The position numbers and the translations under genes were made by a program. A model generated the notes under the pieces. It ran no database searches, was not told the DNA's origin, and saw nothing but the letters and a program-made list of their open reading frames with translations. A stretch of 64,000 nucleotides of DNA, from assembly GCA_016839605.1 (NCBI GenBank), contig JAEOTX010000044.1, positions 31,854 to 95,853 of the forward strand. The letters run 5' to 3'. Position 1 is the first letter of the stretch. The number at the start of each line of letters is the position of its first letter. Source of the stretch: Candidatus Thorarchaeota archaeon. Its GTDB lineage: Archaea > Asgardarchaeota > Thorarchaeia > Thorarchaeales > Thorarchaeaceae. Positions 1 through 64,000 of this stretch are shown here, one piece after another.

Positions 1-52
1 CCATGTTGGGCACGCTGCTAGCGCAAGACCGACAACATCAAATGATGCTTGA

Positions 53-931
53 ATGGAACTAATCTCCCACATAATAGGCGGTGCGAATACCTTGGCTAAC
101 TCTTCTCATGATCCTGACATTTTCAGTGAGTTTATTCCTGAGAAGAGAGCTAGATTTCAGGCTTATGACAAAGTGCACACGTCTCTTGGGACTCCTAGTC
201 AATCGCTATTTATTCTTGACAACGATAATGAGGTTGACATTTTTCAGCGCGATTTCAACGAATTTCTGACCTTCAGAGGGCATAAGAAGTCAGACTCACA
301 CGATCTGCCTTATCATGTAGTACGTATCGGCTACGACGGCGATATGCTTGATGATATGTTCCGTCTTGTTGTATCTGAAGCCTCAGACAAGTTCGAACCA
401 GCCAAACTGGATGTCAGCATGCTGTTTTCGAAGCAGGCAATCTTTCAGCATCTTTACAATATTATCACGCAAGACAAGTTTATCCTATTTCATATCACGG
501 AATTTCCTCTCGCATACTATTTTGAAACCGCGGTGGTTGTCGATGTTGAGGATCTATCTGACGTGATGGACCCCGCTGTTCATGACGAAACAATCGTACG
601 CTATCTGAACGACCTTCGAGAGCAAGGAACTGAGGAGCATCGCAAGACGTATAGCTTCTTTTACAGAATAAGCACATCGTTACTCATGGAGCTGTCTAAC
701 ATATTCCTTGTGGTCCCAACTGCTGGTATGCATCGCCATATGGTTGTCACCAGCTGGAGGACTCAGACGCTTCTTCTTGGTTTTAGTCCCCTGACGTGGT
801 CCTCTGGCAGCTTTCAAGTGTTTGACCTTAGCGGGCGTGACATCGATGCTAGGTGGGGTTTCCCTGCACCACAGAACCTTGATCCTCGAATCAAGCAATA
901 CACTAGCCTTGTTCCTCTTGGAAAGGAGTAG
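53..931 (+). CDS. hypothetical protein
   Basis: 292-aa ORF starting right after an in-frame TGA (50-52). No recognisable catalytic motifs and no stronger competing ORF. Confidence 0.5.
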   Translation: MELISHIIGGANTLANSSHDPDIFSEFIPEKRARFQAYDKVHTSLGTPSQSLFILDNDNEVDIFQRDFNEFLTFRGHKKSDSHDLPYHVVRIGYDGDMLDDMFRLVVSEASDKFEPAKLDVSMLFSKQAIFQHLYNIITQDKFILFHITEFPLAYYFETAVVVDVEDLSDVMDPAVHDETIVRYLNDLREQGTEEHRKTYSFFYRISTSLLMELSNIFLVVPTAGMHRHMVVTSWRTQTLLLGFSPLTWSSGSFQVFDLSGRDIDARWGFPAPQNLDPRIKQYTSLVPLGKE

Positions 932-1027
932 TTCGGACGACGGCATGTATAGTCTAATACATATGTGTATATACGCCCGATACATTGTATATGGTTGAGT
1001 ATATTAGGTGCAAAAACAGGCGGAGGA

Positions 1028-1969
1028 GTGACCACCTTGAAATCACAGGGAGAGAACCTGCTAGATACTGCCAAGGCCTTTGTACCAGGGCATATTACAG
1101 GAATCTTTCGAATCCATGATGAACATGATGACCCACTTCGTTGTGGCTCAACAGGAGCTGGGTTCTGTGTGGATATAGGCACAACCACTACTGTGAGATT
1201 GGTGGACAGCACAAAACTAGAGGTGTCAGTCGCGTATAACGGCAGACCGATCGAGGCCATAGTAACAACGACGGTGATTCAGAGATTGCTGCAACAACAT
1301 CATAGAGTCTGCAAAGTCGAAGCTGAGCATGAGTCAATGCTGCCTATTGGCGTTGGCTTTGGTGCCTCAGGGTCCGGAGCCTTGGGAACTGCCTTGGCTC
1401 TGTCCAGTCTCATTGATGAAGATTTTGATTCTCAGGAAGCAGCAACACATGCACATTATGCAGAGGTTGTGAATCACACAGGATTAGGAGATGTGATTGC
1501 ACAGACTGCTGGTGGGGCAGAGGTCCGTGTCAAGCCCGGTGCGCCAGGAATCGGAGAGATTGTCAGGATTCCTGTGAATGGCTCATTCAATGTTGTGTTA
1601 GCAGGAGCCCCAGGTCTCGAAACCAGGAGTGTGCTTACGAATAGTGAGCATCGGGAGCGAATTATCAATGTTGCTGATGCACTGATGGAAGAGCTTGGCA
1701 GTAATCCTACGATTGACAGTTTTGTTTCCTCTTCAAAGCAGTTCGCCCGTTCTATTGGACTTATGACCTCTCGCGTGAAATCAGCTCTTGGTGAGCTTGA
1801 AGCAGCCGGACTAGGCGACTCCAGTATGGTAATGCTTGGTGATTCAATATTCTGCTTCTGCAACGATGACGAGTCACATCACGTAGTGGATATCCTGTCA
1901 ATGTCCTGGAGCCCTGATCAAGTTCAGGTTACGGGAATCTCAGAGGAAGGCGGGAGGTTGATGCAGTGA
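1028..1969 (+). CDS. pantoate kinase (archaeal PoK, GHMP kinase superfamily)
   Basis: GHMP-like motifs PGHITGIF and LPIGVGFGASGSGALGTALAL. Overlaps the downstream phosphopantothenate synthetase gene by 4 nt. Start is uncertain: in-frame GTG at 1028 follows GGAGG (1022-1026), while the ORF-track ATG is at 965. Confidence 0.75.
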   Translation: MTTLKSQGENLLDTAKAFVPGHITGIFRIHDEHDDPLRCGSTGAGFCVDIGTTTTVRLVDSTKLEVSVAYNGRPIEAIVTTTVIQRLLQQHHRVCKVEAEHESMLPIGVGFGASGSGALGTALALSSLIDEDFDSQEAATHAHYAEVVNHTGLGDVIAQTAGGAEVRVKPGAPGIGEIVRIPVNGSFNVVLAGAPGLETRSVLTNSEHRERIINVADALMEELGSNPTIDSFVSSSKQFARSIGLMTSRVKSALGELEAAGLGDSSMVMLGDSIFCFCNDDESHHVVDILSMSWSPDQVQVTGISEEGGRLMQ

Positions 1970-2754
1970 CAAAAATAGAGGTTCCTGCGGACCATCCTCG
2001 AAAAGCCTCTCTAGACATCCGTGAGAAGATAATTGAAGGGCATGAGAAGAACATAGTAGCTACTGCTGGTCTATTAGCCCATGGACGTGGAGAGGCGTTC
2101 GATTACATGATAGGTGAAGCCACCAATGCAGAGGCAATGGATGCATGCAGAGCTGCTGTAGCGGCGATGCTACTGGCAAAGCGTCCTGTGATTAGTGTGA
2201 ATGGAAACGCATGTGCCCTGGTGCCCGATGAGCTTGTTGATTTATCCGAGCTCACAAATGCTCCGTTGGAGATTAATCTGTTCTATTATAGGCCAGAAAG
2301 GGAAGATGCCATCCTTCAGGCATTATTGATAGCAGGTGCGAAGGAAGTACTGGGTACGCACGATCGTCCTTCTGAAACAATTCCTGAGCTTAGCAGCAAT
2401 AGAAGAAAAGTCGACTCAGAGGGTATTGCTAAGGCGGATGTGGTCCTAGTTCCTCTTGAAGACGGCGATCGAACTGAGGCATTGAAGGCAATTGGAAAAT
2501 TCGTAATCACAATTGACCTTAATCCAATGTCGCGTACATCTGTTTACTCTGACATCACTATAGTTGACAATATCGTGAGGGCTGCCCCCCTCATGGTGCA
2601 GTATGCACGTGAAATGAAGGATTGGCCTTCAGAGAAGCTGAATACACTAGTAGCAAGCTTTGATAATCGGAAGAATCTGAACATAGAGGTCTCTCTGATG
2701 AGAGATCATCTAAGCCATCAGATAGATGCTACCTACAAGGGGGATGAACCTTGA
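1966..2754 (+). CDS. 4-phosphopantoate--beta-alanine ligase (archaeal phosphopantothenate synthetase)
   Basis: 262 aa with the AHGRGEAFDYMIGE region typical of the COG1701 family. Sits between PoK and ketopantoate reductase, with 4-nt overlaps on both sides. Confidence 0.8.
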   Translation: MTKIEVPADHPRKASLDIREKIIEGHEKNIVATAGLLAHGRGEAFDYMIGEATNAEAMDACRAAVAAMLLAKRPVISVNGNACALVPDELVDLSELTNAPLEINLFYYRPEREDAILQALLIAGAKEVLGTHDRPSETIPELSSNRRKVDSEGIAKADVVLVPLEDGDRTEALKAIGKFVITIDLNPMSRTSVYSDITIVDNIVRAAPLMVQYAREMKDWPSEKLNTLVASFDNRKNLNIEVSLMRDHLSHQIDATYKGDEP

Positions 2755-3740
2755 AGATTGTAATAATGGGCTCTGGAGCAATTGGGAGCCTCTATGGCGG
2801 ATTACTATGCCTCTCAGGTGAGGAAGTGACACTTCTTGTTGGGAGGAAGCCCAATGTTGACGCTATCAACAAACGTGGCTTGAGAATCAAAGGTGTCCTT
2901 GGAGAACACACCATCCCATTCAAAGCAACACAGAATTCCGAGGACATTGAAATAGCTGATTTGGTGCTCATTACCACAAAAGCCTATGATGCAGTTGAAG
3001 CGGCGCGTCGTATGAGGCATTTGGCAAAGAAAGGGACATACTTTCTAGTCCTCCAGAACGGTATCGGTACTGAGAAAAAGGTCGCAGAAGTCCTGGGGTC
3101 TCGTAGAGTCCTAAGAGCCACCACTTGCATGGGGGCTTTGATGACTGCACCTGGGGAGGTCACTGCTACAGGTGTTGGAATCACTGAGCTAGGATCTCAT
3201 TTCCCCGAGAATCAAGACATGGTTGAAGAAGTAGTCGCTATGATGAGAAATGCAGGGTTCGATGTGGTATCATCAGAGAATATCGAGGGAGTGGTCTGGA
3301 CAAAGACGATTGTCAACTGCGGAATCAATCCTATAGGTGCCCTCACCGGTATGACTAATGGAGAGATCTACAATGATAAACGTCTTCGAGATCTTGTCAT
3401 TAAGCTAGTAGAGGAGACCGCCCATGTTGCAGACGCTCTGGGCATAGAACTCACGACTAAAGATCCCGTTCGATATGCGCTTGGAACTGCCAAAGCCACA
3501 TCTGAGAACATCAACTCCATGCTTCAAGACATCCAATGCTGCAAGCAGACCGAAATCGATGCAATCACTGGTGAAGTGATACGACTTGCAAAAGAGCTTG
3601 GCATTGAAACACCTCTTAGCGAGTCTGTCTATGCACTTGTCAAGGCTCTCGAGTCAAAGGTCACCAGATTCGAGAAACATGAAGATAAGTTGCCGCCATT
3701 ATCAGTTGATGAAGTCGAAAGAGCAATCACCGGTATCTGA
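2751..3740 (+). CDS. panE: 2-dehydropantoate 2-reductase (ketopantoate reductase)
   Basis: N-terminal Rossmann motif MKIVIMGSGAIGSLYGG. Length and context fit ApbA/PanE. Confidence 0.85.
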   Translation: MKIVIMGSGAIGSLYGGLLCLSGEEVTLLVGRKPNVDAINKRGLRIKGVLGEHTIPFKATQNSEDIEIADLVLITTKAYDAVEAARRMRHLAKKGTYFLVLQNGIGTEKKVAEVLGSRRVLRATTCMGALMTAPGEVTATGVGITELGSHFPENQDMVEEVVAMMRNAGFDVVSSENIEGVVWTKTIVNCGINPIGALTGMTNGEIYNDKRLRDLVIKLVEETAHVADALGIELTTKDPVRYALGTAKATSENINSMLQDIQCCKQTEIDAITGEVIRLAKELGIETPLSESVYALVKALESKVTRFEKHEDKLPPLSVDEVERAITGI

Positions 3741-4431
3741 ACATAGACCTTGCCATTTCATATGACGATTCAGCATGTCGCTTCGCATTGCTTGTGATTG
3801 CATTCATGTGTCCCGGTAGCGCAATGACGAACTCCCATTCGGTGATTCTCTTCAATGACGCAACTAGCTGCTGAGGATTTCCTGTGGGAAAGTCAACTCG
3901 TCCGAAACTTCCTCCTGGAAACAACGTATCCCCAGTTATCAGAATCCCCTGGTCCTCCATATGCAGACATATGCTTCCGATAGAGTGTCCAGGAGTGCTA
4001 TAGACCTTGAAGCAAACGTTGCCTATACACAGGTTCTGACCCTCCTCAAGCAGGTTGTCAATCTTCATTGGCGGAAATTCTACTCCGAAGGTGGTGGAGA
4101 GTGTCAGTCTCATGTCACCAGAGTTTATCATTTCTCCCTCTGATTTGTGAAGATGTAGCGTTGGACTAGAGGCCTCGATGATAGGTAGGACGCCTCCTAT
4201 ATGATCAATGTGACTATGAGTGAGCACGATATCTGTAATTGCCTCTACGGATGAGCCGATCTTCACAAGATCTTGATTTAGCGCATCTGGGTACATTCCT
4301 GTTCCAGCATCAACCAGAATTTGCTTCTCTCCTCCGTTGATGTAGATTATATTTGAGTCAAAGGAGTTACTCACTTTGATGTAGATGTTGTCGCTGACCT
4401 GTCTGAACATCAAGTCACCCCATATATTCAA
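3727..4431 (-). CDS. MBL-fold metallo-hydrolase
   Basis: 234 aa with the metallo-beta-lactamase motif LTHSHIDHIGG and downstream His/Asp ligand positions. Confidence 0.8.
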   Translation of the reverse strand: MNIWGDLMFRQVSDNIYIKVSNSFDSNIIYINGGEKQILVDAGTGMYPDALNQDLVKIGSSVEAITDIVLTHSHIDHIGGVLPIIEASSPTLHLHKSEGEMINSGDMRLTLSTTFGVEFPPMKIDNLLEEGQNLCIGNVCFKVYSTPGHSIGSICLHMEDQGILITGDTLFPGGSFGRVDFPTGNPQQLVASLKRITEWEFVIALPGHMNAITSNAKRHAESSYEMARSMFRYR

Positions 4432-5539
4432 CTAGCCTGTCGATGTCTTCCTTGCTGTTATAGAAATGCGGCGAAACTCTGAGCCTCCCATTCCGTACTG
4501 AGCAGTGAATCCTCTTATCCTTAAGTTTCTTGTTTAGGTCTTCAACATCCTCAGGCATGCACGAAACAATCGGTGATTTGTGATTGTCTTGGAATTCGTA
4601 GTATCCAATTTTCTTCTCCCGAAGGAGTCCCCGTAAATACTCTGCATTTTCAAGGGCTGCGTCTTCTCTTGCCTTCGCCGTTAGCGAATTGAGCATCCGA
4701 AGAGATTCCAGCATGCCCACGTATGCAATCATCGCTGGGGATCCTATCTGGAACTTTTTCGCGTCTTGAAATGGCTCTCTTTCAAAGTAGCTATACTCCT
4801 CGATGCCCTTGATTCCCCACCAGCCAAGATATTTCGGTTTCAATTCATCAATGATTCTGTCGCTAGCATAGACATAGCCCGCTCCAATCGGACCAAGCAT
4901 CCATTTTGCAGCCTGTCCCGCTGCGAAGTCTACCTCCTCTTTGACGAGATCTGTGTTCGCCCATCCTGCTGCTTGTATAATATCCGCTACGAGAAATCCT
5001 CCCACGCCATGTATGATTTTGGCAAGGGCTCTCAGATCTGATCTAAATCCTGACTCGAATTGCACTTGGCTTATGGCTAATACCCTCGTATTCTCATCAA
5101 CCTGTTCTTTGAAGGCCTCCGTTGGTGCAGCTCCATCTGTGGAGTTCACAACTCTTAGTTCTACACCGTATAATCTACAAAGATGCTGCCATGGAACATA
5201 GTTGGCCGGGAACTCCAGATCGCAGAGTACAACATTTGACTCCTCCGGATATTCTATACTGTGAGCAAACGCGTTCAACCCTGAAGTAGTATTAGGCATG
5301 AATCCGTAATTGCCTCGTTTTCCGCCCAACAGCTTTGCAAGGTGTTCGCGGATCTCTTTCAAGTTTTCAAGAGTTTCTTCGAAATCTCCCTTAGCTGTGA
5401 TTCTATTTTCTAAAAACGCATTCATTGCGTTCACACAGGTCATGGGTGGAATGCCTGTTGCTGCGTTATCTAGATAGGTCATCTCAGACAGTGTCGGAAA
5501 CATCTCTTGGACAAAATCAGGATCAATTCCGTCGGGCAT
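4415..5539 (-). CDS. class V aminotransferase / cysteine desulfurase-like PLP enzyme
   Basis: 374 aa with N-terminal YLDNAATG and a fold-type I layout. Overlaps the downstream MBL gene by 17 nt. Confidence 0.75.
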   Translation of the reverse strand: MPDGIDPDFVQEMFPTLSEMTYLDNAATGIPPMTCVNAMNAFLENRITAKGDFEETLENLKEIREHLAKLLGGKRGNYGFMPNTTSGLNAFAHSIEYPEESNVVLCDLEFPANYVPWQHLCRLYGVELRVVNSTDGAAPTEAFKEQVDENTRVLAISQVQFESGFRSDLRALAKIIHGVGGFLVADIIQAAGWANTDLVKEEVDFAAGQAAKWMLGPIGAGYVYASDRIIDELKPKYLGWWGIKGIEEYSYFEREPFQDAKKFQIGSPAMIAYVGMLESLRMLNSLTAKAREDAALENAEYLRGLLREKKIGYYEFQDNHKSPIVSCMPEDVEDLNKKLKDKRIHCSVRNGRLRVSPHFYNSKEDIDRLVEYMG

Positions 5540-5644
5540 GCCTTGACATCGAGTTCCAGTCTCAGATAAAGCTCACTCTCACTGCGAATACAATCCCCCC
5601 AAGATTTAAGACCGGTTTCACCTCCGTAAATCTTCGGAGAGCGG

Positions 5645-6544
5645 TTGTACTTGCTCAGGAGGCTGGCTTCTCGAATCAGAGGCAAAAAAAAGGAAGAGCC
5701 GAAGGCAGTGGACACTCCTGATGAGCCTCCAGCAATTCGTGAGGCCATCGATGAGCCTCGCGAGGCAACGCCCCCCGAAGAGGTCGAGGTTGCTCCCGGA
5801 GAGCCTTTCACAGCACCCCGAGAAACGCCCCGAGTGGGCAAGCGTGAACCACTGCCCACAGGAACCCTGGTTGCTAGTACAGCTACAACTGAACTCAGAA
5901 TTGACGAAACATCGACCTCCAATATTGCCCGGGCCGCTCGAATCCGTCCTCAAGCAGTGTCAGAGATAGTTGCTGGAGAGGCATTGAAGCGTGATGAGGA
6001 AGGGCGCATACACATCAAAATCGTATTCTACGGCCCATCTCTGTCCGGAAAGACTACCGCACTCAGATGGCTCTTTGCCAATGTAAGGGCACTAGCTAAA
6101 GGTAAGATCGTGGAGATATCAGATGAGCTAGGCCGGACCACCTACTTTGACTTCATACCTGTTTCTGCAGGTGAAAAGGTGATTTTTGATGTGTTCACCG
6201 TAGCAGGACAGCGAAGACATGCCACACAGCGAATTAACGTACTGCGTGGTGTAGACGGCATGATATTCATGGCTGACTCAACACCCGAGCAGATGAATGA
6301 GAACTTGGCTTCAATCCAAGAGCTTCGTATCGCGCTAGGCACTGATAGAATGGCAACACTACCCATTGTGGTTTCTCTCAACAAACGAGACCTTCCTAAT
6401 GCTCTCCCAGTAGATCGTATGATACAGATGCTTGATCTAGATGGCTATCCAGTCTTTGCTACGGTTGCCACCGAAGGGAAGAACCTCCTCAGGATGTTCC
6501 AGCGAATCCTCAGAGACTCACTCGTCTACAAAGTTGGCGTTTAG
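5645..6544 (+). CDS. MglA-like small GTPase with a long Pro/Glu-rich N-terminal extension
   Basis: C-terminal ~185 aa carry KIVFYGPSLSGKTT (P-loop), TYFDFIP, FTVAGQ (G3), GVDGMIFMADS and SLNKRDLPNALP (G4), matching the MglA pattern. The start is uncertain: an in-frame GTG within AVSEIV (~5950) would remove the extension. Confidence 0.75.
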   Translation: MYLLRRLASRIRGKKKEEPKAVDTPDEPPAIREAIDEPREATPPEEVEVAPGEPFTAPRETPRVGKREPLPTGTLVASTATTELRIDETSTSNIARAARIRPQAVSEIVAGEALKRDEEGRIHIKIVFYGPSLSGKTTALRWLFANVRALAKGKIVEISDELGRTTYFDFIPVSAGEKVIFDVFTVAGQRRHATQRINVLRGVDGMIFMADSTPEQMNENLASIQELRIALGTDRMATLPIVVSLNKRDLPNALPVDRMIQMLDLDGYPVFATVATEGKNLLRMFQRILRDSLVYKVGV

Positions 6545-6643
6545 TGAAACACTCTTCGACTTTCTTCTTGTATGCTAACCTGACCGAAAAGGTAATTTGG
6601 TGTGCAGCCCGAGCGAAGCTCTAGAGGCCTAGCTTCTATCCAA

Positions 6644-6719
6644 AGCCCCGTGGTGTAGCGGTCCAGCATCAGTGGTTCTGGCCCACTGGACCTAGGTTCG
6701 AGTCCTGGCGGGGCTACCA
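6644..6719 (+). tRNA. tRNA-Gln (anticodon CTG), encoded CCA
   Basis: Hand-folded cloverleaf. Acceptor AGCCCCG/CGGGGCT with an A1-U72 pair; anticodon stem AGTGG/CCACT with loop TTCTGGC. T arm is CTAGG-TTCGAGT-CCTGG, followed by discriminator A and CCA. No intron. Confidence 0.9.
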
Positions 6720-6730
6720 TCCTTTTATCC

Positions 6731-6749
6731 GGTTTCCGTACAGGAAACT
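6731..6749 (+). terminator. hairpin after tRNA-Gln followed by a T-rich tract
   Basis: GGTTTCC-GTACA-GGAAACT stem-loop, followed by TCTTCTTCT and preceded by TCCTTTTATCC. Confidence 0.3.
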
Positions 6750-7064
6750 TCTTCTTCTGACAAAAGCGGAGTTTTGGTTTCGATTTTTGCTATATAAAAC
6801 AAAAAGAAAGGGTTTTCGATTTTTCGAATAGAGCCCGCATTTTAGCGAAAACCTATAGATTTATAGGTCAAATAAACGTCTCAGAGAGTTGGAGACGCAA
6901 GGCCCGCGTTCACGCTTTGTGAGGTTCCTGTTGCTTCAGTCTGCGTCCCTCCCGGCGGAGATCAACAGGCTGCGGGTCTTCTCCATTTTCTTCTGCTTCA
7001 TGATGCCTTCTCATGACAAGCTTCTTATCAGCCTAGAGCCAGAATCTTCGTTGAGTGAGCGAAA

Positions 7065-7844
7065 ATGGAGCGCATTGATTTCGGCTGGGATGATTTCTGG
7101 GCTGAGGTTTTCAGAGTCAAATTTCGTGGGTCCATTCCAGGAATTCAGCAATACGATGAGATGGTTGTTGATTTCTGTTTAGGCGCTCTGAATCTGGGAA
7201 AGGGCAAGAAACTCCTTGACATTGCCTGTGGCGCCGGAGATCAGAGTATACTGTTCGCAAAACGGGGCCTACATGTTTATGGATTTGATCTTTCTACAAG
7301 GCTGATTGAGGTGGCAAAAGCAAAATTAACCGAAGCCAAACTTGAGATTGACTTCTCAACGGGTGACATGAGGGAGATTGATTTTGCGAGTCAGTTTGAT
7401 GCTGCTGTTCTCCTCAGTCATAGTTTTGGGTTCTTCAATCATGATGAGAATAAACGTGTTCTGGATGGGTCATTTAATGCACTAGTTGAGGGCGGACGAT
7501 TACTCCTAGATCTGATGAATCCCTACAACCTTCCACGATTTCAGAAGACATGGACCAAGCTGGAGGGCGGCTTCCTATTGAGTGAGCCGCATGTTCTCGA
7601 TGCACCAGCCGGAGTGTTGAGAGGACGTCCTGCAACCTTCATCGATGTGGCCAATAATCGCATGATTGAGATGAATGAGGATGCACTTGCTGGTAATGAC
7701 ATCAGGATGTACACTGCTCTTGAGATTCGAGAGATGCTATCACAGGTGGGCTTCTCTAAGACAGAGCTCTATGGACAGAATAAACTCCCAAAGATGCCAT
7801 ACGCAGCAAACTCTGAGCGCATGGTTGTAGTAGCCACCAAATAG
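7065..7844 (+). CDS. class I SAM-dependent methyltransferase
   Basis: 259 aa with SAM-binding motif I LLDIACGAGDQS and the acidic loop YGFDLS. Confidence 0.8.
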   Translation: MERIDFGWDDFWAEVFRVKFRGSIPGIQQYDEMVVDFCLGALNLGKGKKLLDIACGAGDQSILFAKRGLHVYGFDLSTRLIEVAKAKLTEAKLEIDFSTGDMREIDFASQFDAAVLLSHSFGFFNHDENKRVLDGSFNALVEGGRLLLDLMNPYNLPRFQKTWTKLEGGFLLSEPHVLDAPAGVLRGRPATFIDVANNRMIEMNEDALAGNDIRMYTALEIREMLSQVGFSKTELYGQNKLPKMPYAANSERMVVVATK

Positions 7845-7969
7845 AGTCCCATGACGATAATCTTTTAAGAATCCGTAAGGCTCTCCGCGCTAGCCACCGA
7901 GGCCATCGGTGACCCCGACCTAGTTCTTTGAGAACTACACCTTAGGAGTTGGGGTCAGATAATTAGAGA

Positions 7970-10192
7970 GTGAGAAAAGTGGTCAAGGTAAAGGACCCAA
8001 CTGAAATCAAGAAACTGATCATGTCCGATGATTATGAGCACAAGCGCATCATCAGTATCAGCGCGCACATAGATCACGGCAAGACAACTACCACCGACTA
8101 CCTGTTGAGACGTGCAGGACTTATGAGCGATGCTGCAGCTGGTCAGGCTCTGATGACTGACAGTGATGATGAGGAACAGGAGCGAGGTATTACTATCTTC
8201 ACCTCAGTTGTTATGCTCAACTTCGAGGTAGATGGTGAAGAGTACCTAGTTCAGCTATCAGACACTCCTGGACACCTTTCGTTCACAGGGGAAGTATCAC
8301 GCGCATTGAGAGCTAGCGATGGTGCAGTTATTCTCGTTGATGCACTCGAAGGAGTCATGACGCAGACTGAGACCAATATCAGACTAGCAGTGGGTGGTGA
8401 AGCCTGCAAACCAGTCCTCTTCATCAATAAGGTTGACCGTCTCATCAACGAGCTAAAGCTCCCACCTAAGAAGGTCTACGAGCGGATTGACATCATTGTC
8501 GCAAAGGTCAACGCACTGATCAAGAAAGTAGCTCCAAAGGAATATGCGAAAGAATGGAGAGTGGCTTTTGAAGATGGGAGTGTTGCTATTGGCAGTGCAA
8601 AGACCGGCTGGGCTTTTACTATGAAGACCCTAAAGAAGAAGGAAATTCAGCCCATCGTTGTATTTGAGAAGTATAACGAAGGTGACGAGGTCTGGCTCAG
8701 GGAAAATCTGCCATTGGATGATGCTCTATTAGAGATGATCGTACATCATCTCCCGAACCCCAAGGATGCCCAGAAGTATAAGATTCCTCGAATCTGGAAG
8801 GGTGACCTTGATACTCCAGAAGGCAAGTCACTATTAGCTTGTGACCGCGATGGCCCGCTGCTTGGGATGATCACTAAGATATTCGTTGATCCAAAGAGCA
8901 AGAGACCTACACTGATTGGGAGAGTATTCTCAGGGACAGTGAAGTCTGGGCAGTCAATTCGTCTGGTCAACATGAAGCAGAATGTTACCGTCAAGCGACT
9001 CGGTGTCCAGGAGATTACCGACCTTCTCCCCATGGATGAGGTCCCTGCAGGCAACCTGTTCTCAGTGTTTGGTTTCATGTGTCCTTCAGGTGAGTCCTTT
9101 GTTCAAGTAGACTCAGGAATGCCTGGCTTCGAAGCTATTGAATATGTCAGTGAGCCTGTCGTAAGCAGAAGCATCAAGCCTGTCGACCCCCAGGATATAG
9201 CAAAGCTGGGAGAAGTTGTGTCAAAATGGATTATGGCGGACCCAACTGCCAGATTCACTCACGACAAAGAATCCGGAGAGTACCGGCTTGATGGAATTGA
9301 CCCTCTTCAGATTGAGATTCTGACAAAACGCATCCACGAACAGGTGAAGATCATTATCTCGGAGCCTATCATTGTCTATCGTGAGAAAATCACTGAACGC
9401 GGCTCGGAGTTCCACACAAAGTCTCCAAACGGTCACAATCGGATAAGACTATACATGGAGCCTTTGGATGAGAAGGCTGTTGAGCTCATCAAGAAACAGA
9501 GGATCAAAAAGGACCAGAATGCACGTGAGCGTGCAGCAATCCTTCGTGATGAGGCAGGATGGGATGCAAAAGAAGCACGTAAGATTCTAGATATCTACGA
9601 GTCAAGCATGCTTGTTGATGCCATGAGTGGAGTTCAGAGATTCGATAGGATCTACTCATACCTCGAAACAACTTTCCGTGAGTTCATTGATCAGGGACCG
9701 ATTGCAAAAGAGCCTATTATGGGAGTGAAAGTTATCCTGACAGATGCCACTGTGCACAACGATCCTGCACACACTGGATACAACGAGGTTGCGACAATGA
9801 CTAGTTCTGGTCTCAACATGAGCTTCCTAACAGGCGCGGCAGGTCTGTACGAGCCAATTCTGAATGCTGACATCAAGACTCCAACTGATACACAGGGTGG
9901 CATCATCAAGGTCCTCACAGGCCATCGAGGTCAGATTGTCACTATTGAAGCTGAAGAAGATACAGTTACGATCAGAGGAACATTACCAACAGCAGAAACA
10001 ATTGGCATAGCTGATGAGTTTCGCAGTGCTGCCGCTGGCAGAAGCTTCTTTGGTTATGAGTTTCGAGGATTTGAGCCAGTTCCTGGAAGTATGCAAGAAG
10101 AGAAGATCCTAGAGATTCGAGCAAGGAAAGGAATGCCAGAGGAGATGCCATCCACGAGTTCTTGGAGTCGCTGGGTGTACAAACGGACTTAA
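7970..10192 (+). CDS. elongation factor 2 family GTPase (divergent aEF-2, possibly an EF-2 paralogue)
   Basis: 740 aa with AHIDHGKTT (G1), DTPGH (G3) and NKVDR (G4) plus a five-domain length. The domain IV loop reads HNDPAHTGYNE rather than the usual H-x-D-x-x-HRGPAQ. GTG start. Confidence 0.9.
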   Translation: MRKVVKVKDPTEIKKLIMSDDYEHKRIISISAHIDHGKTTTTDYLLRRAGLMSDAAAGQALMTDSDDEEQERGITIFTSVVMLNFEVDGEEYLVQLSDTPGHLSFTGEVSRALRASDGAVILVDALEGVMTQTETNIRLAVGGEACKPVLFINKVDRLINELKLPPKKVYERIDIIVAKVNALIKKVAPKEYAKEWRVAFEDGSVAIGSAKTGWAFTMKTLKKKEIQPIVVFEKYNEGDEVWLRENLPLDDALLEMIVHHLPNPKDAQKYKIPRIWKGDLDTPEGKSLLACDRDGPLLGMITKIFVDPKSKRPTLIGRVFSGTVKSGQSIRLVNMKQNVTVKRLGVQEITDLLPMDEVPAGNLFSVFGFMCPSGESFVQVDSGMPGFEAIEYVSEPVVSRSIKPVDPQDIAKLGEVVSKWIMADPTARFTHDKESGEYRLDGIDPLQIEILTKRIHEQVKIIISEPIIVYREKITERGSEFHTKSPNGHNRIRLYMEPLDEKAVELIKKQRIKKDQNARERAAILRDEAGWDAKEARKILDIYESSMLVDAMSGVQRFDRIYSYLETTFREFIDQGPIAKEPIMGVKVILTDATVHNDPAHTGYNEVATMTSSGLNMSFLTGAAGLYEPILNADIKTPTDTQGGIIKVLTGHRGQIVTIEAEEDTVTIRGTLPTAETIGIADEFRSAAAGRSFFGYEFRGFEPVPGSMQEEKILEIRARKGMPEEMPSTSSWSRWVYKRT

Positions 10193-10302
10193 CTCAGAAT
10201 CAATTGAGTGACGATCAGCTGGTCGTCGCTCAAGAACCCCCTTTTTCGCAGTCTGACAATTTCGATGGATATTTGTCCTGCTATGTGGCATGGCTACTTA
10301 CA

Positions 10303-11634
10303 ATGAACGAGGAAATTGTTGAAGAGCTAGAAACTCTGCTTTCATTTCAGACGATAAGTGATCCGCTGGATAAGGGAGCAAATCTGGGCTGTGCCCAGTA
10401 CATTGGTAATCGGCTAGAAGAAGCTGGATTCCTCTCAGAGATTCTGGAGTTCGAAGGATATCACACAGTTTTTGGTCGCTATGGTCAAGGTGAGTTCAAA
10501 ATCCTATTTCTTGCCCACTTTGATGTAGTACCAGTAGGAGAAGGATGGGAGTCGGACCCCTTCAAGCTTCGTGTTGATGGTGACGTTGCCTATGGCCGAG
10601 GCTCTTCTGACAATAAGGGAAACATTGTTTCTCTCCTTCTTCTAGCAGACAGACTGAAGGAGAGTGCGTATCCGTGCACAGTAATGATTGCGGCAAGTGG
10701 GGATGAGGAAATCGGCGGCCGAAATGGCGCCTTCAAGCTCAAGGAACATCTCATCAAGCAGGGCTTGTTTCCTGAGTATGCAGTCATTACTGATGGAGTT
10801 GATCAGCAGATTATTCACCGGCGACGCAACGTATTGCCAACATACATCAAGGCAAAGAAATCCATGGCAAAGCTACGAGGGAGATCTGAAACGATACGCT
10901 TCGAGACCGATGTGTTCGGTTCATCCTCACGACATTCTGCATACATGCGGCCTAGTGTGGATCGCCACGCGATGCTTGCTGCATCAAAGTATCTTGATGT
11001 GAATCCATACACAGTCGTGAAGGATGTAAGAGGATCCTTCCTGAAATCAAATGTGGTACCTGGATGGATAGAGGTTGACCTCCTCCATCCGGATGACTCG
11101 CAACCAGAGTCTGACTATGATGAGGCATTGACTGGTCTCATGAGGTCACTTCTTCCTGTTTCTCAAGCGGCTTTTCCGACAGAACACTCTGACCGTGGAA
11201 AAATCATCTCCCCAAATCTGCTCTCCCTTGAGAGTGATCTCTGGACCTTGTACTGTGATATTCGTGCTATGACAAATGATGGAGAGGCTGTGGAAAAGGC
11301 GATTAATAGAGCATTGGAGGGGCGAGTTGACCTGTTCTCACTGCGTGTGAGTCCTGGTGTTGGGTATGTCGACACAGACCCTAATTCTCGTTTGATAAGA
11401 GCAGCACGTTGGGCACTTGAGAAGGAGGGAATCCCGCACCGAGTGATAGAGGGATATGGGGCCTCCGACTCTCGCTTCTTTGCTGGTGAGGGGTGTGAAC
11501 TGTTTGACTTCGGTCCTCGAGGAGGAAACACTCACGGGCCCAATGAATGGGTATCACTATCATCGATAAAGGAGAATGCACAGTTCTACCACACGCTGAT
11601 TGATGTGCTCCTGCGGAAACCCGGTGGAATGTGA
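10303..11634 (+). CDS. M20 family metallopeptidase (ArgE/DapE/CPG2-like)
   Basis: Motifs LAHFDVVP, GRGSSDNKG and SGDEEIGG. The ATG at 10303 is preferred because the ORF-track start at 10162 overlaps the EF-2 3' end. Confidence 0.8.
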   Translation: MNEEIVEELETLLSFQTISDPLDKGANLGCAQYIGNRLEEAGFLSEILEFEGYHTVFGRYGQGEFKILFLAHFDVVPVGEGWESDPFKLRVDGDVAYGRGSSDNKGNIVSLLLLADRLKESAYPCTVMIAASGDEEIGGRNGAFKLKEHLIKQGLFPEYAVITDGVDQQIIHRRRNVLPTYIKAKKSMAKLRGRSETIRFETDVFGSSSRHSAYMRPSVDRHAMLAASKYLDVNPYTVVKDVRGSFLKSNVVPGWIEVDLLHPDDSQPESDYDEALTGLMRSLLPVSQAAFPTEHSDRGKIISPNLLSLESDLWTLYCDIRAMTNDGEAVEKAINRALEGRVDLFSLRVSPGVGYVDTDPNSRLIRAARWALEKEGIPHRVIEGYGASDSRFFAGEGCELFDFGPRGGNTHGPNEWVSLSSIKENAQFYHTLIDVLLRKPGGM

Positions 11635-11667
11635 CTCCTATATTGGAGTCATTTCCTCATCTTGGTG

Positions 11668-14600
11668 TTACGATTCACTTAGAGATATCACTACAACGAG
11701 TTTTTCTTCACCAAAGGTATATTCTTCCTTGAAATCTCCTGTGGGCTTCTTTGTTTGCTTCAAGCTGACTGCCAACGTTTCTTCTGTGATGTATGCTTGA
11801 TGAAACTCAACAGCCTCAGCTACTCGCCTGCTTGAGGAATATTGAACTTCTATCCTGTCGCTAACGTTTAGATCGGCTGACTTACGTACATCTTGAACTC
11901 TTCTAACGAATTCACGTGCTAATCCTTCTAGCCTAAGCTCATGTGTTATTTCAGTGGTCAAGGCAGCCAGATACCCTCCCTCTGAAGCTGTCGAAAAGCC
12001 CTCCTTGGCTTCAACAATCACCTCGACTTCATCAGGCAGTATATCGAACTTCTCACCGTTCACCTTTACTTCTACAGATTTGCCATCCTGAAGTTGAGTT
12101 GAAGCTTCACGTGGATCTAGACTCAGTATCGCGTTTCTAAGTACAGGGAACTTGGCACCGTATTTTTGACCGAGTTGCTTAGGCAGTGGTTTGAGCTGAT
12201 AGCTTACTACTTCTGCAGCAACATCCAGTAGTCGTACATTCTTAACATTCAATTCGTCGCCAATCAACTCTGCATAGCGGTCCACAACATCTCGTTCTTT
12301 GTCTAATCCAACAGCAAATGCGATTTCAGATAGTGGTTGACGGAGCTTACGATTTGCTTTATTTCTAGCCGCATGACCCAGCGATACTAGTCGGAGCACT
12401 ATGGCCATCTCATTATTTAGCCTCTCGTCTATTGAATCACTCACAGGCCAATCACAATGATGAATGCTCTCAGGTGCTCCTGAATCGACATTTCGGGTTA
12501 GATTCTGGTGCATCACTTCCGATACAAATGGAACAAATGGTGCAAGCAATCTAGAGAGATTTACCAAGACTCGATATGATGTGTCATAGGCTGCATTCTT
12601 ATCGGCATCAACTTCGTCACTAGCACCAGCTTCAGCCCAAAAGCGGCGACGACTTCGCCGCAGATACCAATTGCTGAGGTGATCTATGAAGCGTGCTATC
12701 GAAGCAGTTGCCATATTCGGCTCATACGATTCCAAATAGTCTGTGACTTCACGATTGACTTCATTCATCCTTGAGAGTATCCAACTGTCTAACAGGCTTT
12801 GAGAGAGTTTCACATTATCTCTAGGAACCCATCCATCAATGAGAGCATATGTGACAAAGAATGAATAGACATTCCAGAGTGGAATGAGGAAATGCCGCCG
12901 TGCCTCGTCACCGAGAGAGTACCCAAAGGCAAGGTCCTTCTCAGGTCTGTGAGTACAAAAGACCCAACGCATTACATCTACCCCCATTAAGTCAGCGGCT
13001 TCGTTAAATTCAACCATATTGCCCCACGATTTGTGCATCTCTCTTCCATCCTCACCAGTCAACATGGCATAGGTGAAGACATTTCTAAATGGTGCTCTTC
13101 GTTCAAGGATTGTGCTCATTGCTAGCAGGCTATAGAACCAGTTTCTAAACTGTCCTGGAAAGCTCTCGCTGATTAGTTCTGCAGGAAACCACTTGTTCCA
13201 ATACTCTCTATCAGAGTTGTACCTCATTGTACTCAATGAAACTATCCCAGCATCTAGCCAAGGATTTCCGACATCTGGTATTCGCTTCATTCTCTGGCCG
13301 CATTCACTGCACTCAATCTCAATCTCATCAATAAACGGTCGATGAGGTGAATGACCTTCGAACACATCCCATCCAGTAAGAGCACGATTTTGCAGTTCCT
13401 CTCTGCCACCAATCACATCAAAATGCCCGCAGTTGGAACACTCCCATATGGGTAATGCAAGTCCCCAATATCGTTTCTTGGAAATCATCCAGTCATCCAT
13501 ATTTCGTAGCCAATCTAGCTCCCTCTCTTTTCCGAAGGACGGGTACCAGTTGGTTTCGTTAGTAACAACTTCCATGATTTGGTAACGTAGATTGCTTTCT
13601 TTTTGATCACCTGTGACCTCTTCATAGGGAATATCGAGTTTGGTTCCCATTGAGATGAACCACTCATCAACCAGGCGAAAGACCAATTCCTCTTGGCAAC
13701 GCCAGCATACAGGATATCTGTGAGTGTAGTCCTCTACCTTGTAAGTCAATTCTTTCTTGGTCAGATTATCAAAGATTGGTTGAGCGACCGCACTCACATT
13801 CATGCCTGACAACCAATCGAATCCGTCAATGAAGATGCCATTCTCAGTAAGCGGCGCGATCGCAACAAGATCAAGTTCTTTGGAGAGCTGGAAGTCTTCT
13901 GCTCCGCATCCAGGCGCAATATGTACAATTCCAGTACCTTCCACTTCTCCTACTTCATCCCACAGTATCACCTTGTGCTTCCCAGCTACTCCACTCTCTT
14001 TCTGAGCTGGGAGTTCGTCAAAGGGACCATGATAGACCCATCCCTCCATATCAAAGCCAACTATCTCTTCCACTACTTCGTAATCACCTTTCAGCATGTG
14101 TAGAGTTCCACGACTCAAGTAGAATGATTCTTCACCTTGACGCACTTTGACATAGGCCAGTTCTGGGCCGACTGCTGCAGCAACATTGCTGCTTAGAGTC
14201 CAGGGCGTTGTTGTCCATACAAGAAGACTCTCTCCAGGACGATCGACAAGTGGAAATCTCAACGTGATGCTTGGATGGGTTAGCTCCCGGTAGCCCTCAG
14301 TAACTATCTCATGTTGACTGATGGCTGTTCCACAACGAGCACACCACGGCATAACATCTCGACCTTTGTTTACCCACCCTCTATCATGACATGACTTCAG
14401 CATAGACCAGATAGTATAGTTATTCTCATCAGAAAATGTGAAGTATGATCCGCCGACCTCTGGTGTACCTAGTCTACCAACGAGCTGCTCAGCAGATCCT
14501 GTAACTGGGCCATCTACACCATCGATTGTCATTATTGCTAAAGGGTCATTGCCCAGAGCATCGTGCAATTTCTGAAGATTCTCTAAATTATCCCATTCCA

Positions 14601-15039
14601 TCCAGTAACCCAGGCGTATACTCTGCTTTGTCTGAACTGCAGCATATTGCAGAACACGTTGTTTACATAATATGATGAATTTCTCAAGTCCGTATTCCTC
14701 TATGTCTGGCTTGCCCTTGAAACCCATGTCTCGCTCAACGTTGACCTCGACCCAGAGGCCTTGGCAGTCAAAGCCATTCTGATAGCGCGTCTGATATCCC
14801 TGCATGGCCTTGAAACGATGATACAGATCTTTGTACGTTCGTCCCCACCCATGATGAACTCCCATAGGATTGTTGGCAGTGATGGGACCATCAAGAAAAG
14901 ACCATATCGGTCCTTTTGCCCTGAGTCTTCTCAGCTTATCAAATATCTGCTCATCCTCCCAAAACTTGAGCATATCTTTCTCCTGAGCAACGAAATCAAC
15001 TTGACTAGGTACTGGTTTGAACACTTCCATCACCCACAT
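11668..15039 (-). CDS. ileS: isoleucine--tRNA ligase
   Basis: 1123 aa with class I signatures: a HIGH-region variant (NPMGVHHGW), a KMSKS-type loop (EMHKSWGN), a CP1 editing-domain-length insertion and a zinc-binding CWRC motif. Confidence 0.95.
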   Translation of the reverse strand: MWVMEVFKPVPSQVDFVAQEKDMLKFWEDEQIFDKLRRLRAKGPIWSFLDGPITANNPMGVHHGWGRTYKDLYHRFKAMQGYQTRYQNGFDCQGLWVEVNVERDMGFKGKPDIEEYGLEKFIILCKQRVLQYAAVQTKQSIRLGYWMEWDNLENLQKLHDALGNDPLAIMTIDGVDGPVTGSAEQLVGRLGTPEVGGSYFTFSDENNYTIWSMLKSCHDRGWVNKGRDVMPWCARCGTAISQHEIVTEGYRELTHPSITLRFPLVDRPGESLLVWTTTPWTLSSNVAAAVGPELAYVKVRQGEESFYLSRGTLHMLKGDYEVVEEIVGFDMEGWVYHGPFDELPAQKESGVAGKHKVILWDEVGEVEGTGIVHIAPGCGAEDFQLSKELDLVAIAPLTENGIFIDGFDWLSGMNVSAVAQPIFDNLTKKELTYKVEDYTHRYPVCWRCQEELVFRLVDEWFISMGTKLDIPYEEVTGDQKESNLRYQIMEVVTNETNWYPSFGKERELDWLRNMDDWMISKKRYWGLALPIWECSNCGHFDVIGGREELQNRALTGWDVFEGHSPHRPFIDEIEIECSECGQRMKRIPDVGNPWLDAGIVSLSTMRYNSDREYWNKWFPAELISESFPGQFRNWFYSLLAMSTILERRAPFRNVFTYAMLTGEDGREMHKSWGNMVEFNEAADLMGVDVMRWVFCTHRPEKDLAFGYSLGDEARRHFLIPLWNVYSFFVTYALIDGWVPRDNVKLSQSLLDSWILSRMNEVNREVTDYLESYEPNMATASIARFIDHLSNWYLRRSRRRFWAEAGASDEVDADKNAAYDTSYRVLVNLSRLLAPFVPFVSEVMHQNLTRNVDSGAPESIHHCDWPVSDSIDERLNNEMAIVLRLVSLGHAARNKANRKLRQPLSEIAFAVGLDKERDVVDRYAELIGDELNVKNVRLLDVAAEVVSYQLKPLPKQLGQKYGAKFPVLRNAILSLDPREASTQLQDGKSVEVKVNGEKFDILPDEVEVIVEAKEGFSTASEGGYLAALTTEITHELRLEGLAREFVRRVQDVRKSADLNVSDRIEVQYSSSRRVAEAVEFHQAYITEETLAVSLKQTKKPTGDFKEEYTFGEEKLVVVISLSES

Positions 15040-15330
15040 TGGTATAGATAATCTCTGCAGCTCTCAAGTGCAGCACTGTTTTGAATATACTTGAAAAATC
15101 GAACAGGTTTGTAATCTGAGAATGGACTACAATGATTTTCACATGAACTAGTGAATTTGGCAATCCATCCTTTTCCACCTATTGTACTCTTTTCAGCATC
15201 TGACTCCGTTAAAAAGCTTAGGCTAATATGACTTGACCCTTCATTGAGTTCACTTGAAACGACCAAGACTTAATTGTCACCTACGAAGAAAGGGTTGCTG
15301 TAATCATGAACCTGAAGGTGAATTGAGGAA

Positions 15331-15999
15331 ATGAGTTCTCTTGAGGACAGACCATTAGACAAACTAGCAGACACCATTCTGAATGTCCTGTGGCAAGACC
15401 TTCTTGAGGTCTGGGGTATCATTCGAAAGAAGATGGACACAGAGGGAGAAGAGGCCGTTCGAAAGGCGTTCGAAGATGCTACCGGTCGATTCCTTCAGGG
15501 ACCCTTTGCGGATCATTTGGAAGTCCGTTGGGGAATGGATCTTTGCGTTCATTGCAACGACAACAACATTGAGAAGAATGGTATTGCCTACGTGAAACCA
15601 ACTGGAGATGGTCTCGAGTTCAATCAGTGCCTGAACTGCCAAGTCGGGATTCTCTATGACCTCGAGTCAGCAAAGGCGAAAATGGACAGCTACAATATCG
15701 CACTCGGAAAACCTGGGCAATTCAATGGTATGTCTTTCTACTGGAATGGGATTGTGCCAGACGCGTTGAAGAAATTCCAACCCTCGTACGAAGTCATCCA
15801 CAATGGACAATGGCTTGGTACAGTGTCCTTTGACAAATCTCTTACTCCCAAATTTCTCTCTTTTGACGTGATGACTGAGACTACCGCTCGCGATGCTGAA
15901 GAGCCATGGACTGCAGAGATTCCTGCTGACTTGAGAGCCGCCATCGATGCATTTCTCGAAGCAGCTCGTCATCAAGTCGAGGTTGCTCTTATCCTCTGA
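15331..15999 (+). CDS. hypothetical protein with a putative zinc ribbon
   Basis: 222-aa ORF with paired CxxC motifs (CVHCNDNN ... CLNCQ). No other recognised motifs. Confidence 0.55.
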   Translation: MSSLEDRPLDKLADTILNVLWQDLLEVWGIIRKKMDTEGEEAVRKAFEDATGRFLQGPFADHLEVRWGMDLCVHCNDNNIEKNGIAYVKPTGDGLEFNQCLNCQVGILYDLESAKAKMDSYNIALGKPGQFNGMSFYWNGIVPDALKKFQPSYEVIHNGQWLGTVSFDKSLTPKFLSFDVMTETTARDAEEPWTAEIPADLRAAIDAFLEAARHQVEVALIL

Positions 16000-16008
16000 A
16001 CTGAGTAC

Positions 16009-16323
16009 TTGGTGGTGCTTTTGCCAGAAAAGCTAGTTCGAGATAGGATTCCTGAGATCATCAGACAAGATGGTGGGGAACCACGAGTTCGTGTTGTATC
16101 TGGAACTGAACTTGACAAGCTCATCAGATTGAAAATAGTTGAAGAAGCCCAAGAACTGTTGACTTCAGGGGAAGATGAAGAAATCGCAGATATTCTTGAA
16201 GCATTGGAGGCTCTCCTAGTTCACCGTTCTATTGATCGAGCAGCAATAGACGACGCACGGCTGAGGAAACGTGAGGAAAGAGGCGGTTTTGAGAAGGGGT
16301 TCGTTCTGGAAACGTCAGAATGA
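16009..16323 (+). CDS. MazG/PRA-PH-like nucleoside triphosphate pyrophosphohydrolase
   Basis: 104 aa. KLVRDRIPEII followed by the acidic helix EEAQELL...EEIADILEALEALL is typical of small all-alpha NTP pyrophosphohydrolases. Confidence 0.65.
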   Translation: MVVLLPEKLVRDRIPEIIRQDGGEPRVRVVSGTELDKLIRLKIVEEAQELLTSGEDEEIADILEALEALLVHRSIDRAAIDDARLRKREERGGFEKGFVLETSE

Positions 16324-16446
16324 CATACCCCTTTTCATACTCGGAAGTTTCGGACAAAGGTTATATTGCAAGAATCTCGCAGCCAGCTCTAGAATACCAC
16401 CCTGTTTAGTGGTGGTTCCATATGGTGATTATGGAGAGGAAGAATT

Positions 16447-18105
16447 TTGGCAACTGATGATGTTAAACCTGTACCAGAGAAGCCAGTACCAGAGCAGCCG
16501 ATTACTCATGAGCAATCCGGAGGCTATGACCGATTCAAAGTAGAGAAGTACCCTCCGAGAGATCTGCCCTATACAACTCAGTCGATATGTCCCGACCATC
16601 TCTTAGACAATGACGAGGTCCATGTGATTGATGCGACCCTCTATGAGGAAGATGGCAAAGTGATGTACAAGAAGACATGCGAAACTCATGGTGAGTTCAT
16701 TGATGTTTACTGGGGTGACGCTGAGATGTTTAAGAAGGCCTCGAACTGGTGGTACAAATCCGTAGGTCTAGATAACCCCCGAACTGAGACCGTTAAGGGC
16801 TGTCCTGAGGATTGTGGACAGTGTCCAGAGCACAAGTCCCACACTGCTCTAGCACTACTTGATGTTACTAACCGCTGCAACCTACGCTGTCCGATATGCT
16901 TTGCAGTCGCAGCTGAAGGTGGCAATGTATTTGAGCCTGAACCAGAGGAGGTACTTGAGATGTTGAAGAACCTCCGCCGAAATGAACCTGTTCCAGCACC
17001 AGCGATCCAGTTTGCTGGTGGAGAGCCCACTGTGACCAAACATCTTCCGCAGTACATCAAGTGGGCCAAGGAGGTCGGCTTCAGGCATGTGCAGATTGCA
17101 AGCAACGCCATCCGAATTGGCAAGAGCAAGGAGTACCTACAGGAGCTATGTGACGCAGGACTGTCAACCATATACATGCAGTTTGATGGAGTGACCCCTG
17201 AACCCTATATTGCAGCCAGGAACACTAACCTTCTTCCTGTAAAGTTGCAAGCAATTCAAAACGCACGAGAAGTCGGAATGGAGTCACTCGTACTAGTGCC
17301 CACAGTAGTACGCGGAGTGAATGATGACCAAGTTGGCAAGATTGTGGAGTTTGCAGTGGAGAACAATGATGTTATTCGCTGTGTCAACTTCCAGCCAGTC
17401 AGCATCACAGGTCGAATTGACTACGAAGCAAGGAAGGAGATGCGAATCACAATTCCTGATGTCATCCATCTGATTGAAGAACAGACAGGTGGAAAGATTC
17501 CAGCAACTGAGTGGTTCCCGGTCCCAGCAATGATGCCTGTAGGCCGTGCGCTTGGTCTGATGAAGGATAATCCCCAATTGGAGCTCAGCACTCACTTTGC
17601 ATGTGGAATGTCTACTTTCATCTGGATCAACGATGATGGTGACTACGAGCCAATCACAAATCTGATTGAAGTCGGTAAGTTCATCGAGCTACTAGAGGAC
17701 ATCTCAAATCTCTACGCCGAGCAAAAGAGAGGTGCTGGTGCTCGTGCTAAAGCAAAACTTGCGGCTGGTGCACGTCACATCAAAAGGAAAGGAATCCTCA
17801 AAGATCTTCTTAGCGCATTCTTGAACCGCGGAGACTACGAATCTCTCGCCAAGTTCATGCGACGCGTCATTATGATTGGAATGATGCACTTCCAAGATCC
17901 CTTCAATTTTGACTTGGAACGCGTTCAGCACTGTGATGTGAACTATGCAGTTCCTGACGGAAGAATAATCCCATTCTGCACCATGAACACAATACACAGG
18001 TCAAGGGTCGAGGATAAATTCTCTATGCCTGTCAAGGATTGGCGCGCAAAGCACAAGCCAACTCAGGTCGAAGAGGACAGTATCTCAAAGCCTTTCGAGG
18101 CATAG
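16447..18105 (+). CDS. radical SAM protein, COG1964 type (Tes / GDGT-MAS-like tetraether lipid synthase candidate)
   Basis: 552 aa with the radical SAM motif CNLRCPICFA preceded by CPEDCGQCPEH, and further conserved Cys in the C-terminal part. TTG start. The Tes assignment is from remembered family features only. Confidence 0.7.
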   Translation: MATDDVKPVPEKPVPEQPITHEQSGGYDRFKVEKYPPRDLPYTTQSICPDHLLDNDEVHVIDATLYEEDGKVMYKKTCETHGEFIDVYWGDAEMFKKASNWWYKSVGLDNPRTETVKGCPEDCGQCPEHKSHTALALLDVTNRCNLRCPICFAVAAEGGNVFEPEPEEVLEMLKNLRRNEPVPAPAIQFAGGEPTVTKHLPQYIKWAKEVGFRHVQIASNAIRIGKSKEYLQELCDAGLSTIYMQFDGVTPEPYIAARNTNLLPVKLQAIQNAREVGMESLVLVPTVVRGVNDDQVGKIVEFAVENNDVIRCVNFQPVSITGRIDYEARKEMRITIPDVIHLIEEQTGGKIPATEWFPVPAMMPVGRALGLMKDNPQLELSTHFACGMSTFIWINDDGDYEPITNLIEVGKFIELLEDISNLYAEQKRGAGARAKAKLAAGARHIKRKGILKDLLSAFLNRGDYESLAKFMRRVIMIGMMHFQDPFNFDLERVQHCDVNYAVPDGRIIPFCTMNTIHRSRVEDKFSMPVKDWRAKHKPTQVEEDSISKPFEA

Positions 18106-18113
18106 TCCCCCTA

Positions 18114-18139
18114 GGATGAAGGAGCTCTGCTCCTCATCC
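18114..18139 (+). terminator. hairpin downstream of the radical SAM gene
   Basis: GGATGAAGGAGC-TCT-GCTCCTCATCC (one bulge), starting 9 nt after the stop and followed by CTCTCTTTCTC. Confidence 0.35.
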
Positions 18140-18599
18140 CTCTCTTTCTCATCATGACTTTAAGAAAGCCGCATTTTCCTGTTTTCAACCAATCTCTTAA
18201 AGTTTGATACTGCCTTCATTTGGAATATTCTCATCCAGTTTGTTATGAAAGAGAATGAATGGACAGCAAACAACGCATAGGCGCGCTTTGCTCCTGTCCC
18301 GAAATACGACGTCTGAGAGCACTTTAACAACACTTTAAGCAGATGACGTACCTGACTGCCATAACTTTAATAAGTTAGCTCTGCCCTCAACTTTGAAGGC
18401 GGTGGGATTGCGGGACATGTCCATCGCTAAAGAGAATGCAAGGCGAGCATGTGGGCTAGTTTTTCGTTACATGCCCTCAATTACGAAACTCCCCCCTCCT
18501 ACCACGATTTCCCGCGTGCTCGTCACCTTTTACTTTTCTAATCCTCCAAGAGCTGTCAGATAAAATCCTTAATTAGCGCCCGAACCTTTTCGATGTCGG

Positions 18600-19523
18600 A
18601 TGTTCAGCATGAATCAGCGGCGAGAACTCAAGTTACTTCAGGTTGATGTTTTTACAGACACGCCCTATGGCGGGAATCCTGCGGCAGTCATTCTTGCTCC
18701 CGAGAGTCTGAAAGAGAATGAGATGGCGAAGATTGCGCAGGAGATGAATGTTCGAGAGACCGTCTTCGTCTTGAAATCAAAAGTGGCTGACCACCGTTTC
18801 ATATTCATTACTTCTAGAGGTGAGATTGATTTCTCAGGACATGCAACAATCGCAGCAATTCATGCACTCATTCATGAGGGTCTCGTGGAGATATACAGGG
18901 ACGAGACTATGGTGAGCATTGAGACCAACGCTGGTTTACTGCAGGCTGACATTGTCAAAAATGACACAACACGACTCCACGAAGTACAGATCACGCATCA
19001 GAAACCACAATTTCTTGACACATACGACCCAAATGACTTCAACGAGGCTCTAGGAATCACTCTAGCTGATATAGACCGCTTAGTGCCAATGCAGACTGTA
19101 ACTACAGGAATTCCCATTCTGGTTGTACCACTCTCCACATTGAAAGCTTTTGAGAAAGTTGTATGTGATTTGAATAGATTGGTTGAACTCCAAAAGGGCT
19201 CTGATTTTAGTTCTCTCTGTGTCTTTACAAGAGCGACCCATGATGAGACTTCTGACGCTCAAGTCCGGCATTTTGCTCCCTCCCTTGGCGTGAACGAAGA
19301 TGCAGTAAGTGGTGCTGCAGCTGCATGTGTGGCTAGTTATATGATCCGATATGGAATTATAGACGATACTCTAGGAGTCGCGAGTATTGTTGTCGAACAA
19401 GGCCACGCAGTTGGACGACCGGGAAAGAGCTTCGTCGAGGTTCGAGGAGACAAAGAGAATATCGAGCTTGTGAAGGTGAGCGGAACGGGTATTGTGATTA
19501 TGAAAGGGACGCTTTACATCTAG
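18600..19523 (+). CDS. PhzF family isomerase
   Basis: 307 aa. The N-terminal LLQVDVFTDTPYGGNPAAVIL motif and two-domain length fit PhzF/YddE. Confidence 0.85.
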   Translation: MFSMNQRRELKLLQVDVFTDTPYGGNPAAVILAPESLKENEMAKIAQEMNVRETVFVLKSKVADHRFIFITSRGEIDFSGHATIAAIHALIHEGLVEIYRDETMVSIETNAGLLQADIVKNDTTRLHEVQITHQKPQFLDTYDPNDFNEALGITLADIDRLVPMQTVTTGIPILVVPLSTLKAFEKVVCDLNRLVELQKGSDFSSLCVFTRATHDETSDAQVRHFAPSLGVNEDAVSGAAAACVASYMIRYGIIDDTLGVASIVVEQGHAVGRPGKSFVEVRGDKENIELVKVSGTGIVIMKGTLYI

Positions 19524-19593
19524 TCGGTGCCGTTACTGCTCTTCTCCAAAGCCTTATCTTAGCTGTGCTTTGGTTTCTGCTTAGTGAAAATCC

Positions 19594-20982
19594 ATGCTTG
19601 ACCTCATGACCAATGCTATCGAAGGTATCTCTGATAAGAAAGTAACATTCGCGGACATTCGTCAGGAGTCCAGAGTGGGCACTATGCTTGCTGTTGTCAA
19701 TGGAGCGCTCAGACGTTTCAATCGTACAAATAGAGCTGGTACTGTTGCCAGAGTTCTAGTTGGTGAATGTTGGGGGCAGGCATCAACAACCAAAGAAGCA
19801 ACGAAGGCACGTCTGGAGATGCTTCTTTCTGAAGCAACGAAGATGGCGAAGGCAAGCGCGAAATACTCGCGAAAGGATATTGACCTCTCTAACGTCAATT
19901 CCGAACAGAAATCTGTCTGGCTTTCTGTGAAGGAAGATCCACAGGATGTTTCTACGGAAGAGAAGATCGATTTTGTTATAGCACTTGACAAAGGCATGAA
20001 GATTGATGACCGAATTGTCAATACCAACACAAGCTACCAAGACGGGAAACTGCTCATTAGGCTAGTCAATTCAGAAGGAGCAAGACTTGAATGGGATGAG
20101 CTCCGAATTCGAGCCTTTGCAAATCCAGTAGCCAGAGAGGGCGATAGGATGCATTATGACTATGATGTAGTCGCTGGGCAAACTGGATACGAGCTGATCA
20201 GAGGAGTTGACATAAATGAGTTCACCTCAAGAATCGCCCAAGGTGCTCTGGATTTATTATCAGCAGAGAAGCCGCCTTCGGGTAAGATGACCATCATAAT
20301 GGATGGCGACACATCTGGAATTATCGCTCACGAGGTCTGTGGTCATGGTAGTGAAGCTGATGAGGTTGTTAAGGAGCGCTCCTTTCTAACTGGCATGGTT
20401 GAAAAGAGAGTCGGGTCAGATCTGGTGACAATGGTAGATGATGGAACTCTACCAGGCAAGTTGGGCTCCTTCCCATATGATTCTGAAGGAACTCCTGCCA
20501 CTAAGACATTCATCATCGAAGATGGAATATTCAGAGGTTACATGCATACCCTAGAAACTGCTGCAGTCATGGGTGTAGATCCGACAGGCAATGGACGAGC
20601 TCAGGATTATAATCGTAGAATCTTCGCTCGAATGAGTAACACATTCTTTGGACCCGGCGAATGGTCTACAGAGGAGATGATCTCCGACACCAAGGATGGT
20701 CTTTACATCATAAAGCCAATGAGTGGGATGGAAGACGTAGTGGGTGGTGGAGTCCAAGTGAGTTGTCTGAAAGGCTATGTCATCAAGAATGGTGAGAAAC
20801 AACAGCTTGTTAGAAGTAATGCATTGGCCGGCAAAGTGTTAGATATCTTGGCTACAGTCGATGCAGTCAGCAAGGATATGACCTTCTCTGGGGGTACTTG
20901 TGGCAAAGGTGAAGAGGACTGGGTCTCTGTGACGAGTGGGGGGCCGCATATGCGCGCCGAACTCATCGTTGGAGGTGGGTAG
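19594..20982 (+). CDS. tldD: TldD family metalloprotease
   Basis: 462 aa with HEVCGHGSEAD (HExxxH zinc motif). Directly followed by the PmbA-like partner. Confidence 0.9.
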   Translation: MLDLMTNAIEGISDKKVTFADIRQESRVGTMLAVVNGALRRFNRTNRAGTVARVLVGECWGQASTTKEATKARLEMLLSEATKMAKASAKYSRKDIDLSNVNSEQKSVWLSVKEDPQDVSTEEKIDFVIALDKGMKIDDRIVNTNTSYQDGKLLIRLVNSEGARLEWDELRIRAFANPVAREGDRMHYDYDVVAGQTGYELIRGVDINEFTSRIAQGALDLLSAEKPPSGKMTIIMDGDTSGIIAHEVCGHGSEADEVVKERSFLTGMVEKRVGSDLVTMVDDGTLPGKLGSFPYDSEGTPATKTFIIEDGIFRGYMHTLETAAVMGVDPTGNGRAQDYNRRIFARMSNTFFGPGEWSTEEMISDTKDGLYIIKPMSGMEDVVGGGVQVSCLKGYVIKNGEKQQLVRSNALAGKVLDILATVDAVSKDMTFSGGTCGKGEEDWVSVTSGGPHMRAELIVGGG

Positions 20983-20983
20983 A

Positions 20984-22345
20984 ATGAACCTAAGTGAGAT
21001 TGCCAGTAAGTTAGTAGCCAAGTCAGAGGGTGCCGGGGCCTCACAGGCCGAAGCTTATGCAGTTCTAGCTAAGACCTCCAGTATTTACATTGATGACAAT
21101 ATACCAAAGATTGCGGATGTCAAGGAAGAAGTTGGCGTTGGACTCAAGTTCATCACAGGCAAGAAAATCGGTTTCACTAGCTCCACTCTTCTGTCAGAGT
21201 CTATTGAAGACGTAGTTGAACGTGCAATGTCAATGGCGAAGGTTTCTGCAGAGGACGCCAAGTTCGTTTCGCTGCCTGATCCTAAGAAACCTGCTGGCTC
21301 TTCCGACCGCTTTTATGACCAAACTACTGGAGAGGCTGACAGTGATGTCTTACTTGAAAGGACTATGACACTCGTTTCCTCTGCAGTTAGCGACAACGTC
21401 AGTGTGCCAAATGGAGTTCTGAGAGCGAGTTCTACGGATTTCCAAATCACAAACTCTCTCGGAGCAGAAGCAGAATCCAAGTCTACCATGGTCTTTGGTT
21501 ACTTCACAGCGAAAGCGGAAGAATCCAATTCTGTTGGTGAAGGTGTGCAGCGATGCTGGTCAAGGAATCTCAATGATGTGGATTTTGCATTTATCGGAGA
21601 GAAGCTCAAGCATCAGGCCCTGGATGTAGTTCAGGCGAAAGGATTCAAGGAGAACTGGAAAGATGCTATAGCAGTGCTCGCTCCCAGTGAGGGCAGTGAG
21701 ATGCTTGGAAGCATGGTTGGATTTGCAGTATCAGCGGAGAACGTGAACAATCGTTCCAGTCCATGGACTGACAAAGTAGGTGATTCTGTAGCACATGAGA
21801 GTGTGACAATTGCTGATAATGGCTTATCTGAGAAAGGTCTGTTGAGTGCAGTAGTAGATGATGAAGGAACACCAATGCAGACAACACCCATACTTGACAA
21901 AGGTGTATTGAAATCATATCTCTATGATAGCTATAATGCCTCGCAAGTCGATTTGGCATCCACTGGAAATGGTATTAGACGTGATTCTCGTGACGCGCAG
22001 GGCTCATTTTCAAGTCCAGTTCGATGCAGGTCTACTACACTTGAAATACCTGCCAGCACAAAGAGTATCGATGATATCATCGGCGAAGTGAAGCGTGGTG
22101 TCTACATTGAGCACTTTGCGTGGCCACAGGCCGATCCACTTGCTGGTACATTTTCCAATGAAATACGCAATGCACAGCTGATTGAGAATGGCGAGCTGAC
22201 GACTAAGATCAAATATGCACTTCTGGTCGGCAATCTCTATGAGGCCATCCAACGTGAAGTAGTATTTGGCTTCGACTTGGAAGTTCATAACAATCGCGTG
22301 ATGCCCACCATCGCAATCTCGGGTACAGAGATTGTTGGTCAATAA
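20984..22345 (+). CDS. pmbA: PmbA/TldE family protein
   Basis: About 453 aa from the ATG at 20984, which is preferred over 20936 because that start overlaps tldD. U62 family layout without the HExxxH motif; adjacent to tldD. Confidence 0.85.
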   Translation: MNLSEIASKLVAKSEGAGASQAEAYAVLAKTSSIYIDDNIPKIADVKEEVGVGLKFITGKKIGFTSSTLLSESIEDVVERAMSMAKVSAEDAKFVSLPDPKKPAGSSDRFYDQTTGEADSDVLLERTMTLVSSAVSDNVSVPNGVLRASSTDFQITNSLGAEAESKSTMVFGYFTAKAEESNSVGEGVQRCWSRNLNDVDFAFIGEKLKHQALDVVQAKGFKENWKDAIAVLAPSEGSEMLGSMVGFAVSAENVNNRSSPWTDKVGDSVAHESVTIADNGLSEKGLLSAVVDDEGTPMQTTPILDKGVLKSYLYDSYNASQVDLASTGNGIRRDSRDAQGSFSSPVRCRSTTLEIPASTKSIDDIIGEVKRGVYIEHFAWPQADPLAGTFSNEIRNAQLIENGELTTKIKYALLVGNLYEAIQREVVFGFDLEVHNNRVMPTIAISGTEIVGQ

Positions 22346-22464
22346 TGCAAACTCAACAAGACCTCAGCTTCGCCTATTCGCTAAGTGTAGTTCGACAGGT
22401 TGGAAACCCTAAAAAGGAGCCTACTTTAGAAGCGAATGTAGATTGCGTGAAGAGAGGATTTTTC

Positions 22465-23547
22465 ATGAGCAGATTCAAGGATACTTGGGATGAAGAGGTT
22501 GAGAAGATAAACTTGGCTCTTGATGAGTTCCTTTCCAAGAAGAGGGAAGCAGCCCTTCACATGGGCCCCATCCATGATCAGTACTATGCCAACATCAAGG
22601 AGTACATCATGCGGGGTGGAAAAAGACTTCGTCCATTGGCTGTAATAATGGCACATAAGGCAGTGAAACGTGATATTGAAGTTGAGTATCTTTACCGAGC
22701 CGCTTGTTCGCTTGAGATTTTGCATAACGGTTCACTTCTTCACGATGATTTGATAGACCATGACGAAACAAGAAGAGGCGGTCCTACATTCCATGCCCGC
22801 TATCGCGACTGGTACAAGGACCAAATCGATTCCCGGCCTGAGAAGGCTGCAGATTTCGGAATGACACTTGCCATCCTTGGTGGCGATTCTCTCATCAACC
22901 TTGGTTCAGAAGCCATCAATGCGTCTGAGCTGAAGCCTGAGGTGAGCATGAATCTACTTGATCTCTATCAGAAAGGTTTCAGTGATCTAGTTGAGGGTGT
23001 GCTGCTAGAGATGACAATGATAAACAATCCAGATGTCGATGAAGCTACATACATGGAAATGGTCTATCGAAAAACAGCAACTCTGTTTCAGAAGGCTCTA
23101 GAAATGGGTGCCATAGTAGCTGGAGCAGGCGAAGCTCAACTTGACGCGTTCAGAGAGTTTGGGAGTAAGGTAGGACAAGCTTTCCAAATGCAGGACGATA
23201 TTCTGGGCTCATTCGGAGATGAAGCTGTAACTGGTAAGTCAGCATCTGGCGACATTAGAGAAGCGAAGAAGACCATGCTGCTCATACAGGCACTTCGAAG
23301 GTCTAATCCAGAGCAAAAGAAGACTCTAGAAACTCTTCTTGGAAAAGATGATATGACTGAAGATGAAGTAGACAAGGTTCGAACAGTCTTTCGCGATTCT
23401 GGAGCTCTAGAAGCCACCGAAGCGATCAGAGACAAACTCCTGCAGGAGGCTCAATCTGCTTTGAAGAACACAGAGCCACCACTTGACCCAGAATACCTCG
23501 AGTTCTTGATCTCACTCTCAGAATTTCTCACAACAAGAGCGTTCTAG
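22465..23547 (+). CDS. polyprenyl (geranylgeranyl) diphosphate synthase
   Basis: First Asp-rich motif LLHDDLIDHDETRRG and second Asp-rich motif FQMQDDILG. ATG at 22465 is preferred over 22345. Confidence 0.85.
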   Translation: MSRFKDTWDEEVEKINLALDEFLSKKREAALHMGPIHDQYYANIKEYIMRGGKRLRPLAVIMAHKAVKRDIEVEYLYRAACSLEILHNGSLLHDDLIDHDETRRGGPTFHARYRDWYKDQIDSRPEKAADFGMTLAILGGDSLINLGSEAINASELKPEVSMNLLDLYQKGFSDLVEGVLLEMTMINNPDVDEATYMEMVYRKTATLFQKALEMGAIVAGAGEAQLDAFREFGSKVGQAFQMQDDILGSFGDEAVTGKSASGDIREAKKTMLLIQALRRSNPEQKKTLETLLGKDDMTEDEVDKVRTVFRDSGALEATEAIRDKLLQEAQSALKNTEPPLDPEYLEFLISLSEFLTTRAF

Positions 23548-23551
23548 GGAT

Positions 23552-24232
23552 TTATTCATGACTAATCAGACGCAAACTCAGGAGGAGTACATCTTCTCCC
23601 TTGGATGCTAGGATATGCCCCATGGGTTTCCTCATGCCTGGTATATTCTTTCTGATATATCTCAGGAATTCATCTGGCGATTCCAGCAATGCGCGTCGCA
23701 TTCCTTCTATATGTTGCATGAGAATCTCCTTTACCGCATTATCAGACATTTCGCCCCGAATCACCTTGTCTCTCAATGTACTTAGGATGTCTTCTGCAAT
23801 GATCCTGGATTCGGTCACAATCCTTCCATGAGGAGTTTTCTTCTTCCTCCTCTGTTTGTGACGGGCTCTCTTTGCCGCCTCAAGGAGTTCTCGAATCTCG
23901 TCCTCGTCCTGGAGCTCCTCCTCCATGTCTGACTCGATCACAAGTTTCCTCCAAGCTTTCTTTCTCTGAAACTCAAGAGGTGATACGAAGCCTTTTGCGT
24001 GCATCTCTTTCAAGTGCTTCTTAAACTCCTCTTCAAGCATGACTGAACTTGGACCAGACATGTGCAGATATTTCTGAAAGAGTACAGCTTCAAACTCGAT
24101 TATTGACCATCCAAAAGCCCTGACTATATTGACCTCTACAGCTCTCTCATAGTCATTGGGTTCAAGTCTTCCATACATCCCTATCCGATGCTCCCTCAAC
24201 TTATATGGTTTCAGATAGTCCGTCTGAAGCAA
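23552..24232 (-). CDS. hypothetical protein with a basic central segment
   Basis: 226-aa ORF with a central RARHKQRRKKK tract and acidic/helical composition. No recognised family. Confidence 0.55.
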   Translation of the reverse strand: MLQTDYLKPYKLREHRIGMYGRLEPNDYERAVEVNIVRAFGWSIIEFEAVLFQKYLHMSGPSSVMLEEEFKKHLKEMHAKGFVSPLEFQRKKAWRKLVIESDMEEELQDEDEIRELLEAAKRARHKQRRKKKTPHGRIVTESRIIAEDILSTLRDKVIRGEMSDNAVKEILMQHIEGMRRALLESPDEFLRYIRKNIPGMRKPMGHILASKGEDVLLLSLRLISHE

Positions 24233-24359
24233 TATGAAGGTATGCGCGAATCAAAAATCGACAGGTATGACTGCTTGGAATGTGGCTGTTCTTAAAATTG
24301 AGAGTAAAAAAAGAAAGGGGCGTAGTCTGGATGACTTCCAGACTACAGCTGTATTTGGG

Positions 24360-26324
24360 TTATCTTCTTCTCATCACTATGACAATGAGCACTATCACCA
24401 CTATTGCTCCAACACCGACTGCTAGAAGCAGCATTGGATCGATCGGCGGTGGCGGTGGTGGTTCAGTTGTCGTAGTAGTTGTAGTAGTTGTGGTCGTTGT
24501 AGTCGTGGTGGTAATGTCTGGAGTGTTTATTGCGGTATCAATGCCCCACTCAATCGTTTGGAGGACCAAGTTATATCCATCCAAATCAGTTCGGCCTGAT
24601 TGAGTGTCTTGGTACATTGGAGCATGTGAGCCGTAAGGTGGTCCACCTGATACTGCAATGACACCAGTTTCTGTAATTCCAGCATTCACCTCAACAGCCA
24701 TTGCTACGAATTGGCCAAATGTCCCATCTGTGTGAGCATATGGCGCAACCAAGTCCTGATCTCCAATTGTCCCGTTGAAGAAGTACAGCACTGGATAGAC
24801 GTCTTCAATTGAACCAGTTTCAAGGTCAACTACATCCGCTCCCTCAGTAGCTGATGTGCTGCCATAGATTAGAGTTGGACTGTGGACGAGCACATTGCTG
24901 ACATCCTGAACTAGGTCTGCCACGAACGCATCGTCACTGGTGATGTTTGCTACGGGACGGTAGTTTGATCCCGCATAGGAATCGTCGTCTGAAATCGTTG
25001 TGGGCTCTGGATAGATGTGTGAGCCAACATCACTCAGAATCGTAGTAACGTTACTTGTCTTCCATGCACCTCCACCGTAGTCCGAGTCAGCTCCTACCCA
25101 TAGGAACTTGTGACCCATTTCATACCAAGCTTCAATAGCATCATACTCAGCCTGAACAAAAGGTGTTACTCCTGATGAAGCCTCATGATTGATTGCACCA
25201 ACCAGAAGCGCATCGGCACCAGCAAGAACTGATGAGTTTATGCCTCCGAATGCGAACACGACCTCATATCCCATGAGAGTCAGATTTCGCTCCATCCATG
25301 TGTCAAAGCTGTCGAAGATGTAGTCCTCATATTGACCATGACTCATGTCAAAGACAACCTTGCCCTTGTAGTCAGTCATCCGAATACCCCACTCAATAGT
25401 TTGGAGGACCAAGTTATATCCATCCAAATCAGTTCGGCCTGATTGAGTGTCTTGGTACATTGGAGCATGTGAGCCGTAAGGTGGTCCACCTGATACTGCA
25501 AGGACTCCGGTTCCTGCACTTCCAGCATTCACCTCAACAGCCATTGCTACGAATTGGCCAAATGTCCCATCTGTGTGGGCATATGGCAAGGTCAAGTCCT
25601 GATCTCCAATAGTCCCATTGAAGAAGTACAGTACTGGGTAGACATTATCAACTGATCCAGTCTCAAGAGCGACCGCATCCTGTCCCTCAGTAGCTGATGT
25701 GCTGCCATAGATCAGAGTTGGACTGTGGACGAGCACATTGCTGACATCCTGAACTAACTCTGCCACGAACGCATCGTCACTGGTGATGTTTGCTACGGGA
25801 CGGTAGTTTGATCCCGCATAGGAATCGTCGTCTGAAATCGTTGTGGGCTCTGGATAGATGTGTGAGCCAACATCACTCAGAATCTGAGTCACATTGCTTG
25901 TCTTCCATGCACCTCCACCGTAGTCCGAGTCAGCTCCTACCCATAGGAACTTGTGACCAGTTGCATACCAATCTGAAATCGCATCATACTCAGCCTGAAC
26001 AAAAGGTGTTACTCCTGATGAAGCCTCATGATTGATTGCACCAACCAGAAGCGCATCGGCATTAGCTAATATTGATGCGTTTATACCTCCCCAGGCAAAA
26101 ACTACATCATAACCCATGAGTGTGAGGTTTCCCTCCATCCATGTGTCAAAACTATCGAATATGTAGTCCTCATACTGACCGTGGCTCATATCAAAGACTA
26201 TAGTGCGCGATGGTAGAGCAGCACTCGCCTCCATAGGGCCAAAGCCAAGGATGACGACGCCAGGAACAACAACAAGTCCAACTATCATCATCAAGAGGAT
26301 ACTACTCGAGTATTTCTTTTTCAT
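24360..26324 (-). CDS. cell-surface protein with duplicated ~281-aa domain, Thr/Pro stalk and C-terminal membrane anchor
   Basis: N-terminal signal-like segment (MKKKYSSSILLMMIVGLVVVPGVVILG), then two near-identical domains. These are followed by 16 Thr, E and 6 Pro, a hydrophobic helix (LLLAVGVGAIVVIVLIVIVM) and a terminal RRR. Confidence 0.8.
   Translation of the reverse strand: MKKKYSSSILLMMIVGLVVVPGVVILGFGPMEASAALPSRTIVFDMSHGQYEDYIFDSFDTWMEGNLTLMGYDVVFAWGGINASILANADALLVGAINHEASSGVTPFVQAEYDAISDWYATGHKFLWVGADSDYGGGAWKTSNVTQILSDVGSHIYPEPTTISDDDSYAGSNYRPVANITSDDAFVAELVQDVSNVLVHSPTLIYGSTSATEGQDAVALETGSVDNVYPVLYFFNGTIGDQDLTLPYAHTDGTFGQFVAMAVEVNAGSAGTGVLAVSGGPPYGSHAPMYQDTQSGRTDLDGYNLVLQTIEWGIRMTDYKGKVVFDMSHGQYEDYIFDSFDTWMERNLTLMGYEVVFAFGGINSSVLAGADALLVGAINHEASSGVTPFVQAEYDAIEAWYEMGHKFLWVGADSDYGGGAWKTSNVTTILSDVGSHIYPEPTTISDDDSYAGSNYRPVANITSDDAFVADLVQDVSNVLVHSPTLIYGSTSATEGADVVDLETGSIEDVYPVLYFFNGTIGDQDLVAPYAHTDGTFGQFVAMAVEVNAGITETGVIAVSGGPPYGSHAPMYQDTQSGRTDLDGYNLVLQTIEWGIDTAINTPDITTTTTTTTTTTTTTTTEPPPPPPIDPMLLLAVGVGAIVVIVLIVIVMRRR
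24465..24512 (-). repeat. poly-Thr coding microsatellite-like tract (16 Thr) followed by Pro6 (24444-24461)
   Basis: Sixteen consecutive ACN codons on the minus strand. This tract produces a spurious poly-Val ORF on the plus strand. Confidence 0.9.
24519..26204 (-). repeat. intragenic tandem duplication, 2 x 843 bp
   Basis: Copy B (24519-25361) and copy A (25362-26204) are offset by exactly 843 bp. For example, CCCCACTCAAT occurs at 24544 and 25387, and identical runs of roughly 100-125 nt are read by eye. Confidence 0.9.
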
Positions 26325-26583
26325 TATGTATTAATCCTCCTTCGTTTCCTAATCTTTTTTGCAGAACGAAGATACATGTTTACCGAGTGAGTACTATTTA
26401 GACTTTTAGGCCTGTTTCAAACGCGCATAACATCATGATTTGCCAGGTGCAAAACAACATTGGAGCTTTAGCTCACTTGTTCTTAAATTGATGAGAACAG
26501 ATTTATAGCCATGAGTGAAGACATATGAACCTGACAAGACCTGAATGACTGCTAGGTCACTTAAAAGGAGAGAGGAATAATAA

Positions 26584-28071
26584 ATGAGCGAGTTCGAAGC
26601 CGCAGGTGGTTCGAGAAATGCTATCTTGGCGGTAGTTGTAATAGTCATCATCGGGGTGGCAGGTGTCACATGGGTGTTTCTTGGTGGACTTCCACCCGTT
26701 ACAACAACAACGACGACGACAACAACAACCACCACCACTACTACTACCACTACTACTAGCCCCGTAGGGCCAAAGACGCTTGTTGTTTTAACAAGACATG
26801 ACGTCGCAATTCACAATGTATTTGAACCTGCGTTCTTGGCATCTGATTTTGCTATAGCGAACGATATTGTTGAAATTACTTGGAAGACGCCAGACTTTCA
26901 ATTCTGGGATGATGTGATAGACACAAATGGGGCTGATGTATGCTGGGGAGGCGGTCCGACATCGTTTGATCAGTTAGCGCAAGACGGTCGTCTATCTCCC
27001 TTGACCAGCACACTGATGGTAGATGCGGCTGCCAGAGTCAATGATACCATTGCAGGGGCTAATATGAAGCGACTTAACGCTCAATCGCAGCTTGTGTGGA
27101 TTGCTGCAGCCATCTCATCATTTGGATTCACTGTCAACCACGACTTCCTCACAACGCATTCACTGCCAGTTCCCAACAACTGGACAGACCTTGCACAACC
27201 AATCTATGGAAGCTTGCTGCCAACAACTCCTACTATTGCTATGGGTCATGCACCGGGCACGACTTCCAATACCCGTATCTATGAAATCATTACTCAGGGT
27301 CTCGGGTGGGATGCGGGCTGGGCTACCATGGCAAGGATGGCTGGGAGCTCAAATATCTATGGTGGTTCAGTAGACACTCAACAGGCGGCTGAAACTGGAG
27401 AAGTCGGGATTTCTATGTCAATCGATTTCTATGGTTATCAGACACAAGAGAACAATCCTGACTGTGAATACATTATACCTCAGGATCAGACAATTGTGAA
27501 CGGGGATCCAATTGCCATTGCCTCGACAAGCTCTCAGAAGCAATTGGCAGAGGGTTTCATTGACTTTGTGCTCACCCCATATGGCCAATCACTTTGGCTA
27601 GATGACAACATTCTACGGATGCCTGTCATGAGGGAGGCTTTTGATGAGCCAGGAGCTGCTGGAAAGGATAGATTGTACTCTGTGTTCAATCAGACCACCA
27701 AGACATTAGGGATTGATTTCAATGACACACTTTCCTTAGAGATCAATGCTGCTTTCGTTCAATACTGGGGATCAGTCTTCACCGATGCACAATCTGAGCT
27801 AGTAAACTGCTGGACAACGATTCTAAATGCATATGACAATGGCTGGATAGATGCCAGCGAGTTGGAAACGTATGCCGCTGAGATGGGAGCTCCAATTACC
27901 ATTCAGGATCCAGATACCTTGGTGCTTGAAGAGTTCACAATCGACTATGCTAGACGGATAAACCATGACATGATCTACGACGCATCATACAAGGCTGACG
28001 TAAAAGCTGCCTGGACAAACCAAGCCAAGTCACACTACAACACAGTTGCTGCTTCAGTACCAACATCCTGA
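26584..28071 (+). CDS. ABC transporter substrate-binding protein, tethered by an N-terminal TM helix and poly-Thr stalk
   Basis: 495 aa with N-terminal hydrophobic helix AILAVVVIVIIGVAGVTWVFLGG, then 19 Thr, then a periplasmic-binding-protein-sized domain. It is followed by permease and ATPase genes. GGAGAGAGG lies upstream of the ATG. Confidence 0.8.
   Translation: MSEFEAAGGSRNAILAVVVIVIIGVAGVTWVFLGGLPPVTTTTTTTTTTTTTTTTTTTSPVGPKTLVVLTRHDVAIHNVFEPAFLASDFAIANDIVEITWKTPDFQFWDDVIDTNGADVCWGGGPTSFDQLAQDGRLSPLTSTLMVDAAARVNDTIAGANMKRLNAQSQLVWIAAAISSFGFTVNHDFLTTHSLPVPNNWTDLAQPIYGSLLPTTPTIAMGHAPGTTSNTRIYEIITQGLGWDAGWATMARMAGSSNIYGGSVDTQQAAETGEVGISMSIDFYGYQTQENNPDCEYIIPQDQTIVNGDPIAIASTSSQKQLAEGFIDFVLTPYGQSLWLDDNILRMPVMREAFDEPGAAGKDRLYSVFNQTTKTLGIDFNDTLSLEINAAFVQYWGSVFTDAQSELVNCWTTILNAYDNGWIDASELETYAAEMGAPITIQDPDTLVLEEFTIDYARRINHDMIYDASYKADVKAAWTNQAKSHYNTVAASVPTS
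26701..26757 (+). repeat. poly-Thr coding tract (19 Thr)
   Basis: ACA/ACG/ACC/ACT codons x19. This tract produces a spurious poly-Val ORF on the minus strand. Confidence 0.9.
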
Positions 28072-28087
28072 CAGGCGGCAGTTGAAA

Positions 28088-30214
28088 ATGACGGCGAGTG
28101 AGGAGGATCCAGTAGAGGTCCAAGAACCCTCAGCCATAGATTCCGAGATGGTCCCGGACAGCATCCGGGACTCTCTCACATCTAGTATCAGAAGTGCACC
28201 AAGACGGTTTTCATCTTGGACTTCAGGGAAAGTACGCTCATCAGGTTCTTGGGTAAAGGGAGGTATAACCCGATTTATTGGATTCTTTAGAAATCCAGTT
28301 GCAAACTCACGGCAGGCAGCGTCGCAGATCCGTACTAGATCAAAATCAGGATGGCGCCAGCTGCGGAGAGAGATGGACTCGCTAACATGGGTTCAGTTAA
28401 TTGGAGTTATTGCAGTATTTGCTTTATTCCTCATCATTCCTCTTCTAAGCGTTGTTTGGACTTCATTCACTGATTCCGATACAGGAGTCTTTACTCTACA
28501 GCACTTCATTCGCCTTTTCAACGACTCGAATATTTGGCCGTGGGTCTATAATCCAGTTACAGGAAACACTGACTTCTTCGCCAATCTGACACCAGCAATT
28601 TATGATCCTGATTTGAATCTCCTAGTGATATACGGTTGGGATTTAGGAGGTGTGCTAAACTCAATCTATGTCGCAATTTTAGTGACAATATTCTCTGTCA
28701 TTCTAGGGGTCTTCTTTGCCTTCATCGTGGCTCGATATGATTTCTTTGGCAAGAAGGTAATCCGCACACTTCTCATATTTCCAATCTTAGCCACTCCCTT
28801 CGTAGGAGCAATTGGCATCAAGGAGTTCCTTGGTGCGGATGGCTTCATCAATAAGCTCTTCGAACCAATTAGAGACATACTGAACATGGTACTACTTCCT
28901 CTCGGGGCACCAATCCCTGCAATATGGCTTCGTGGTCTTGCTGCTATTATCTTCGTTCAGTCTCTCTCGTTCTTCTCACTCGTATACCTCAACGCCTATT
29001 CTTCGTTCATGAGCATTGATCCATCACTCGAAGAGCAAGCTGAGAATCTCGGAGCACAAGGACTTGGACTATTTCGTTCTGTGACATTCCCCTTGGCGAT
29101 GCCTGGGGTTCAGGCTGGAGCCATTTTGACTTTCATTCTAAGCATAGAGGACCTTGGAACACCAATTGTGTTCCAAGATCATGTATCAGCTAGAAATACA
29201 CTAGCATTTCAGGTCTTCAACAACGTAGCAACTCAGGCTGGAGGTTTGGATCCAAAAGGACCCACAATAGGTATCCTCCTCCTTGTGTTTGCCTTAGTTG
29301 GATTCATGGCAATTCGCAAATATACAGCCTTAAGGTCCTACGATTCCGGAACCAAAGGTGGACAATGGAATCCAAGGACTCGCAGGATTAGCAGGAAAGC
29401 AACTACACTCCTATACTGCCTCTTGGTTCCACTCCTATTCTTGGCTCTCATACCTCAAGTCAGTGTAATTGTCCTCTCTTTCGCAGGCACGTGGTCGACG
29501 GATAGTCTGTTACCAGATGTATGGACTTTAGATAACTACCAGGTTTTATGGGCATATCCCGATGTGACCCAATCAATATATCTCACACTGATATACGGAG
29601 CCATTGCTACTGTTGTTATTGTGCTATTGGGAGCTAGCGCTGCGTATCTGATTGCCCGGAGAGACATTCCTGGAAAGACAGCGCTTGATCTACTCGTGAC
29701 TTCCCCGATCGCGCTTCCAGGCATCGTAATCGCGACAGGCTACTTTACGCTCTTTTACAATACTCCGATATTCCCAGTTGGGGGTCCTGCGTTTCTCATA
29801 ATTATGTCATATACCGTTCGGAAATTCCCATTCACTGTCAGAGCGGCGTATGCGGGACTGATGTCAACGCCCGTTGTTCTAGAGGAAGCGTCTCAGAATC
29901 TGGGTGCTAGCAGGAACCGGACTTTCTTCAAGATTACCATGCCGCTGATTGGAGTAAGCGTCCTTGCAGGCTCCTTGCTTTCCTACGTATATTCTGTGAG
30001 TGAAGTAAGCACAAGTCTCATTCTGGGCAGTGTAGGACGAGAGCAAGCACCGATGACGTTCTGGACGGCTGAAATACTCGATATGACAGGGCAGTATGGT
30101 GGGGCTAACAATGCGGCATGCCTTGGAGTTTTAATGATGGCCCTGCAAATGGCAGTCATAACAGTCACTACAAAAATACTAGGAGCCAGATCTTCTGCTA
30201 TCACGGGCATTTGA
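28088..30214 (+). CDS. ABC transporter permease, fused double transmembrane domain (iron(III)/polyamine-type)
   Basis: About 708 aa with two successive permease modules of multiple hydrophobic helices each. ATG at 28088 is preferred over 28046, which overlaps the binding-protein gene. Confidence 0.85.
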   Translation: MTASEEDPVEVQEPSAIDSEMVPDSIRDSLTSSIRSAPRRFSSWTSGKVRSSGSWVKGGITRFIGFFRNPVANSRQAASQIRTRSKSGWRQLRREMDSLTWVQLIGVIAVFALFLIIPLLSVVWTSFTDSDTGVFTLQHFIRLFNDSNIWPWVYNPVTGNTDFFANLTPAIYDPDLNLLVIYGWDLGGVLNSIYVAILVTIFSVILGVFFAFIVARYDFFGKKVIRTLLIFPILATPFVGAIGIKEFLGADGFINKLFEPIRDILNMVLLPLGAPIPAIWLRGLAAIIFVQSLSFFSLVYLNAYSSFMSIDPSLEEQAENLGAQGLGLFRSVTFPLAMPGVQAGAILTFILSIEDLGTPIVFQDHVSARNTLAFQVFNNVATQAGGLDPKGPTIGILLLVFALVGFMAIRKYTALRSYDSGTKGGQWNPRTRRISRKATTLLYCLLVPLLFLALIPQVSVIVLSFAGTWSTDSLLPDVWTLDNYQVLWAYPDVTQSIYLTLIYGAIATVVIVLLGASAAYLIARRDIPGKTALDLLVTSPIALPGIVIATGYFTLFYNTPIFPVGGPAFLIIMSYTVRKFPFTVRAAYAGLMSTPVVLEEASQNLGASRNRTFFKITMPLIGVSVLAGSLLSYVYSVSEVSTSLILGSVGREQAPMTFWTAEILDMTGQYGGANNAACLGVLMMALQMAVITVTTKILGARSSAITGI

Positions 30215-30225
30215 GGTGATATGAA

Positions 30226-31383
30226 TTGGTTGAGATTAGACTAGAAAACTTGCGGAAAACCTTTGGTGAAGTAGTCGCTACTGACGAAGTGACAATGGTC
30301 CTAGAGGAGGGAGAACTTTCTACACTCTTGGGACCATCTGGTTGCGGGAAGACAACCCTTCTGCGCTTGATTGCTGGTTTCTACGTACCTGACAGAGGGA
30401 CGATTCACTTTGACGACAAGGAAGTCACAGGTGTGCCTCCACATAAGAGGAACACGGGAATGTGCTTCCAGAACTACGCACTGTGGCCACATATGACTGT
30501 GGCCGATAATGTATCATATGGACTGAAGCTGAAACGAGTCGATGGCATGAAGTATACCAAGGGTGCTATCGAAAAACGAGTCAACACCGCATTGGGTCTT
30601 GTGCACATGGAGGAACTTGGCAAGCGCCATATCCATCAGCTATCTGGTGGTCAACAGCAACGTGTGGCACTTGCACGAGCACTTGTGATTGAACCAGGCG
30701 TACTCCTCCTCGATGAGCCACTCTCAAATCTTGATGCAAAGCTGCGGCTTGAGATGAGAGAGGAAATAATGAGAATCCAGAGTGAGCTATCAATAACCAC
30801 AGTCTACGTGACGCACGACCAACATGAAGCACTGAGTATCTCAGATAGAGTGGCTGTTATGGATCTGGGATATGTGCAACAATTTGCATCTCCCAGAGAG
30901 ATTTACTCAGATCCTCAGACAGTCTTTGTTGCAGACTTCATAGGTCAATGTACATTCCTTGACGGTGTCATTCAATCGGTAGGTGAATACATCGATGTCA
31001 CCCTGCCGGATGGACAGGCAATCAAGGGAAGGACCACCATTGAAGGATATCCATTCGAGAAAGGCGAGGCGGTCAAGTGTGCCTTTAGGCCAGAAGACCT
31101 TCATCTTCAGCAAATGGATCCATCCGATAACAAGATCACAGGCAAGGTGACTAGAACCATCTATATCGGAAATGGTCTTGAGGTGTATTTTGAAGTTGGG
31201 GGAGTCAGTGCACAGTCGCTCCTGGATCCCGACCTTGATATGAAAGCGGGGGACAGTATTACTCTCTTCGCACCGCATCGTGAAGTGATGGTTCTACCAT
31301 TGGGCGGAGTAGAGGCTCTGAGGAAAGTTCCGGGGCATCCCATGGCTACAGGTAAGATGCCATCTATGGCTTCGAATGTCTAG
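30226..31383 (+). CDS. ABC transporter ATP-binding protein with C-terminal TOBE-like domain
   Basis: Walker A GPSGCGKTT, signature LSGGQQQRVALARAL, Walker B LLLDEPLS and an H-loop YVTHDQ. Confidence 0.9.
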   Translation: MVEIRLENLRKTFGEVVATDEVTMVLEEGELSTLLGPSGCGKTTLLRLIAGFYVPDRGTIHFDDKEVTGVPPHKRNTGMCFQNYALWPHMTVADNVSYGLKLKRVDGMKYTKGAIEKRVNTALGLVHMEELGKRHIHQLSGGQQQRVALARALVIEPGVLLLDEPLSNLDAKLRLEMREEIMRIQSELSITTVYVTHDQHEALSISDRVAVMDLGYVQQFASPREIYSDPQTVFVADFIGQCTFLDGVIQSVGEYIDVTLPDGQAIKGRTTIEGYPFEKGEAVKCAFRPEDLHLQQMDPSDNKITGKVTRTIYIGNGLEVYFEVGGVSAQSLLDPDLDMKAGDSITLFAPHREVMVLPLGGVEALRKVPGHPMATGKMPSMASNV

Positions 31384-33388
31384 TAGTGACCGCAACGCCC
31401 CTCGAGAAAGCCCTCATCTCTGAGCCATTGAGAAGAGCTCTTCCTACACCTAACAAACTGCCCTGTTCATCAGTCACTATAACCTCCTCTCCAGCCCGCA
31501 GTAAGGGGTCTGCATGTGTGACAAATTTGGCAAGCGCAGACTTTCCCTTGACCACAAACTCACTCACTTCATTCTTGATGGCGACACGATATCTAGCATC
31601 AAGGTTCATCTGAATGAGCTCAAGACCTCCTTCATATGTAGGAGTGAAGAGCCCAGTTGTGGGGACTAGCGTAAAGAGGATCTTATCATTACGCTTCACA
31701 TAACGTATTTTCCCTGTGCTCCTAGACGTGACAAACTGCAGCTTCTGGCTATCCTGCATTTTCGAGAAGTCGATATCCCATTGATATGCTAAAAGCGCAT
31801 GCAGCTTTCTCTTTTCCCAGCTGGCATTGTCATCGATGGGGATCTCTTCTATGCGTTCCAGATTTTCAATCCGCTCTAGTCCATACTGCCGCTGAATGTC
31901 TGGTCCCACTTTATCAGTGGCAGTATCGCGTGTAAGCCAGAACCCATGCTTGAAAGTGAGATTATCCAACATTTCGTGAATGCGTTGTAATGTAACAACG
32001 AGCTCGATCTCCCCAAAATGCTGTGGAAAAATGCATTGCTGAGCAGGATGTACATGTTCCAATTCCCAGGGTATTGCACCTGAAGGAGTGACGAAAATCA
32101 GCAGGAGGCGTTCATTACTCCGTTTTCGAATCTCTTCAACAGCCTTGGGAAGGGTATCTGCGAAGGGTCTATCGCCAAGATGGGGTACCAGAAGCACCGT
32201 TTCAGTGGTGTGATACGGATATCGCTCAATGACTCTTGAATGGAATGTGACCATCTCTGGTCGATGTAGCGTTTCCGGACCGGTGTACATAATCGATGCT
32301 GATTTGCCTAAGGGGTCTGATTGGACAATCTGTTCTGAGTTTCTCATCATTGTAGAGAATGCCTCAAGAAGAGTAGGATGACCTACTGATCGCGCAGCAG
32401 CGAGCTCAAACAACTTCCCGTCTCTTATCGCCTGTCGTACCCTACGCATTTCAGCAGCGCTTGCGTGGAGGTTGTGGCTCATCAAACTCAGGTCTCGATC
32501 AGGTTTGTCAAGCTTCAGGAGCTCTTTGACATCTGTTGTGCTGCAGATTGGACACTCACATGGGAGTTCTTCCAACTGGTCTAGGTGCATTGTCCCGGTG
32601 GGGAAGAGCATTCGACCTGACTCTGCAAACTTGGCATATGATGCTGAATCGAAGAGGTCACAGCCCAATAGCGCAGCTTGAGCAAAGAGCATCGGATGCC
32701 CACATCCAAACAAATGGACTGGTCTGTCTGGTGGAAGGTGTTTCTTTGAAGCGAGTACTATTCGTACAATCTCTGAGTAGCGATACTGCTCCATCAGAGG
32801 GACTACTCCGCCAATGGGATGTACGTCGAAGTCCATCAAAGCCAGTTCTTTCGCTGAGCTCTCTCTAAGGTCCTCGTAGATGCCTCCTTGGATTGTTCCC
32901 GCGAGCATCATTTCTCCTTTCTCTGGCACTGAGAGCCGTGCTCGCTCTAGCGAAACCGCGACATCCTGTTCTACCTTAGTCCTTCCAACTTTTGGATCCG
33001 AGAAAACGTCTAGAATAGTTCCTATATCTGAACCAATACTCTTCTGAAATTCGACAATTTCTAGTGGGTCGATTTCTCCTTCAGCTAGACCATGGAAATA
33101 CATCTGAAATGTTCCAGAGTCTGTCATGATCGGACCATCAAAATCGAGCAGCCCATGAACACCTGATTCAATTGCTTTTGCACGGAAACGGTCGTGCGAC
33201 CGAATGATGTATGAGTTTGTAATCACCATCTGAAAACCAAACTTGTCAATCAAATCCCGAGGAGTGATTGCAGATTTGCCTGGATGTACTACTGGCATAA
33301 GGAGCGGTGTCTTTACAGTACCATGGGCTGTGGTGAATCTTCCAAGCCTTGCCAGTCCATCCTTTGCACGTATTTCGAAGTGGCTCAT
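31364..33388 (-). CDS. tgtA: archaeosine tRNA-guanine transglycosylase (ArcTGT) with C-terminal PUA-type extension
   Basis: 674 aa with N-terminal FEIRAKDGLARLGRFTTAHGTVKTPLLMPVV, a TIM-barrel region containing DSGTFQ, a zinc motif CECPIC, and a long C-terminal extension. Confidence 0.9.
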   Translation of the reverse strand: MSHFEIRAKDGLARLGRFTTAHGTVKTPLLMPVVHPGKSAITPRDLIDKFGFQMVITNSYIIRSHDRFRAKAIESGVHGLLDFDGPIMTDSGTFQMYFHGLAEGEIDPLEIVEFQKSIGSDIGTILDVFSDPKVGRTKVEQDVAVSLERARLSVPEKGEMMLAGTIQGGIYEDLRESSAKELALMDFDVHPIGGVVPLMEQYRYSEIVRIVLASKKHLPPDRPVHLFGCGHPMLFAQAALLGCDLFDSASYAKFAESGRMLFPTGTMHLDQLEELPCECPICSTTDVKELLKLDKPDRDLSLMSHNLHASAAEMRRVRQAIRDGKLFELAAARSVGHPTLLEAFSTMMRNSEQIVQSDPLGKSASIMYTGPETLHRPEMVTFHSRVIERYPYHTTETVLLVPHLGDRPFADTLPKAVEEIRKRSNERLLLIFVTPSGAIPWELEHVHPAQQCIFPQHFGEIELVVTLQRIHEMLDNLTFKHGFWLTRDTATDKVGPDIQRQYGLERIENLERIEEIPIDDNASWEKRKLHALLAYQWDIDFSKMQDSQKLQFVTSRSTGKIRYVKRNDKILFTLVPTTGLFTPTYEGGLELIQMNLDARYRVAIKNEVSEFVVKGKSALAKFVTHADPLLRAGEEVIVTDEQGSLLGVGRALLNGSEMRAFSRGVAVTTRHSKP

Positions 33389-33444
33389 TTCCGTCCTTTT
33401 GGTGTGTCCTTGGATTTACCCAAGAATCTTTCCTTTTGACAAGA

Positions 33445-34770
33445 ATGGAACGCTTTAAGATGGTTCAGTCTAGCCAAATATCAATGACTGTCGTCAAAGC
33501 TTTACTTGTACAGAGGCGAGGTCACAAAGACCCGAATCTACTCAGTGAGTTTGAGGCTTTGGCAACCACAGCAGGCTATGAGGTATCGGGGGTCTTTGAC
33601 ATTGTAAGTGCGCCATCAGCTAAGTATGGCATCAGAAGTGGAAAAGTTGAGGAGATTGAAACTTGGATTGAAGTAAATGAACCAGACTTCGTTCTATTCT
33701 CACCGACCCTGAAATCGGGTCAAATGTTTCGACTTATTGAGCGATGGGAGATTGAAGTACGAGACAGAACTCAGGTGATTCTTGAGATATTTGATCGTCA
33801 CGCACGTACCCCACAGGCCAAATTACAGATAGAGCAAGCGCGTCTCAGCTATGAACTTCCGTTTCAGCGTCATCAGATTCGAATTCGACTTCAGCAAGAA
33901 CATGTCGGTGATAGACCAATCGCAGATCAGGTGGGCCCTGGAGAAAGCCCCTTGGAAATTCACATTAAGCACATTCGAAAGCGGATTGCATACATCCAGG
34001 AAAAGTTGGACACAATCTCCAGAAAACAGAGTTTGAAGAGAAGGGGTCGGGCAAAGAAAGGATTCGAGGAAGTAACACTTGCAGGCTATACGAATGCTGG
34101 AAAGAGCACCCTGCATAATGCAATAACTGGCTCGGAAGTTGAAGTCGCTGACCAGTTGTTTACGACACTATCAACAAAGACCTCTACAATTGCAATACCG
34201 GGTCGTCAGGCTGTCCTCACTGATTCTGTTGGATTCATCAGTGATCTGCCGCGCTCTCTCCTTCGTGCATTCAATACGACGCTGATGGAGATTGGGGAAG
34301 CTGACGTCATTGTGTTAGTGGTTGACGGTTCTGACCCGTTAGACGAGATTGAGCGCAAGTTGAACACGTGCTTGGATACCTTTGTGGATATTGAAGCAAA
34401 TGGCATCCCCGTTGTTATCGCCCTAAACAAGATGGATCTCCTTGCTGAAGAAGAATTGACTCAACGCACTGAACTAATTCAAACTACCCACTCAGAAATC
34501 GTTCCTATTTCCGCAAAGAATGAAACGAATCTTGAAGAATTAATTGTGGCAGTAGAGCAAAGTCTAACACCACTAGCGAACTACCGCCTCGTTCTTCCTT
34601 ATGATGATACGTCAATGTCATTGCTCTCCTGGCTTCATGATGTGACTTCAGTTATCAACCAAGAGTACAGCAAAGACACAATATCTGTTGATGTGACATT
34701 GGATGCCGTGCTTGCCCAGAAATTATCCAAGATGGTCACAGATGGGTCCCTTACTAAGATTGATGAGTGA
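33445..34770 (+). CDS. hflX: GTPase HflX
   Basis: HflX N-terminal domain followed by G motifs GYTNAGKSTL, DSVGF and LNKMDL. The start is uncertain (33445, 33460 or 33484); 33349 would overlap tgtA. Confidence 0.9.
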   Translation: MERFKMVQSSQISMTVVKALLVQRRGHKDPNLLSEFEALATTAGYEVSGVFDIVSAPSAKYGIRSGKVEEIETWIEVNEPDFVLFSPTLKSGQMFRLIERWEIEVRDRTQVILEIFDRHARTPQAKLQIEQARLSYELPFQRHQIRIRLQQEHVGDRPIADQVGPGESPLEIHIKHIRKRIAYIQEKLDTISRKQSLKRRGRAKKGFEEVTLAGYTNAGKSTLHNAITGSEVEVADQLFTTLSTKTSTIAIPGRQAVLTDSVGFISDLPRSLLRAFNTTLMEIGEADVIVLVVDGSDPLDEIERKLNTCLDTFVDIEANGIPVVIALNKMDLLAEEELTQRTELIQTTHSEIVPISAKNETNLEELIVAVEQSLTPLANYRLVLPYDDTSMSLLSWLHDVTSVINQEYSKDTISVDVTLDAVLAQKLSKMVTDGSLTKIDE

Positions 34771-34875
34771 GAACTCTGAAAACACACCAAAGTAGTTAAG
34801 AGGCTCACAACGGTTGCCTCTTCAACATCCACTAACAGGGAGGCCTCAAAACTGCCGGATACTCGTCTTGGACAG

Positions 34876-35772
34876 ATGTTGCAGAGCGGCCAGTTTGTAG
34901 TAACTGCTGAGATAAGCGCACCTCGAGGGTCGGACTACCTTTCGTTGCTTGAGAAGACGAGTATGCTCAAGGACTTTTGTGATGCAATCAATATACCGGA
35001 CAATCCCCGCAGAATACCAAGAATGAGCAGCATCGCCAGTGCACGTTTTGTTCTCGATGCTGGATCCGAACCGGTCTTACATATTGCAATGAGAGACCGC
35101 AATAGAGTTGCATTGATGAGTGACCTATATGGCGCACATGCTTTAGGAATCCGCAACGTTCTATTCGTTACTGGGGACCTTCCAGGTCTTGGGTCAGACA
35201 CCCAAGCCGAGATAGTTTCTGATATTGATTCAGTTCAGGCCTTGCAATTGGCTACTCGAATGATGGCTGGCAATGATCACGCTGGCGAAGAGCTAGAAGG
35301 AGTGCCCAATCTCTATCTGGGTGCGACCTTTGACCCATTTATTGAACCAATCAACGAACAGATTCGAAGAACAAGGTTGAAACATGAATCGGGTGCCCAG
35401 TTCTTCCAGACCCAAGCTGTTTACGATGTAGACCGCTTCGCAGAGTTTGTAGAATCTATTGAGGACCTGAATACGTATGTTCTGGCTGGTGTGGTCCCTC
35501 TGCAGGGACTCGAAATGGCCGAGTTTATGACTGAACATGTATCAGGCATCAACATACCTGATGCAATACTCCAGCGGCTAGAGAATTCTGCTGAGGGACT
35601 TGATGATGAGGAACAGGCAGCCCAGCAAGAAGGTCTGTTAATCGCGACGGAAACTATCAATTCACTGAGAATGATTGATGGTGTGGATGGTGTTCATATA
35701 ATGGCAGTAGGCTGGGAATCCTGCGTTCCAGAACTTGTCAAGTCTGCAGGTCTCTACCCCCGACCCAGTTGA
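34876..35772 (+). CDS. metF: methylenetetrahydrofolate reductase (MetF family)
   Basis: 298 aa with FVVTAEISAPRG, AINIPDNP, HIAMRDRN and NVLFVTGD, typical of MTHFR TIM-barrel proteins. Confidence 0.85.
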   Translation: MLQSGQFVVTAEISAPRGSDYLSLLEKTSMLKDFCDAINIPDNPRRIPRMSSIASARFVLDAGSEPVLHIAMRDRNRVALMSDLYGAHALGIRNVLFVTGDLPGLGSDTQAEIVSDIDSVQALQLATRMMAGNDHAGEELEGVPNLYLGATFDPFIEPINEQIRRTRLKHESGAQFFQTQAVYDVDRFAEFVESIEDLNTYVLAGVVPLQGLEMAEFMTEHVSGINIPDAILQRLENSAEGLDDEEQAAQQEGLLIATETINSLRMIDGVDGVHIMAVGWESCVPELVKSAGLYPRPS

Positions 35773-35784
35773 GGTAGAACAAAG

Positions 35785-36702
35785 ATGTTTGTCTTCAAGA
35801 AAGAACAGAAGTCGTTTGACATCAGAGGTATCACAATCGGAGGCTATCCCGGAGAGAACCCAACTGTCCTTATAGGGGGCCTCTTCTTCAAGGGACAATC
35901 CATTGTTGAGAATACAAAGGAGGGTCTATTTGACAAGAAAGCAGCAAAAGACTGGCTTGACACAGGGATTAGCATGGCTGAGAGAACCGGCCACCCACTC
36001 ATTGTAGAAGCATATGGCAGATCTGCTGTTGCTATGGAGCGGCATCTATCATGGCTTGTTGATAATTATGATGGGCCTTTCATGTACGAATCATCCAACG
36101 TAAGTGCTAGGAAGAGCGCCACTGAGTTCTGCAACGAGGCTGGTCTCACTGAGAGGGCCATTTACAATTCGGTCAATATATCGATGGATGAAGCTGAACG
36201 GGCATTCTTGAAAGAGAGTTCAATAAGCATGGCCGTATTGTTGGGATGGTCTCCAAAAGCAAGCTCCCTAAAGGACAGGATGGAAGTAATTGAAAACACA
36301 GTTGTCGAGGCGAAGACATTTGGAATAGAGAAATTCCTAGTCGACCCTGGTACTATGCCCGTAGGTGCAGGGTATGGTCTAGAACTAAGAACGACCATGG
36401 CAGTAAAATCAGAGTTGGGTCTGCCTACCTGTCTTGCACCTCATAATGCACCATCCGCATGGAAGTTCATCAGGGAAGAGGATTTAGACCAAGAGGAAAC
36501 AGCCAGCTCAGCAGTTATCGCGTCAATAGTTGCCGCTCAGTTGTTCGCAACCGATTGCATAATGTATGGTTCAATGAGAAGATCGCGAGAAGTCTTCACT
36601 GCAGTAGCTCTTACACAGAACGCAATTGCCGCTTCTGTTGCAGAGGCAAATCAGGTGCTCGGAGTGGAGAAACATCTTTTCGAGCCTATAGCAAGTGAGT
36701 AG
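35785..36702 (+). CDS. mtrH: MtrH-like pterin-binding methyltransferase, paralogue 1
   Basis: 305 aa. The N-terminus MFVFKKEQKSFDIRGITIGGYPGENPTVLIGGLFF matches the MtrH pattern (F-x-KEQ ... GG-x-PGE-x-PTVL). Starts 12 nt after metF. Confidence 0.85.
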   Translation: MFVFKKEQKSFDIRGITIGGYPGENPTVLIGGLFFKGQSIVENTKEGLFDKKAAKDWLDTGISMAERTGHPLIVEAYGRSAVAMERHLSWLVDNYDGPFMYESSNVSARKSATEFCNEAGLTERAIYNSVNISMDEAERAFLKESSISMAVLLGWSPKASSLKDRMEVIENTVVEAKTFGIEKFLVDPGTMPVGAGYGLELRTTMAVKSELGLPTCLAPHNAPSAWKFIREEDLDQEETASSAVIASIVAAQLFATDCIMYGSMRRSREVFTAVALTQNAIAASVAEANQVLGVEKHLFEPIASE

Positions 36703-36713
36703 GAGGTCAGGAG

Positions 36714-37397
36714 ATGTCGGGAAATGCATGGCCTCATGTGCCTGGGGACTTCGAAGTGGGAGACCCAAGTGGATCTGTTGCAATCTGTACCTTAGGTAAG
36801 AAGTTTCCAGTTCCTGGCAGCTATGCTATCATAGGCACATGCAAGACTGAGAATATTGGGATCGAACGGGTCATCATCAACATAATCTCGAATCCTTCTA
36901 TCCGCTTTCTAATTCTATCAGGACCTGAAGTACCAGGCCACCTGACAGGATCTTCAATGAAGTCGCTTTATGAGAACGGAGTTGACCCTGACACACGCAA
37001 GATCATAGATGCCCCTGGAGCTATTCCCTATATCGAAAATGTGCCACTTGAAGGAGTGGAGCGGTTTAGAAATCAGATTGAGTTTGTAGATATGATGAAT
37101 ATTTCCCGTGCAGAAGAGATTGCAGCAATGGCTGCAGAGTTGCATGCTAGAAACCCAGGCTCATTTTCTGGCGATCCTATGTTTGTAGATTTCAGAAGAG
37201 CTTCAAGTTCGACTCAGAGAATGGGAATCGGAGGTTCGATAACACTTCTCCCTGAATTTGGAGTATCACTGAGTCCCTTCTCCTTTTTAGTTGGTCCTCA
37301 GGAAACAAGCGCTGTACTCACTGCACATCCAACATCCATTGGCATAGAAGTGCAATCTAGCGAATCAGGGACGATTCTCATTGGAAAGGAGATATAG
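36714..37397 (+). CDS. mtrA: MtrA-like corrinoid-binding protein, no C-terminal transmembrane helix
   Basis: 227 aa with WPHVPGDFEVGDP, GTCKTENIGIERVIINIISNPSIRFLILSGPEVPGHLTG and GAIPYIENVPLEGVERF, closely following MtrA motifs. The C-terminal 60 aa are not hydrophobic. Confidence 0.85.
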   Translation: MSGNAWPHVPGDFEVGDPSGSVAICTLGKKFPVPGSYAIIGTCKTENIGIERVIINIISNPSIRFLILSGPEVPGHLTGSSMKSLYENGVDPDTRKIIDAPGAIPYIENVPLEGVERFRNQIEFVDMMNISRAEEIAAMAAELHARNPGSFSGDPMFVDFRRASSSTQRMGIGGSITLLPEFGVSLSPFSFLVGPQETSAVLTAHPTSIGIEVQSSESGTILIGKEI

Positions 37398-37400
37398 ACA

Positions 37401-38336
37401 TTGTTTGTGTTTCAAAAAGAGCAATACATCTACGATATTGGTGGTGTAAAGATAGGTGGCAATCCAGGTGAGACTCCCACTGTTCTAGCTGGGACAATAT
37501 TCTACGGAGGACATAAGATAATTCGGGATGCATCCAAGGGAATAGTGGATGAGTCTGCTGCTGAGGAGCTTATCAATAAACAGGAAACAATGTCCGAAAC
37601 AACTGGCAATCCCGCGATGGTTCAGATATTCTCCGAAACTGCAAATGCAATGAAGAGGTACATAGATTTCGTATGCTCACATACAGAATCTCCATTCATC
37701 ATCGATTCTACTGATCCTATGGTGCGGGTAGCAGGCTTGCATCATGCCGAAGAGATTGGACTCATTGACCGAGCAGTATACAACTCAATCAATATATCCG
37801 TAACTGAAGAAGAGCTGGATTCACTACGCGAACTCCAGCATGAGTGTGCCATTGTCCTTGCTTTCAACCCTCAAGATCCATCGACGGCAGGACGTAGAGC
37901 AGTGCTTGACGAGGGCGCAGCATCGCTAAAGCAAGGACTTCTGTCAATCGCAGAGGATGTAGGAGTGACAAAGCCACTAATTGACACAGCCACGACAGCT
38001 ATGGGCGCAGGAGCTGGCGCTGCTGTTTCATTTACTTTTGTATCCAAGACCCTTTATGGACACCCAACAGGGTCCGGAATTCATAACGCTGCATCATCAT
38101 GGACCTGGCTCAAGAAGTATAGAAAGGAGAACCGGGATGCCTACCAGATTTGTGATATCGCCTCGAATCTAGTCGTCCAGTCTTTAGGCGCTGACTTTAT
38201 CCTCTATGGGCCAATTGCTAACGCCAACAGAGTCTTTCCAGCAGTTGCAATGGCTGACATCTTCTCAGCCGAGTCTGCAAAGATGGAAATGGGTTTAGAA
38301 CCTCCTGAAAATCATCCTTTTAGGAAACTCCTCTAA
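37401..38336 (+). CDS. mtrH: MtrH-like pterin-binding methyltransferase, paralogue 2
   Basis: 311 aa. N-terminus MFVFQKEQYIYDIGGVKIGGNPGETPTVLAGTIFY. Clearly diverged from paralogue 1 beyond the N-terminus. Starts 3 nt after the mtrA-like stop. Confidence 0.85.
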   Translation: MFVFQKEQYIYDIGGVKIGGNPGETPTVLAGTIFYGGHKIIRDASKGIVDESAAEELINKQETMSETTGNPAMVQIFSETANAMKRYIDFVCSHTESPFIIDSTDPMVRVAGLHHAEEIGLIDRAVYNSINISVTEEELDSLRELQHECAIVLAFNPQDPSTAGRRAVLDEGAASLKQGLLSIAEDVGVTKPLIDTATTAMGAGAGAAVSFTFVSKTLYGHPTGSGIHNAASSWTWLKKYRKENRDAYQICDIASNLVVQSLGADFILYGPIANANRVFPAVAMADIFSAESAKMEMGLEPPENHPFRKLL

Positions 38337-38350
38337 GCGGAGGAAAAAAG

Positions 38351-39757
38351 ATGTCAAGAAAGCCGATTGTGGTTCGTCCCCGTAGCATTGGGCTTTCTTC
38401 ACTGCGCATGGGGCGGTTCTATACTGTTGCATCGGTTGAACTAGGCAACACGACCACGAAATGCATAATCGTAACAACGAATCTGGAGACCGCAGAGATT
38501 TTCGAGATTGAAAAGGAGATTCGGATGACCAGAGGTGTTCGTCCACCAGTGAAGGGCGAGGAGGTCTTTGGCCGTACCCTCACAGGTGTAGATCTGACCC
38601 GAGAATCAGTTACTGAGTTGGTGTCAGACATTCTCAGAACCGCATTGAATCGTGCACGCCTTGACATTGAGAATGACCTTCATTTCGTTGTACGTTCCAC
38701 GGGGGTGACCGCTGGATTTGCCGATCCGGAGGAGGTTGGAGCGATTGTAAAAGCACTTGCAGAAGGCTGTCTTCATGCAGGTGTAGCACCTAGAAAAATG
38801 GCTGCCGCTATATCGCCAGAGAATCTTCCTCCTAGTCTGAGGGACTTCACCTGGCTTCACAAAGTATATTTCGATGGTGCAGTTGCTAGTTCGCTTCCTC
38901 CATCAAATGCAGAGATAGTTGCTAACGAGATGGAGGGTGAGTTAGTAACAGCTGGATTGAAAGGAGCGGCAAAGAGTACAGATGTCGACTTCAGAAATCC
39001 AGTCATGACACTTGATTTTGGAACTACCCTCGCAGGAAGAATAACAGATAACGGGCATCCGTATGCAAAGACCATCGGCTCATTTGCAGGTCTGGCAGGA
39101 GCGATTCCTGATGCGTTGGTCAGGGGAACGGGAAATGTGGAAGAACAGACTGGTTGTATCCTTGATATCAAAAACTCCGAGCGCCCTCGGAAAAATCAGA
39201 TAGACGATTCTTGGGTAGATGAAATTCTTGCACATATACGAGTTGTACGAGTACCAACCGGAATTAGCAGATTTGGGACAGTTCCTGTCAACGTGAAAGC
39301 TGCAGAGGAATCTGACGTAATTCTGATGGGAGTAGATGCAGGAGAAAATGGATCTGGCCTATTAGACCTGGAACTAATCGGAAGGAAGATTGCTGAAGAA
39401 TCCAGCATTGATACACTGTTGGCTCTCATCGATGTTGTGCAATTTCATGTTGTGCAACGTCTGGTCAACTTAGCGATTTCTGAGGGACTAATTCTTGATG
39501 ACACTTCTTTCGGACTCACAGGAAGAGCAATCACGACTGGAAATAAGCCCAGATTAATCAATTCACAGCTCTCGCTAGAAGATGGCAAAAGGTGGACTGA
39601 GTCGCATCAATTGCTCTTTGTGGAAGATGGTCTAGCAATGGGTGCGGCAGTTGCCGCTCGGTGTATGAATTCAATGGGAACGATTCATAATCCAATGGGC
39701 GGCCGAAAGGGGGACAAGTGTATAATGGGTGCTCGAATGAAGCGTCAGCGGTCATAG
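38351..39757 (+). CDS. ASKHA-fold ATPase-like protein (diol-dehydratase-reactivase / corrinoid activase-like)
   Basis: 468 aa. The phosphate-1-like motif VELGNTTTKCII and a second DFGTTLAG motif resemble the actin/Hsp70-like ATPase fold seen in DdrA/PduG-type reactivases. No Fe-S Cys cluster motif. The assignment is tentative. Confidence 0.5.
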   Translation: MSRKPIVVRPRSIGLSSLRMGRFYTVASVELGNTTTKCIIVTTNLETAEIFEIEKEIRMTRGVRPPVKGEEVFGRTLTGVDLTRESVTELVSDILRTALNRARLDIENDLHFVVRSTGVTAGFADPEEVGAIVKALAEGCLHAGVAPRKMAAAISPENLPPSLRDFTWLHKVYFDGAVASSLPPSNAEIVANEMEGELVTAGLKGAAKSTDVDFRNPVMTLDFGTTLAGRITDNGHPYAKTIGSFAGLAGAIPDALVRGTGNVEEQTGCILDIKNSERPRKNQIDDSWVDEILAHIRVVRVPTGISRFGTVPVNVKAAEESDVILMGVDAGENGSGLLDLELIGRKIAEESSIDTLLALIDVVQFHVVQRLVNLAISEGLILDDTSFGLTGRAITTGNKPRLINSQLSLEDGKRWTESHQLLFVEDGLAMGAAVAARCMNSMGTIHNPMGGRKGDKCIMGARMKRQRS

Positions 39758-39833
39758 GGATTCAATGCTTCAAATCTGCTCATTGAGAGGTTTTATCTTA
39801 GTATGCCGCCTCGCCCGATTTGAGGAATCCTTT

Positions 39834-40646
39834 ATGGAAATCATCCCCATTCAGACACGAGTCATCTCTGAAGATGATGATATACTAGAAGTTCTTGTCA
39901 CTTCATTGCAGGATGTCGGTCTTGATTTGAAAGACAATGATATTCTCGGTATCGCAGAAACTCCATTGGGAACAACAGAAGGCCGCGTAATCAACCTTGC
40001 AGACGTTGAGCTCAGTGAGGAGGCGATTGAGCTTGCAGATGAGTATGACCTCATTCCTGAAGTGGCTGAACTCGTATTAAGGGAAGCAGATGAGATTCTG
40101 GGAGGGATTCCACATATTCTTCTGACCATCAAGAACAACACACTCATGGCCAATGCTGGTGTAGACAAATCCAACGTTCCTCCTGACCATGCATCTCTCT
40201 TACCTGTTGATTCAAGGAGCAGTGCAGAACGAATCAGGCTGGAAGCAAGGAACCGGTATGGAAGAGATATCGGGGTCTTGGTGATTGACAGTAGAACCCA
40301 ACCACTGCGTTTGGGGAATATCGGCATGGCGCTAGGTGTGGCTGGATTCCGACCAGTTGCGGATGACAGAGGAAGACTTGATTTATTCGGCAACGAGATG
40401 CGGATAACTAGGAGGGCAATTGCAGACAATCTTGCGTCGGCGTGTACAGCAGTGATGGGTGAGTCAGATGAATCAATACCTGGAGTATTAATTCGCTCTG
40501 CACCAGTGGAGTTTATTGACGAATCATTTGACTCCTCTGCAATGTGGATTAGTCCGCAGGAATGCATGTATATGGCCATATTCGACCAATGGCGAGTTGG
40601 CAGCTCAGCAGCGAAAAACGATGCGCGGATAGCATTCGAAGAATGA
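39834..40646 (+). CDS. CofE-like gamma-glutamyl ligase family protein
   Basis: About 270 aa from the ATG at 39834. ILGIAETPLGTTEGR, LMANAGVDKSNVP and VIDSRTQPLRLGNIGMALGVAGF resemble F420-0:glutamate ligase motifs. Confidence 0.7.
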   Translation: MEIIPIQTRVISEDDDILEVLVTSLQDVGLDLKDNDILGIAETPLGTTEGRVINLADVELSEEAIELADEYDLIPEVAELVLREADEILGGIPHILLTIKNNTLMANAGVDKSNVPPDHASLLPVDSRSSAERIRLEARNRYGRDIGVLVIDSRTQPLRLGNIGMALGVAGFRPVADDRGRLDLFGNEMRITRRAIADNLASACTAVMGESDESIPGVLIRSAPVEFIDESFDSSAMWISPQECMYMAIFDQWRVGSSAAKNDARIAFEE

Positions 40647-40851
40647 GTCCGAATCGAAGAGTCCTCTGAAAGATCGGATGTACATCCTCAGATGTAGATG
40701 AATGCTGGGTCTCCAGAATTCATTACTTCAGTTATGCTGCTGAGCCATATGTTCGTGCTATGAACATTATTTAGGCTGCCCGCAAGAATGATTTGTTGAC
40801 CGCGAGCAAGCACTACTTGCTCACACGAAAGAGAAAAAAGGGCAGCTCGGT

Positions 40852-42252
40852 TTGCGCCATGAGCTGAATATATCGACCAGACCGGAGAATGATGATTTGA
40901 CGAAGATAGTCCTCATTGATGTCAAGACAGCTGGCACATCAGGGGACATGTTTCTTTCTGCATTGGTGGACTTTCTGGGTGAAGATGACGCTCTTCTTCC
41001 TGTGGCTGCAAGCCTACTAATATTTGACCCATCATTGCGAGTCCGATTTGCAACTAAAAGTGATGATGATATTTCAGGTGTTCAATTGAAGGTTTCAAAG
41101 GACTCAGGTATGCGCTTCAAACCGAACGATTTGATTGAGATGATGGATGCCGTAGCTGAGGAGTTGGAGCTTTCACCTGCCGCAAAGCAGATTTCCCAAA
41201 GGGCATTGAATGAGATTCTGAAAGCTGAATCAAGGGCCCATGAGACCCCGATAGACAAGTTGCACCTTCATGAAACTGGTTCAGTCGATACCATTCTCGA
41301 TTTGGTTGGAACTGCATATCTCATGGAACGCGCAGGACTTCTTATTGATTCAAAGATAATTGCCACTCACGTTGCGGTGGGGAGTGGTACAATTGAGACA
41401 GAGCATGGCCTTCTCGAAGTGCCTGTTCCAGCAGTAGCTGAGATACTTGTTGCTAATGACGTTCCGTTCATAATGGGTGAGGCTAAGACTGAAGTCCTAA
41501 CACCCACTGGCGCGGCTCTTCTCGCAACTTTGGCTTCTGAATTCATCGAGTCCTCAGAAGGATTCGTTGTCAAACAGCAGGGCATCGGATTCGGCTCTCG
41601 TGACTTGGGCGAGGTGGCCAACCGCATGAGGGTCGTTGTGGGCGAGTTCGTTGATGAATCAAAGGTTAAACCAAAGAAGCCTGAAAAGAAGCCTGAGAAG
41701 AAGGAACGACCTAAAAAAGAACCTACAAAGAAGAAAGCTGCACCAAAGAAGAAAAAGGAGGATCGAGCTGAGATGATTGATTCCTGGAGCGCGGATGAAG
41801 TAATCGTCATCGAGACCAATGTTGACGATATCGATGGTGAAGTCATGGGGACAATGTTCGATACTCTCCTGTCTGAGGGCTTGGCATATGATGTGGTGAT
41901 GATTCCAGCCTATGGTAAGAAAAATCGTCCCAGTTATGTGGTCAAGGTAATTGCAGCCAAATCTGGGCTGAAGAGCATAGCGGAGATTTTGATCAAACAT
42001 CTTGGAACTCTAGGAATTCGATACGCGACTTGGGACAGACTCAAAGCTGCTAGAGAGACCATTGTATGCAAAATGGAAATTGAGGGTCTGGAGTTCATGG
42101 TCCGTGTGAAGGTCTCTCGAGGCATTGATGGGAGCATAATCAACATCAAGCCCGAAGCTGATGATGTCATGAAGGTTTCAAGGGAAACCGGAATTCCAGT
42201 ACGTGCGCTTAAACCTAGGATTGCTATGCAAGCTCACGCAATTACCGAATAG
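40852..42252 (+). CDS. larC: LarC family nickel insertion protein (DUF111) with Lys-rich insertion
   Basis: 466 aa with N-terminal IVLIDVKTAGTSGDMFLSALVDF and HLHETGSVDTILDLVG motifs. The central insertion is KVKPKKPEKKPEKKERPKKEPTKKKAAPKKKKE. TTG start. Confidence 0.8.
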   Translation: MRHELNISTRPENDDLTKIVLIDVKTAGTSGDMFLSALVDFLGEDDALLPVAASLLIFDPSLRVRFATKSDDDISGVQLKVSKDSGMRFKPNDLIEMMDAVAEELELSPAAKQISQRALNEILKAESRAHETPIDKLHLHETGSVDTILDLVGTAYLMERAGLLIDSKIIATHVAVGSGTIETEHGLLEVPVPAVAEILVANDVPFIMGEAKTEVLTPTGAALLATLASEFIESSEGFVVKQQGIGFGSRDLGEVANRMRVVVGEFVDESKVKPKKPEKKPEKKERPKKEPTKKKAAPKKKKEDRAEMIDSWSADEVIVIETNVDDIDGEVMGTMFDTLLSEGLAYDVVMIPAYGKKNRPSYVVKVIAAKSGLKSIAEILIKHLGTLGIRYATWDRLKAARETIVCKMEIEGLEFMVRVKVSRGIDGSIINIKPEADDVMKVSRETGIPVRALKPRIAMQAHAITE

Positions 42253-42259
42253 TGTTTTC

Positions 42260-44539
42260 TCAGTGTTTTGGTGCGTGAGCGAGAACATCTTTCTTCGAAG
42301 GTAAGTCCTGTTCATCAAGATACTGGTGAGGTATTAGATTCTCAAATGCTCTGAAACAGAGGTCTGCATACGCTTTCGGGTCGTATCTTGTCGCGTCATC
42401 GAACAATTCCAATGCTCTGACACGACGCAGTGGGCTCTCTGAGTCAGCACTCACAAGAACATAGCGTACTTTCTGGCCTGCATTCAATTCTCGACCGCTC
42501 TCTACAAGCTGTTGAGCAACTATCGCCGCTCTTGATGTGGCACGATATTCATGTGGCGCACGTGTTAGGCGATTGTGTAGAACCAAGTCCCTGATGTCGA
42601 CATTTCCTTGGTAGAGCCTCTCAATGAACTCCTGACACACCAAATGCGCCTCTGGTATCTTCTCTATGAACTCAGTCTTGTTGTGGGCCTGAGCGAATAC
42701 CTTGATCATTGAAATCTGACAATCGCCCACATACAGGCAGGTGTCACGCCTTCTAGTTTCAATCCCCCGTGTCTTGATACCTCCGTTGGTATAGACGCCA
42801 TAATACCGATTCAATGGTGCAATAGATGGATGAAGTCGTGATGAGGGAATCACCATCCACTTGAATATCCCCTTCAGGGACATCTTGATATTGGTCTTCT
42901 CCGTGACGCGTCTACAGAACTCTTGAAGTGTGTCATAGTCAGGGCCTTTTTTGGATCTGAGCCAAACTGAGTCAACAATGCCATGTATTAGCTCAAGACC
43001 CATGTCTTCCCCTATGTCCTGTGTCTGTAAGAGCACATCTCTTGCCAATCCAGTGACTGCTGTGTGTGCCTCCACTCTCCCAAACCTGGCATTCTTGAAG
43101 CCCAGGTATCCAAAACATGAAACCAGTATGCCCTTGAGAGTGTTCTGCATTCGTTCGTACTTCTTGGCCTCATAGCCTCGCTCTATCAGCTGTGTGAAGG
43201 CTTCACGTTTCTCTAATACTAGCTCCAGTGACCGAGCCACAATGCCTCTCTTTCGTTGACAGATGCGAATTGGCACCTCGGGGACATCGACGCAGTTCTC
43301 GGGGCTGTCTGGACAATCTTCAACCGTGCAGATGGTCTCCGGACTTATGTTCCGTGTCACCATTAGTGTCGGATACATCGATGAGAAGTCACATTCCGAG
43401 ATGTTCTCATAGATGTCTGGCTTTGGTTGCAGGATGAGGCCCCCTCTATCTATGGACGCCAAGTCGTTTATGGTCTTCAGAAACTCGGGGTTCTTCTTCA
43501 CAGGTGGTATCAGGATACCCATCTTGAAGGCATTATAGTACTGGACAGCCGCATTGATTGTGCCAATTGACATCCGAGATGCTCTCTGTGGTCTTGCATA
43601 TGCAAGCCTGCAGCCCTCCATCACCCCCTCAAGGCCTGTTGGTGAGTAATAGAAGCTCTGCATTCTGTCAATGTGGAGTCGCCCCTTAAACATGACCTGG
43701 TTACCTGATCGAAAGAAGACCTGATTGTATACCCAGAATGACTTGGCCTCCTTCTTCTTGACATTCAAGGGTGACCCATCCCGTGACATGACAAGCTTCA
43801 CGCCATTCAACTTTGCTCGTAGTGTCAAGTACCTGAACAGGGTCGCATCGCCATCTCTGGTGACTATCACATCCGGGTCAATTCCATCAATGGTCCTCTG
43901 GAACTCCTGTAGAATCTCTCTCTCACTCTCACCCTCAATTCGAATGGTGAGTCCTTTGTGATATACGTCAATATGGTGAATCTTGTCCTCTATTCTAGGA
44001 AAGATTCGTCTAGCGTCAATGAATACCTCAAAGCCAATCTCTTCCAGATCTGGCATCTCATAGTCAGAGTCCCCTCGTCTGTCGATACATCGTATCGCGG
44101 TGACAATGTTTCCCTCTGACTCGAAGACGACCTTACCGAACGGGAAGATGTCATCATGGATGAAGAATTGATGTACGGGGTCGATGTCGCCATGAAAGAC
44201 AGTGGCTCCCGGAAGCCGCTCTAGGTCTTCTGCCACCTCCCTGTGAGCATCTGGTGTGGTGGAGACCTCCAATACGCGACTCATCTCTTGGTCATAGACA
44301 CTGACACGTTTCTGAGTGAATCCTGTCTTAGTCACCTTGGGATGCGCACGAACCACCTTGAGGATGTCATCATAACTCCAGTCCAGTCCTTTCTTCTTCT
44401 CACGGCTGACAAAGACTGAGGGATGGAACCCTCTGTACACATAGCCGAGGGTCTTTCCACTGGCCTTGATCCACAACGTCAGTGCCTGATTCCTGTAGTC
44501 GACGGTGGCATCAAGGAGCCATCCGACTTGCTTCATCAT
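42260..44539 (-). CDS. polB: family B DNA polymerase, PolB2-like (degenerate exonuclease and motif C)
   Basis: 759 aa with motif A DFSSMYPT, motif B-like KGILVSCFGYLG and motif C region HGIVDS instead of YGDTDS. The ExoI/ExoII-equivalent regions read IGFEVFID and RDGDATLFRYL. Confidence 0.9.
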   Translation of the reverse strand: MMKQVGWLLDATVDYRNQALTLWIKASGKTLGYVYRGFHPSVFVSREKKKGLDWSYDDILKVVRAHPKVTKTGFTQKRVSVYDQEMSRVLEVSTTPDAHREVAEDLERLPGATVFHGDIDPVHQFFIHDDIFPFGKVVFESEGNIVTAIRCIDRRGDSDYEMPDLEEIGFEVFIDARRIFPRIEDKIHHIDVYHKGLTIRIEGESEREILQEFQRTIDGIDPDVIVTRDGDATLFRYLTLRAKLNGVKLVMSRDGSPLNVKKKEAKSFWVYNQVFFRSGNQVMFKGRLHIDRMQSFYYSPTGLEGVMEGCRLAYARPQRASRMSIGTINAAVQYYNAFKMGILIPPVKKNPEFLKTINDLASIDRGGLILQPKPDIYENISECDFSSMYPTLMVTRNISPETICTVEDCPDSPENCVDVPEVPIRICQRKRGIVARSLELVLEKREAFTQLIERGYEAKKYERMQNTLKGILVSCFGYLGFKNARFGRVEAHTAVTGLARDVLLQTQDIGEDMGLELIHGIVDSVWLRSKKGPDYDTLQEFCRRVTEKTNIKMSLKGIFKWMVIPSSRLHPSIAPLNRYYGVYTNGGIKTRGIETRRRDTCLYVGDCQISMIKVFAQAHNKTEFIEKIPEAHLVCQEFIERLYQGNVDIRDLVLHNRLTRAPHEYRATSRAAIVAQQLVESGRELNAGQKVRYVLVSADSESPLRRVRALELFDDATRYDPKAYADLCFRAFENLIPHQYLDEQDLPSKKDVLAHAPKH

Positions 44540-44805
44540 GCATCCTTCTCTAACTCGGCGACCTTCTGACGGAGCCCATCAATCTCGCTTCGCATATTGA
44601 GAAACATGGACACAAAGGCGACCTCTAGTACACGTGGTGTGACTATCATCGTTCCAGCATCGGCATACTCTCTGGCACTGTCGAATATGTAATCAAGTAA
44701 TTCTCGTTCCTGTGGTGTCAATACCCTTCGGAATCCTTTCCACTTTGATTCCTCTATGTTTATGCTTTGGCGAAAAGTTCTAGCTGTTCTACCTATGATT
44801 CTCAT
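44536..44805 (-). CDS. hypothetical small protein translationally coupled to polB
   Basis: 89-aa ORF whose stop overlaps the polB start by 4 nt (ATGA). C-terminal coiled-coil-like segment; no recognised family. Confidence 0.55.
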   Translation of the reverse strand: MRIIGRTARTFRQSINIEESKWKGFRRVLTPQERELLDYIFDSAREYADAGTMIVTPRVLEVAFVSMFLNMRSEIDGLRQKVAELEKDA

Positions 44806-44914
44806 CTCCTATCAGGCGGCACGTGGCGTAAAGTCTTGCAGGTGCAGAACAGTATGCATCCAATGATTGTGGGTCTTTTGGAGTGCCTTTGTTCACCAGA
44901 TGGGAGACGTATGT

Positions 44915-44942
44915 GGGGGACTGATTCCCGAAAGTAAACCGG
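44915..44942 (-). repeat. copy A of a shared ~25-nt upstream motif (GACTGATT-N-CCGAAAGTAAA)
   Basis: GGGGGACTGATTCCCGAAAGTAAACCGG, lying 110-137 nt upstream of the 89-aa ORF start on the minus strand. Near-identical to 45961-45988. Confidence 0.6.
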
Positions 44943-44969
44943 TGACAACTGACTGGTCGTGTAAGTAGT

Positions 44970-45884
44970 CTAGCTTCGTTTCACAGTAGCAACAATTGCA
45001 GCGGCTACTACTGCAATACCGACTGCCGACCCAGCTGCTAGTATCATTAGACCAAGTCTATCAGTGTCTCTTGGTATGCCGCTAATCACATCTGCAAACT
45101 GCGTGGTCCGTAGGTGATACTCAACGGTGAACTCCCCTGTAACTGATGCAGACATATCTTCCTTGAGTCGGAGCCCGCTATTCTTCTCAAATTGGATTTG
45201 ATGAGAGAAATCTGAAACAGCAAGAGGAATTTCATTGGCTTGAGTAATCCAAGTATCGTATCCTTGGTACTCGCCATCGCCAGATATCGTGAATTCTGGA
45301 TGAGCAGATACACCAATGCTTGCAATTGAAGAATTCGCAAGATAGACGGTAGTCACCGTTCCTACTCCTTCTAGTTGCCATGCTGGATAAATCGCCGTCC
45401 ACTCGAAGCAAGTTGGTTCATCGAAATAGGCCGCCATAGCTGCGAACGATGCTTCGTATGGAACCTGAGATAACGTAACCTCGCCAGTACCCTTCCTCAC
45501 CTGTCGGAGCATCTCAAATGATGATTCGCCGATGCCGACTAGCTGCATCTCGTCATCGTAGAACCTCAGACCGTAGCTGGTAGCATTGTACCTGTTCCCC
45601 GTAGTAATCTGATATGCCTCCTTTACAGCATATTCCAAATTGTAATCAAACTGGACTATGGTGTCAGAAATGGATTTGACTGCAATGGTCTCTTTGATGC
45701 TGACATTCATGGCAAATATCGTGCAAACTTCGAAGTGTGAATAATGCCATCCTTCAGAAATCATAACGCCATCATTGATGTGGAAGGTTAAACCCGCATT
45801 GTTATTTGGTACCAACAATACCGCTACTATAAGAAAGACAAGTGTTGCAGTACTTCTCATAGCTTCTCCCATCTGAATCTTCAT
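44970..45884 (-). CDS. hypothetical secreted protein with C-terminal membrane anchor
   Basis: Signal-like N-terminus (MRSTATLVFLIVAVLLVP) if started at 45884 or 45860. C-terminal helix LMILAAGSAVGIAVVAAAIVATV followed by KRS. The ORF-track start at 46145 is probably too far upstream. Confidence 0.55.
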   Translation of the reverse strand: MKIQMGEAMRSTATLVFLIVAVLLVPNNNAGLTFHINDGVMISEGWHYSHFEVCTIFAMNVSIKETIAVKSISDTIVQFDYNLEYAVKEAYQITTGNRYNATSYGLRFYDDEMQLVGIGESSFEMLRQVRKGTGEVTLSQVPYEASFAAMAAYFDEPTCFEWTAIYPAWQLEGVGTVTTVYLANSSIASIGVSAHPEFTISGDGEYQGYDTWITQANEIPLAVSDFSHQIQFEKNSGLRLKEDMSASVTGEFTVEYHLRTTQFADVISGIPRDTDRLGLMILAAGSAVGIAVVAAAIVATVKRS

Positions 45885-45960
45885 TGGAAAAGTCTGTTGA
45901 TATGGGATACCAGTCAGGCTTGCCGAAAGTAACGACCAGATGTTATGCCATTGCTTTGAG

Positions 45961-45988
45961 GGTGACTGATTTCCGAAAGTAAAACCAG
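45961..45988 (-). repeat. copy B of the shared upstream motif; a third core copy CCGAAAGTAA lies at 45923-45932
   Basis: GGTGACTGATTTCCGAAAGTAAAACCAG, lying 77-104 nt upstream of the candidate start at 45884. Confidence 0.6.
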
Positions 45989-46041
45989 CGTGCTGTTTAC
46001 CATGTCGTAACAGATAACAGTAGGCACCCCAACATATCATT

Positions 46042-46755
46042 TTGAACAAAATGCCTTTCCCAGCAAGGTCTATGATTCGAATTCGAAGAGCTAATGGATA
46101 CAAGATATTAGCTATCTTGCTTTCCTCGTCAGTTCTGATCACCACAACAATTGCATGCTTTCCTATCGCCTCATACGATTTACCACCCGGGCCTCTGTTT
46201 GATGAATTTCTCCTGGAAGGAAAGTTCTTGGGCTATGATCTGTGGATTGATGCGGGTGTTTGGGTAGTTATTGAGGTGTTTTCTGAATTCAATGCGAGAA
46301 TCAGAATCGAAACTTGGGTTGAGAGTGAGAGGGCTGCATATATTCTGAGCGATTCAACATCCACGCATGAGGAGTTCACACTGGGAAAATCCTCCCAGGG
46401 ACAGTCTGTGTTTATCTTGATCATTCCTAGACTAGATACCAATGTCCGGGCTGAGATAATAGATTCCTCTTCCACTGCTACTAACAAAATAGATGTTCTC
46501 CCCACTCATTCCTGGTTTCTGATTCTATCATTTTCAGCTGTTTTTGTAGACGCTCATTTGTTTTCTGGCTGGCTGAGAGACACAACTGAACAGAAGAGAG
46601 AACGAAAGGTGCGAGCAAAGAAGAAGCGTTCTGATGATGAAGTCTGTATACCTTTGGAATATGTCCTGATTTCAAGGGTAAGAAGCCTGTATGCCAAGCG
46701 GGATAAATCCGATAGATACTGCTTATGCGAGCGCCTTAAACACACGAGAGGCTAA
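46042..46755 (+). CDS. hypothetical membrane protein (uncertain)
   Basis: 237-aa ORF with two hydrophobic segments (ILAILLSSSVLITTTIACF, WFLILSFSAVFV) and a basic tail. Its 3' end overlaps the convergent gene 46723-47367 by 33 nt. No family recognised. Confidence 0.35.
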   Translation: MNKMPFPARSMIRIRRANGYKILAILLSSSVLITTTIACFPIASYDLPPGPLFDEFLLEGKFLGYDLWIDAGVWVVIEVFSEFNARIRIETWVESERAAYILSDSTSTHEEFTLGKSSQGQSVFILIIPRLDTNVRAEIIDSSSTATNKIDVLPTHSWFLILSFSAVFVDAHLFSGWLRDTTEQKRERKVRAKKKRSDDEVCIPLEYVLISRVRSLYAKRDKSDRYCLCERLKHTRG

Positions 46756-47367
46756 AAACCAGCTAATGTCCCCAAGCATCTCGTGGGGCTGGTAATAGAT
46801 CGAGTTCTTGTCGTAAAGCAGTCGAACATTGGCTGGAAACTCCTCGTCTGCCTCGTCGAATATGAGCAGGACCTTCACTTTTGGTAGGAACTCTAATTCA
46901 AATCCAGCATCTCCATAGTCCACTCTCTTTGCACCAAGGCGTTCCAAGGTCTTGAATAGCTTCTCTTTCTTCTCAACGAACACTGAAGTCAGTGCTTTGA
47001 CATCCTCCTCATCAAAGGAGTATCTACAAGCCCAGGAACCTTGAAGTGCATTGTATTTGGACCACTCACCAGCAACACCCACATCTTTTGCCTTAGTGTA
47101 GTAGTAAAGGTGAGGGATTATGCGACTAGTATGGAATTCTTTGCCAGTCATTAGATCCTCCGTTTTTCCCGTTTCAAAGTTGATTCGAAGACCTAGAACG
47201 TCAAGAAACCCTCCCTCAAGGTCCAAGACTTTCTTTAGCTTGACAATTTCCTCCCCAAAATTGTCCCAGTTCCAGAATTCTGAGCTCTTATCGAAATCAT
47301 TGATATTGAACCTTGCCGCGAGTTCGCGCGCTTCAGCCATCCAATATTCTAGAATATCATCCGCCAT
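46723..47367 (-). CDS. hypothetical protein, DUF3786-like
   Basis: 214 aa. The C-terminal pattern YGDAGFELEFLPKVKVLLIFDEADEEFPANVRLLYDKNSIYYQPHE resembles my recollection of DUF3786, a family often found near corrinoid/CODH genes. The family call has low certainty. Confidence 0.55.
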   Translation of the reverse strand: MADDILEYWMAEARELAARFNINDFDKSSEFWNWDNFGEEIVKLKKVLDLEGGFLDVLGLRINFETGKTEDLMTGKEFHTSRIIPHLYYYTKAKDVGVAGEWSKYNALQGSWACRYSFDEEDVKALTSVFVEKKEKLFKTLERLGAKRVDYGDAGFELEFLPKVKVLLIFDEADEEFPANVRLLYDKNSIYYQPHEMLGDISWFLASRVFKALA

Positions 47368-47512
47368 TGCAGGTCGTCAGACCTAAGCGGCAACCATCTT
47401 TGTATCTTTGGTTATGTCAGATTCTAGCAATTCATTCAATCGGCATAGACTCAAATATCACAAACGTAAAATAACGCCTAAGTCCCCGACAAAGGGATTA
47501 AGAGGTTTATAG

Positions 47513-48079
47513 ATGGTCACAGCACTCTTCAAAGTGATCTTGATGGGCGACGGATCTGTCGGAAAGACAAGTCTCAGGCGCCAGTACATGGGTGAAGGCT
47601 TTAGAGCCAACTACATGATCACCATAGGCGCTGACTTCGCAGTCAAGAAGATGACCCTTGAGGGAGGGCATGATGTCAGTATTCAAATTTGGGATCTTGC
47701 CGGGCAAGAGCACTTCAAGAATGTACGTTCTACGTTTTATAGGGGCGCACAGGGTGCACTAACCGTCTACTCCACTGTGGAACGCACTTCTTTTGACAAC
47801 ATCGGAAACTGGCTTGACGAATGCTGGAGCAATGCAGGCAAGAAGATTCCAATCGTTCTGATAGGCAATAAGATAGACCTCAGAGAGCAGTTCAAAGACA
47901 ATCCAGTGATGCAACAGACAATTGTGACCACAGAAGAAGGTCAGACTATGGCGAATCGAATAGCCGAACGCGGTGCACATGTCAGCTTCCTTGAGACTTC
48001 AGCCAAGACCGGCCTGAATGTCGAGGCATCTTTCCTCGAACTAGCTATTAAAATCCTAGAAGTGGGTGGTCTGACCTAA
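47513..48079 (+). CDS. Rab/Ras-like small GTPase
   Basis: 188 aa with G1 GDGSVGKTS, switch I ITIGADF, G3 WDLAGQE, G4 GNKIDL and G5 ETSAKTG. There is no C-terminal Cys (ends EVGGLT). Confidence 0.9.
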   Translation: MVTALFKVILMGDGSVGKTSLRRQYMGEGFRANYMITIGADFAVKKMTLEGGHDVSIQIWDLAGQEHFKNVRSTFYRGAQGALTVYSTVERTSFDNIGNWLDECWSNAGKKIPIVLIGNKIDLREQFKDNPVMQQTIVTTEEGQTMANRIAERGAHVSFLETSAKTGLNVEASFLELAIKILEVGGLT

Positions 48080-48106
48080 CCAATTCATACTCTAGGCGAA
48101 ACAGAC

Positions 48107-48505
48107 ATGGCATTAGGTGATTTTCTCTTTCCACATCTCGACCTGAAATTGGTGATAGCCCACTCCTTCGAGGTTGACATTGAGGCTGAGAAGGATAAGA
48201 AATCAAAGGAATATCAGGACCTCGCGGCAAGGGCGTCCTTTAGTAAGAGTGATTTCCAGAAGCTAGGCATCAAGGAAGGCGGTTCTGTCAACATCAAATC
48301 GAAGTCGGGCCAAGTCGTTGTGGGCGGATTCATTGATGAGCGGCTTGAAGATAGTGTGTCATCAATGCCTCGCGGACCTTGGGCACTATCTCTCGTAGCA
48401 GTTCCAACTGACGGTTCGCCTCCGCAATTGCATGGAATACAGGTCACAGCCACAAAATCGGACGATAAGATTACTTCTCTTGACTCTCTTTTGGAGGGCC
48501 CTTGA
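48107..48505 (+). CDS. FwdD-like molybdopterin-dinucleotide-binding (double-psi beta-barrel) domain protein
   Basis: 132 aa. ...FQKLGIKEGGSVNIKSKSGQVVV... and MPRGPWA resemble FwdD/FmdD and the C-terminal domain of Mo/W-bis-PGD enzymes. Starts 27 nt after the GTPase stop. Confidence 0.7.
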   Translation: MALGDFLFPHLDLKLVIAHSFEVDIEAEKDKKSKEYQDLAARASFSKSDFQKLGIKEGGSVNIKSKSGQVVVGGFIDERLEDSVSSMPRGPWALSLVAVPTDGSPPQLHGIQVTATKSDDKITSLDSLLEGP

Positions 48506-49853
48506 TTTTTGAAACAACTTTGTCCATTTGACCCCGCTCTACCTGCAGTGTCAATCTAGGACTTGATTTGAGCAGATTCAATGTACGCTGAGCGACCTTC
48601 ATCGCTTTATCTCGGACTCCATCCTCCGATTCCCATCCCTGTCCTTCTCGTATATTGACCCGTGCCCTCTCAGCAGCTAAGACAGTGATTTCCCTTTCAA
48701 AGAGTCCGCTTTTTGGAGGGTCATTGCCAATGACCGCTTCAAAGAACAGCCTTCTAGCCTTCTCCCACTCACGAACTTTCTCAAGCTCCTCAACATTGTA
48801 GCCATCACGTTTTGCTTCCAGAACATCATATGGGCAAGAATGCTCGCATGCTCCGCAGTAGAGGCAGTGCTCGGATATGTCGATTTTCTCTTCAGTTCCT
48901 GTCGGATGGATTGCTTTGACTGGACATATGTTGAAGCAGTTGTGACAGCCAACTGGATCACATTTGTCACGCCTTACTATGACTACTTCTCCTGAGAATG
49001 GCTTAGTGACCTTAAGAGCATCATAAGGACAGACCTGAGCGCATAGGCCACACTTCACGCAGGTCTCATCATTGTGGTGCAGCTCGCCTGATATCTTAGG
49101 ATCTTTAATGGTCCTGGGACTGGACTTGGTACATTCGACAGTTATAGCTTCATCTGGACATATCTTTGCACACAATCCACAGTAGTCGCATTCTTCGTCT
49201 ATGGCTCTGATACTTACTGCTGGTCTGAAATCAGGCGGTTCAGCTGATTCCGACCAGAAGATTTTGATTGCTTCAGGACAAAGGAGTTCGCACAACCCAC
49301 AAAGTGAACACTTGTCCTCGTCTATCTTTATTGTGCCTTCAGCTGATTCTTCACCCTCATACTTGACGAGGTCCTTCTTCCATTCGACTTTGACTTCAGC
49401 GTCGAGTGACTCAGTTGGGCAGACCTTTGCACAAAGTAAGCAGGGCGCACACTTCTCCTCATCAATTGTGTGGACTCCGTCGATGTTGACAAAGTCGTTG
49501 ATAGCTCCTTCTCCCTCATATTTGGCATCAAAGGCATTGAAAATGCAGGAAGAGTCGCAGAGTCCACAGAAGGTGCATAGCTCAGGATCGACATTCACGA
49601 GCGGAGCTCCCTCAATCCTTCCTGCTGCTGTTTCCTGAACAGGTCCAAGGGTAATTGCCTCCCAGGGGCAAGGTAGGCATAGACTGCAACCCACGCATTT
49701 GTCAATTGCATGGTCAAGAGTCTTCTTGAGCAACGAGGTTTTCCAGGCAAATTTCACCTTGCCATCTTCAATGTCCATGGACACGACAGGCTTCTCGCCA
49801 ACTGTAATATTATGTCGCTCCATGATGTTAGCCTCCGACTGCCTCTCTTGCAT
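48471..49853 (-). CDS. polyferredoxin (about eight [4Fe-4S] binding motifs)
   Basis: 460 aa with repeated CxxCxxCxxxCP motifs, e.g. CTFCGLCDSSC, CAPCLLCAKVCP, CSLCGLCELLCP, CDYCGLCAKICP, CVKCGLCAQVCP and CLYCGACEHSCP. Confidence 0.85.
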   Translation of the reverse strand: MQERQSEANIMERHNITVGEKPVVSMDIEDGKVKFAWKTSLLKKTLDHAIDKCVGCSLCLPCPWEAITLGPVQETAAGRIEGAPLVNVDPELCTFCGLCDSSCIFNAFDAKYEGEGAINDFVNIDGVHTIDEEKCAPCLLCAKVCPTESLDAEVKVEWKKDLVKYEGEESAEGTIKIDEDKCSLCGLCELLCPEAIKIFWSESAEPPDFRPAVSIRAIDEECDYCGLCAKICPDEAITVECTKSSPRTIKDPKISGELHHNDETCVKCGLCAQVCPYDALKVTKPFSGEVVIVRRDKCDPVGCHNCFNICPVKAIHPTGTEEKIDISEHCLYCGACEHSCPYDVLEAKRDGYNVEELEKVREWEKARRLFFEAVIGNDPPKSGLFEREITVLAAERARVNIREGQGWESEDGVRDKAMKVAQRTLNLLKSSPRLTLQVERGQMDKVVSKIKGPPKESQEK

Positions 49854-52278
49854 CCTGGGGCGGTTTGACAGTAGGCTTTTCTACTATTTCTCTGCCTAAT
49901 GGTCCAAGACGTGTTATTCTATTTACAAATCTCGTTACTTGCTCTGCGAAACTATCAGCTTCAGATGCGGAAGCACTACCAAAGTAAAGGCGTCCCCCAT
50001 CGATTCCTGAAGCCCTGAGCAACTCCCTTACCTTGCCCATCCTGTTCTGAGCATATCCGGCACCTGACCGATAGTGACAATCTTGAATGTGACATCCCAT
50101 GACTGCCACGCCATCAGCGCCCTCTGCAAACGCAGTCATTATAGTTACCACATTCAGACGTCCAGTACATGGAACCTGTATCGGTATCATATTCGGTGGA
50201 TAGGTAATCCTAGCAGTCCCGGCTCTATCTGCAGCCCCATAGGCACACCATCGACAAAGATATCCAACGATAGCTGGCTTCTGAGGATTATATTCCACCG
50301 CGGCCTTTGTTGCACTCAATAGCTGTTCATTCGTTAGGCATGGAAGATCAAGAGCCCCAGATGGGCACGCGGCCGCACATGATCCACATCCCCTGCAAGC
50401 AGCCATGTTAATCAATGGATGCTTTTCGTCATTGAAAGAAATCGCATCGGGAGTACAGTTCTGTTCGCACAAGCGGCAGCTGATGCATAGAGATGGATCA
50501 AGAGATGGAACACATGCCTCTGTAATCACCTTGCCACTAGTGAGCAAGGTCTTGACCTTTGATGCAGCAAGTCCGGCATGGGCTACAGTGTCAGAGATGT
50601 CCTTTGGACCCTGAGCTACTCCTGATAGAAAGACGCCCTTCGTCGGGGTTGTGCTTGGTCCAAGTTTGGGGTGTTGCTCAAGGAAGAAGCCGTTCTCATC
50701 TAATGGTACTTTGAGTAGCCTCGACAGAGCGATATTACTTGGCTCTGCATCCATTCCAACCATTAGGACAACAAGATCCACATCCATCTCGAGTTGCCGT
50801 CTTAGTGTTATGTCCTCTGCACGAATGCTTGTCTGACCAGTGACCGGATCTAGGACAACCTCACCGATCGCTCCTCGGACGAAATTCACCTTGTATTCCT
50901 TTGCCGCCCGGACTTGGAGTTCTTCATGTCCCTTTCCAAAGGTCCTTAAGTCGGAATGAAAGACGAAGGCCTCGATCTCAGGTATCTGCTGTTTGATTTG
51001 AACTACTTCTTTGACAGACGCTGTGCAACAAGCTCTACTGCAATACGGTCGTCCGAAGCGCTCTGAACGACTGCCTACACAAGGCACGAATACGACTCTT
51101 CTAGGCACTTCGCCGCTTGAAGGTCTGACAAGCTTTCCGCCACTCGGCCCTCCTGGGTTCAATAGCCTCTCGAGCTCCAATGATGTTATGACATCAGGAT
51201 TCTCCCCGTATCCAAGTTCCTCGACAATTCGTGGGTCAAATGGCATAAACCCTGTTGCAACAACAATAGCGCCTACGGTGACTGTTTCAGTAGACTCCTC
51301 TTCCTCATATCGAAGAGATTTTGGTTCGCATACCCCTGCACAGGATTGGCATCCAATACAGTTCTGAGTGTCTATGTAAGGTGCGAGAGGCACCAAGTCA
51401 ATCAATGGCCTCACCATAGCTTTTCTCTTTCCGAGCCCGTAATTGTACTCATCAGGGACCTCTACAGGACATACCTCTATACACTTGTTGCAGCCAGTGC
51501 AGGACTCTAGGTCAACAAATCTGGGTCGTTTTCTCAATGTCACATTGTAATGACCAACCGCACCTCTCACGTCAATGATGTCGGTCAAGGTCGATATCTG
51601 GATATTCTCATGCCTTGCGACCCTTGCCATCATAGGACCAAGAATACAGATTCCACAGTCAAATGTTGGGAACAGCTTGTCCCACTTTGCCATGTGACCT
51701 CCGAGGAATCCTTCCCTCTCTACTACAACCGTGCTTATGCCAGAATCAGCAAGCTCGAGCGCAGTGGTTAGTCCCGCAACACCGCCACCAATCACTAGCG
51801 CTTTCTGAGTCACAGGCACATCATGTGTGGTGATTGGATAGGATTTGTCTACTTTGGCTAATCCAGTGTCTATAATAGCTGCAGCTTTGGCAGTTGCTAC
51901 TTCTGGGTCATCATAATGTACCCAACTGCATTGCTCTCTGATGTTTGCCATATGGAGGTGTCCTGGGTTTAGTCCCGCCTCCTTCACAGCGTCAGAGAAC
52001 AGTTCCCTATGAAGGAGAGGCGAACATGCAGCAATAACAGCTTTGCCCACCTTGCTTTTCTTGATAGACTTAATCAGATCTACTACTCCTTGTTCTGAAC
52101 AAAAATGGTCGTTTACCTCAACAAGCGAGATTCCCTTGGCCTCGTATTTTGCCTTCAATGAGTCAACATCGATGGTGTCTGCGATATTTGAGCCGCATCG
52201 ACAAAGGTAGACTGCAGTCTTGTCAGTCTTTTTCTCTTTCTTCTTCTTGCTTTTCTTTTTGCGACTCACAATTTCCAC
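49828..52278 (-). CDS. hdrA: HdrA-like flavoprotein fused to a C-terminal MvhD domain
   Basis: 816 aa with the HdrA N-terminal pattern VYLCRCGSNIADTIDV ... AACSP and FAD motif VIGGGVAGLTTALELA, plus ferredoxin motifs. The C-terminal IVGYLCRWCAYGAADRAG ... PCTGR ... MGCHIQDCHY is MvhD-like. Confidence 0.9.
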   Translation of the reverse strand: MEIVSRKKKSKKKKEKKTDKTAVYLCRCGSNIADTIDVDSLKAKYEAKGISLVEVNDHFCSEQGVVDLIKSIKKSKVGKAVIAACSPLLHRELFSDAVKEAGLNPGHLHMANIREQCSWVHYDDPEVATAKAAAIIDTGLAKVDKSYPITTHDVPVTQKALVIGGGVAGLTTALELADSGISTVVVEREGFLGGHMAKWDKLFPTFDCGICILGPMMARVARHENIQISTLTDIIDVRGAVGHYNVTLRKRPRFVDLESCTGCNKCIEVCPVEVPDEYNYGLGKRKAMVRPLIDLVPLAPYIDTQNCIGCQSCAGVCEPKSLRYEEEESTETVTVGAIVVATGFMPFDPRIVEELGYGENPDVITSLELERLLNPGGPSGGKLVRPSSGEVPRRVVFVPCVGSRSERFGRPYCSRACCTASVKEVVQIKQQIPEIEAFVFHSDLRTFGKGHEELQVRAAKEYKVNFVRGAIGEVVLDPVTGQTSIRAEDITLRRQLEMDVDLVVLMVGMDAEPSNIALSRLLKVPLDENGFFLEQHPKLGPSTTPTKGVFLSGVAQGPKDISDTVAHAGLAASKVKTLLTSGKVITEACVPSLDPSLCISCRLCEQNCTPDAISFNDEKHPLINMAACRGCGSCAAACPSGALDLPCLTNEQLLSATKAAVEYNPQKPAIVGYLCRWCAYGAADRAGTARITYPPNMIPIQVPCTGRLNVVTIMTAFAEGADGVAVMGCHIQDCHYRSGAGYAQNRMGKVRELLRASGIDGGRLYFGSASASEADSFAEQVTRFVNRITRLGPLGREIVEKPTVKPPQDAREAVGG

Positions 52279-52546
52279 CTAGGTGTGACAAAGACCCTTG
52301 GGCCAGGTGTTATCTGATTGTTTGTGTTACTTCGGTCTTTCAACTTGATGAGCTTCTTTCTATCCAGTATAAGTGTGAGCATTCAGGATTCAGAGCCAAC
52401 ATTCTACGATAAGAAGACTGTGATATCTGGAGAAATGGACTTTCCAATGAGCCCTGTGCCATACCGCATCATTCTTTTTAGGAGAAAACTGGATTCCCAC
52501 AGGCAATGGCTAGTGATAACACACCCGCCAAGGGAGACCCGAAGAC

Positions 52547-53005
52547 TTGAAACTCAATCCCATGGAGCTTTACAATCTATTACCCAAGACAAACTGCCGT
52601 CTATGCGAACCAAAGACCTGCATGGCTTTTGCGACTAAGATGGCGCTTGGTGACGTTCTCCCTGATGACTGCCCCCCTCTCCTGGAAGAGGGATTTGAGA
52701 AGAACCTTGAGAAGCTAAGAGAACTTGTCGCTCCGATGCAATCAGCAGAGGAAACTGGAATAAAACTGGATGATTCCAAGTGCACTGGTTGTGGCAACTG
52801 TGTTGTTGTCTGTCCAGTAGATGTAGCCGTCGAGCCTGAAACAGGTCATGGTAAGGCTGGCAAAAGTCGTGACACAGTCTTCATTGTTGAGAACGGGATT
52901 TCAAAGATAATCAATCTGGAGAAGTGCAGGCGATTTCCCCCTGATCGGCTCAATTGCAGAGTCTGTGAACAGTATTGCTGCACAGATGCCATCGAGATTT
53001 GGTAG
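52547..53005 (+). CDS. Fe-S protein: CdhE/AcsC-type N-terminal [4Fe-4S] domain fused to a 2x[4Fe-4S] ferredoxin-like domain
   Basis: 152 aa. LLPKTNCRLCEPKTCMAFATKMA...C has the same Cys spacing as the CdhE N-terminus in this window (LLPGTNCEECGEANCMAFATKLA...C). It is followed by CTGCGNCVVVCP and a second Cys group. The start is TTG 52547 or ATG 52562. Confidence 0.75.
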   Translation: MKLNPMELYNLLPKTNCRLCEPKTCMAFATKMALGDVLPDDCPPLLEEGFEKNLEKLRELVAPMQSAEETGIKLDDSKCTGCGNCVVVCPVDVAVEPETGHGKAGKSRDTVFIVENGISKIINLEKCRRFPPDRLNCRVCEQYCCTDAIEIW

Positions 53006-53013
53006 GTGATACT

Positions 53014-54249
53014 ATGGAAGATATCGTCTGCAGTGGATGCGCGTTACTTTGTGATGATGTGGCCGCAGAGGTGAAAGGTGAGGAAATTAGCTCATTGGGC
53101 CTCTGTAGACTCGGTCATCAACACTTGATCTCCTCAATAAAGATGCACGACGCGAAATCTGTGGTCCGCGATACCGGTACAGAAAAGACGGTCTCTATAG
53201 GTGTGGCACTGAAGAAAGCATCAGAGATTCTGCTCACTGCAAAGCGTCCTCTTCTTTATGGGTGGTCTCACTCAACAGATGAAACCATCACGAAAGGAAT
53301 TGAGCTGGCAAAGTCCATAGGAGCCGCTTTCGATACTACCGCTAGTCTTGGATTGGTTCAGGCACTCATCCATAAGCTTCACTCCAAGCAGCTGGAAATC
53401 GATCTTGATTATGTCCGAAATAATGGTGAGTTCATTCTGTATTGGGGATCTAATCCAACAGAGAGCAGTCATCGACATCCCAGTAAGTTTGCAGTCTTGC
53501 CGCGTGGCGAAAACATACCTGAGGGAATCGAGAGTAGGACTATCGGAGTCGTGGATGTTCGAAATACGGAGACAATGAAGATGGCCAATCATCGACTGAT
53601 TATCCCTCCCGGGGCAGACGCAGAGTTACTTGATGCATTGTCATCTGATATTTTAGGAAAGAGTCCTATCACTGGAGATGTAGCTGGTATTTCTGCTCAG
53701 GAGCTGCTTGGGCTTGTTCGCAATGTAAAGAAATCCGACTGCACAGTGATATTCTATGGCAGCGGATTGATTAACTCAGGAAATACAGAGGCGAATCTTT
53801 CTGGGCTCCAAACACTAATCGAGTCTGTGAGGGAGGCTGGGAAGCAGGCATTCGCTTTGCCCATGGCAACAGAACCCAACATCATGGGTGTCACTAAGAA
53901 CGCAGTTGAAGCAGGAGATGGGGATACACTTCGTAGGCTTGTGGCTGGAGAGTTCGAAGCTGCACTCATAGTTGGCGACGATTCACTTGTAGAGCTGCCT
54001 GGACCTGCAGCTAAGGCATTCGCTAGCATTCCACTGATTTACGTTGGTCCACCTGGCGGCATCACCGATGCCAAAGCAAGAGTTTCTATTCACGTTGCAG
54101 ACAGTATGCTATTGGGATCTGGCAAAATGCATCGGCTCGATTTTGTTGAGGTTCCGTACAAGCAGTGGAGCGCTCATCCAAAGCAACCTGCAGCTGAATT
54201 TGACGTGATATCAAGACTACATGAACTTGTGACTAAGGGGTTGAAATAG
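53014..54249 (+). CDS. FwdB/FmdB-like molybdopterin oxidoreductase family protein without an evident Mo/W-ligand cysteine
   Basis: About 411 aa. The N-terminus IVCSGCALLCDDV...C matches FwdB. Only one further Cys is present (KKSDCTVIFYGSG). ATG at 53014 is preferred over 52975. Confidence 0.8.
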   Translation: MEDIVCSGCALLCDDVAAEVKGEEISSLGLCRLGHQHLISSIKMHDAKSVVRDTGTEKTVSIGVALKKASEILLTAKRPLLYGWSHSTDETITKGIELAKSIGAAFDTTASLGLVQALIHKLHSKQLEIDLDYVRNNGEFILYWGSNPTESSHRHPSKFAVLPRGENIPEGIESRTIGVVDVRNTETMKMANHRLIIPPGADAELLDALSSDILGKSPITGDVAGISAQELLGLVRNVKKSDCTVIFYGSGLINSGNTEANLSGLQTLIESVREAGKQAFALPMATEPNIMGVTKNAVEAGDGDTLRRLVAGEFEAALIVGDDSLVELPGPAAKAFASIPLIYVGPPGGITDAKARVSIHVADSMLLGSGKMHRLDFVEVPYKQWSAHPKQPAAEFDVISRLHELVTKGLK

Positions 54250-54252
54250 ACA

Positions 54253-55050
54253 ATGAAGATAGCTGTAGCAGGTAAGGGAGGGGTCGGAAAGACCACAGTT
54301 GCTGGTACAATCGCTCGACTCTTGGGACAAGATGGTTTGAGCATTCTTGCTGTAGATGCAGATCCAAGCTATACCCTATGGTCTGCGTTAGGCATTCCAG
54401 CTGAACAGGCTGAGAAAATTGTCCCTTTGACAGAGAATGAGGACTTATTGAAAGAGCGAATGGAGATTTCAGGTGCAGGCTCTTACAAAGAAGTCTTCAA
54501 ACTGAATCCGCGTGTTGATGACCTCAGTGGTCTGTTTGCAGTCGAGGGGCCGGATAACGTAAGCCTACTTGTCGCAGGCACCGTAGAACTTGGAGGTTCA
54601 GGATGCATGTGTCCATCTGCTACTCTCCTCAAGGCGCTTATGCGGTTCCTGGTTCTAGGTTCTGATGAAGCGTTTGTGATGGACATGGATGCTGGAGTGG
54701 AGAACCTTGGTCGAGGGACAACCACCGGAATGGACGCGCTCATCGTAGTTGCAGAACCAGGGCGTAGGTCTCTAGCAATCCTGTCCAAGATTAAGCAGCT
54801 AGCACTTGACATTAACGTTGGTCGCATACTAGCTGTAGGCAACAAGGTCGCTGATCCTGAGGATGAAGAAATGATTCGGAAAAGAGTGGAATCCGAAGGA
54901 ATACCCCTTCTCGGAATGGTCCCACTTGATGAATCGATCAAAGCCGCTGACCGAAAAGGCATGGCTCCGATAGACCTTGATGCTGACTCACCAGGGATGG
55001 TGGCAATTCGAGAGATAAAACAACGTCTTGTTGATGAGTTTCGAGAATGA
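54253..55050 (+). CDS. cooC: CooC/AcsF-type nickel-insertion ATPase (copy 1)
   Basis: 265 aa with deviant Walker A AGKGGVGKTT and CxC metal motif GSGCMCP. Starts 3 nt after the FwdB-like stop. Confidence 0.9.
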   Translation: MKIAVAGKGGVGKTTVAGTIARLLGQDGLSILAVDADPSYTLWSALGIPAEQAEKIVPLTENEDLLKERMEISGAGSYKEVFKLNPRVDDLSGLFAVEGPDNVSLLVAGTVELGGSGCMCPSATLLKALMRFLVLGSDEAFVMDMDAGVENLGRGTTTGMDALIVVAEPGRRSLAILSKIKQLALDINVGRILAVGNKVADPEDEEMIRKRVESEGIPLLGMVPLDESIKAADRKGMAPIDLDADSPGMVAIREIKQRLVDEFRE

Positions 55051-55229
55051 ACACGCTTTTCTTAAAGTTACACTGTGAACGTTCAAATCGGTGTCATATA
55101 ATTTACCGAAAGAATACGGATTCATTTGGTTAACGATTGATTCGTATACTTGTTCTCGATATCGTTGATGATTCATAACCTTATTATGCTGCTTTTTGTC
55201 ACGACCAGCATATTAGCCACAGGGTTTGT

Positions 55230-57578
55230 ATGCATATGAAAAAGAAAGCACACTTCAAAGCTGATGAAGCGAGAACCGATTTAGGTGTCTTCAAAGGTCT
55301 TGAGGTTCGAATCGGGCAGATCGTGGATGACGAATGGGATGAACCAATGGGTCCAACCCCAATGCCGAGTCCAACCGGTCTCCGATCTTGGGACCACAAG
55401 CTCTTGACGAAATATACGCCATCCTACATGCCTTATTGTCAGGTCTGTTGTCTATGTACATTTGGCAAATGTGACCTCTCCGGAGACAAGCGGGGTGCCT
55501 GTGGGATTGATATGAAGGGGCAACAGGCAAGAATTGTGCTCGCAGCAGCCAATATAGGCAATGCAGCACACTTGGCTCATGCAAGACACTTGGTTGATCA
55601 CTTGATTGATGAGTTCGGTCCTCGAACTGATCTTATTCAAGGACCTGGCACCGAGATACACGCACCTGTTTCTCGTTTGGTGACGGGAACGAGACCAAGA
55701 ACTCTTGAGGATGCCAGCATAATTCTTGACTATTGTGAGAGTCAACTAGCTCACACACTCTCAGCCACACACACGGGCCAAGAGGGGAGCTGGTTAGACT
55801 TCGAGAGTAAGGTTCTCCATGTTGGGATGATAGATCAAGTAAGCATGGAGATTGCAGACCTAGTTCAGATTTCGACACTTGGCTTTCCGAAAGCCGATCC
55901 AGAAGCGCCGCTTGTTGACTCTGGCATAGGCATGATGGATCTAAACAAGGCAATCATCCTGACTATTGGTCACAACATTGTACCAGCAGCCTCGATAACC
56001 GACTATATTACTGAGAAGAAACTTGGAGCCAAAGTTGAGGTAGGTGGCATGTGCTGCACTGCATGGGATATCACACGCCGTGATCCAAGTGCCAAGGTGA
56101 TTGGGCCAATCTCTTGGCAGCTTAGATATATTCGAAGCGGCAAGGCTGATGTTGTAGTAGTGGACGAGCAATGTGTCCGGACTGATGTGGTTTCTGAGGC
56201 TCAGAAAGTAAAGGCTCCAGTTATTTCAACGAGTGACAAAGCAGTAATGGGACTGCCGGACAGATCTGATGATGCAATTGACTCGATAGTTGATGAACTT
56301 GTATCAGGAAAGATACCTGGTGCATATATCTCCGATCACCATAAGGTTGGAGCGGTTGCAACCAAAGTAGCCCTTGCTGTCATGCCAAAAAGAAGGAAGA
56401 TGAAATTCTTCCCGACAAAGAAACAGATTCAGAAGATGGCTCAAGAATGTAAGAAATGTAGTGAATGCATTCGGTCGTGTCCAAATGACCAGCCAGTTAT
56501 GGAGGCTGTCTTAGCGGCTCAGACGGGGAATTTCGAGCCACTACGTGATGTCTATCGGAACTGTATTGGATGTGCACGGTGCGAATCTGCATGTCCCAAC
56601 GATTATGACTTACATAGTTGGATGGTTGTTGCAGCTGAAGCTGACTGCGAAGCTGAAACCTACAAGGTTCGAACAGGAAGGGGTGCAATTCAGGATACCG
56701 AAATCCGCAGCGTTGGCCAGCCCATCGTCTTCGGAGAGATTCCTGGAGTAATTGCACATGTTGGTTGTGCTAATTATCCTGGTGGAGGCGCTGATATCCA
56801 CGAAATGGCCGAAGAATTCGCCAAACGAAGGTATATCATAGTGACTTCAGGATGTGCAGCAATATCAGCTGGTCATGTAAAAGATGAAAATGGCCAATCC
56901 ATATATGAGAGACGTGGTGGCGAATTCGATGCAGGCTGCGTTCTCAATGTTGGTTCATGTGTATCCAATCCTCACATAGCTGGCGCTGCGATTAAAATCG
57001 CTGCGATTTTCGCCAAGAGAAATCTACGAGCCAACTACGCTGAAATTGCTGACTACATTCACAATCGGGTTGGTGCTGTAGGTATCTCTTGGGGCGCGAT
57101 GTCGCAGAAGGCTGCATCAATTGCAGCTGGTTTCTGGCGACTCGGAGTTCCAGTGATTGTTGGCCCTCATGGTTCCAAGTACCGAAGAATGTTGCTTGGT
57201 AAAGCTGAGGAAGAACGAGCTTGGACTGTCTATGATGCACGTACTGGAGATCGTGTAGTGACTGCGCCTGGTCCCGAACACCTATTCTATGCCGCTGAAA
57301 CTGTCGCAGAAGCTAATGTGATGACAGCAAAGCTCTGTCTTAGGCCCAATGATACAAGTAGGGGGCGCTCCATCAAACTGAGCCACTACATTGACATCCA
57401 TGAGAATTCATACGGCTTTTTCCCGGAGGATGTTTGGAACTACATCCGTCGTGAATCGGATATTCCAATCACATTGAAGGACAAGATTTTGGCTCAAATG
57501 AAGGAGAACAAATGGAAGGAAAGAACAATCCCAGATCCGACGCTTCTCAAGGAGCTAGTCATGGGAGGTGGCAAATAA
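55230..57578 (+). CDS. cdhA: acetyl-CoA decarbonylase/synthase complex subunit alpha (CODH catalytic subunit)
   Basis: 782 aa with N-terminal Cys motifs (YCQVCCLCTFGKCDL), an internal ferredoxin insert (CSECIRSCP, CARCESACP) and C-cluster region motifs. Confidence 0.95.
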   Translation: MHMKKKAHFKADEARTDLGVFKGLEVRIGQIVDDEWDEPMGPTPMPSPTGLRSWDHKLLTKYTPSYMPYCQVCCLCTFGKCDLSGDKRGACGIDMKGQQARIVLAAANIGNAAHLAHARHLVDHLIDEFGPRTDLIQGPGTEIHAPVSRLVTGTRPRTLEDASIILDYCESQLAHTLSATHTGQEGSWLDFESKVLHVGMIDQVSMEIADLVQISTLGFPKADPEAPLVDSGIGMMDLNKAIILTIGHNIVPAASITDYITEKKLGAKVEVGGMCCTAWDITRRDPSAKVIGPISWQLRYIRSGKADVVVVDEQCVRTDVVSEAQKVKAPVISTSDKAVMGLPDRSDDAIDSIVDELVSGKIPGAYISDHHKVGAVATKVALAVMPKRRKMKFFPTKKQIQKMAQECKKCSECIRSCPNDQPVMEAVLAAQTGNFEPLRDVYRNCIGCARCESACPNDYDLHSWMVVAAEADCEAETYKVRTGRGAIQDTEIRSVGQPIVFGEIPGVIAHVGCANYPGGGADIHEMAEEFAKRRYIIVTSGCAAISAGHVKDENGQSIYERRGGEFDAGCVLNVGSCVSNPHIAGAAIKIAAIFAKRNLRANYAEIADYIHNRVGAVGISWGAMSQKAASIAAGFWRLGVPVIVGPHGSKYRRMLLGKAEEERAWTVYDARTGDRVVTAPGPEHLFYAAETVAEANVMTAKLCLRPNDTSRGRSIKLSHYIDIHENSYGFFPEDVWNYIRRESDIPITLKDKILAQMKENKWKERTIPDPTLLKELVMGGGK

Positions 57579-58126
57579 TGGTGATGAGACCAGTACCCTG
57601 GCAGACAGGAGAGATTTGCGGCCCTGACAGTGCAAAATCACTCAACAAGGCCACCCAGCTAAAAAGAGTCTTCACGAAATCAAAGAAACCCCTATTGATT
57701 GTGGGATCTGATGCAGTTGGCATGCCGCATGGGAAGGGTGACATGATTGACTATGCAATAGCCCTTTCAGAGGCTGGTAAGATACCTGTTGTTGCTACTG
57801 GAGGCGCAATCAAGGCCTTTATTGAGAAGGGTTTTGAAGGCGCAAAATCAAAAGGCGCAATGGAATTGGCGAACTACCTTCAGGATGAATCGTGGCCAGG
57901 TCCCCATGGAAAGGGACCTCACGATTTGATTCTGGTTTATGGTATCCCATACTACATGCAGTGGACGCTGCTATCTGCAGTTATGAACTTTGGGACTCAT
58001 CTGGCAAAGGTTACCCTGGGGCGTTATTATCAACCACATGCAGATTGGTCATTCCCAAACATGAAGGAGAAGCAATGGCACAAAACTCTGGATGAAATTC
58101 TGGAGTTTGTAGGAGGAGGTAAGTAA
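57578..58126 (+). CDS. cdhB: acetyl-CoA decarbonylase/synthase complex subunit epsilon
   Basis: About 182 aa from an ATG overlapping the cdhA stop (TAATG). PWQTGEICGP, KKPLLIVGSD and YYQPHADWSFPN fit CdhB. Confidence 0.85.
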   Translation: MVMRPVPWQTGEICGPDSAKSLNKATQLKRVFTKSKKPLLIVGSDAVGMPHGKGDMIDYAIALSEAGKIPVVATGGAIKAFIEKGFEGAKSKGAMELANYLQDESWPGPHGKGPHDLILVYGIPYYMQWTLLSAVMNFGTHLAKVTLGRYYQPHADWSFPNMKEKQWHKTLDEILEFVGGGK

Positions 58127-58127
58127 C

Positions 58128-59531
58128 ATGTCATTTGAAGACATTCCAGTAGATGTAGGCGTAGTATACGAAGGTGAGCGAGTCCGAGGAAAGGACATGT
58201 ATGTAGAGCTCGGCGGTCCAAAAATGGAACAGAAATTCGAACTTGCTCTGGCACGAGAAATGGGCGACATCGAAGATGAGAAAGTCACTGTCATCGGACC
58301 CGACTTGAAGGACATGGAGGAAGGGAGCTATCATCCATTTGGCATCCTAATAGAGGTGGCTGGAAAGGAGATAGAACCTGACCTTGAAGGCGTCATTGAA
58401 AGGCGCATTCACGAATATGTGAACTTCGTTGAAGGAATGATGCACCTGAACCAGAGATACGACATCTGGATTCGGCTCAACAAGAGGTCTTTCGAAAAGG
58501 GATTCAATACCTTTGAGTTTCTGGGTAAGGTCCTAGTTCGGCTCTTCAAGAGTGAGATGAATATCATTGAGAAAATACAGGTTACGTTCTTCACAGACCC
58601 TGAGAAGATAGCCGAACGATATGATGAGGCCATAAACAGATACAACGAGAGAGATGCTCGTGCAAGAGGACTCAGTGATCCAGATGTAGACACATTCTAC
58701 GGATGCTCATTGTGTCAGTCTTTCGCTCCAACTCACATCTGTGTGATAACACCGCAGAGATATGCAAATTGCGGAGCAATAAGTTGGTTCGATGGTCGTG
58801 CAGCCGCAAGAGTTGACCCTAAAGGGCCCCTCTATGCAATCTCGAAAGGTGACACGATAGATGAGTTTTCTGGTGAGTACACAGGTGTGAATCAGATCAG
58901 CGCGGAGAAATCGCTTGGTAAGGTCACCTCAGTAGCTCTCTACAGTGCCTTTGACAAGCCACACACAAGCTGTGGTTGCTTTGAGGCAATCGCGTTTGTG
59001 ATTCCTGAGGTAGACGGTCTTGGAGTTGTCCACAGAGACTTCAAGGGTGAAACAGTGAACGGACTGCCCTTTTCAAGCATGGCTGACTCCACGGCTGGAG
59101 GCCGACAGGTGCCTGGTTTCCATGGGCTCTCAATAGAGTACATGCGTTCACCTCGTTTCCTACAGGTTGACGGTGGCTATGATAGAGTCGTATGGATGCC
59201 TGACTCAGTGAAACAACGAATCTATGAGTTCATGCCTGAAGATATCAGAGACAAGATCCCGACCGAGAACGATGTCATGACCATTGGCGATCTCAAGACC
59301 TTCCTCAAGGAGAAGAACCATCCAGTTGTGGAACGTTGGGTGGAGATTGAGGAGGACGAGACAGCTCTGGCAGAGGTTTCTGATACTGGCGATTATGTTT
59401 CTGTACCTGGTGAAATGACTGCCATGGTTGGTGGTATTGGTGGCGGCCTTGAAATCATCTTCAAGAATGCCAAAATATACGCTGAGAAGGTCATTATCCG
59501 CAAGACAGGGAAGGGTGGAAAGAAGAAATGA
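58128..59531 (+). CDS. cdhC: acetyl-CoA decarbonylase/synthase complex subunit beta (acetyl-CoA synthase, A-cluster)
   Basis: 467 aa with the A-cluster Cys region CSLCQSFAPTHICVITPQRYANCGAISWFDGRAA and HTSCGCFE. Confidence 0.95.
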   Translation: MSFEDIPVDVGVVYEGERVRGKDMYVELGGPKMEQKFELALAREMGDIEDEKVTVIGPDLKDMEEGSYHPFGILIEVAGKEIEPDLEGVIERRIHEYVNFVEGMMHLNQRYDIWIRLNKRSFEKGFNTFEFLGKVLVRLFKSEMNIIEKIQVTFFTDPEKIAERYDEAINRYNERDARARGLSDPDVDTFYGCSLCQSFAPTHICVITPQRYANCGAISWFDGRAAARVDPKGPLYAISKGDTIDEFSGEYTGVNQISAEKSLGKVTSVALYSAFDKPHTSCGCFEAIAFVIPEVDGLGVVHRDFKGETVNGLPFSSMADSTAGGRQVPGFHGLSIEYMRSPRFLQVDGGYDRVVWMPDSVKQRIYEFMPEDIRDKIPTENDVMTIGDLKTFLKEKNHPVVERWVEIEEDETALAEVSDTGDYVSVPGEMTAMVGGIGGGLEIIFKNAKIYAEKVIIRKTGKGGKKK

Positions 59532-60721
59532 CGTCCCATGAGGAAGGAAGAGGGCAGTCGCTAGACGACATCTTCGGTGAATTCGCCGAGTTGGAGCTGG
59601 AGGATGTCACGATACAGGTTGACGAACTCAAGCTTGCTCTCCGTCCCATGGTCCAACGGATAGCTCAGGCTGCAGCAAAGGCTGCAATTGAGAGGCCAAA
59701 GTCCCTCATACCCACGCAGCTCAAGGCTCCCCTTGGTGAGTATCCCGGTGTCATTCGGGAGATTACTATTGGGGCCACGAAGAAAGAGGGAGGCTCAAGG
59801 AGCAATACCGTGACCATTGGTGGTCATACTGCACCAGCATGGGACCTGTTTCAATCACCACCGAAGAATCCACCAATCATAGCGGCTGATGTCTTTGATA
59901 TGCCTATTCCACTGGCAAAGGCGGTGAAGACACATTACAGAGAAGTTCTTGAGGATCCCGCAGAGTGGGCGAAGCTCTGTGTGGACAAGTTCGGAGCTGA
60001 TTTGATAACAATTCATCTCATCAGTACCGATAGACAACTCGGAGACACATCACCTGCAAAAGCCGCAAAGACTGTCGAGGAGGTTTTACAAGCAGTAAAG
60101 GTTCCTGTGCTTATTGGTTCTGCAGGAGACCCTGAGAAAGACGGTCCTGTCCTAGCAAAGGCTGCAGAGGTGTGTGAGGGTGAACGGACCCTGCTATGTT
60201 CGGCTACAATCGATGTCTATGAACCCGTTGCAGTAGCTGCAAAGGAGCATGACCAGATTGTCTTGTCTTGGACCTCACTCGACATCAATGATCAGAAGGA
60301 ACTGAACCGAAGGCTTATCGAATGGGTAACGCCCGATCAGATAGTCATTGATCCTACAACAGCTGCTCTTGGATATGGTCTTGAATATGCCTTCACCATG
60401 ATGCAGAGGATGCGTCTGGCTGGGCTCTTAGGCGACAGCGAGCTACAATACCCAATCAGTTCTGGTACTACAAATGCCTGGGCTGCTAGAGAGGCATGGC
60501 TAAAGGCACCTGAACTTGGTCCGAGAGAACTTCGTGGACCAATCTGGGAGAGTGTGACTGCGTTGTCACTTCTGCTGGCAGGAAACGACCTCTTCATGAT
60601 GATGCATCCTGCAGCGATGAAGACAGTCCATGATCTTATTGAGTGGCTTCGAGAGAGGCGGCCGATACCAGTCGAGGAATACGCAGACTGGACATCAATC
60701 GAAATACCGGAGGGGATCTAA
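59528..60721 (+). CDS. cdhD: acetyl-CoA decarbonylase/synthase complex subunit delta (corrinoid Fe-S protein small subunit)
   Basis: 397 aa. Overlaps cdhC by 4 nt. TIM-barrel-like CdhD pattern and the canonical position before cdhE. Confidence 0.9.
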   Translation: MTSHEEGRGQSLDDIFGEFAELELEDVTIQVDELKLALRPMVQRIAQAAAKAAIERPKSLIPTQLKAPLGEYPGVIREITIGATKKEGGSRSNTVTIGGHTAPAWDLFQSPPKNPPIIAADVFDMPIPLAKAVKTHYREVLEDPAEWAKLCVDKFGADLITIHLISTDRQLGDTSPAKAAKTVEEVLQAVKVPVLIGSAGDPEKDGPVLAKAAEVCEGERTLLCSATIDVYEPVAVAAKEHDQIVLSWTSLDINDQKELNRRLIEWVTPDQIVIDPTTAALGYGLEYAFTMMQRMRLAGLLGDSELQYPISSGTTNAWAAREAWLKAPELGPRELRGPIWESVTALSLLLAGNDLFMMMHPAAMKTVHDLIEWLRERRPIPVEEYADWTSIEIPEGI

Positions 60722-62137
60722 ATGGTCAAACTTCCAGGTCCATTGGACATCTACCCTCTTTTGCCTGGTACAAACTGCGAGGAGTGCGGAGAGGCCAACT
60801 GCATGGCTTTTGCAACGAAGCTCGCCGAATACACGGTGAAGCTTGCTGCTTGTGCTCCTCTCTACAAAGAGGCTCAGTATGTCAAGAAGCTGACCAAGCT
60901 AGAGGATCTAATTCGTCCTCCAGTCAGAGAAGTTGTGATTGGCACAGGTGAAAAAGCTGCTTCGATAGGTGGAAAGCTAGTCCTGTATAGACATGATCTT
61001 AGATACTCGAATCCGATTGCATTCTTTGTTGATGTAGCTGACACACTTGAGGGCGATGCCCTCTCCCAGAGAGTCAAGGCTATTGAAGACTGGACGTACA
61101 TGTACATTGGTCAGAATCTACGGTTAGATGGAGTAGCACTACGAGGTGTATCACAAGATCCGCAGACTTTTGCTAAGGCTGCAAAGAAATTGTCTGAGCT
61201 CACTGACTGGCCAATTATCCTATGCTCGCTAAATTCTGAGATGCTGGCCGCTGCAGCTAACGCAATCGCTGATAAGCGACCTTTGCTCTATGCAGCGACA
61301 CTGGATACATGGTCCGATGTTGGAGATATTGCAGTCAAGCACAATCTCCCCTTGGTGGCTTATGCACCAAGCGGGTTAGACGACATTGCAACGCTTGTCA
61401 ATACTCTGAGAGCCATGGGAGTAGAGGAAATTGTACTCGATCCAGGCACAGCTTCAAGAGCTGGTCTTGGTACCACTGTTGACAGCTTTACGCAGCTCAG
61501 GAGAGCTGCTACACTAGAGGAGAACGAACTAGTTGGGTATCCACTACTTGCGACTCCAATCTCAGTATGGGCGGACCATAAGGAGGGTGCTGCACCAGAG
61601 TTAACTAAATGGGACGAGGTCCTCACTGCGGCAGCAATGATAGTCCGTTACTCTGATGCAATCGTTGTCCATAGTTTGGACATGTGGACCAATCTGCCAC
61701 TAACCTTTCTACGAAGCAATCTCTACACCGATCCAGTCAAGCCCGTAGCCGTTGAGGCCGGACTACAGGAATTCGGTAAGGTTGATGCAGACTCTCCAGT
61801 GATGTATACAACAAACTTTGCGCTTACCTACTTTACTGTAGAGAGCGACATCAAACAGGCTGGCGTCAATGCCTATCTCGTGGTGGTTGATACGGAGGGA
61901 ATGAGTGTCCAATCCGCAGTTGCAGGTAGAAGACTGACTGCAGAGAAAGTGGCGGAAAGCCTAGAGGAATACAAGGTGTCTGACAAGGTCAAACACAAGG
62001 TTCTCATCAGTCCAGGAATGGCCGCGAGAATTAGTGGTGAAACCGAAGAGGTCTCTGGTTGGACTGTCAAAGTAGGTCCCCAGGACTCCAGCGGAATACC
62101 CAAGTATCTCCAATCAGGTAAATGGAAAGAAGAGTAA
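60722..62137 (+). CDS. cdhE: acetyl-CoA decarbonylase/synthase complex subunit gamma (corrinoid Fe-S protein large subunit)
   Basis: 471 aa with the N-terminal [4Fe-4S] motif LLPGTNCEECGEANCMAFATKLA. Starts immediately after the cdhD stop. Confidence 0.9.
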   Translation: MVKLPGPLDIYPLLPGTNCEECGEANCMAFATKLAEYTVKLAACAPLYKEAQYVKKLTKLEDLIRPPVREVVIGTGEKAASIGGKLVLYRHDLRYSNPIAFFVDVADTLEGDALSQRVKAIEDWTYMYIGQNLRLDGVALRGVSQDPQTFAKAAKKLSELTDWPIILCSLNSEMLAAAANAIADKRPLLYAATLDTWSDVGDIAVKHNLPLVAYAPSGLDDIATLVNTLRAMGVEEIVLDPGTASRAGLGTTVDSFTQLRRAATLEENELVGYPLLATPISVWADHKEGAAPELTKWDEVLTAAAMIVRYSDAIVVHSLDMWTNLPLTFLRSNLYTDPVKPVAVEAGLQEFGKVDADSPVMYTTNFALTYFTVESDIKQAGVNAYLVVVDTEGMSVQSAVAGRRLTAEKVAESLEEYKVSDKVKHKVLISPGMAARISGETEEVSGWTVKVGPQDSSGIPKYLQSGKWKEE

Positions 62138-62159
62138 GAGGCCATACCTAAACGGTCTT

Positions 62160-62176
62160 AGGGGCTAAATGCCCCC
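62160..62176 (+). terminator. short GC hairpin after cdhE
   Basis: GGGGC-TAAAT-GCCCC followed by CTCTTTCCTATT. Confidence 0.3.
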
Positions 62177-62200
62177 TCTTTCCTATTGAGAGTAAGAAGA

Positions 62201-63004
62201 ATGAAAGAACGTCTAGTGATATCTGTGTCTGGCAAGGGTGGAGTCGGTAAGACCACTACTTCAGGACTCCTCTCCAGAATAATTGCAGAGCAGACCCAAA
62301 GGTCACTTCTCCTGGTTGATGCAGATCCAGTCATGAATCTTCCTCGCGCCTTGGGAGTTGATGTTCCAGCATCGGTGGGAGAGATAGCTTCCCAAATGAG
62401 GAAGAAAATTGATGATGGAACACTTCCAGCATCTGCCGCGAAACAAGATATTCTGGAAGGAGAAATCTTTGAAGCACTCATTGAGGGGGACCGTTTTGAT
62501 TTCTTAGCTATGGGGCGAACAGAAGGTGAAGGTTGCTACTGTTATGTCAACAGAATATTAACACAGATTCTTGACACACTCACGATGAATTATGAGATTA
62601 CTCTTCTTGATATGACCGCAGGTCTTGAGCACTTCAGTCGGCGCACTGACAGGAATGTAGACATCCTCATTATTGTGATTGATTCCTCAAGAGCCGCTTT
62701 TGAAGCAGCACTGCGAATAAGAGACCTCGCCAAAGAGGTTCATATTGACTTCAAGAAGCTAGTAGTGATTGGAAATCGTATTCCCGCCAATCTTGTTGAT
62801 GCGGTCTCACAAGGGCTTGAAGAGAATGACCTCTTTCTAGCCGGAATGATTCCTAATGATGATGAGGTCGCGAAGCTCAATTACATGGGGAAACCGGTTT
62901 TCGACCTGCCAGATGATTCACCTGCATTTCAGGCCGTTGAGGGAATTGCAGAGAAGCTGGGTCTTCTCAGTGAAGTGACATTGTTGAAATTGTTGGGCCA
63001 GTAA
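62201..63004 (+). CDS. cooC: CooC/AcsF-type nickel-insertion ATPase (copy 2)
   Basis: About 267 aa from the ATG at 62201, with SGKGGVGKTT and CxC motif GEGCYCY. Diverged from copy 1. Confidence 0.85.
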   Translation: MKERLVISVSGKGGVGKTTTSGLLSRIIAEQTQRSLLLVDADPVMNLPRALGVDVPASVGEIASQMRKKIDDGTLPASAAKQDILEGEIFEALIEGDRFDFLAMGRTEGEGCYCYVNRILTQILDTLTMNYEITLLDMTAGLEHFSRRTDRNVDILIIVIDSSRAAFEAALRIRDLAKEVHIDFKKLVVIGNRIPANLVDAVSQGLEENDLFLAGMIPNDDEVAKLNYMGKPVFDLPDDSPAFQAVEGIAEKLGLLSEVTLLKLLGQ

Positions 63005-63010
63005 GACGAA

Positions 63011-64000
63011 TCATTCGATATCCTGTATCTCAATTTGCAGGCGCTCAAAAAACTCGCTTGCGGCTATTTGTATTAATTCTGAATCATCCGAGATTGTGTC
63101 TATTCTGACTTTGGAGATTCCTTCTCCGACCTTTCCAACGAGAGTTATAGTGACGGTCAATCGGGCGTCAGTGAATTTTCCTTTTCCAGTGCCTGCGACA
63201 ACTCCCATCAACATTCCGTCTTTGACTGAGGACTCCGTTCTAAGGGAATGAAGGTTATACCGTTCGGACAGTTTCTTTACGATTTTGAAAAGCGTCTTTG
63301 CTTCTACCTCAACGACGTGTTCACGATTCCAAGTAGTCTTTCCTTTCTTCATTGCTTGGAACTCGTCCGCGTTCATCTCAAATGGTTCAATTTGGGAATA
63401 GATTGATCTGATGAAGCAGTTGCCTGATTTTGCGGCAATCCTCTCACCATCACCGTTCACGAAAATCACTGATGATACGATCTCACCTTCAATTGCTTCT
63501 GAGTTAACATAGAATTCGAACTCGACGGATTCGGACTTACCAGGCTTAATTGAAGATATGATCTGCGTTCTTCCATAGGGCTGCAATAGGCTATCTGGAG
63601 GAAAGGACAGAATTGCGATAGTCACTTCCGAGATGGTTTCAGAAGTCTTATTGGCAATGGTGCTTCTGAACTGCAACTTAGTGTCAGATACTTGGTAGCC
63701 ATTAGTTACAATGACATCGTCACTGGTTCGAATCGGAGTGGCCTCAAGGATTTGCTCTCCTCCCGCGAACAACGCTTCAGGCATCAAAGGTTCGTCGACA
63801 ACATCCTCGCCACGTGTCTGTAGCCAGTCTAGAGCGAAGCTAATGGCATCTCTGACTATTTCATCATCGTCAGAGGTGTGTGCTTCTAGGATTGGTATTG
63901 CTCTGTTATCAGCTAATGAAGCGAGTACTCCTGCGGTCATAGCCCGAATGATTTTACTCTCATCGTTTAGAGCGATATCTAGTGTGTCGAAAGACTTTGA
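63011..64000 (-). CDS. HEAT-repeat-containing hypothetical protein (5' end runs off the window)
   Basis: The reading frame stays open upstream of the ATG at 63940 all the way to the window edge. The N-terminal region shows HEAT/PBS-lyase-like repeats (D..VR.A...AL); the C-terminal ~250 aa are unassigned. Confidence 0.6.
   Translation of the reverse strand, partial: SKSFDTLDIALNDESKIIRAMTAGVLASLADNRAIPILEAHTSDDDEIVRDAISFALDWLQTRGEDVVDEPLMPEALFAGGEQILEATPIRTSDDVIVTNGYQVSDTKLQFRSTIANKTSETISEVTIAILSFPPDSLLQPYGRTQIISSIKPGKSESVEFEFYVNSEAIEGEIVSSVIFVNGDGERIAAKSGNCFIRSIYSQIEPFEMNADEFQAMKKGKTTWNREHVVEVEAKTLFKIVKKLSERYNLHSLRTESSVKDGMLMGVVAGTGKGKFTDARLTVTITLVGKVGEGISKVRIDTISDDSELIQIAASEFFERLQIEIQDIE

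Follow-up and report, generated by a model that had tools for sequence, protein, structure and literature searches.

The closest described relatives of the gene analysed here are the aEF-2 proteins of Asgard archaea and marine Korarchaeota that lack the diphthamide synthesis (dph) genes, whose substitutions were published by Narrowe et al. in 2018 (Genome Biol Evol 10:2380, PMC6143161). In genomes that encode the paralogue aEF-2p, those of Thorarchaeota included, aEF-2 carries R702T, E660R or E660K, and a K584 position that is not conserved (PMC6143161). The same study named back-translocation as a possible role of aEF-2p, and described a single canonical-looking EF-2 in dph-lacking Geoarchaea and some Korarchaeota (PMC6143161). 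We analysed an EF-2 gene located in a stretch of 64,000 nucleotides (the window) from a Candidatus Thorarchaeota genome. It belongs to an already known type, the altered-loop form of the 2018 publication. It is very probable that this gene encodes the GTP-dependent ribosomal translocase aEF-2 of dph-lacking Thorarchaeota and that the other EF-2 gene of the genome is the aEF-2p paralogue.

Domain architecture of the window aEF-2

7970..10192, + strand: aEF-2 gene; 740 aa from GTG 7970 or 737 aa from GTG 7979; five Pfam domains, matches to TIGR00490 and 5H7J

Translated from GTG 7970 on the plus strand, the open reading frame gives 740 aa. Because the orthologues are mostly 737 aa long and begin with MVKVKD, GTG 7979 is probably the true start. 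Pfam matches to GTP_EFTU, GTP_EFTU_D2, EFG_III, EFG_IV and EFG_C cover all five domains of EF-G/EF-2 (G domain, II, III, IV and V), with the GTP_EFTU_D2 match, at 26.3 bits, lying under the gathering cut-off of 30.3 bits. The protein matches Pyrococcus horikoshii aEF-2 (5H7J) over its full length (E = 1.7e-166), in an alignment that runs end to end without large indels, and a full-length alignment was also obtained with the solved aEF-2 structure 8HL1. The open reading frame and the three motifs picked out in a first-pass annotation, SAHIDHGKT, DTPGHLSFTGEV and VHNDPAHTGYNEV, are all present.

With 661.6 bits, the protein stays under the cut-off of the NCBIfam aEF-2 equivalog TIGR00490 (738.45 bits), so the label "divergent" given in that annotation is objectively true. 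The cut-off is likewise missed by all family orthologues: in the 56 other family genomes, whose completeness goes up to 99%, no match exceeds it, and a match above it occurs in only 16 of 201 Asgard genomes. The orthologues are 82-96% identical to the window aEF-2; their source names are Thorarchaeota "elongation factor EF-2" or "GTP-binding protein".

GTPase motifs, switch II and domain III

8060..8086, + strand: G1/P-loop SAHIDHGKT, intact (aa 31-39), with the core AHIDHGKT of canonical EF-2
8261..8296, + strand: G3/switch II DTPGHLSFTGEV (aa 98-109), catalytic His102 kept, Asp104 replaced by Ser
9293..9316, + strand: domain III motif GIDPLQIE (aa 442-449), replacing the near-universal G-x-GELH-x-E (G444D, H447Q)

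The first-pass annotation held that the GTP-binding motifs are intact and that switch II departs from the usual GHVDF.G.V, and both statements are correct. G1 (SAHIDHGKT, aa 31-39), G3 (DTPGH, aa 98-102) and G4 (NKVD, aa 153-156) are all preserved, and the departure in switch II includes Asp104Ser. Among 138 motif-bearing representatives, the Asp104 site is occupied by D in 130, E in 5, Q in 1 and S in 2, and both S-bearing representatives are members of the clade of the window aEF-2. Asp104Ser is a synapomorphy of the aEF-2 clade with His and Thr at the domain IV tip (His/Thr clade). The changes fixed in the clade outside domain IV are N27I, D104S, T110S, V136N, Q139L, L141V, G444D and H447Q. 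The Asp-to-Ser change sits two residues past the catalytic His, and V136N and Q139L lie in the next helix. Elsewhere among EF-2 proteins of archaea and eukaryotes, and even in aEF-2p, these sites and the GELH site, here changed to DPLQ, hardly vary. At switch II, the helix and GELH, aEF-2p is canonical and the window aEF-2 altered, whereas at the domain IV tip the situation is reversed.

All three flagged motifs stay unchanged across the 120 nearest homologues in the database, apart from conservative exchanges, for example L/I in switch II and a change at the third position of the diphthamide loop, and the altered motifs are found clade-wide across Asgard lineages. Given this near-invariance and clade-wide distribution, the differences from canonical EF-2 are not due to chance. 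Since Asp104Ser is non-conservative and the GELH of domain III is altered, the GTPase cycle of the window aEF-2 may differ from that of canonical EF-2. If the remodelled sites form one interface, the clade-fixed, non-conservative changes could have re-tuned the coupling of GTP hydrolysis to the movement of domains III and IV, a tentative idea that we hold to be rather doubtful. Such a re-tuning, if real, could compensate for the absent diphthamide, or could alternatively be a co-adaptation with aEF-2p or with an altered ribosomal GTPase centre. In the main text of Narrowe et al. (2018), the word "switch" does not occur and "domain III" occurs once, in a database family name; the changes outside domain IV, undiscussed in that main text (PMC6143161), are a small addition to it.

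Domain IV tip and diphthamide synthesis genes

9419..9439, + strand: second loop KSPNGHN (aa 484-490), tRNA-contacting Lys (K584, Drosophila numbering) replaced by Gly488 (PMC6143161)
9638..9655, + strand: third-loop region RFDRIY, with Arg560, the charge swap E660R that goes together with R702T (PMC6143161)
9752..9790, + strand: diphthamide loop VHNDPAHTGYNEV (aa 595-607), target His601 kept, Arg replaced by Thr602 (R702T; PMC6143161)

The modifiable His had been described as kept and the residues after it as changed, which agrees with His601 and Thr602 in VHNDPAHTGYNEV. A diphthamide-modified canonical aEF-2 combines H-x-D-x-x-H-R-G with dph2, dph5 and dph6; here the loop reads HNDPAHTG, and a search of the genome (80% complete) for dph2, dph5 and dph6 found none, while these genes were detected in four archaeal control genomes. 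The sequence features given for aEF-2 by Narrowe et al. (2018) are seen in the window protein: the retained His with R702 changed to Thr (His601-Thr602), E660 changed to Arg or Lys (Arg560), and the loss of the conserved K584 of the SPHKHN loop (Gly488).

Across the family, dph2 was found in 0 of 57 genomes and dph5 in 0 of 41, and the one dph6 among 41 genomes comes from a bin with 7% contamination, where it lies on a small contig. The Thorarchaeota-type lineage has lost the diphthamide pathway, and His601 would presumably stay unmodified. The dph search connected the presence of a diverged EF-2 copy with diphthamide status, as the first-pass annotation had stated for some Asgard and other archaeal lineages, in that dph2, dph5 and dph6 are absent alongside two EF-2 genes. 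The alignment of domain IV loops separated the His/Thr copies from the HEDPxHRGPAQ copies by dph status. In the dph-negative Asgard genomes sampled, one copy always shows H-x-D-P-x-H-T, S-x-N-x-x-N and GH[IL]S[FW]TGEVS, and another is His-less; a copy with HEDPxHRGPAQ, SPNKH and GHVDF or GHIDF is present in nine dph2-positive genomes.

A His-less paralogue on the same contig

C192:102761-104857, - strand: aEF-2p, the true paralogue, 61 kb downstream on the same contig, outside the window

A second, functionally diverged EF-2 copy had been anticipated, and the genome does contain one. This copy keeps DTPGHIDF, its tip lacks the His (LRFEAPETSWRDV), and no EFG_IV was detected in it by the Pfam search; it scores 425.7 + 59.8 bits and is more divergent than the window aEF-2. 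The loss of the His and of the domain IV loops, which marks aEF-2p, is seen in this copy and not in the window protein, where His601, SPNGHN and EFG_IV are kept. Between the same genomes, orthologues are 77-93% identical for aEF-2 versus 57-86% for aEF-2p, and terminal branches measure 0.05-0.11 versus 0.18-0.34, with aEF-2p diverging at about double the rate. Nearly every dph-negative Asgard genome in the survey has both genes; a few show a single EF-2-family match, which incompleteness could explain.

In the maximum-likelihood tree, all 15 His/Thr copies, the window protein among them, form one clade (support 100/100, recovered in 100% of bootstrap trees). This group branches within the canonical aEF-2 proteins of archaea, and the paralogue from the window genome belongs to a separate His-less group. 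The trees are unrooted because no bacterial EF-G outgroup could be identified among the 150 best representatives. A co-resident aEF-2p and monophyly with the His/Thr copies, by which the 2018 study also defines this aEF-2, are thus both found here. The first-pass annotation had named gene number and tree position as the points that would speak against a paralogue: the gene is not the only EF-2 gene of the genome, but it does group among canonical archaeal aEF-2 and not among the paralogues.

Gene neighbourhood

7065..7844, + strand: class I SAM methyltransferase (Pfam Methyltransf_25/11), upstream, in family-level synteny
10162..11634, + strand: M20 peptidase (Pfam Peptidase_M20), downstream, in synteny

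The gene lies between a methyltransferase and an M20 peptidase, as first described. The true start of the peptidase is probably internal, near 10303, because ortholog alignments span only about 431-470 of its 490 aa. The methyltransferase is upstream of aEF-2 in 14 of 15 sampled Thorarchaeaceae genomes, separated from it by about 1 kb in 4 of them, and is beside aEF-2 in none of five genomes of other Asgard families. Those five represent a sister family, an Odin-like and a Loki-like lineage and two other lineages. The methyltransferase/M20 context is plain Thorarchaeaceae synteny, not common to other dph-lacking lineages. We considered the methyltransferase as an alternative EF-2-modifying enzyme, but rejected its adjacency as evidence for such a functional link, since it is confined to Thorarchaeaceae and in 4 genomes the two genes are about 1 kb apart.

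In dph-positive Asgard genomes, the canonical EF-2 gene adjoins a CCA-adding enzyme, GNAT, HypF or Dph6-like gene. The earlier argument that a location away from ribosomal-protein genes marks a paralogue fails on this point, and we rejected the neighbourhood as evidence of paralogy, as canonical Asgard EF-2 genes are also without ribosomal-protein neighbours.

Assignment of the two EF-2 genes

The first-pass annotation took the window gene itself for an EF-2 paralogue, in which case it would be a diverged, aEF-2p-like copy and the canonical EF-2 would lie elsewhere in the genome. The score under the equivalog cut-off, the altered sites in switch II, domain III and domain IV and the lack of adjacent translation genes could all be read in this way, and this genome, only 80% complete, leaves room for a third copy when taken alone. 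However, the sole other EF-2-family gene is more divergent and has neither the His nor an EFG_IV match, and no family genome exceeds the cut-off in bins up to 99% complete. The window protein, moreover, belongs to the His-bearing clade (100/100) and bears the published aEF-2 signature (R702T, E660R, K584 lost), not that of aEF-2p. A third, canonical EF-2 in the missing 20% of the genome was rejected on the same absence of family matches over the cut-off, and the three-match family genomes that were traced (G058, G114 and G126) proved to have genes split at contig ends. It is extremely improbable that the window gene is the paralogue.

A division of labour, in which neither aEF-2 nor aEF-2p is a full translocase alone and the two share the elongation cycle, would agree with the presence of both genes in nearly all surveyed dph-negative Asgard genomes and with their complementary changes, since aEF-2p retains the canonical GTPase core and aEF-2 the tip. 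Forward versus back-translocation (the latter raised for aEF-2p in PMC6143161), fidelity or rescue could be split between them, jointly offsetting the loss of diphthamide. The basis of this idea is purely comparative, however, a single canonical-looking EF-2 suffices in Geoarchaea and some Korarchaeota (PMC6143161), and the surveyed genomes with one match only also speak against it, unless they are incomplete. We regard such a division, and the particular splits named, as quite unlikely.

We favour the assignment of the window gene as aEF-2, predicted from its sequence to be a working GTP-dependent translocase in a lineage without the diphthamide pathway. Its domain IV tip would operate with the invariant His601, presumably unmodified, with Thr602 for Arg, Arg560 for the partner Glu of the stabilising loop and Gly488 for the loop-2 Lys. 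The aEF-2p 61 kb downstream, whose switch II is canonical but whose tip lacks the His and whose domain IV is degenerate, is the diverged copy. On this assignment the flagged gene is a housekeeping factor, not an enigmatic paralogue, and it exemplifies the published diphthamide-free translation of most Asgard archaea, in which a translocase with a rewritten decoding tip would work beside a second EF-2-like GTPase. Curated HMM cut-offs fail on this aEF-2 clade: some families of Asgard archaea have a His-less paralogue that passes the aEF-2 equivalog cut-off and a real translocase that stays under it, so that automatic annotation can put the name on the wrong gene. Once the translation systems of Asgard archaea become tractable, the compact set of changes fixed in the clade beyond domain IV could help to direct mutagenesis or structural studies.

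Comparison with known EF-2 systems

Canonical aEF-2 (TIGR00490, 5H7J) shares with the window aEF-2 the five domains, G1-G4, His102 and His601. It differs in having Arg after the His, the partner Glu and the loop-2 Lys where the window protein has Thr, Arg and Gly, and the switch II Asp and domain III GELH where the window protein has Ser and DPLQ; the window organism, in addition, has no diphthamide pathway, and its aEF-2 stays under the canonical cut-off (661.6 versus 738.45 bits). The aEF-2p of Narrowe et al. (2018) is also a member of the EF-2 family, is found in the same genomes and likewise has intact GTPase motifs. In contrast to the window aEF-2, it has lost the His, the loop-2 motif and EFG_IV, retains switch II and GELH in their canonical form, diverges at roughly double the rate and falls into separate tree groups; the window gene is not aEF-2p. 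The aEF-2 of dph-lacking Asgard archaea and marine Korarchaeota (Narrowe 2018) forms one clade with the window aEF-2 (100/100) and shares with it H-x-D-x-x-H-T-G (R702T), E660R and the loss of K584, as well as, at the genome level, a co-resident aEF-2p and the lack of dph genes. Between these two we found no difference of substance.

An EF-2-family gene with a complete domain set

The ORF at 7970-10192 (+) runs for 740 codons from GTG without interruption. Most of the closest homologues in the database have 737 aa and begin with MVKVKD, which corresponds to the second GTG, and so the protein probably starts three codons inside the ORF, at GTG 7979. The three motifs that the first-pass annotation had claimed for it are all present in the window protein:

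aa 31-39, P-loop, SAHIDHGKT
aa 98-109, switch II, DTPGHLSFTGEV
aa 595-607, diphthamide loop, VHNDPAHTGYNEV

Pfam bears out the claimed neighbors too, with a class I SAM methyltransferase on one side and on the other an M20 peptidase. What had been observed on this gene is confirmed throughout. Pfam also detected the full EF-G/EF-2 domain set, domain IV included. No other model comes close to the NCBIfam aEF-2 equivalog, TIGR00490, which gives 661.6 bits, a score below its curated cut-off of 738.45 bits. Solved structures of archaeal EF-2 align with the protein over its full length (best, Pyrococcus horikoshii 5H7J, E 1.7e-166), and its nearest homologues, at 82-96% identity, are named at source as Thorarchaeota / Promethearchaeota proteins and annotated as "elongation factor EF-2" or just "GTP-binding protein."

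A second copy and the diphthamide genes

The first-pass annotation had labeled the gene an EF-2 paralogue and had proposed a search for a second EF-2 and for the diphthamide synthesis genes dph2, dph5 and dph6, a phylogeny, and an alignment of the domain IV loops. The genome bin comprises 3.08 Mb in 259 contigs and is 80% complete, with the window at C192:31854-95853. When the whole genome was searched with TIGR00490, the contig proved to carry another EF-2-family gene (~102.76-104.86 kb, -), which lies beyond the window, 61 kb downstream of the gene studied here:

C192:102761-104857 (locus L036; L002:943-3039), - strand, aEF-2p (paralogue of the translocase aEF-2), about 698 aa

This protein has the canonical P-loop VIAHIDHGKTT and switch II DTPGHIDFSSHV; its domain IV tip, LRFEAPETSWRDV (...PETSWRDV), has no His, and Pfam gave no EFG_IV match. 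Almost all Thorarchaeaceae genomes surveyed hold exactly two EF-2-family genes, none with a TIGR00490 match above the cut-off, and the three-match genomes that we traced (G058, G114, G126) proved to contain genes cut at contig ends. In at least 14 genomes of the family the two genes share a contig, with 40-60 kb between them in most cases, and so both lie in a stable chromosomal region.

None of dph2 (PF01866), dph5 (TIGR00522) and dph6 (PF01902) was detected in the 80%-complete genome, while the same searches were positive in 4/4 archaeal control genomes. Because the bin is incomplete, the search was widened to relatives: dph2 occurs in 0/57 family genomes (this bin plus 56 with a completeness of at least 85%) and in 29/201 Asgard genomes, dph5 in 0/41 family genomes, and dph6 in 1/41, where the contig that carries it is small and the bin is 7% contaminated.

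The 29 dph2-positive Asgard genomes span six family-level groups (f7, f13, f16, f17, f19, f24); Eme et al. 2023 describe dph genes as limited to Hodarchaeales. In family f19, genus g40 (dph2-positive, 3-5.9 Mb), EF-2 matches reach only ~1e-128 and come in two pieces instead of a single canonical match over the full length, and the gene may be interrupted or oddly structured.

Three classes of EF-2 in Asgard genomes

Switch II and two domain IV loops were tabulated for 79 EF-2-family sequences from Asgard genomes.

Classes of EF-2-family sequences
Class A (canonical): switch II GHVDF/GHIDF; loop 2 SPNKH; diphthamide loop HEDPxHRGPAQ
Class B (His-Thr): switch II GH[IL]S[FW]TGEVS; loop 2 SPNGHN-like; diphthamide loop H-x-D-P-x-H-T
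Class C (His-less): switch II canonical; loop 2 unrecognizable; no His in the diphthamide loop

As sampled, class A is confined to dph2-positive genomes (9/9). Each of the 20/20 dph2-negative genomes sampled carries one class B copy, and class C is their second copy. The loop alignment places the window gene in class B, with the diphthamide-position His601 kept and followed by Thr602.

In families f15 and f10 (loci L014, L015/L071, L017, L018/L081), the His-less paralogue scores 770-815 bits, above the TIGR00490 cut-off, and in f15 its His-bearing class B companion within the genome reaches ~707 bits. In the f8 genome G007 (L022/L069), the His-less copy scores 731 versus 684 bits for class B, both under the cut-off. 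Cut-off-based annotation would give the name "EF-2" to the wrong copy; the class B copies at L070 and L072 also belong to this comparison. At a family f4 locus (L068, G002:C29:11500-18000), class B aEF-2 adjoins a divergently oriented His-less paralogue ~1.2 kb away. The paralogue has an open frame of 919 aa, in which a simple pattern search recognized no G1 motif.

Phylogeny and sequence constraint

A maximum-likelihood tree (IQ-TREE, LG+C20+F+G4 PMSF; 65 sequences, 730 columns) was built from the Asgard genome sequences and 50%-identity representatives of a 1.84-billion-protein library. All 15/15 class B sequences form one clade (support 100/100), which every bootstrap tree (100%) recovers; its stem is long (0.83), and it branches from within canonical archaeal aEF-2. 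The window protein falls within the Thorarchaeaceae subclade of class B, apart from its own paralogue, the C192 aEF-2p, which joins a separate His-less group; the tree thus runs against the paralogue label. The best 150 representatives included no identifiable bacterial EF-G, which leaves the tree unrooted, and therefore we draw no inference on the direction of duplication.

The window protein shares 77-93% identity with aEF-2 orthologues (sister family, 72%); in the same genomes, aEF-2p orthologues are 57-86% identical (sister family, 47%). Terminal branches measure 0.05-0.11 for aEF-2 versus 0.18-0.34 for aEF-2p. KSPNGHN, H-x-DPAHTG and GH[LI]SFTGEVS each occur in 120/120 nearest homologues of the window protein, and GIDPLQIE in 119/120. 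Such motif invariance and slower divergence are the pattern expected for an essential factor.

Gene neighborhood

The order aminotransferase-like gene, Arf/MglA-like GTPase, tRNA-Gln, methyltransferase, aEF-2, M20, IleRS is kept across family genera. The methyltransferase lies upstream of aEF-2 in 14/15 family genomes sampled, with a ~1-kb insert between them in 4. In the sister family, M20 alone of these neighbors remains by aEF-2, and all of them are missing there from four dph-negative lineages (Odin-like, Loki-like and two more). A location away from ribosomal-protein genes had been read as a sign of paralogy. This is uninformative, because in dph-positive Asgard genomes the class A EF-2 genes likewise have no ribosomal-protein genes alongside; their neighbors are a CCA-adding enzyme, GNAT, an AIR-synthase-related protein, HypF and, once, a Dph6-like gene. 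In the dph-positive genome G059, a Dph6-type gene lies ~860 bp from EF-2:

L006:68-604, + strand, Dph6-type synthase (PF01902, E 1.3e-34)
L006:1468-3669, - strand, canonical EF-2

The neighborhood gives no support to the methyltransferase as an EF-2 modifier, the adjacency being absent in other dph-negative lineages.

Other features of the window region are as follows:

5645-6544, + strand, Arf/MglA-like small GTPase (PF00025) with a ~115-aa Pro/Glu-rich N-terminal extension
6644-6719, tRNA-Gln
11668-15039, - strand, IleRS, 1122 aa, the only one in the genome

The GTPase is kept upstream of tRNA-Gln and the methyltransferase in most genera sampled (14/15 genomes). The IleRS scores 658 bits with TIGR00392 in two stretches. 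In most other family genera, the same slot past aEF-2 and M20 holds an IleRS only ~30-32% identical to it (for example, L090:306-3503, 1065 aa, 851 bits), and genera g1, g9 and g15 have the window type (80-87% identity). It looks as if a distant type of IleRS had taken over the slot in place.

Substitutions beyond domain IV

A comparison of 19 canonical, 15 class B and 31 His-less sequences picked out eleven sites that differ between canonical and class B, each with at least 85% conservation inside both groups. E560R and R602T were already published; the remaining nine are N27I, D104S, T110S, V136N, Q139L, L141V, G444D, H447Q and V468I, and the paralogues retain the canonical residue at most of these sites. 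D104S lies in switch II, two residues past the catalytic His, and G444D with H447Q turns GELH of domain III into DPLQ. Of the 138 sequences with the switch II motif among the best 150 representatives, position 104 is Asp in 130, Glu in 5, Gln in 1 and Ser in 2, and the two with Ser are class B; the two class B representatives with the motif are likewise the only ones to show DPLQ. The main text of Narrowe et al. 2018 (PMC6143161) does not contain the word "switch" and restricts its aEF-2 discussion to domain IV, Eme et al. 2023 merely repeat the 2018 result, and no further use of the term aEF-2p was found in the literature searched. The nine sites, which that main text leaves undiscussed, would appear to be a small addition to the published account.

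Assignment of the window gene

As a member of the aEF-2 family, the window protein would bind GTP via its intact G1-G4 motifs and dock at the ribosomal GTPase center, and its domain IV would enter the decoding center and drive tRNA-mRNA translocation. His601 at the tip is presumably unmodified, because dph2/5/6 are absent. The Arg-to-Thr and Glu-to-Arg pair would maintain inter-loop packing, as modeled by Narrowe et al. (PMC6143161).

According to that paper, aEF-2 from genomes that also carry aEF-2p keeps H701 but has R702 "universally replaced by a threonine"; E660 is Arg or Lys in 21/22 proteins, K584 is not conserved, and in aEF-2p both loops are missing. At these positions the window protein has the matching Thr602, Arg560, Gly488 and His601, and because of this match we assign it by sequence as the bona fide aEF-2 of PMC6143161 and the downstream gene as aEF-2p. 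The label "EF-2 paralogue" was therefore wrong for the window gene, which is the translocase; the paralogue is the downstream gene without the tip His. The feature is real, and its biology was already published in 2018: the three classes seen among Asgard sequences are exactly the pattern described by Narrowe et al. (PMC6143161).

Follow-up and report, generated by a model that had tools for sequence, protein, structure and literature searches.

A membrane-free MtrA/MtrH gene unit with an ASKHA-fold partner in Thorarchaeia, a candidate soluble corrinoid methyl-transfer system

The stretch of DNA analysed here (the window) comprises 64 kb of a Thorarchaeia (Asgard) genome, in which six genes follow each other on the + strand. 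They encode a MetF-like methylene-tetrahydropterin reductase of the MTHFR fold (34876–35772; Pfam MTHFR, 6.9e-30), a divergent MtrH paralogue designated MtrH1 (35785–36702; Pfam MtrH, 8e-71), the corrinoid-binding protein MtrA (36714–37397; Pfam MtrA, 8.8e-56), a second MtrH designated MtrH2 (37401–38336; Pfam MtrH, 2.1e-118), methanogenesis marker 14, which is a putative ATPase of the ASKHA fold (38351–39757; Pfam DUF2114, 2.2e-187), and a CofE-like F420-0:gamma-glutamyl ligase (39834–40646, with the longest ORF from 39765; Pfam F420_ligase, 1.3e-65). The intergenic gaps are 12, 11, 3, and 14 nt, followed by 7 nt for the longest CofE ORF or 76 nt if its start is the ATG at 39834. The ORF calls and domain searches confirm the gene set, coordinates, and gaps given in an earlier note on this DNA, and CODH/ACS, placed there about 15 kb downstream, is found at 54253–63004 (cdhA-E and CooC-like genes), starting 14.6 kb from the set. 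A methanopterin-pathway-like radical SAM gene is also present in the window.

The order MtrH1-MtrA-MtrH2-marker 14 was found in 42 of 51 distinct Thorarchaeia-lineage contigs, the others being truncated, and the arrangement is not due to chance; MetF is located immediately 5' of this core in 40 of the 51. Conservation of order alone is weak evidence, since the entire 13-kb region is collinear among Thorarchaeia, including the unrelated housekeeping genes ArcTGT, HflX, and PolB. The stronger evidence is given by the tight spacing of metF-mtrH1-mtrA-mtrH2-marker 14 over these contigs (median gaps of 7, 18, 4, and 13 nt, with 95–98% of gaps not exceeding 30 nt) and by locus L050, where the four genes from MtrH1 to marker 14 have been relocated as a single block with inverted flanks. 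The gene-neighbourhood survey proposed in the earlier note has in this way revealed an operon-like, membrane-free MtrA/MtrH and ASKHA unit that is kept across the Thorarchaeia contigs.

The MtrA of Thorarchaeia consists of a B12 domain (residues 1–160), a flexible linker (162–170), and a C-terminal all-beta mini-domain (171–226). It aligns with 8q3v_A at 172 bits, its H76 is the conserved equivalent of His84, the motifs K44-T45-E46-N47 and G102-A-I-P-Y-I-E-N109 are invariant, and the N-domain of the AlphaFold2 (AF2) model superimposes on 5l8x/5laa with an RMSD of 1.1 Å, while the linker (pLDDT 44) and the beta domain (pLDDT 59–75) are modelled with moderate confidence at best. The maximal 19-residue hydropathy is 1.36 versus 2.06–2.76 in methanogen MtrA, and the hydropathy scan detected no transmembrane helix in any Thorarchaeia homologue, which bears out the earlier description of a TM-less MtrA. 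With all cobalamin-binding motifs present in the sequence, the proposed role of corrinoid carrier is supported, and the protein is predicted to be a bona fide B12-binding MtrA, in which the linker and the small conserved beta domain appear to replace the membrane helix.

The membrane subunits MtrB-G, already noted as absent from the window, gave no match with methanogen queries in either the 64-kb window or the 51 Thorarchaeia loci. In this respect the set differs from the methanogen Mtr (MtrA-H, the Na+-translocating methyl-H4MPT:coenzyme M methyltransferase), and since both MtrB-G and the MtrA helix are missing, neither Na+ pumping nor an MtrE-type coenzyme M site is expected. It might be argued from the collinearity of the full region, ArcTGT, HflX, and PolB included, that the genes belong to an ordinary Na+-pumping Mtr with membrane subunits encoded elsewhere or are a functionless remnant kept in place by their surroundings. 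This explanation is very improbable, as every Thorarchaeia MtrA lacks the helix and carries the conserved new domain, the MtrE/D/C/B/F/G queries found nothing in the window and the 51 loci, the core of locus L050 moved as a block, and the five proteins of the tight unit are strongly constrained (median identities of 51–68% within the class, active-site residues invariant); also, the accessible part of the Adam 2022 study (PMC9635834) reports no further Mtr subunits in Thorarchaeia.

The two MtrH proteins, both members of the pterin-binding TIM barrel family, share 34% identity. MtrH2 exceeds the TIGR01114 cutoff of 271.4 with a score of 410.5, whereas MtrH1 with 239.6 remains below it. Furthermore, MtrH2 aligns with M. 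mazei MtrH (9qtp_o) at 296 bits versus 196 bits with MtgA, clusters with methanogen MtrH in the tree, and keeps every pterin residue together with the R/K-K-K tail patch, and is predicted to be a canonical methyl-H4MPT:corrinoid methyltransferase subunit. The MtrH1 paralogue is specific to Thorarchaeia: a search of 1.84 billion representatives yielded a single full-length relative above 36% identity, and the clade, composed of Thorarchaeia sequences only, is monophyletic in 100 of 100 bootstraps and never sister to MtrH2, while its position in the tree is unsteady, a usual effect of a long branch. Thus, of the two clearly diverged MtrH homologues described in the earlier note, the difference between them is real and MtrH1 forms its own clade, but MtrH2 scores as canonical MtrH; in the profile and phylogeny comparison MtrH2 grouped with canonical MtrH, and MtrH1 neither did so nor carried an MtgA signature.

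In MtrH1 the residues N128, D187, H220, and N221 are invariant, the basic H4MPT-tail patch is lost, and Glu102 takes the position of the catalytic Asp in all 43 sequences, a substitution seen in a single one of 93 representatives of the family; in MtgA the D102A mutation abolishes activity. Within-clade distances are 0.51 for MtrH1 and 0.49 for MtrH2, and a protein evolving as slowly as its canonical paralogue is not decaying. MtrH1 is best regarded as a separate, equally constrained paralogue with an apparently intact pterin-ring pocket and a different tail site. The suggestion of a shuttle between folate-type and methanopterin-type pterins found no support in the sequence, since residue comparison showed no MtgA/folate signature in MtrH1 and all THF-tail residues of MtgA to be absent, the catalytic Asp is replaced, and the distance to this THF enzyme is larger for MtrH1 (1.61) than for MtrH2 (1.29). 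Because of Glu102 and the lack of both the H4MPT-tail patch and the THF-tail residues, MtrH1 could be non-catalytic or bind something unexpected.

These features lead to an alternative with one station and an external acceptor, in which MtrH2 would load MtrA from methyl-H4MPT, while MtrH1 would be non-catalytic or regulatory, substituting for the second MtrH of the homodimer and anchoring MtrA; methyl-MtrA would then pass its methyl group on to a methyltransferase with its gene at another site, for which a MesA-type core (folate-independent) methionine synthase is the most plausible candidate. In Mtr a single MtrH per dimer, the membrane-proximal one, is thought to serve MtrA (PMC12774963), which agrees with this alternative, as do the rare Glu of MtrH1, its lost tail patch, and the description of the methyl donor for methanogen methionine synthesis as an unidentified corrinoid protein (PMC9012536). 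However, the four invariant pterin-pocket residues and the constraint equal to that of MtrH2 speak against it, a gene for methionine synthase or another MT2 is absent from the window and from the 10 kb around loci L001 and L003, and the CoFeSP of the Thorarchaeia CODH/ACS could serve a MesB-type synthase instead. Taken together, one station is the less likely arrangement, though it deserves serious attention.

The MetF-like protein, encoded by the first gene of the tight unit, is below the cutoff of every NCBIfam MetF equivalog. The earlier observation that MetF is directly upstream is borne out as tight coupling: the metF-mtrH1 gap of 12 nt in the window compares with a median of 7 nt among 42 Thorarchaeia genomes, each of a different species. 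In at least 13 other Thorarchaeia loci MetV (PF12225) is located directly 5' of MetF; this partner was not found within the window.

The tight MetF coupling is indicative of a pterin-to-pterin or reductive setting and in this way speaks against methylotrophic entry, where an MT1 encoded elsewhere would methylate MtrA from methylated amines, methanol, or methoxylated aromatics and the MtrH proteins would hand the methyl group to H4MPT and into the Wood-Ljungdahl pathway (WLP), similarly to MtoABCD and MtgABC. In its favour, the MtrH-family members of MtgABC and of the Mto O-demethylase are corrinoid:pterin methyltransferases, MtrH occurs near MttB-type genes in other Asgard lineages (PMC11291895), CODH/ACS is 14.6 kb distant, and according to a hypothesis in the accessible part of the literature, the MtrAH of non-methanogens feed methyl groups into the WLP (PMC9635834). 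Nevertheless, neither the cluster nor the window nor the Thorarchaeia flanks contain an MT1 of the MtaB, MttB, or MtoB type, known MT1 enzymes pair with corrinoid proteins of the MtaC/MttC type and not with MtrA, and two different MtrH paralogues are left unexplained, so that this route is considered improbable.

Marker 14 (DUF2114, m26, arCOG04866) was assigned by TIGR03285 (604.8 versus a cutoff of 274). The earlier call of an ASKHA ATPase is supported by the AF2 model (pLDDT 85.4), for which all Foldseek matches are ASKHA proteins (ASKHA kinases, Qri7, RACo, DnaK, and an HgdC-like activator), although TM-scores of 0.3–0.45 make them generic for the fold. It shares 50–55% identity with methanogen orthologues, and conservation reaches 95% or more at 114 positions of the alignment; Cys140, Cys438, and Cys457 together with the ASKHA phosphate motifs are invariant from Thorarchaeia to methanogens. 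Unlike in RACo and RamA, no Fe-S domain was recognisable in domain searches. The gene adjoins mtr genes in methanogens and in locus L085, where it overlaps mtrH, and according to the accessible parts of previous studies it is missing where Mtr is missing and adjoins mtr operons (PMC4153887, PMC9635834). Marker 14 is an ASKHA-fold protein that tracks MtrA/MtrH from methanogens into Thorarchaeia. At the moment the reductive activase of Mtr is yet to be identified (PMC12774963), and marker 14 is proposed as a factor that reactivates or matures the corrinoid of MtrA.

The set combines traits of several known systems. With methanogen Mtr it shares the B12 domain of MtrA (1.1 Å RMSD, complete cobalamin motifs), an MtrH2 above the equivalog cutoff, the co-occurrence with marker 14, and a flexible linker that tethers the MtrA domain and allows it to swing between stations, but two different MtrH proteins are found instead of a homodimer. 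The three-component systems with an activase, MtgABC (Desulfitobacterium), MtoABCD (Methermicoccus/Archaeoglobus), and MeTr-CoFeSP-RACo, likewise have a soluble corrinoid carrier between two stations, an MtrH-family TIM barrel for the pterin, and as partner an ATPase of the ASKHA type. They differ in that the Thorarchaeia carrier is MtrA with its unique B12 binding mode and not of the MtaC/MtgC type, both stations are MtrH-family pterin barrels instead of MT1 and MT2, and the ATPase is DUF2114 without a ferredoxin domain, not RamA or RACo. In Atabeyarchaeia and Freyarchaeia (PMC11291895), also non-methanogen Asgard without the membrane complex, MtrA-like, MtrH-like, and fused MtrAH forms are phylogenetically distinct, fused or divergent, and located near MttB-type genes, whereas in Thorarchaeia canonical MtrA and MtrH2 are unfused, accompanied by MtrH1, and marker 14 is always present.

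The explanation preferred here, tentatively and with real room for the others, is a soluble corrinoid shuttle for methyl groups that has two stations and its own ATPase, a membrane-free descendant of Mtr encoded by the operon metF-mtrH1-mtrA-mtrH2-marker 14, in which MtrH1 and MtrH2 may form a donor:corrinoid and corrinoid:acceptor pair. MetF, with MetV in many relatives, would interconvert methylene- and methyl-tetrahydropterin, and MtrH2 would exchange the methyl group of methyl-H4MPT with the Co(I) form of MtrA, whose B12 domain would swing on the linker and be held by the beta domain to a dimer of MtrH1 and MtrH2 that mirrors the MtrH homodimer of Mtr. MtrH and MtgA both are dimers formed via C-terminal helices with active sites pointing in opposite directions (PMC12774963, PMC7154762). 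MtrH1 would act as the second station, for docking or transfer, and exchange the methyl group in either direction with another carrier of the pterin type that has a tail unlike that of H4MPT; H4F would be one possibility, without being indicated, and Thorarchaeota were reported to have both H4MPT-type and H4F-type C1 branches (PMC6737245). Marker 14 with ATP might keep the MtrA cobalt active via reductive reactivation or cofactor loading, and neither sodium pumping nor coenzyme M would take part. A small soluble leftover of Mtr in Asgard could reveal the function of such leftovers, and the soluble system could also show how the cobalt cofactor of Mtr stays active.

The core of this observation is already published: in its accessible part, Adam 2022 (PMC9635834) describes Thorarchaeia with canonical MtrAH only, called methanogenesis remnants, and ties m26 (DUF2114) to Mtr through its distribution, phylogeny, and synteny; the locus type is identical to the present one. 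New relative to that part are the Thorarchaeia-specific MtrH1 with its Asp-to-Glu replacement, the linker and beta domain of MtrA, the tight MetF(V) coupling, and the block behaviour of four genes; the invariance of the three marker 14 cysteines from Thorarchaeia to methanogens is also new.

The glutamyl-ligase-like gene, initially counted as part of a self-contained system, falls outside the tight unit. The CofE-like protein scores 178.3 against the TIGR01916 cutoff of 180.65, and its start at 39834 agrees with where the Pfam match begins and with 260-aa homologues. In Thorarchaeia loci marker 14 and CofE are separated by a median of 44 nt and by up to 2.4 kb, with just 34% of these gaps being 30 nt or shorter, and in locus L050 CofE is on the opposite strand, detached from the core. 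The gene is loosely attached and probably outside the core module, and the linkage may reflect no more than collinear genomes, because the unrelated ArcTGT, HflX, and PolB also stay nearby. Further downstream, a gene for a LarC-like nickel-insertion protein (40852–42252, + strand; Pfam Ni_insertion, 5.1e-95), given as context, is separated from CofE by a median of 130 nt and never by 30 nt or less in Thorarchaeia loci, being a conserved neighbour in a separate transcription unit.

The six genes, all on the forward strand, are a MetF-like gene (34876-35772; Pfam MTHFR), MtrH1 (35785-36702; Pfam MtrH), MtrA (36714-37397; Pfam MtrA), MtrH2 (37401-38336; Pfam MtrH), methanogenesis marker 14 (38351-39757; DUF2114 and TIGR03285), and a CofE-like gene (39765-40646; Pfam F420_ligase), separated by gaps of 12, 11, 3, 14, and 7 nt. 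The six same-strand reading frames of the earlier note were recovered at their positions, and its domain calls (MetF-like, two MtrH, MtrA, and CofE-like) agree with the Pfam and NCBIfam matches. The likelier start of the CofE-like gene is the ATG at 39834, where the Pfam match begins and which leaves a 76-nt gap; its homologues are called as proteins of 260 aa. The best homologues of MtrH1, MtrA, and marker 14 all come from Candidatus Thorarchaeota MAGs.

The core finding is already in the literature. In Borrel 2014 (PMC4153887) marker 14 (arCOG04866) was reported near mtr operons and missing from the Mtr-less Methanomassiliicoccales, and the available sections of Adam 2022 (PMC9635834) tie the same family (m26, DUF2114) by distribution, phylogeny, and synteny to Mtr, the Na+-translocating methyl-H4MPT:CoM methyltransferase of methanogens, a Thorarchaeia clade being included. 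The role of MtrA and MtrH outside methanogens is called unclear in the available parts of two sources (PMC11291895; PMC9635834). In Thorarchaeia the unit comprises an anchor-free B12 carrier, a single canonical station for methyl-H4MPT, another, distinct paralogue with the pterin barrel, and a protein of the ASKHA type.

The gene-neighbourhood survey proposed in the earlier note was performed as a marker 14 profile scan over one genome per species, which gave 51 Thorarchaeia-lineage loci and 29 methanogen loci. Essentially every Thorarchaeia contig that is long enough has the order ArcTGT (reverse strand), HflX, MetF, MtrH1, MtrA, MtrH2, marker 14, CofE, LarC, and PolB (reverse strand); MtrH1-MtrA-MtrH2-marker 14 is kept in 42 of the 51 contigs, the remainder being cut by contig ends, and the run extends through LarC in 34. 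Order alone says little, since unrelated housekeeping genes are equally collinear. The homology-anchored intergenic gaps have medians of 7 nt for MetF-MtrH1, 18 nt for MtrH1-MtrA, 4 nt for MtrA-MtrH2, and 13 nt for MtrH2-marker 14, versus 44 nt for marker 14-CofE, 130 nt for CofE-LarC, and 792 nt for HflX-MetF, and gaps of at most 30 nt make up 95–98% for the four core pairs versus 34% for marker 14-CofE. At one locus (L050, 2697-14900) the four genes from MtrH1 to marker 14 stay together as a block turned round with respect to CofE/LarC/PolB and HflX/ArcTGT; this locus has no MetF. According to the small core gaps and this intact block, it is the four-gene core that forms the functional unit, with MetF at its head in nearly all cases; the MetF linkage claimed earlier is borne out, as MetF lies directly upstream of the core in 40 of the 51 contigs.

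The earlier note had also counted CofE as a member of a self-contained set. It is a loose neighbour by its gaps, and these statistics, together with the rearrangement at L050 and an insertion of about 2.4 kb between marker 14 and CofE at another locus (L025, 11380-13906), ruled out both CofE and LarC as integral parts. The CofE-like protein matches its Pfam family over the full length and reaches 178.3 for TIGR01916 (cutoff 180.65) and 190.6 for NF009809 (cutoff 274); only some of the F420 biosynthesis genes are reported in Thorarchaeia MAGs. LarC is a separate unit. This LarC-like nickel-insertion protein (40852-42252, forward strand) contains at residues ~268-305 a Lys/Pro/Glu-rich low-complexity insert (KPKKPEKKPEKKERPKKEPTKKKAAPKKKKED) between two conserved halves.

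Queries for MtrE, MtrD, MtrC, MtrB, MtrF, and MtrG from the Methanothermobacter and Methanomicrobiales operons gave no match in the window or in the 51 Thorarchaeia loci, all of which were matched by the MtrA and MtrH queries of the same search. The absence of MtrB-G from the window, seen in the earlier note, is thus supported with six subunits from two methanogen operons, and the available text of Adam 2022 (PMC9635834) likewise has the other Mtr subunits absent from Thorarchaeia. In this respect the loci differ from the Mtr complex, which possesses MtrB-G including the CoM/Na+ subunit MtrE, and the association of marker 14 with MtrA and MtrH outlives the loss of every membrane subunit.

The Thorarchaeia MtrA aligns with solved MtrA structures at 1.3e-49, and residues 1-160 of its AF2 model superpose on 5l8x/5laa with an RMSD of 1.1 Å. 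The MtrA-specific cobalamin motifs and the His lower ligand are common to the methanogen and Thorarchaeia proteins: H76, the equivalent of the cobalt-ligand His84, is conserved, and the K44-T45-E46-N47 loop and the GAIPYxEN meander (GAIPYIEN here) are invariant in 55 Thorarchaeia sequences. Methanogen MtrA, however, has a C-terminal transmembrane anchor, present in every methanogen copy among the loci, whereas by hydropathy no Thorarchaeia MtrA has such a helix; the maximum over 19 residues reaches 1.36 in this copy and does not exceed 1.78 in any Thorarchaeia copy, as against 2.06–2.76 in methanogens. In the place of the anchor the AF2 model predicts, after a low-confidence linker at residues 162-170 (pLDDT 44), an all-beta segment at residues 171-226 (pLDDT 59–75) with the conserved signature HPS...IEV...GTIL.GKE, so that the description of MtrA as free of transmembrane helices stands, its C-terminus being a predicted beta mini-domain. 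A domain identity for this tail was sought; Pfam gave no match and the Foldseek output was dominated by the B12 domain. The loss of the anchor, the gain of a domain, and the strong constraint oppose the reading of these genes as a normal Mtr complex or its functionless remnant, which is hardly credible.

The methanogen MtrA contains the recognition motif of Connectase, KDPGA, which is cleaved between D and P. At the corresponding position (residues ~143-160) this protein has RNPGS and the Thorarchaeia consensus xNPGx; the PG.F..DP pattern that comes after it is kept.

The two MtrH copies are clearly diverged, as was claimed before: they are 34% identical and only MtrH2 exceeds the cutoff of 271.4 for the MtrH equivalog TIGR01114 (410.5 versus 239.6 for MtrH1). 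MtrH2 gives 296 bits to M. mazei MtrH versus 196 to MtgA, the THF enzyme of the Desulfitobacterium MtgABC system, and conserves all pterin residues together with the basic patch to which the H4MPT tail is proposed to bind; by its sequence it is a canonical MtrH. MtrH1 forms a clade of Thorarchaeia only; among 1.84 billion representative proteins searched there was one full-length relative at 62% identity and the next was at 36%, the nearest outsiders being a mixture of MtrH-family members from methanogens, Bathyarchaeota, and bacteria. The MtrH1 clade was monophyletic in 100/100 bootstraps and the exclusive sister of MtrH2 in 0/100, in a neighbour-joining tree with Kimura distances that is crude, with an unstable long MtrH1 branch, and trusted only for placing MtrH1 with neither MtrH2 nor MtgA. 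The within-clade distances of 0.51 for MtrH1 and 0.49 for MtrH2 indicate equal constraint.

The pterin-ring pocket of the PF02007 superfamily is formed by the reference residues Asp102/103, Asn129, Asp194/196, and Asn227/230. MtrH2 has all four; in MtrH1 the Asn, Asp, and Asn are invariant (N128, D187, H220, and N221 being kept), and the catalytic Asp is replaced by Glu in 43/43 copies, a replacement found in 1/93 family representatives. In MtgA the D102A substitution inactivates the enzyme (PMC7154762). MtrH1 has G32, F35, and Q38 in place of T/S, Y, and H, and it is devoid of the K-K patch.

Two readings of MtrH1 were considered and rejected. The common VDPG and AP.NA motifs in pairwise alignments suggested an MtgA-like folate enzyme; the residue table and distances lend it no support. 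The THF-tail set of MtgA includes Y35, H38, Y230, F243, F251, W272, and R236, of which only R/K at 236 is retained, the others being F, Q, S, H/Y/A, T/I, and E, so that none of the THF-tail aromatic residues occurs in MtrH1 in this table. The distance to MtgA is larger for MtrH1 (1.61) than for MtrH2 (1.29), and MtrH1 scores 186.9 against the cutoff of 550 of the MtgA equivalog NF047990. A recent duplication of MtrH2 disagrees with the 34% identity and the lack of exclusive sister grouping. The profile and tree comparison separates MtrH1 from MtrH2 as anticipated, groups neither with MtgA, and leaves MtrH2 canonical, while the folate-type carrier suggested earlier finds no pointer in the MtrH1 sequence.

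Marker 14 matches TIGR03285 with 604.8 bits (cutoff 274) and its Pfam family at 2.2e-187 over positions 2-449 of 449, and the Thorarchaeia copy is 50–55% identical to methanogen orthologues. For its predicted structure (pLDDT 85.4, pTM 0.89) Foldseek returned nothing but ASKHA proteins (levoglucosan kinase, Qri7, RACo, glucokinase, DnaK, and an HgdC-type activator), the RACo entries 4c1n and 3zyy standing at ranks 8, 15, and 16; as the TM-scores are just 0.3–0.45, the protein is placed in the ASKHA superfamily and in no known subfamily. A specific relative was sought in vain, the Foldseek result being generic ASKHA and the PDB sequence search giving nothing below E = 0.1. Among 114 positions at least 95% conserved in Thorarchaeia and methanogen copies are the ASKHA phosphate-1, phosphate-2, and adenosine motifs, and the ASKHA fold assigned to the fifth gene in the earlier note is well founded. 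Cys140, Cys438, and Cys457 are invariant and Cys38 is mostly conserved, forming no known cluster motif. The fold is common to the RACo/RamA activases; these, however, have an Fe-S electron-input domain, while Pfam up to E 10 gave DUF2114 alone for marker 14, with neither a ferredoxin-type Fe-S domain nor a RACo/RamA family match. This lowers the probability that marker 14 is a RACo/RamA protein, not that it works like one.

In Methanomicrobiales and Methanobacteriota loci marker 14 is situated 1–5 kb downstream of mtrA..H. The locus with the nearest relative of Thorarchaeia MtrH2 (L085, 10001-14139, JGI 3300022546, from an uncultured lineage) has marker 14 overlapping the mtrH stop codon by one base, and opposite the two genes lies a convergent mtrB-mtrA-(F/G-like) set, mtrC, mtrD, and mtrE being absent within 10 kb; the locus may represent a further intermediate in the loss of Mtr. 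In 14 Methanosarcinales loci (L059, L061, L062, L068, L070-L075, L077, L079, L080, and L083) marker 14 is directly preceded, at ~30–430 nt and on its own strand, by a thioredoxin of 130–140 aa (WCAPC; TIGR01068, 108 bits); taken with the three invariant cysteines of marker 14, this is a hint of thiol redox control. Directly downstream in Methanomicrobiales and Methanobacteriota is a nucleotidyltransferase of the TIGR00454 family (L063, 11441-12022; L076, 9302-10051; L078, L069, and L067), related to the cobamide-pathway enzyme CobY. It scores 137–142 bits for NF045495 against a cutoff of 250, below the CobY level, and ties marker 14 weakly to the metabolism of corrinoids.

In the 2025 structure paper (PMC12774963) the ATP-dependent activators of Mtr are called "as-yet uncharacterised". 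The best candidate for a protein that reactivates the MtrA cobalt in an ATP-dependent way, or that loads the cofactor, is marker 14. The broader statement, that it is the ATP-dependent reactivating or maturation enzyme of MtrA-type corrinoid proteins and hence of Mtr in all CO2-reducing methanogens, is doubtful and put forward tentatively. Since Thorarchaeia kept the soluble Mtr parts alone and marker 14 is still 50–55% identical to that of methanogens, its job must lie with MtrA/MtrH rather than with the membrane, sodium, or CoM part.

MtrH and MtgA are dimers held by C-terminal helices with opposed active sites (PMC12774963, PMC7154762), and in Mtr a beta strand of MtrB holds the MtrH dimer while MtrA swings on its linker. 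By analogy, MtrH1 and MtrH2 may form a heterodimer to which the beta domain of MtrA would be anchored, its B12 domain shuttling between the two barrels. MtrH2 would handle methyl-H4MPT, MtrH1 another carrier of the pterin type that differs in its tail, MetF would supply or consume the methyl-pterin, and marker 14 would use ATP to reactivate or cofactor-load the MtrA cobalt. H4F is possible as the MtrH1 carrier because both the H4MPT- and H4F-type C1 branches are reported in Thorarchaeota (PMC6737245). The two-carrier methyl shuttle of the earlier note is plausible but unproven; its module, ASKHA protein, and MetF linkage persist, while a folate signature in MtrH1 and CofE as an integral part do not.

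Two other partners of MtrA must be weighed against this shuttle. MtrH1 may be structural and methyl-MtrA may feed an acceptor encoded elsewhere, for example, a core methionine synthase, in accordance with the prediction of MtrA as the MesA methyl donor (Price 2021); this is a possibility on the unlikely side. Rather improbable is the methylation of MtrA by unlinked substrate-specific methyltransferases with the MtrH proteins feeding H4MPT. A nearby methionine synthase or MT1 gene was rejected as a module partner, none being present in the window or in the flanks of two related loci (L001/L003).

The value of the Thorarchaeia module is that of a soluble, tractable system for two questions, namely the role of MtrA/MtrH in the many non-methanogenic archaea and bacteria carrying them, and the job of marker 14 together with the reactivation of Mtr cobalt after oxidation. 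Both become easier to test, four or five soluble proteins being far easier to express and assay than an 8-subunit membrane complex. The module also bears on the Wood-Ljungdahl pathway's wiring among Asgard archaea.

The MetF-like protein matches Pfam MTHFR with 104.8 bits and is below the cutoff of every NCBIfam MetF equivalog. The window has no MetV, which in at least 13 further Thorarchaeia loci immediately precedes MetF. The Asgard/ANME-1 MetF clade is argued in the literature to act on H4MPT. Between the Mtr-like operon and CODH/ACS, at 48471-52278 (reverse strand), lies the gene for an 816-aa fusion of an HdrA-like flavoprotein with an MvhD/FlpD domain, and after it that for a polyferredoxin of 460 aa. 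Acetogens are known to have MetFV-HdrABC-MvhD complexes, and by analogy the fusion and polyferredoxin could be the electron partner of MetF.

The downstream CODH/ACS of the earlier note is indeed a complete archaeal-type set (54253-63004, forward strand; cdhA, B, C, D, and E with two CooC-like ATPases), listed as cdhA, epsilon, cdhC, cdhD, and cdhE-like with CooC/CbiA-type ATPases on both sides. Five ORFs of 222–654 aa had no Pfam match (E up to 1e-5): 24360-26324 (reverse), 52975-54249 (forward), 53-931 (forward), 15331-15999 (forward), and 23552-24232 (reverse); one of these, of 424 aa, immediately precedes the CooC/cdh cluster. A radical SAM protein of 552 aa with an N-terminal Zn_ribbon_HMPTM domain (PF23545; 16447-18105, forward strand) looks like a methylase of the methanopterin-pathway type, which would fit H4MPT use by the organism. 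Small GTPases of the Arf/Ras family, a type of Asgard "eukaryotic signature" protein, are encoded at 5645-6544 (forward strand) and, in relatives (19130-19696 of locus L001), adjoining the syntenic block.

Follow-up and report, generated by a model that had tools for sequence, protein, structure and literature searches.

Methanogenesis marker 14 of Thorarchaeia: a putative ASKHA-fold protein and candidate accessory of the MtrA/MtrH corrinoid module

Mtr, the methyltransferase at the center of energy conservation in methanogens and ANME archaea, has a cobamide that needs the oxidation-sensitive Co(I) state. In the Thorarchaeial DNA analyzed here (the window, a stretch of 64,000 nucleotides), a gene directly downstream of MtrA- and MtrH-like genes encodes a protein that the original prediction took for an ASKHA-type ATPase without Fe-S motifs and a possible corrinoid reactivation factor of a new type. 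The locus raises the question of what this protein is, and whether it serves the corrinoid of its neighbor.

The gene, its family and its operon

The open reading frame is a genuine gene of 468 aa with an ATG start and a GGAGG 7 nt 5' of it (Table 1). The preceding MtrH-like frame stops at 38336, leaving the 14-nt gap that had been described between the second mtrH-like gene and this one. The protein matches TIGR03285 with 604.8 bits (cut-off 274), its residues 23-467 aligning with positions 1-445 of the 446 in the profile, and PF09887 (DUF2114) at 2.2e-187. It is clearly the full-length Thorarchaeial ortholog of methanogenesis marker 14 (Mmp14; TIGR03285 / DUF2114 / arCOG04866), and thus belongs to a catalogued family, though one that carries no assigned function, rather than to the new type first supposed.

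In length, motifs, conserved cysteines and mtr association, the protein matches methanogenesis marker 14 of methanogens, for example MMP1223 of Methanococcus maripaludis, the difference being that its host is an Asgard archaeon without detected Mcr. The source genome, a Thorarchaeial Asgard MAG (80% complete), has one MtrA, one Mmp14 and no match to McrA. The restriction to methanogens that gave the "marker" its name does not hold, as Mmp14 is present in 43 of 44 genomes of this Asgard family and homologs are named Thorarchaeota. This restriction is a matter of the name and not of the protein family; since no Mcr was found in the host and its Mtr complex is, according to the literature, reduced to MtrA and MtrH, the "methanogenesis" label is unfit here.

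Mmp14 lies within a tight six-gene operon with intergenic gaps of 3-14 nt, including 12 nt between the MetF-like gene and the first of two MtrH genes, whose products are about 33% identical. The MtrA-like protein, which we propose as the client of Mmp14, carries the PGHLTG segment, and its C-terminal tail is polar, with no obvious hydrophobic helix. The CofE-like protein scores under both CofE model cut-offs (NF009809, 190.6 vs. 274; TIGR01916, 178.3 vs. 180.65), and its gene occupies the same position in 10 of 10 Thorarchaeial loci with downstream flank; the downstream position of LarC is likewise conserved. In a set of 13 Thorarchaeial loci, every one with the relevant flank has MtrH-MtrA-MtrH immediately before Mmp14 and CofE-LarC immediately after it, and seven of the 13 span the whole MetF-MtrH-MtrA-MtrH-Mmp14-CofE-LarC string.

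Table 1. Features of the Mmp14 locus, in window positions; residue counts refer to 154 family members.
Feature	Position	Strand	Evidence or remark
MetF/MTHFR-like, first gene of the tight operon	34876..35772	+	Pfam MTHFR 6.9e-30; position conserved in Thorarchaeial loci
MtrH1, divergent MtrH-like pterin methyltransferase	35785..36702	+	Pfam MtrH 8e-71; TIGR01114 239.6 bits, below the 271.4 cut-off
MtrA-like corrinoid protein, 227 aa, apparently soluble	36714..37397	+	Pfam MtrA 8.8e-56
MtrH2, canonical-type MtrH	37401..38336	+	TIGR01114 410.5 bits, above the 271.4 cut-off
Mmp14 / DUF2114 protein, predicted ASKHA fold	38351..39757	+	TIGR03285, PF09887, AF2, Foldseek
Putative phosphate-1-type loop S28-V-E-L-G-N-T-T-T-K37	38432..38461	+	S28, G32, N33 in 154/154; E30, K37 in 153/154
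Codon of near-invariant Cys140	38768..38770	+	kept in 153/154 members
Putative phosphate-2-type loop D222-F-G-T-T-L-A-G-R230	39014..39040	+	D222, T225, T226 in 153/154; G224, G229 in 154/154
Putative adenosine-type motif F386-G-L-T-G-R-A-I393	39506..39529	+	G388, G391, R392 in 154/154
V424-E-D-G-L-A-M-G-A-A433 motif, ahead of the last core helix	39620..39649	+	D426 153/154, G431 154/154
C-terminal tail R437-C438 ... P448-x-G-G ... C457 ... R462	39659..39736	+	C438 154/154, C457 151/154, G451 153/154, R437 152/154
CofE-like gamma-glutamyl ligase, 7 nt 3' of Mmp14	39765..40646	+	Pfam F420_ligase 1.3e-65
LarC-family nickel-insertion protein	40852..42252	+	Pfam Ni_insertion 5.1e-95; TIGR00299, NF052512 above cut-off

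Predicted fold, motifs and conserved cysteines

Searching PDB sequences with the single protein and with a 30-sequence profile returned nothing significant. The AlphaFold2 model of Mmp14 (pLDDT 88.3, pTM 0.90) has two predicted RNase-H-like domains (beta-beta-beta-alpha-beta-alpha-beta-alpha) with an interdomain cleft, the arrangement by which ASKHA proteins are recognized. A Foldseek search of the PDB with this model gave 94 matches at E <= 1e-3, and all 50 of the matches listed are ASKHA proteins, among them Qri7/Kae1/TsaD, levoglucosan kinase, glucokinase, Hsp70, RACo, glycerol kinase, PanK-III and FtsA. None is a close structural relative, with query TM values of at most 0.43 among the matches listed. 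The structure prediction for which the original prediction had called thus favors its ASKHA reading, and the model indicates that Mmp14 is a stand-alone, putative nucleotide-binding protein of the ASKHA (actin/Hsp70/sugar-kinase) fold, in a family of its own. Although its association with Mtr was known before (Borrel 2014; Adam 2022), this predicted fold appears to be new; our literature search on Mmp14, DUF2114 and arCOG04866 found no functional study, fold assignment or mechanism.

The sequences quoted in the original prediction as ASKHA-like phosphate motifs, VELGNTTTKCII and DFGTTLAG, correspond to residues 29-40 and 222-229, and the motifs are invariant or nearly so across the 154 family members. 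From their pattern, ELGNTTTK, DFGTTLAGR and GLTGRA may represent the phosphate-1, phosphate-2 and adenosine motifs. The hhalign register is consistent with this assignment at non-significant scores, the phosphate-2-type loop aligning with the DYGTN loop of RACo and the adenosine-type motif with the VGG motif of BcrAD/BadFG.

Placement within a known ASKHA family was not obtained. In Pfam at E <= 10, 17 diverse Mmp14 members returned DUF2114 as the one family, bar one marginal match of a single member to PF01869 (BcrAD/BadFG) at E = 0.051; none matched RACo_C_ter (PF14574). Comparison by hhalign gave Mmp14 a probability of 1.2% against a 13-sequence RACo_C_ter alignment and 1.7% against a BcrAD/BadFG alignment, both built from the same genomes and with only generic ASKHA loops aligned. 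The comparisons with RamA/RACo and with BadF/BcrAD that had been suggested as checks therefore both came out negative.

Five cysteines are present in the protein (C38, C140, C270, C438, and C457). As originally described, there is no CxxC among them, and Pfam detects no ferredoxin-type domain (Fer2 or Fer4) in Mmp14. They are more than scattered single residues, however, as C140, C438 and C457 are near-invariant (Table 1) and C38 is kept in 140 of 154 members; more divergent members have extra cysteines in the tail. C140, C438 and C457 could form a metal site, and the conserved C-terminal tail is a candidate metal- or partner-binding element. A DUF2114 subfamily in MSBL1/Persephonarchaea has neither the ATP-type motifs nor the Cys tail and says nothing on the mechanism of Mmp14; its gene adjoins two MetE-like core methionine synthase genes.

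Linkage of Mmp14 to MtrA across archaea

The association of Mmp14 with Mtr, Thorarchaeia included, has already been published, and the two studies tie the family to Mtr independently (Borrel 2014, PMC4153887; Adam 2022, PMC9635834 supplement). Similarly, among the 201 Halobacteriota genomes surveyed here, which are not phylogenetically independent, 125 have both Mmp14 and MtrA and 70 have neither, while four have only Mmp14 and two only a weak MtrA match. In 39 of the 116 Halobacteriota genomes for which both positions are listed, Mmp14 and mtrA share a contig and lie no more than 15 kb apart, with a distance within about 6 kb in 34 of those 39. In 17 Methanobacteriales loci the gene follows mtrH on the same strand at a distance of 0.5-5.5 kb, and across the Methanobacteriales and many Halobacteriota it lies about 1-11 kb from mtrA or mtrH. 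Among Asgard archaea, one genome beyond the source family also carries Mmp14 and the 156 others lack it, and 21 of the genomes without it carry only lower-scoring, mostly fused MtrA-like proteins.

Collectively, these data show that Mmp14 follows canonical MtrA and not general corrinoid use, and they tie it strongly to corrinoid genes. No mtr linkage is seen for Mmp14 in the loci examined from Methanosarcinaceae and Methanococcales, and its neighborhoods in Methanosarcinaceae, Methanothrix and Methanothermococcus contain no conserved informative neighbor. The original prediction was to be given up if the protein fell into an unrelated ASKHA clade and lacked corrinoid linkage in other genomes; as the gene is tightly linked to corrinoid methyltransferase genes in this genome and in many others, the prediction stands on this count.

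Two broader roles were considered and rejected: one in general cobamide biosynthesis, with which the phyletic pattern disagrees, and one tied to MtrCDE, the L-cluster or Mcr, all of which Thorarchaeia lack.

A possible role in keeping MtrA active

Since MtrB-G are missing from Thorarchaeia (PMC9635834), the partner set left is MtrA and MtrH. With only MtrA, MtrH and Mmp14 kept of the Mtr-linked set, the most likely target of Mmp14 is the MtrA/MtrH half, rather than the membrane-bound, Na+-pumping part of Mtr or Mcr, and as Mmp14 travels with MtrA across archaea it is a candidate helper for keeping the cobalt of MtrA active. Our leading reading, to which we assign a probability of roughly 45%, is that Mmp14 is an accessory of MtrA/MtrH that carries out ATP-dependent reductive activation of the MtrA corrinoid. 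From the fold and the genomic linkage we infer an ATPase activity, physical contact with MtrA and a function in redox chemistry or repair. Mmp14 would bind MtrA, and ATP binding and hydrolysis would bring the inactive Co(II)-cobamide back into catalysis; as in RACo and RamA, the ATPase may alter the ligand environment of the cobalt, after which a low-potential electron would reduce Co(II) to Co(I). As Mmp14 has no Fe-S domain, the electron source must be assumed, and may be a separate ferredoxin or a site built by C140, C438 and C457, with or without C38.

The comparison that makes this reading attractive is with the RACE activators (RACo of Carboxydothermus, 3zyy/4c1n; RamA of Methanosarcina; AcsV), which likewise have the ASKHA fold and whose genes adjoin that of a corrinoid methyl-carrier. 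By analogy, Mmp14 could plausibly use ATP to bring Co(II) back to Co(I). The RACE activators differ, however, in having a [2Fe-2S] or 2x[4Fe-4S] domain and the RACo_C_ter signature, both absent from Mmp14, a single-domain protein of about 470 aa that has a conserved, Cys-bearing tail of its own. The "archerase" ATPases HgdC/BcrAD/BadFG and methanogenesis marker 15 also have the ASKHA fold in common with it; HgdC/BcrAD/BadFG are small stand-alone proteins that couple ATP hydrolysis to low-potential electrons with a cluster held by few cysteines and no ferredoxin motif, but their conserved cysteine positions differ from those of Mmp14 and the profile similarity is non-significant. A bolder version of the activase reading, which we consider doubtful, is that Mmp14 would have its own redox-active metal or Fe-S site on C140, C438 and C457 (possibly with C38) in the ASKHA core and tail, constituting a third, independently evolved architecture for coupling ATP to low-potential electron transfer, beside RACo/RamA and HgdC/BcrAD, with the soluble Thorarchaeial MtrA-MtrH-Mmp14 set as its minimal natural form.

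Several further observations bear on the activase reading. In its favor, no RACo/RamA-type activase was found in six of the 12 Mmp14-bearing methanogen genomes tested, nor in M. jannaschii, and a 2025 structural study of Mtr refers to the Mtr activase as "as-yet uncharacterised" (PMC12774963). Against it, mtr linkage is missing in the Methanosarcinaceae and Methanococcales loci noted above, sequence kinship to corrinoid activases or AdoCbl reactivases is not detectable, the nearest structural matches (Kae1/Qri7 and sugar kinases) are small-molecule enzymes, and a canonical AcsV/RamA-type activase encoded elsewhere in the Thorarchaeial genome could in principle serve MtrA.

A rather unlikely alternative is that Mmp14 is a cofactor-loading or assembly chaperone: ATP would drive either the insertion or exchange of cobamide in MtrA that is empty (apo) or damaged, or the joining of MtrA with MtrH, in the manner of Hsp70 or DdrA and with no redox step. 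The ASKHA fold is common to Hsp70 and to the cofactor-exchanging reactivases, Mmp14 is without an Fe-S domain, its synteny and co-occurrence with MtrA fit equally well, and a CobY-like gene of cobamide-biosynthesis type lies 1.7-3.2 kb downstream of Mmp14 in three Methanobacteriales loci. A role as either ATP-dependent corrinoid activator or chaperone would be plausible. The AdoCbl reactivases DdrA/PduG, EutA and GlmL/MutL are indeed ASKHA ATPases that serve B12 enzymes by chaperone action and have no Fe-S clusters, but their clients are radical AdoCbl enzymes and not methyl-corrinoid carriers. The resemblance to the DdrA/PduG N-terminus seen in the original prediction was not borne out, as Mmp14 has no Pfam match to DDR, EutA or MutL and no such protein is among its best 50 structural matches; membership in the DdrA/EutA/GlmL families is rejected on these grounds. 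A chaperone would also leave the near-invariant cysteines unexplained, and we know of no dedicated ATP-driven cobamide insertase reported for the MtaC/MtbC-type and CoFeSP corrinoid methyltransferase systems, which counts further against it.

Unlikely, too, is a small-molecule kinase or Kae1-like transferase that makes or tailors a metabolite or cofactor for MtrA/MtrH, for example through a pterin or cobamide tail change. Foldseek ranks Qri7/Kae1/TsaD, levoglucosan kinase and glucokinases highest, and cofactor-tailoring genes adjoin Mmp14 (CofE-like in Thorarchaeia, CobY-like in Methanobacteriales). Nevertheless, with TM values this low (<= 0.43) no kinase clade is specifically indicated; kinase structures reach TM of about 0.4 at 9-12% identity, no kinase or hydantoinase family is matched in Pfam, and the sugar-kinase or hydantoinase placement that would have weighed against the original prediction is not confidently made. 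Moreover, the 21 Asgard genomes with other MtrA-like corrinoid proteins are without Mmp14, and the Methanomassiliicoccales use corrinoid methyltransferases and also lack it (PMC4153887).

A still smaller chance attaches to Mmp14 being an evolutionary remnant, an inherited neighbor of mtrAH that has no function today or one outside the corrinoid module. The Thorarchaeial protein has been labeled a "remnant" marker (Adam 2022), and the gene is unlinked to mtr in Methanosarcinaceae and Methanococcales, but the frames are full-length and intact in 43 of the 44 sampled family genomes with zero internal stops, dozens of positions are invariant between Thorarchaeial and methanogen proteins that are only about 50% identical, the gene lies inside a translationally tight operon, and mtr linkage is retained in very distant lineages. 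Finally, that Mmp14 is a divergent RACE (COG3894) activase minus its ferredoxin domain is effectively refuted by the profile comparisons above, and, despite the corrinoid protein in its genomic context and the RACo structures at Foldseek ranks 10, 24, 28 and 43, their TM of 0.22-0.31 is lower than that of many other ASKHA proteins and the genome already has a bona fide AcsV/RamA homolog.

Even if Mmp14 should prove to be a chaperone or a kinase, it would remain one of a small number of conserved methanogenesis markers that lack a role. Half of the tested methanogen genomes and M. jannaschii have no RamA/RACo homolog, and all have Mmp14; if it is the Mtr activase, an orphan "marker" protein would acquire a function. 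As the Thorarchaeial MtrA appears soluble from its sequence, and MtrA, the two MtrH proteins and Mmp14 would suffice, this cassette might be easier to test than the membrane complex with its eight subunits.

Family membership and operon

The ORF that the original prediction presented as an unrecognised ASKHA ATPase exists as described, 14 nt from the upstream MtrH stop and with both quoted motifs (residues 29-40 and 222-229), but its product belongs to a catalogued family. The match to methanogenesis marker 14 (Mmp14) is full-length, at 604.8 bits for TIGR03285 (cut-off 274) and E = 2e-187 for Pfam PF09887/DUF2114. Its closest database relatives (64-97% identical) are named Thorarchaeota or Promethearchaeota, and phmmer, run exhaustively over 1.84 billion cluster representatives, returned 127 matches, only ~20 of them full-length clusters, along with a divergent subfamily of about 390-400 aa. 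The genome of origin, a 3.08-Mb, 80%-complete MAG, carries one MtrA and one Mmp14, and an McrA search of this incomplete assembly gave no match. In MSBL1/Persephonarchaea, DUF2114 is represented by a divergent subfamily of about 350-400 aa that has neither the phosphate-loop motifs nor the Cys tail; at two loci (L084:8001-9044, L085:8001-9206) its gene adjoins, in divergent orientation, two genes for MetE-like (Meth_synt_2) core methionine synthases.

Genes of the Mmp14 string and nearby candidate electron-donor genes (window positions)
Feature	Position	Strand	Remark
MetF-like	34876-35772	+	first in tightly packed string
Divergent MtrH-like	35785-36702	+	
MtrA-like	36714-37397	+	
Canonical MtrH	37401-38336	+	
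Mmp14	38351-39757	+	468 aa, ATG start; fifth gene of string
CofE-like gamma-glutamyl ligase	39765-40646	+	after Mmp14
DUF3786 protein, polyferredoxin (at least five 4Fe-4S motifs), HdrA-MvhD fusion	46723-52278	-	few kb downstream, outside the operon

Gaps from the MetF-like to the CofE-like gene are 3-14 nt, GGAGG lies 7 nt 5' of the Mmp14 ATG, and a LarC-family nickel-insertion gene follows 205 nt beyond the CofE-like gene, the CofE-to-LarC span ending at 42252. Between 34876 and 38336 a single, apparently soluble MtrA-like carrier sits between two distinct MtrH types (canonical and divergent), with a MetF-like reductase ahead; the two types are ~33% identical, the divergent copy being nearer to MtgA-type scores, an arrangement compatible with methyl groups being shuttled between two acceptors or C1-carrier pools. 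The CofE-like protein falls below CofE cut-offs and also matches the model "putative folate metabolism gamma-glutamate ligase".

Linkage to mtr genes across archaea

The family and its link to Mtr are already published, and the gene's existence and context are not new: arCOG04866 (marker 14) is absent from Mtr-less Methanomassiliicoccales and close to mtr in Methanosaeta, Methanobacteriales, Methanopyrales and Methanocellales (Borrel et al., 2014, PMC4153887), and Adam et al. (2022, PMC9635834) list Mmp14 as m26_DUF2114 and describe MtrAH kept without other Mtr subunits in Thorarchaeia. We took 80 Mmp14 loci from GTDB species genomes, 13 of them from Thorarchaeia-type archaea. MtrH-MtrA-MtrH lies directly 5' of Mmp14, and the CofE-like and LarC-family genes directly 3', in every Thorarchaeia-type locus with the relevant flank, and 7 of the 13 span the whole MetF-to-LarC string. 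At 17 Methanobacteriales loci, Mmp14 and mtrH share a strand, with Mmp14 0.5-5.5 kb further downstream and at some loci immediately following mtrH. Some of these loci have a Na+/Ca2+ exchanger gene between the two, and in three (L035, L042, L069) there is, 1.7-3.2 kb beyond Mmp14, a CobY-like MobA-type nucleotidyltransferase whose matches to the TIGR00454 and CobY models stay below both curated cut-offs; in L069 a PRC-barrel protein comes next.

Among 201 sampled Halobacteriota genomes, Mmp14 and MtrA are both present in 125 and both absent from 70, with Mmp14 only in four (two being fragments) and a weak MtrA-like match only in two; in a sample of 201 Asgard genomes, 43 of the 44 from the window's family and one other carry Mmp14, the counts in both samples not being phylogenetically independent. 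The remaining Asgard genomes yielded no Mmp14, including 21 with only lower-scoring, mostly fused MtrA-like proteins; Mmp14 therefore tracks canonical MtrA, not corrinoid proteins generally. Both genes lie on one contig within 15 kb in 39 of the 116 Halobacteriota genomes with both positions listed (34 of the 39 within ~6 kb). Linkage to corrinoid genes recurs in other genomes, Mmp14 lying near mtr in Thorarchaeia-type archaea, Methanobacteriales and many Halobacteriota.

The Halobacteriota sample also contains tandem mtrA duplicates in many genomes and two Mmp14 copies in three (G239, G396, G401). In small genomes of 1.0-1.5 Mb, in-frame TGA codons interrupt otherwise full-length Mmp14 (two in G271, one in G232) or MtrA (one in G243); possible causes are recoding, sequencing errors or decay. 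The sole sampled Mmp14-bearing Asgard genome outside the window's family (G009) has the highest-scoring MtrA (221 bits) and two MtrA-like genes; its Mmp14 may be a lateral transfer or a binning contaminant.

Predicted fold and conserved residues

The Mmp14 fold is confidently predicted to be of ASKHA type, as originally proposed. An AlphaFold2 model from a 30-sequence alignment of Thorarchaeia-type and six methanogen lineages reached pLDDT 88.3 and pTM 0.90, and the best 50 of its 94 Foldseek matches in the PDB (E ≤ 1e-3) are ASKHA proteins without exception (50/50), those listed including Qri7/Kae1/TsaD, levoglucosan kinase, glucokinases, Hsp70s, glycerol kinases, PanK-III, Ppx, ROK and FtsA, with RACo at ranks 10, 24, 28 and 43; all listed matches are distant (query TM ≤ 0.43, identity 8-13%). 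DdrA, EutA, GlmL and HgdC are missing from these best 50, and Pfam, scanned permissively with 17 diverse members, returned DUF2114 only, which does not bear out the suggested likeness to DdrA/PduG. Searches of the PDB with the Mmp14 sequence and profile were empty, and hhalign probabilities against alignments made from the same genomes were 1.2% for RACo_C_ter, the ASKHA-domain family of the RACo/RamA/AcsV reductive activases, and 1.7% for BcrAD/BadFG, in a register covering generic DxGT and GG loops only. With no significant match in the PDB sequence searches, in Pfam beyond DUF2114 or in hhalign, the family stands alone at the sequence level; the HHpred-type check placed it in no specific ASKHA clade, sugar kinases and hydantoinases included, and by these comparisons Mmp14 lies outside all known B12-servicing ASKHA families.

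Across 154 family members, (near-)invariant positions comprise a phosphate-1-type loop (S28, E30, G32, N33, T34-36, K37), RSTG (115-118), NEMEGEL (192-198), a phosphate-2-type loop (D222, G224, T225, T226, G229), and GxxGR (388-392) with D426 and G431, a pattern that argues for a functional nucleotide site. The cysteines, first described as scattered, proved strongly conserved: C438 in 154/154 members, C140 in 153/154, C457 in 151/154 and C38 in 140/154, with extra cysteines in the C-terminal tail of more divergent members. C140 is modelled at the end of an N-terminal-half helix, C438 at the end of the last long helix and C457 in the conserved tail after it, a placement in which the three could sit together.

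Probable client and proposed function

The Mtr activase is an acknowledged gap (Reif-Trauttmansdorff et al.), and an L-type cluster was recently reported in MtrCDE. Since Thorarchaeia lack Mcr and MtrB-G yet keep MtrA, MtrH and Mmp14 in one operon, the client of Mmp14 is most likely the MtrA/MtrH half-reaction; a role in CoM chemistry, Na+ pumping or the MtrCDE L-type cluster is ruled out by the same absences. ASKHA ATPases serve corrinoid proteins in two precedents, ATP-gated Co(II)-to-Co(I) reduction by RACo/RamA and ATP-driven cofactor exchange by DdrA/EutA/GlmL. Of 12 Mmp14-bearing methanogen genomes tested, 6 have no RACo/RamA homolog, one complete Methanobacteriaceae chromosome among them, and M. 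jannaschii has none either. These methanogens must serve Mtr in some other way.

From these precedents and absences we rank first, at a probability of roughly 45%, that Mmp14 would use ATP to reactivate the cobalt of MtrA, the electron coming from an external ferredoxin or through the conserved cysteines. The original interpretation as a corrinoid reactivase is supported in part, by fold and gene linkage, and not in its novelty or its cysteine pattern. The DUF3786 protein, polyferredoxin and HdrA-MvhD fusion encoded downstream are possible low-potential electron donors. Against reactivation stand the nearest folds, which are small-molecule enzymes, the lack of an electron-transfer domain in Mmp14, and an AcsV/RamA-type activase also encoded in the Thorarchaeia genome. 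The latter gene (locus L083, contig C219:1-2780) is cut at the contig start; behind it come a B12-binding corrinoid protein of MtgC/MtbC-like type and then a DNA-methylase-like gene, giving the same genome a second corrinoid system, of canonical type and with an activase of its own.

A loading or assembly chaperone free of redox chemistry, to which the missing electron-transfer domain would be no objection but which leaves the near-invariant cysteines unexplained, is an unlikely alternative to MtrA reactivation. A small-molecule kinase or Kae1-like transferase, agreeing with the nearest folds and less readily with the tracking of MtrA, is slightly less probable again. That Mmp14 is an unrelated remnant is improbable beside its invariant loops and recurrent place near mtr, and a degenerate RACo/RamA/AcsV-type activase (COG3894), hinted at by the RACo structural matches and contradicted by hhalign, hardly merits consideration.

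Our literature search returned no paper giving Mmp14/DUF2114 a fold or molecular function. To the published record, this analysis adds a confident, model-based ASKHA assignment, the separation of Mmp14 from known B12-servicing ASKHA families, its three near-invariant cysteines, and the argument that the Thorarchaeia cassette narrows its client to MtrA/MtrH.
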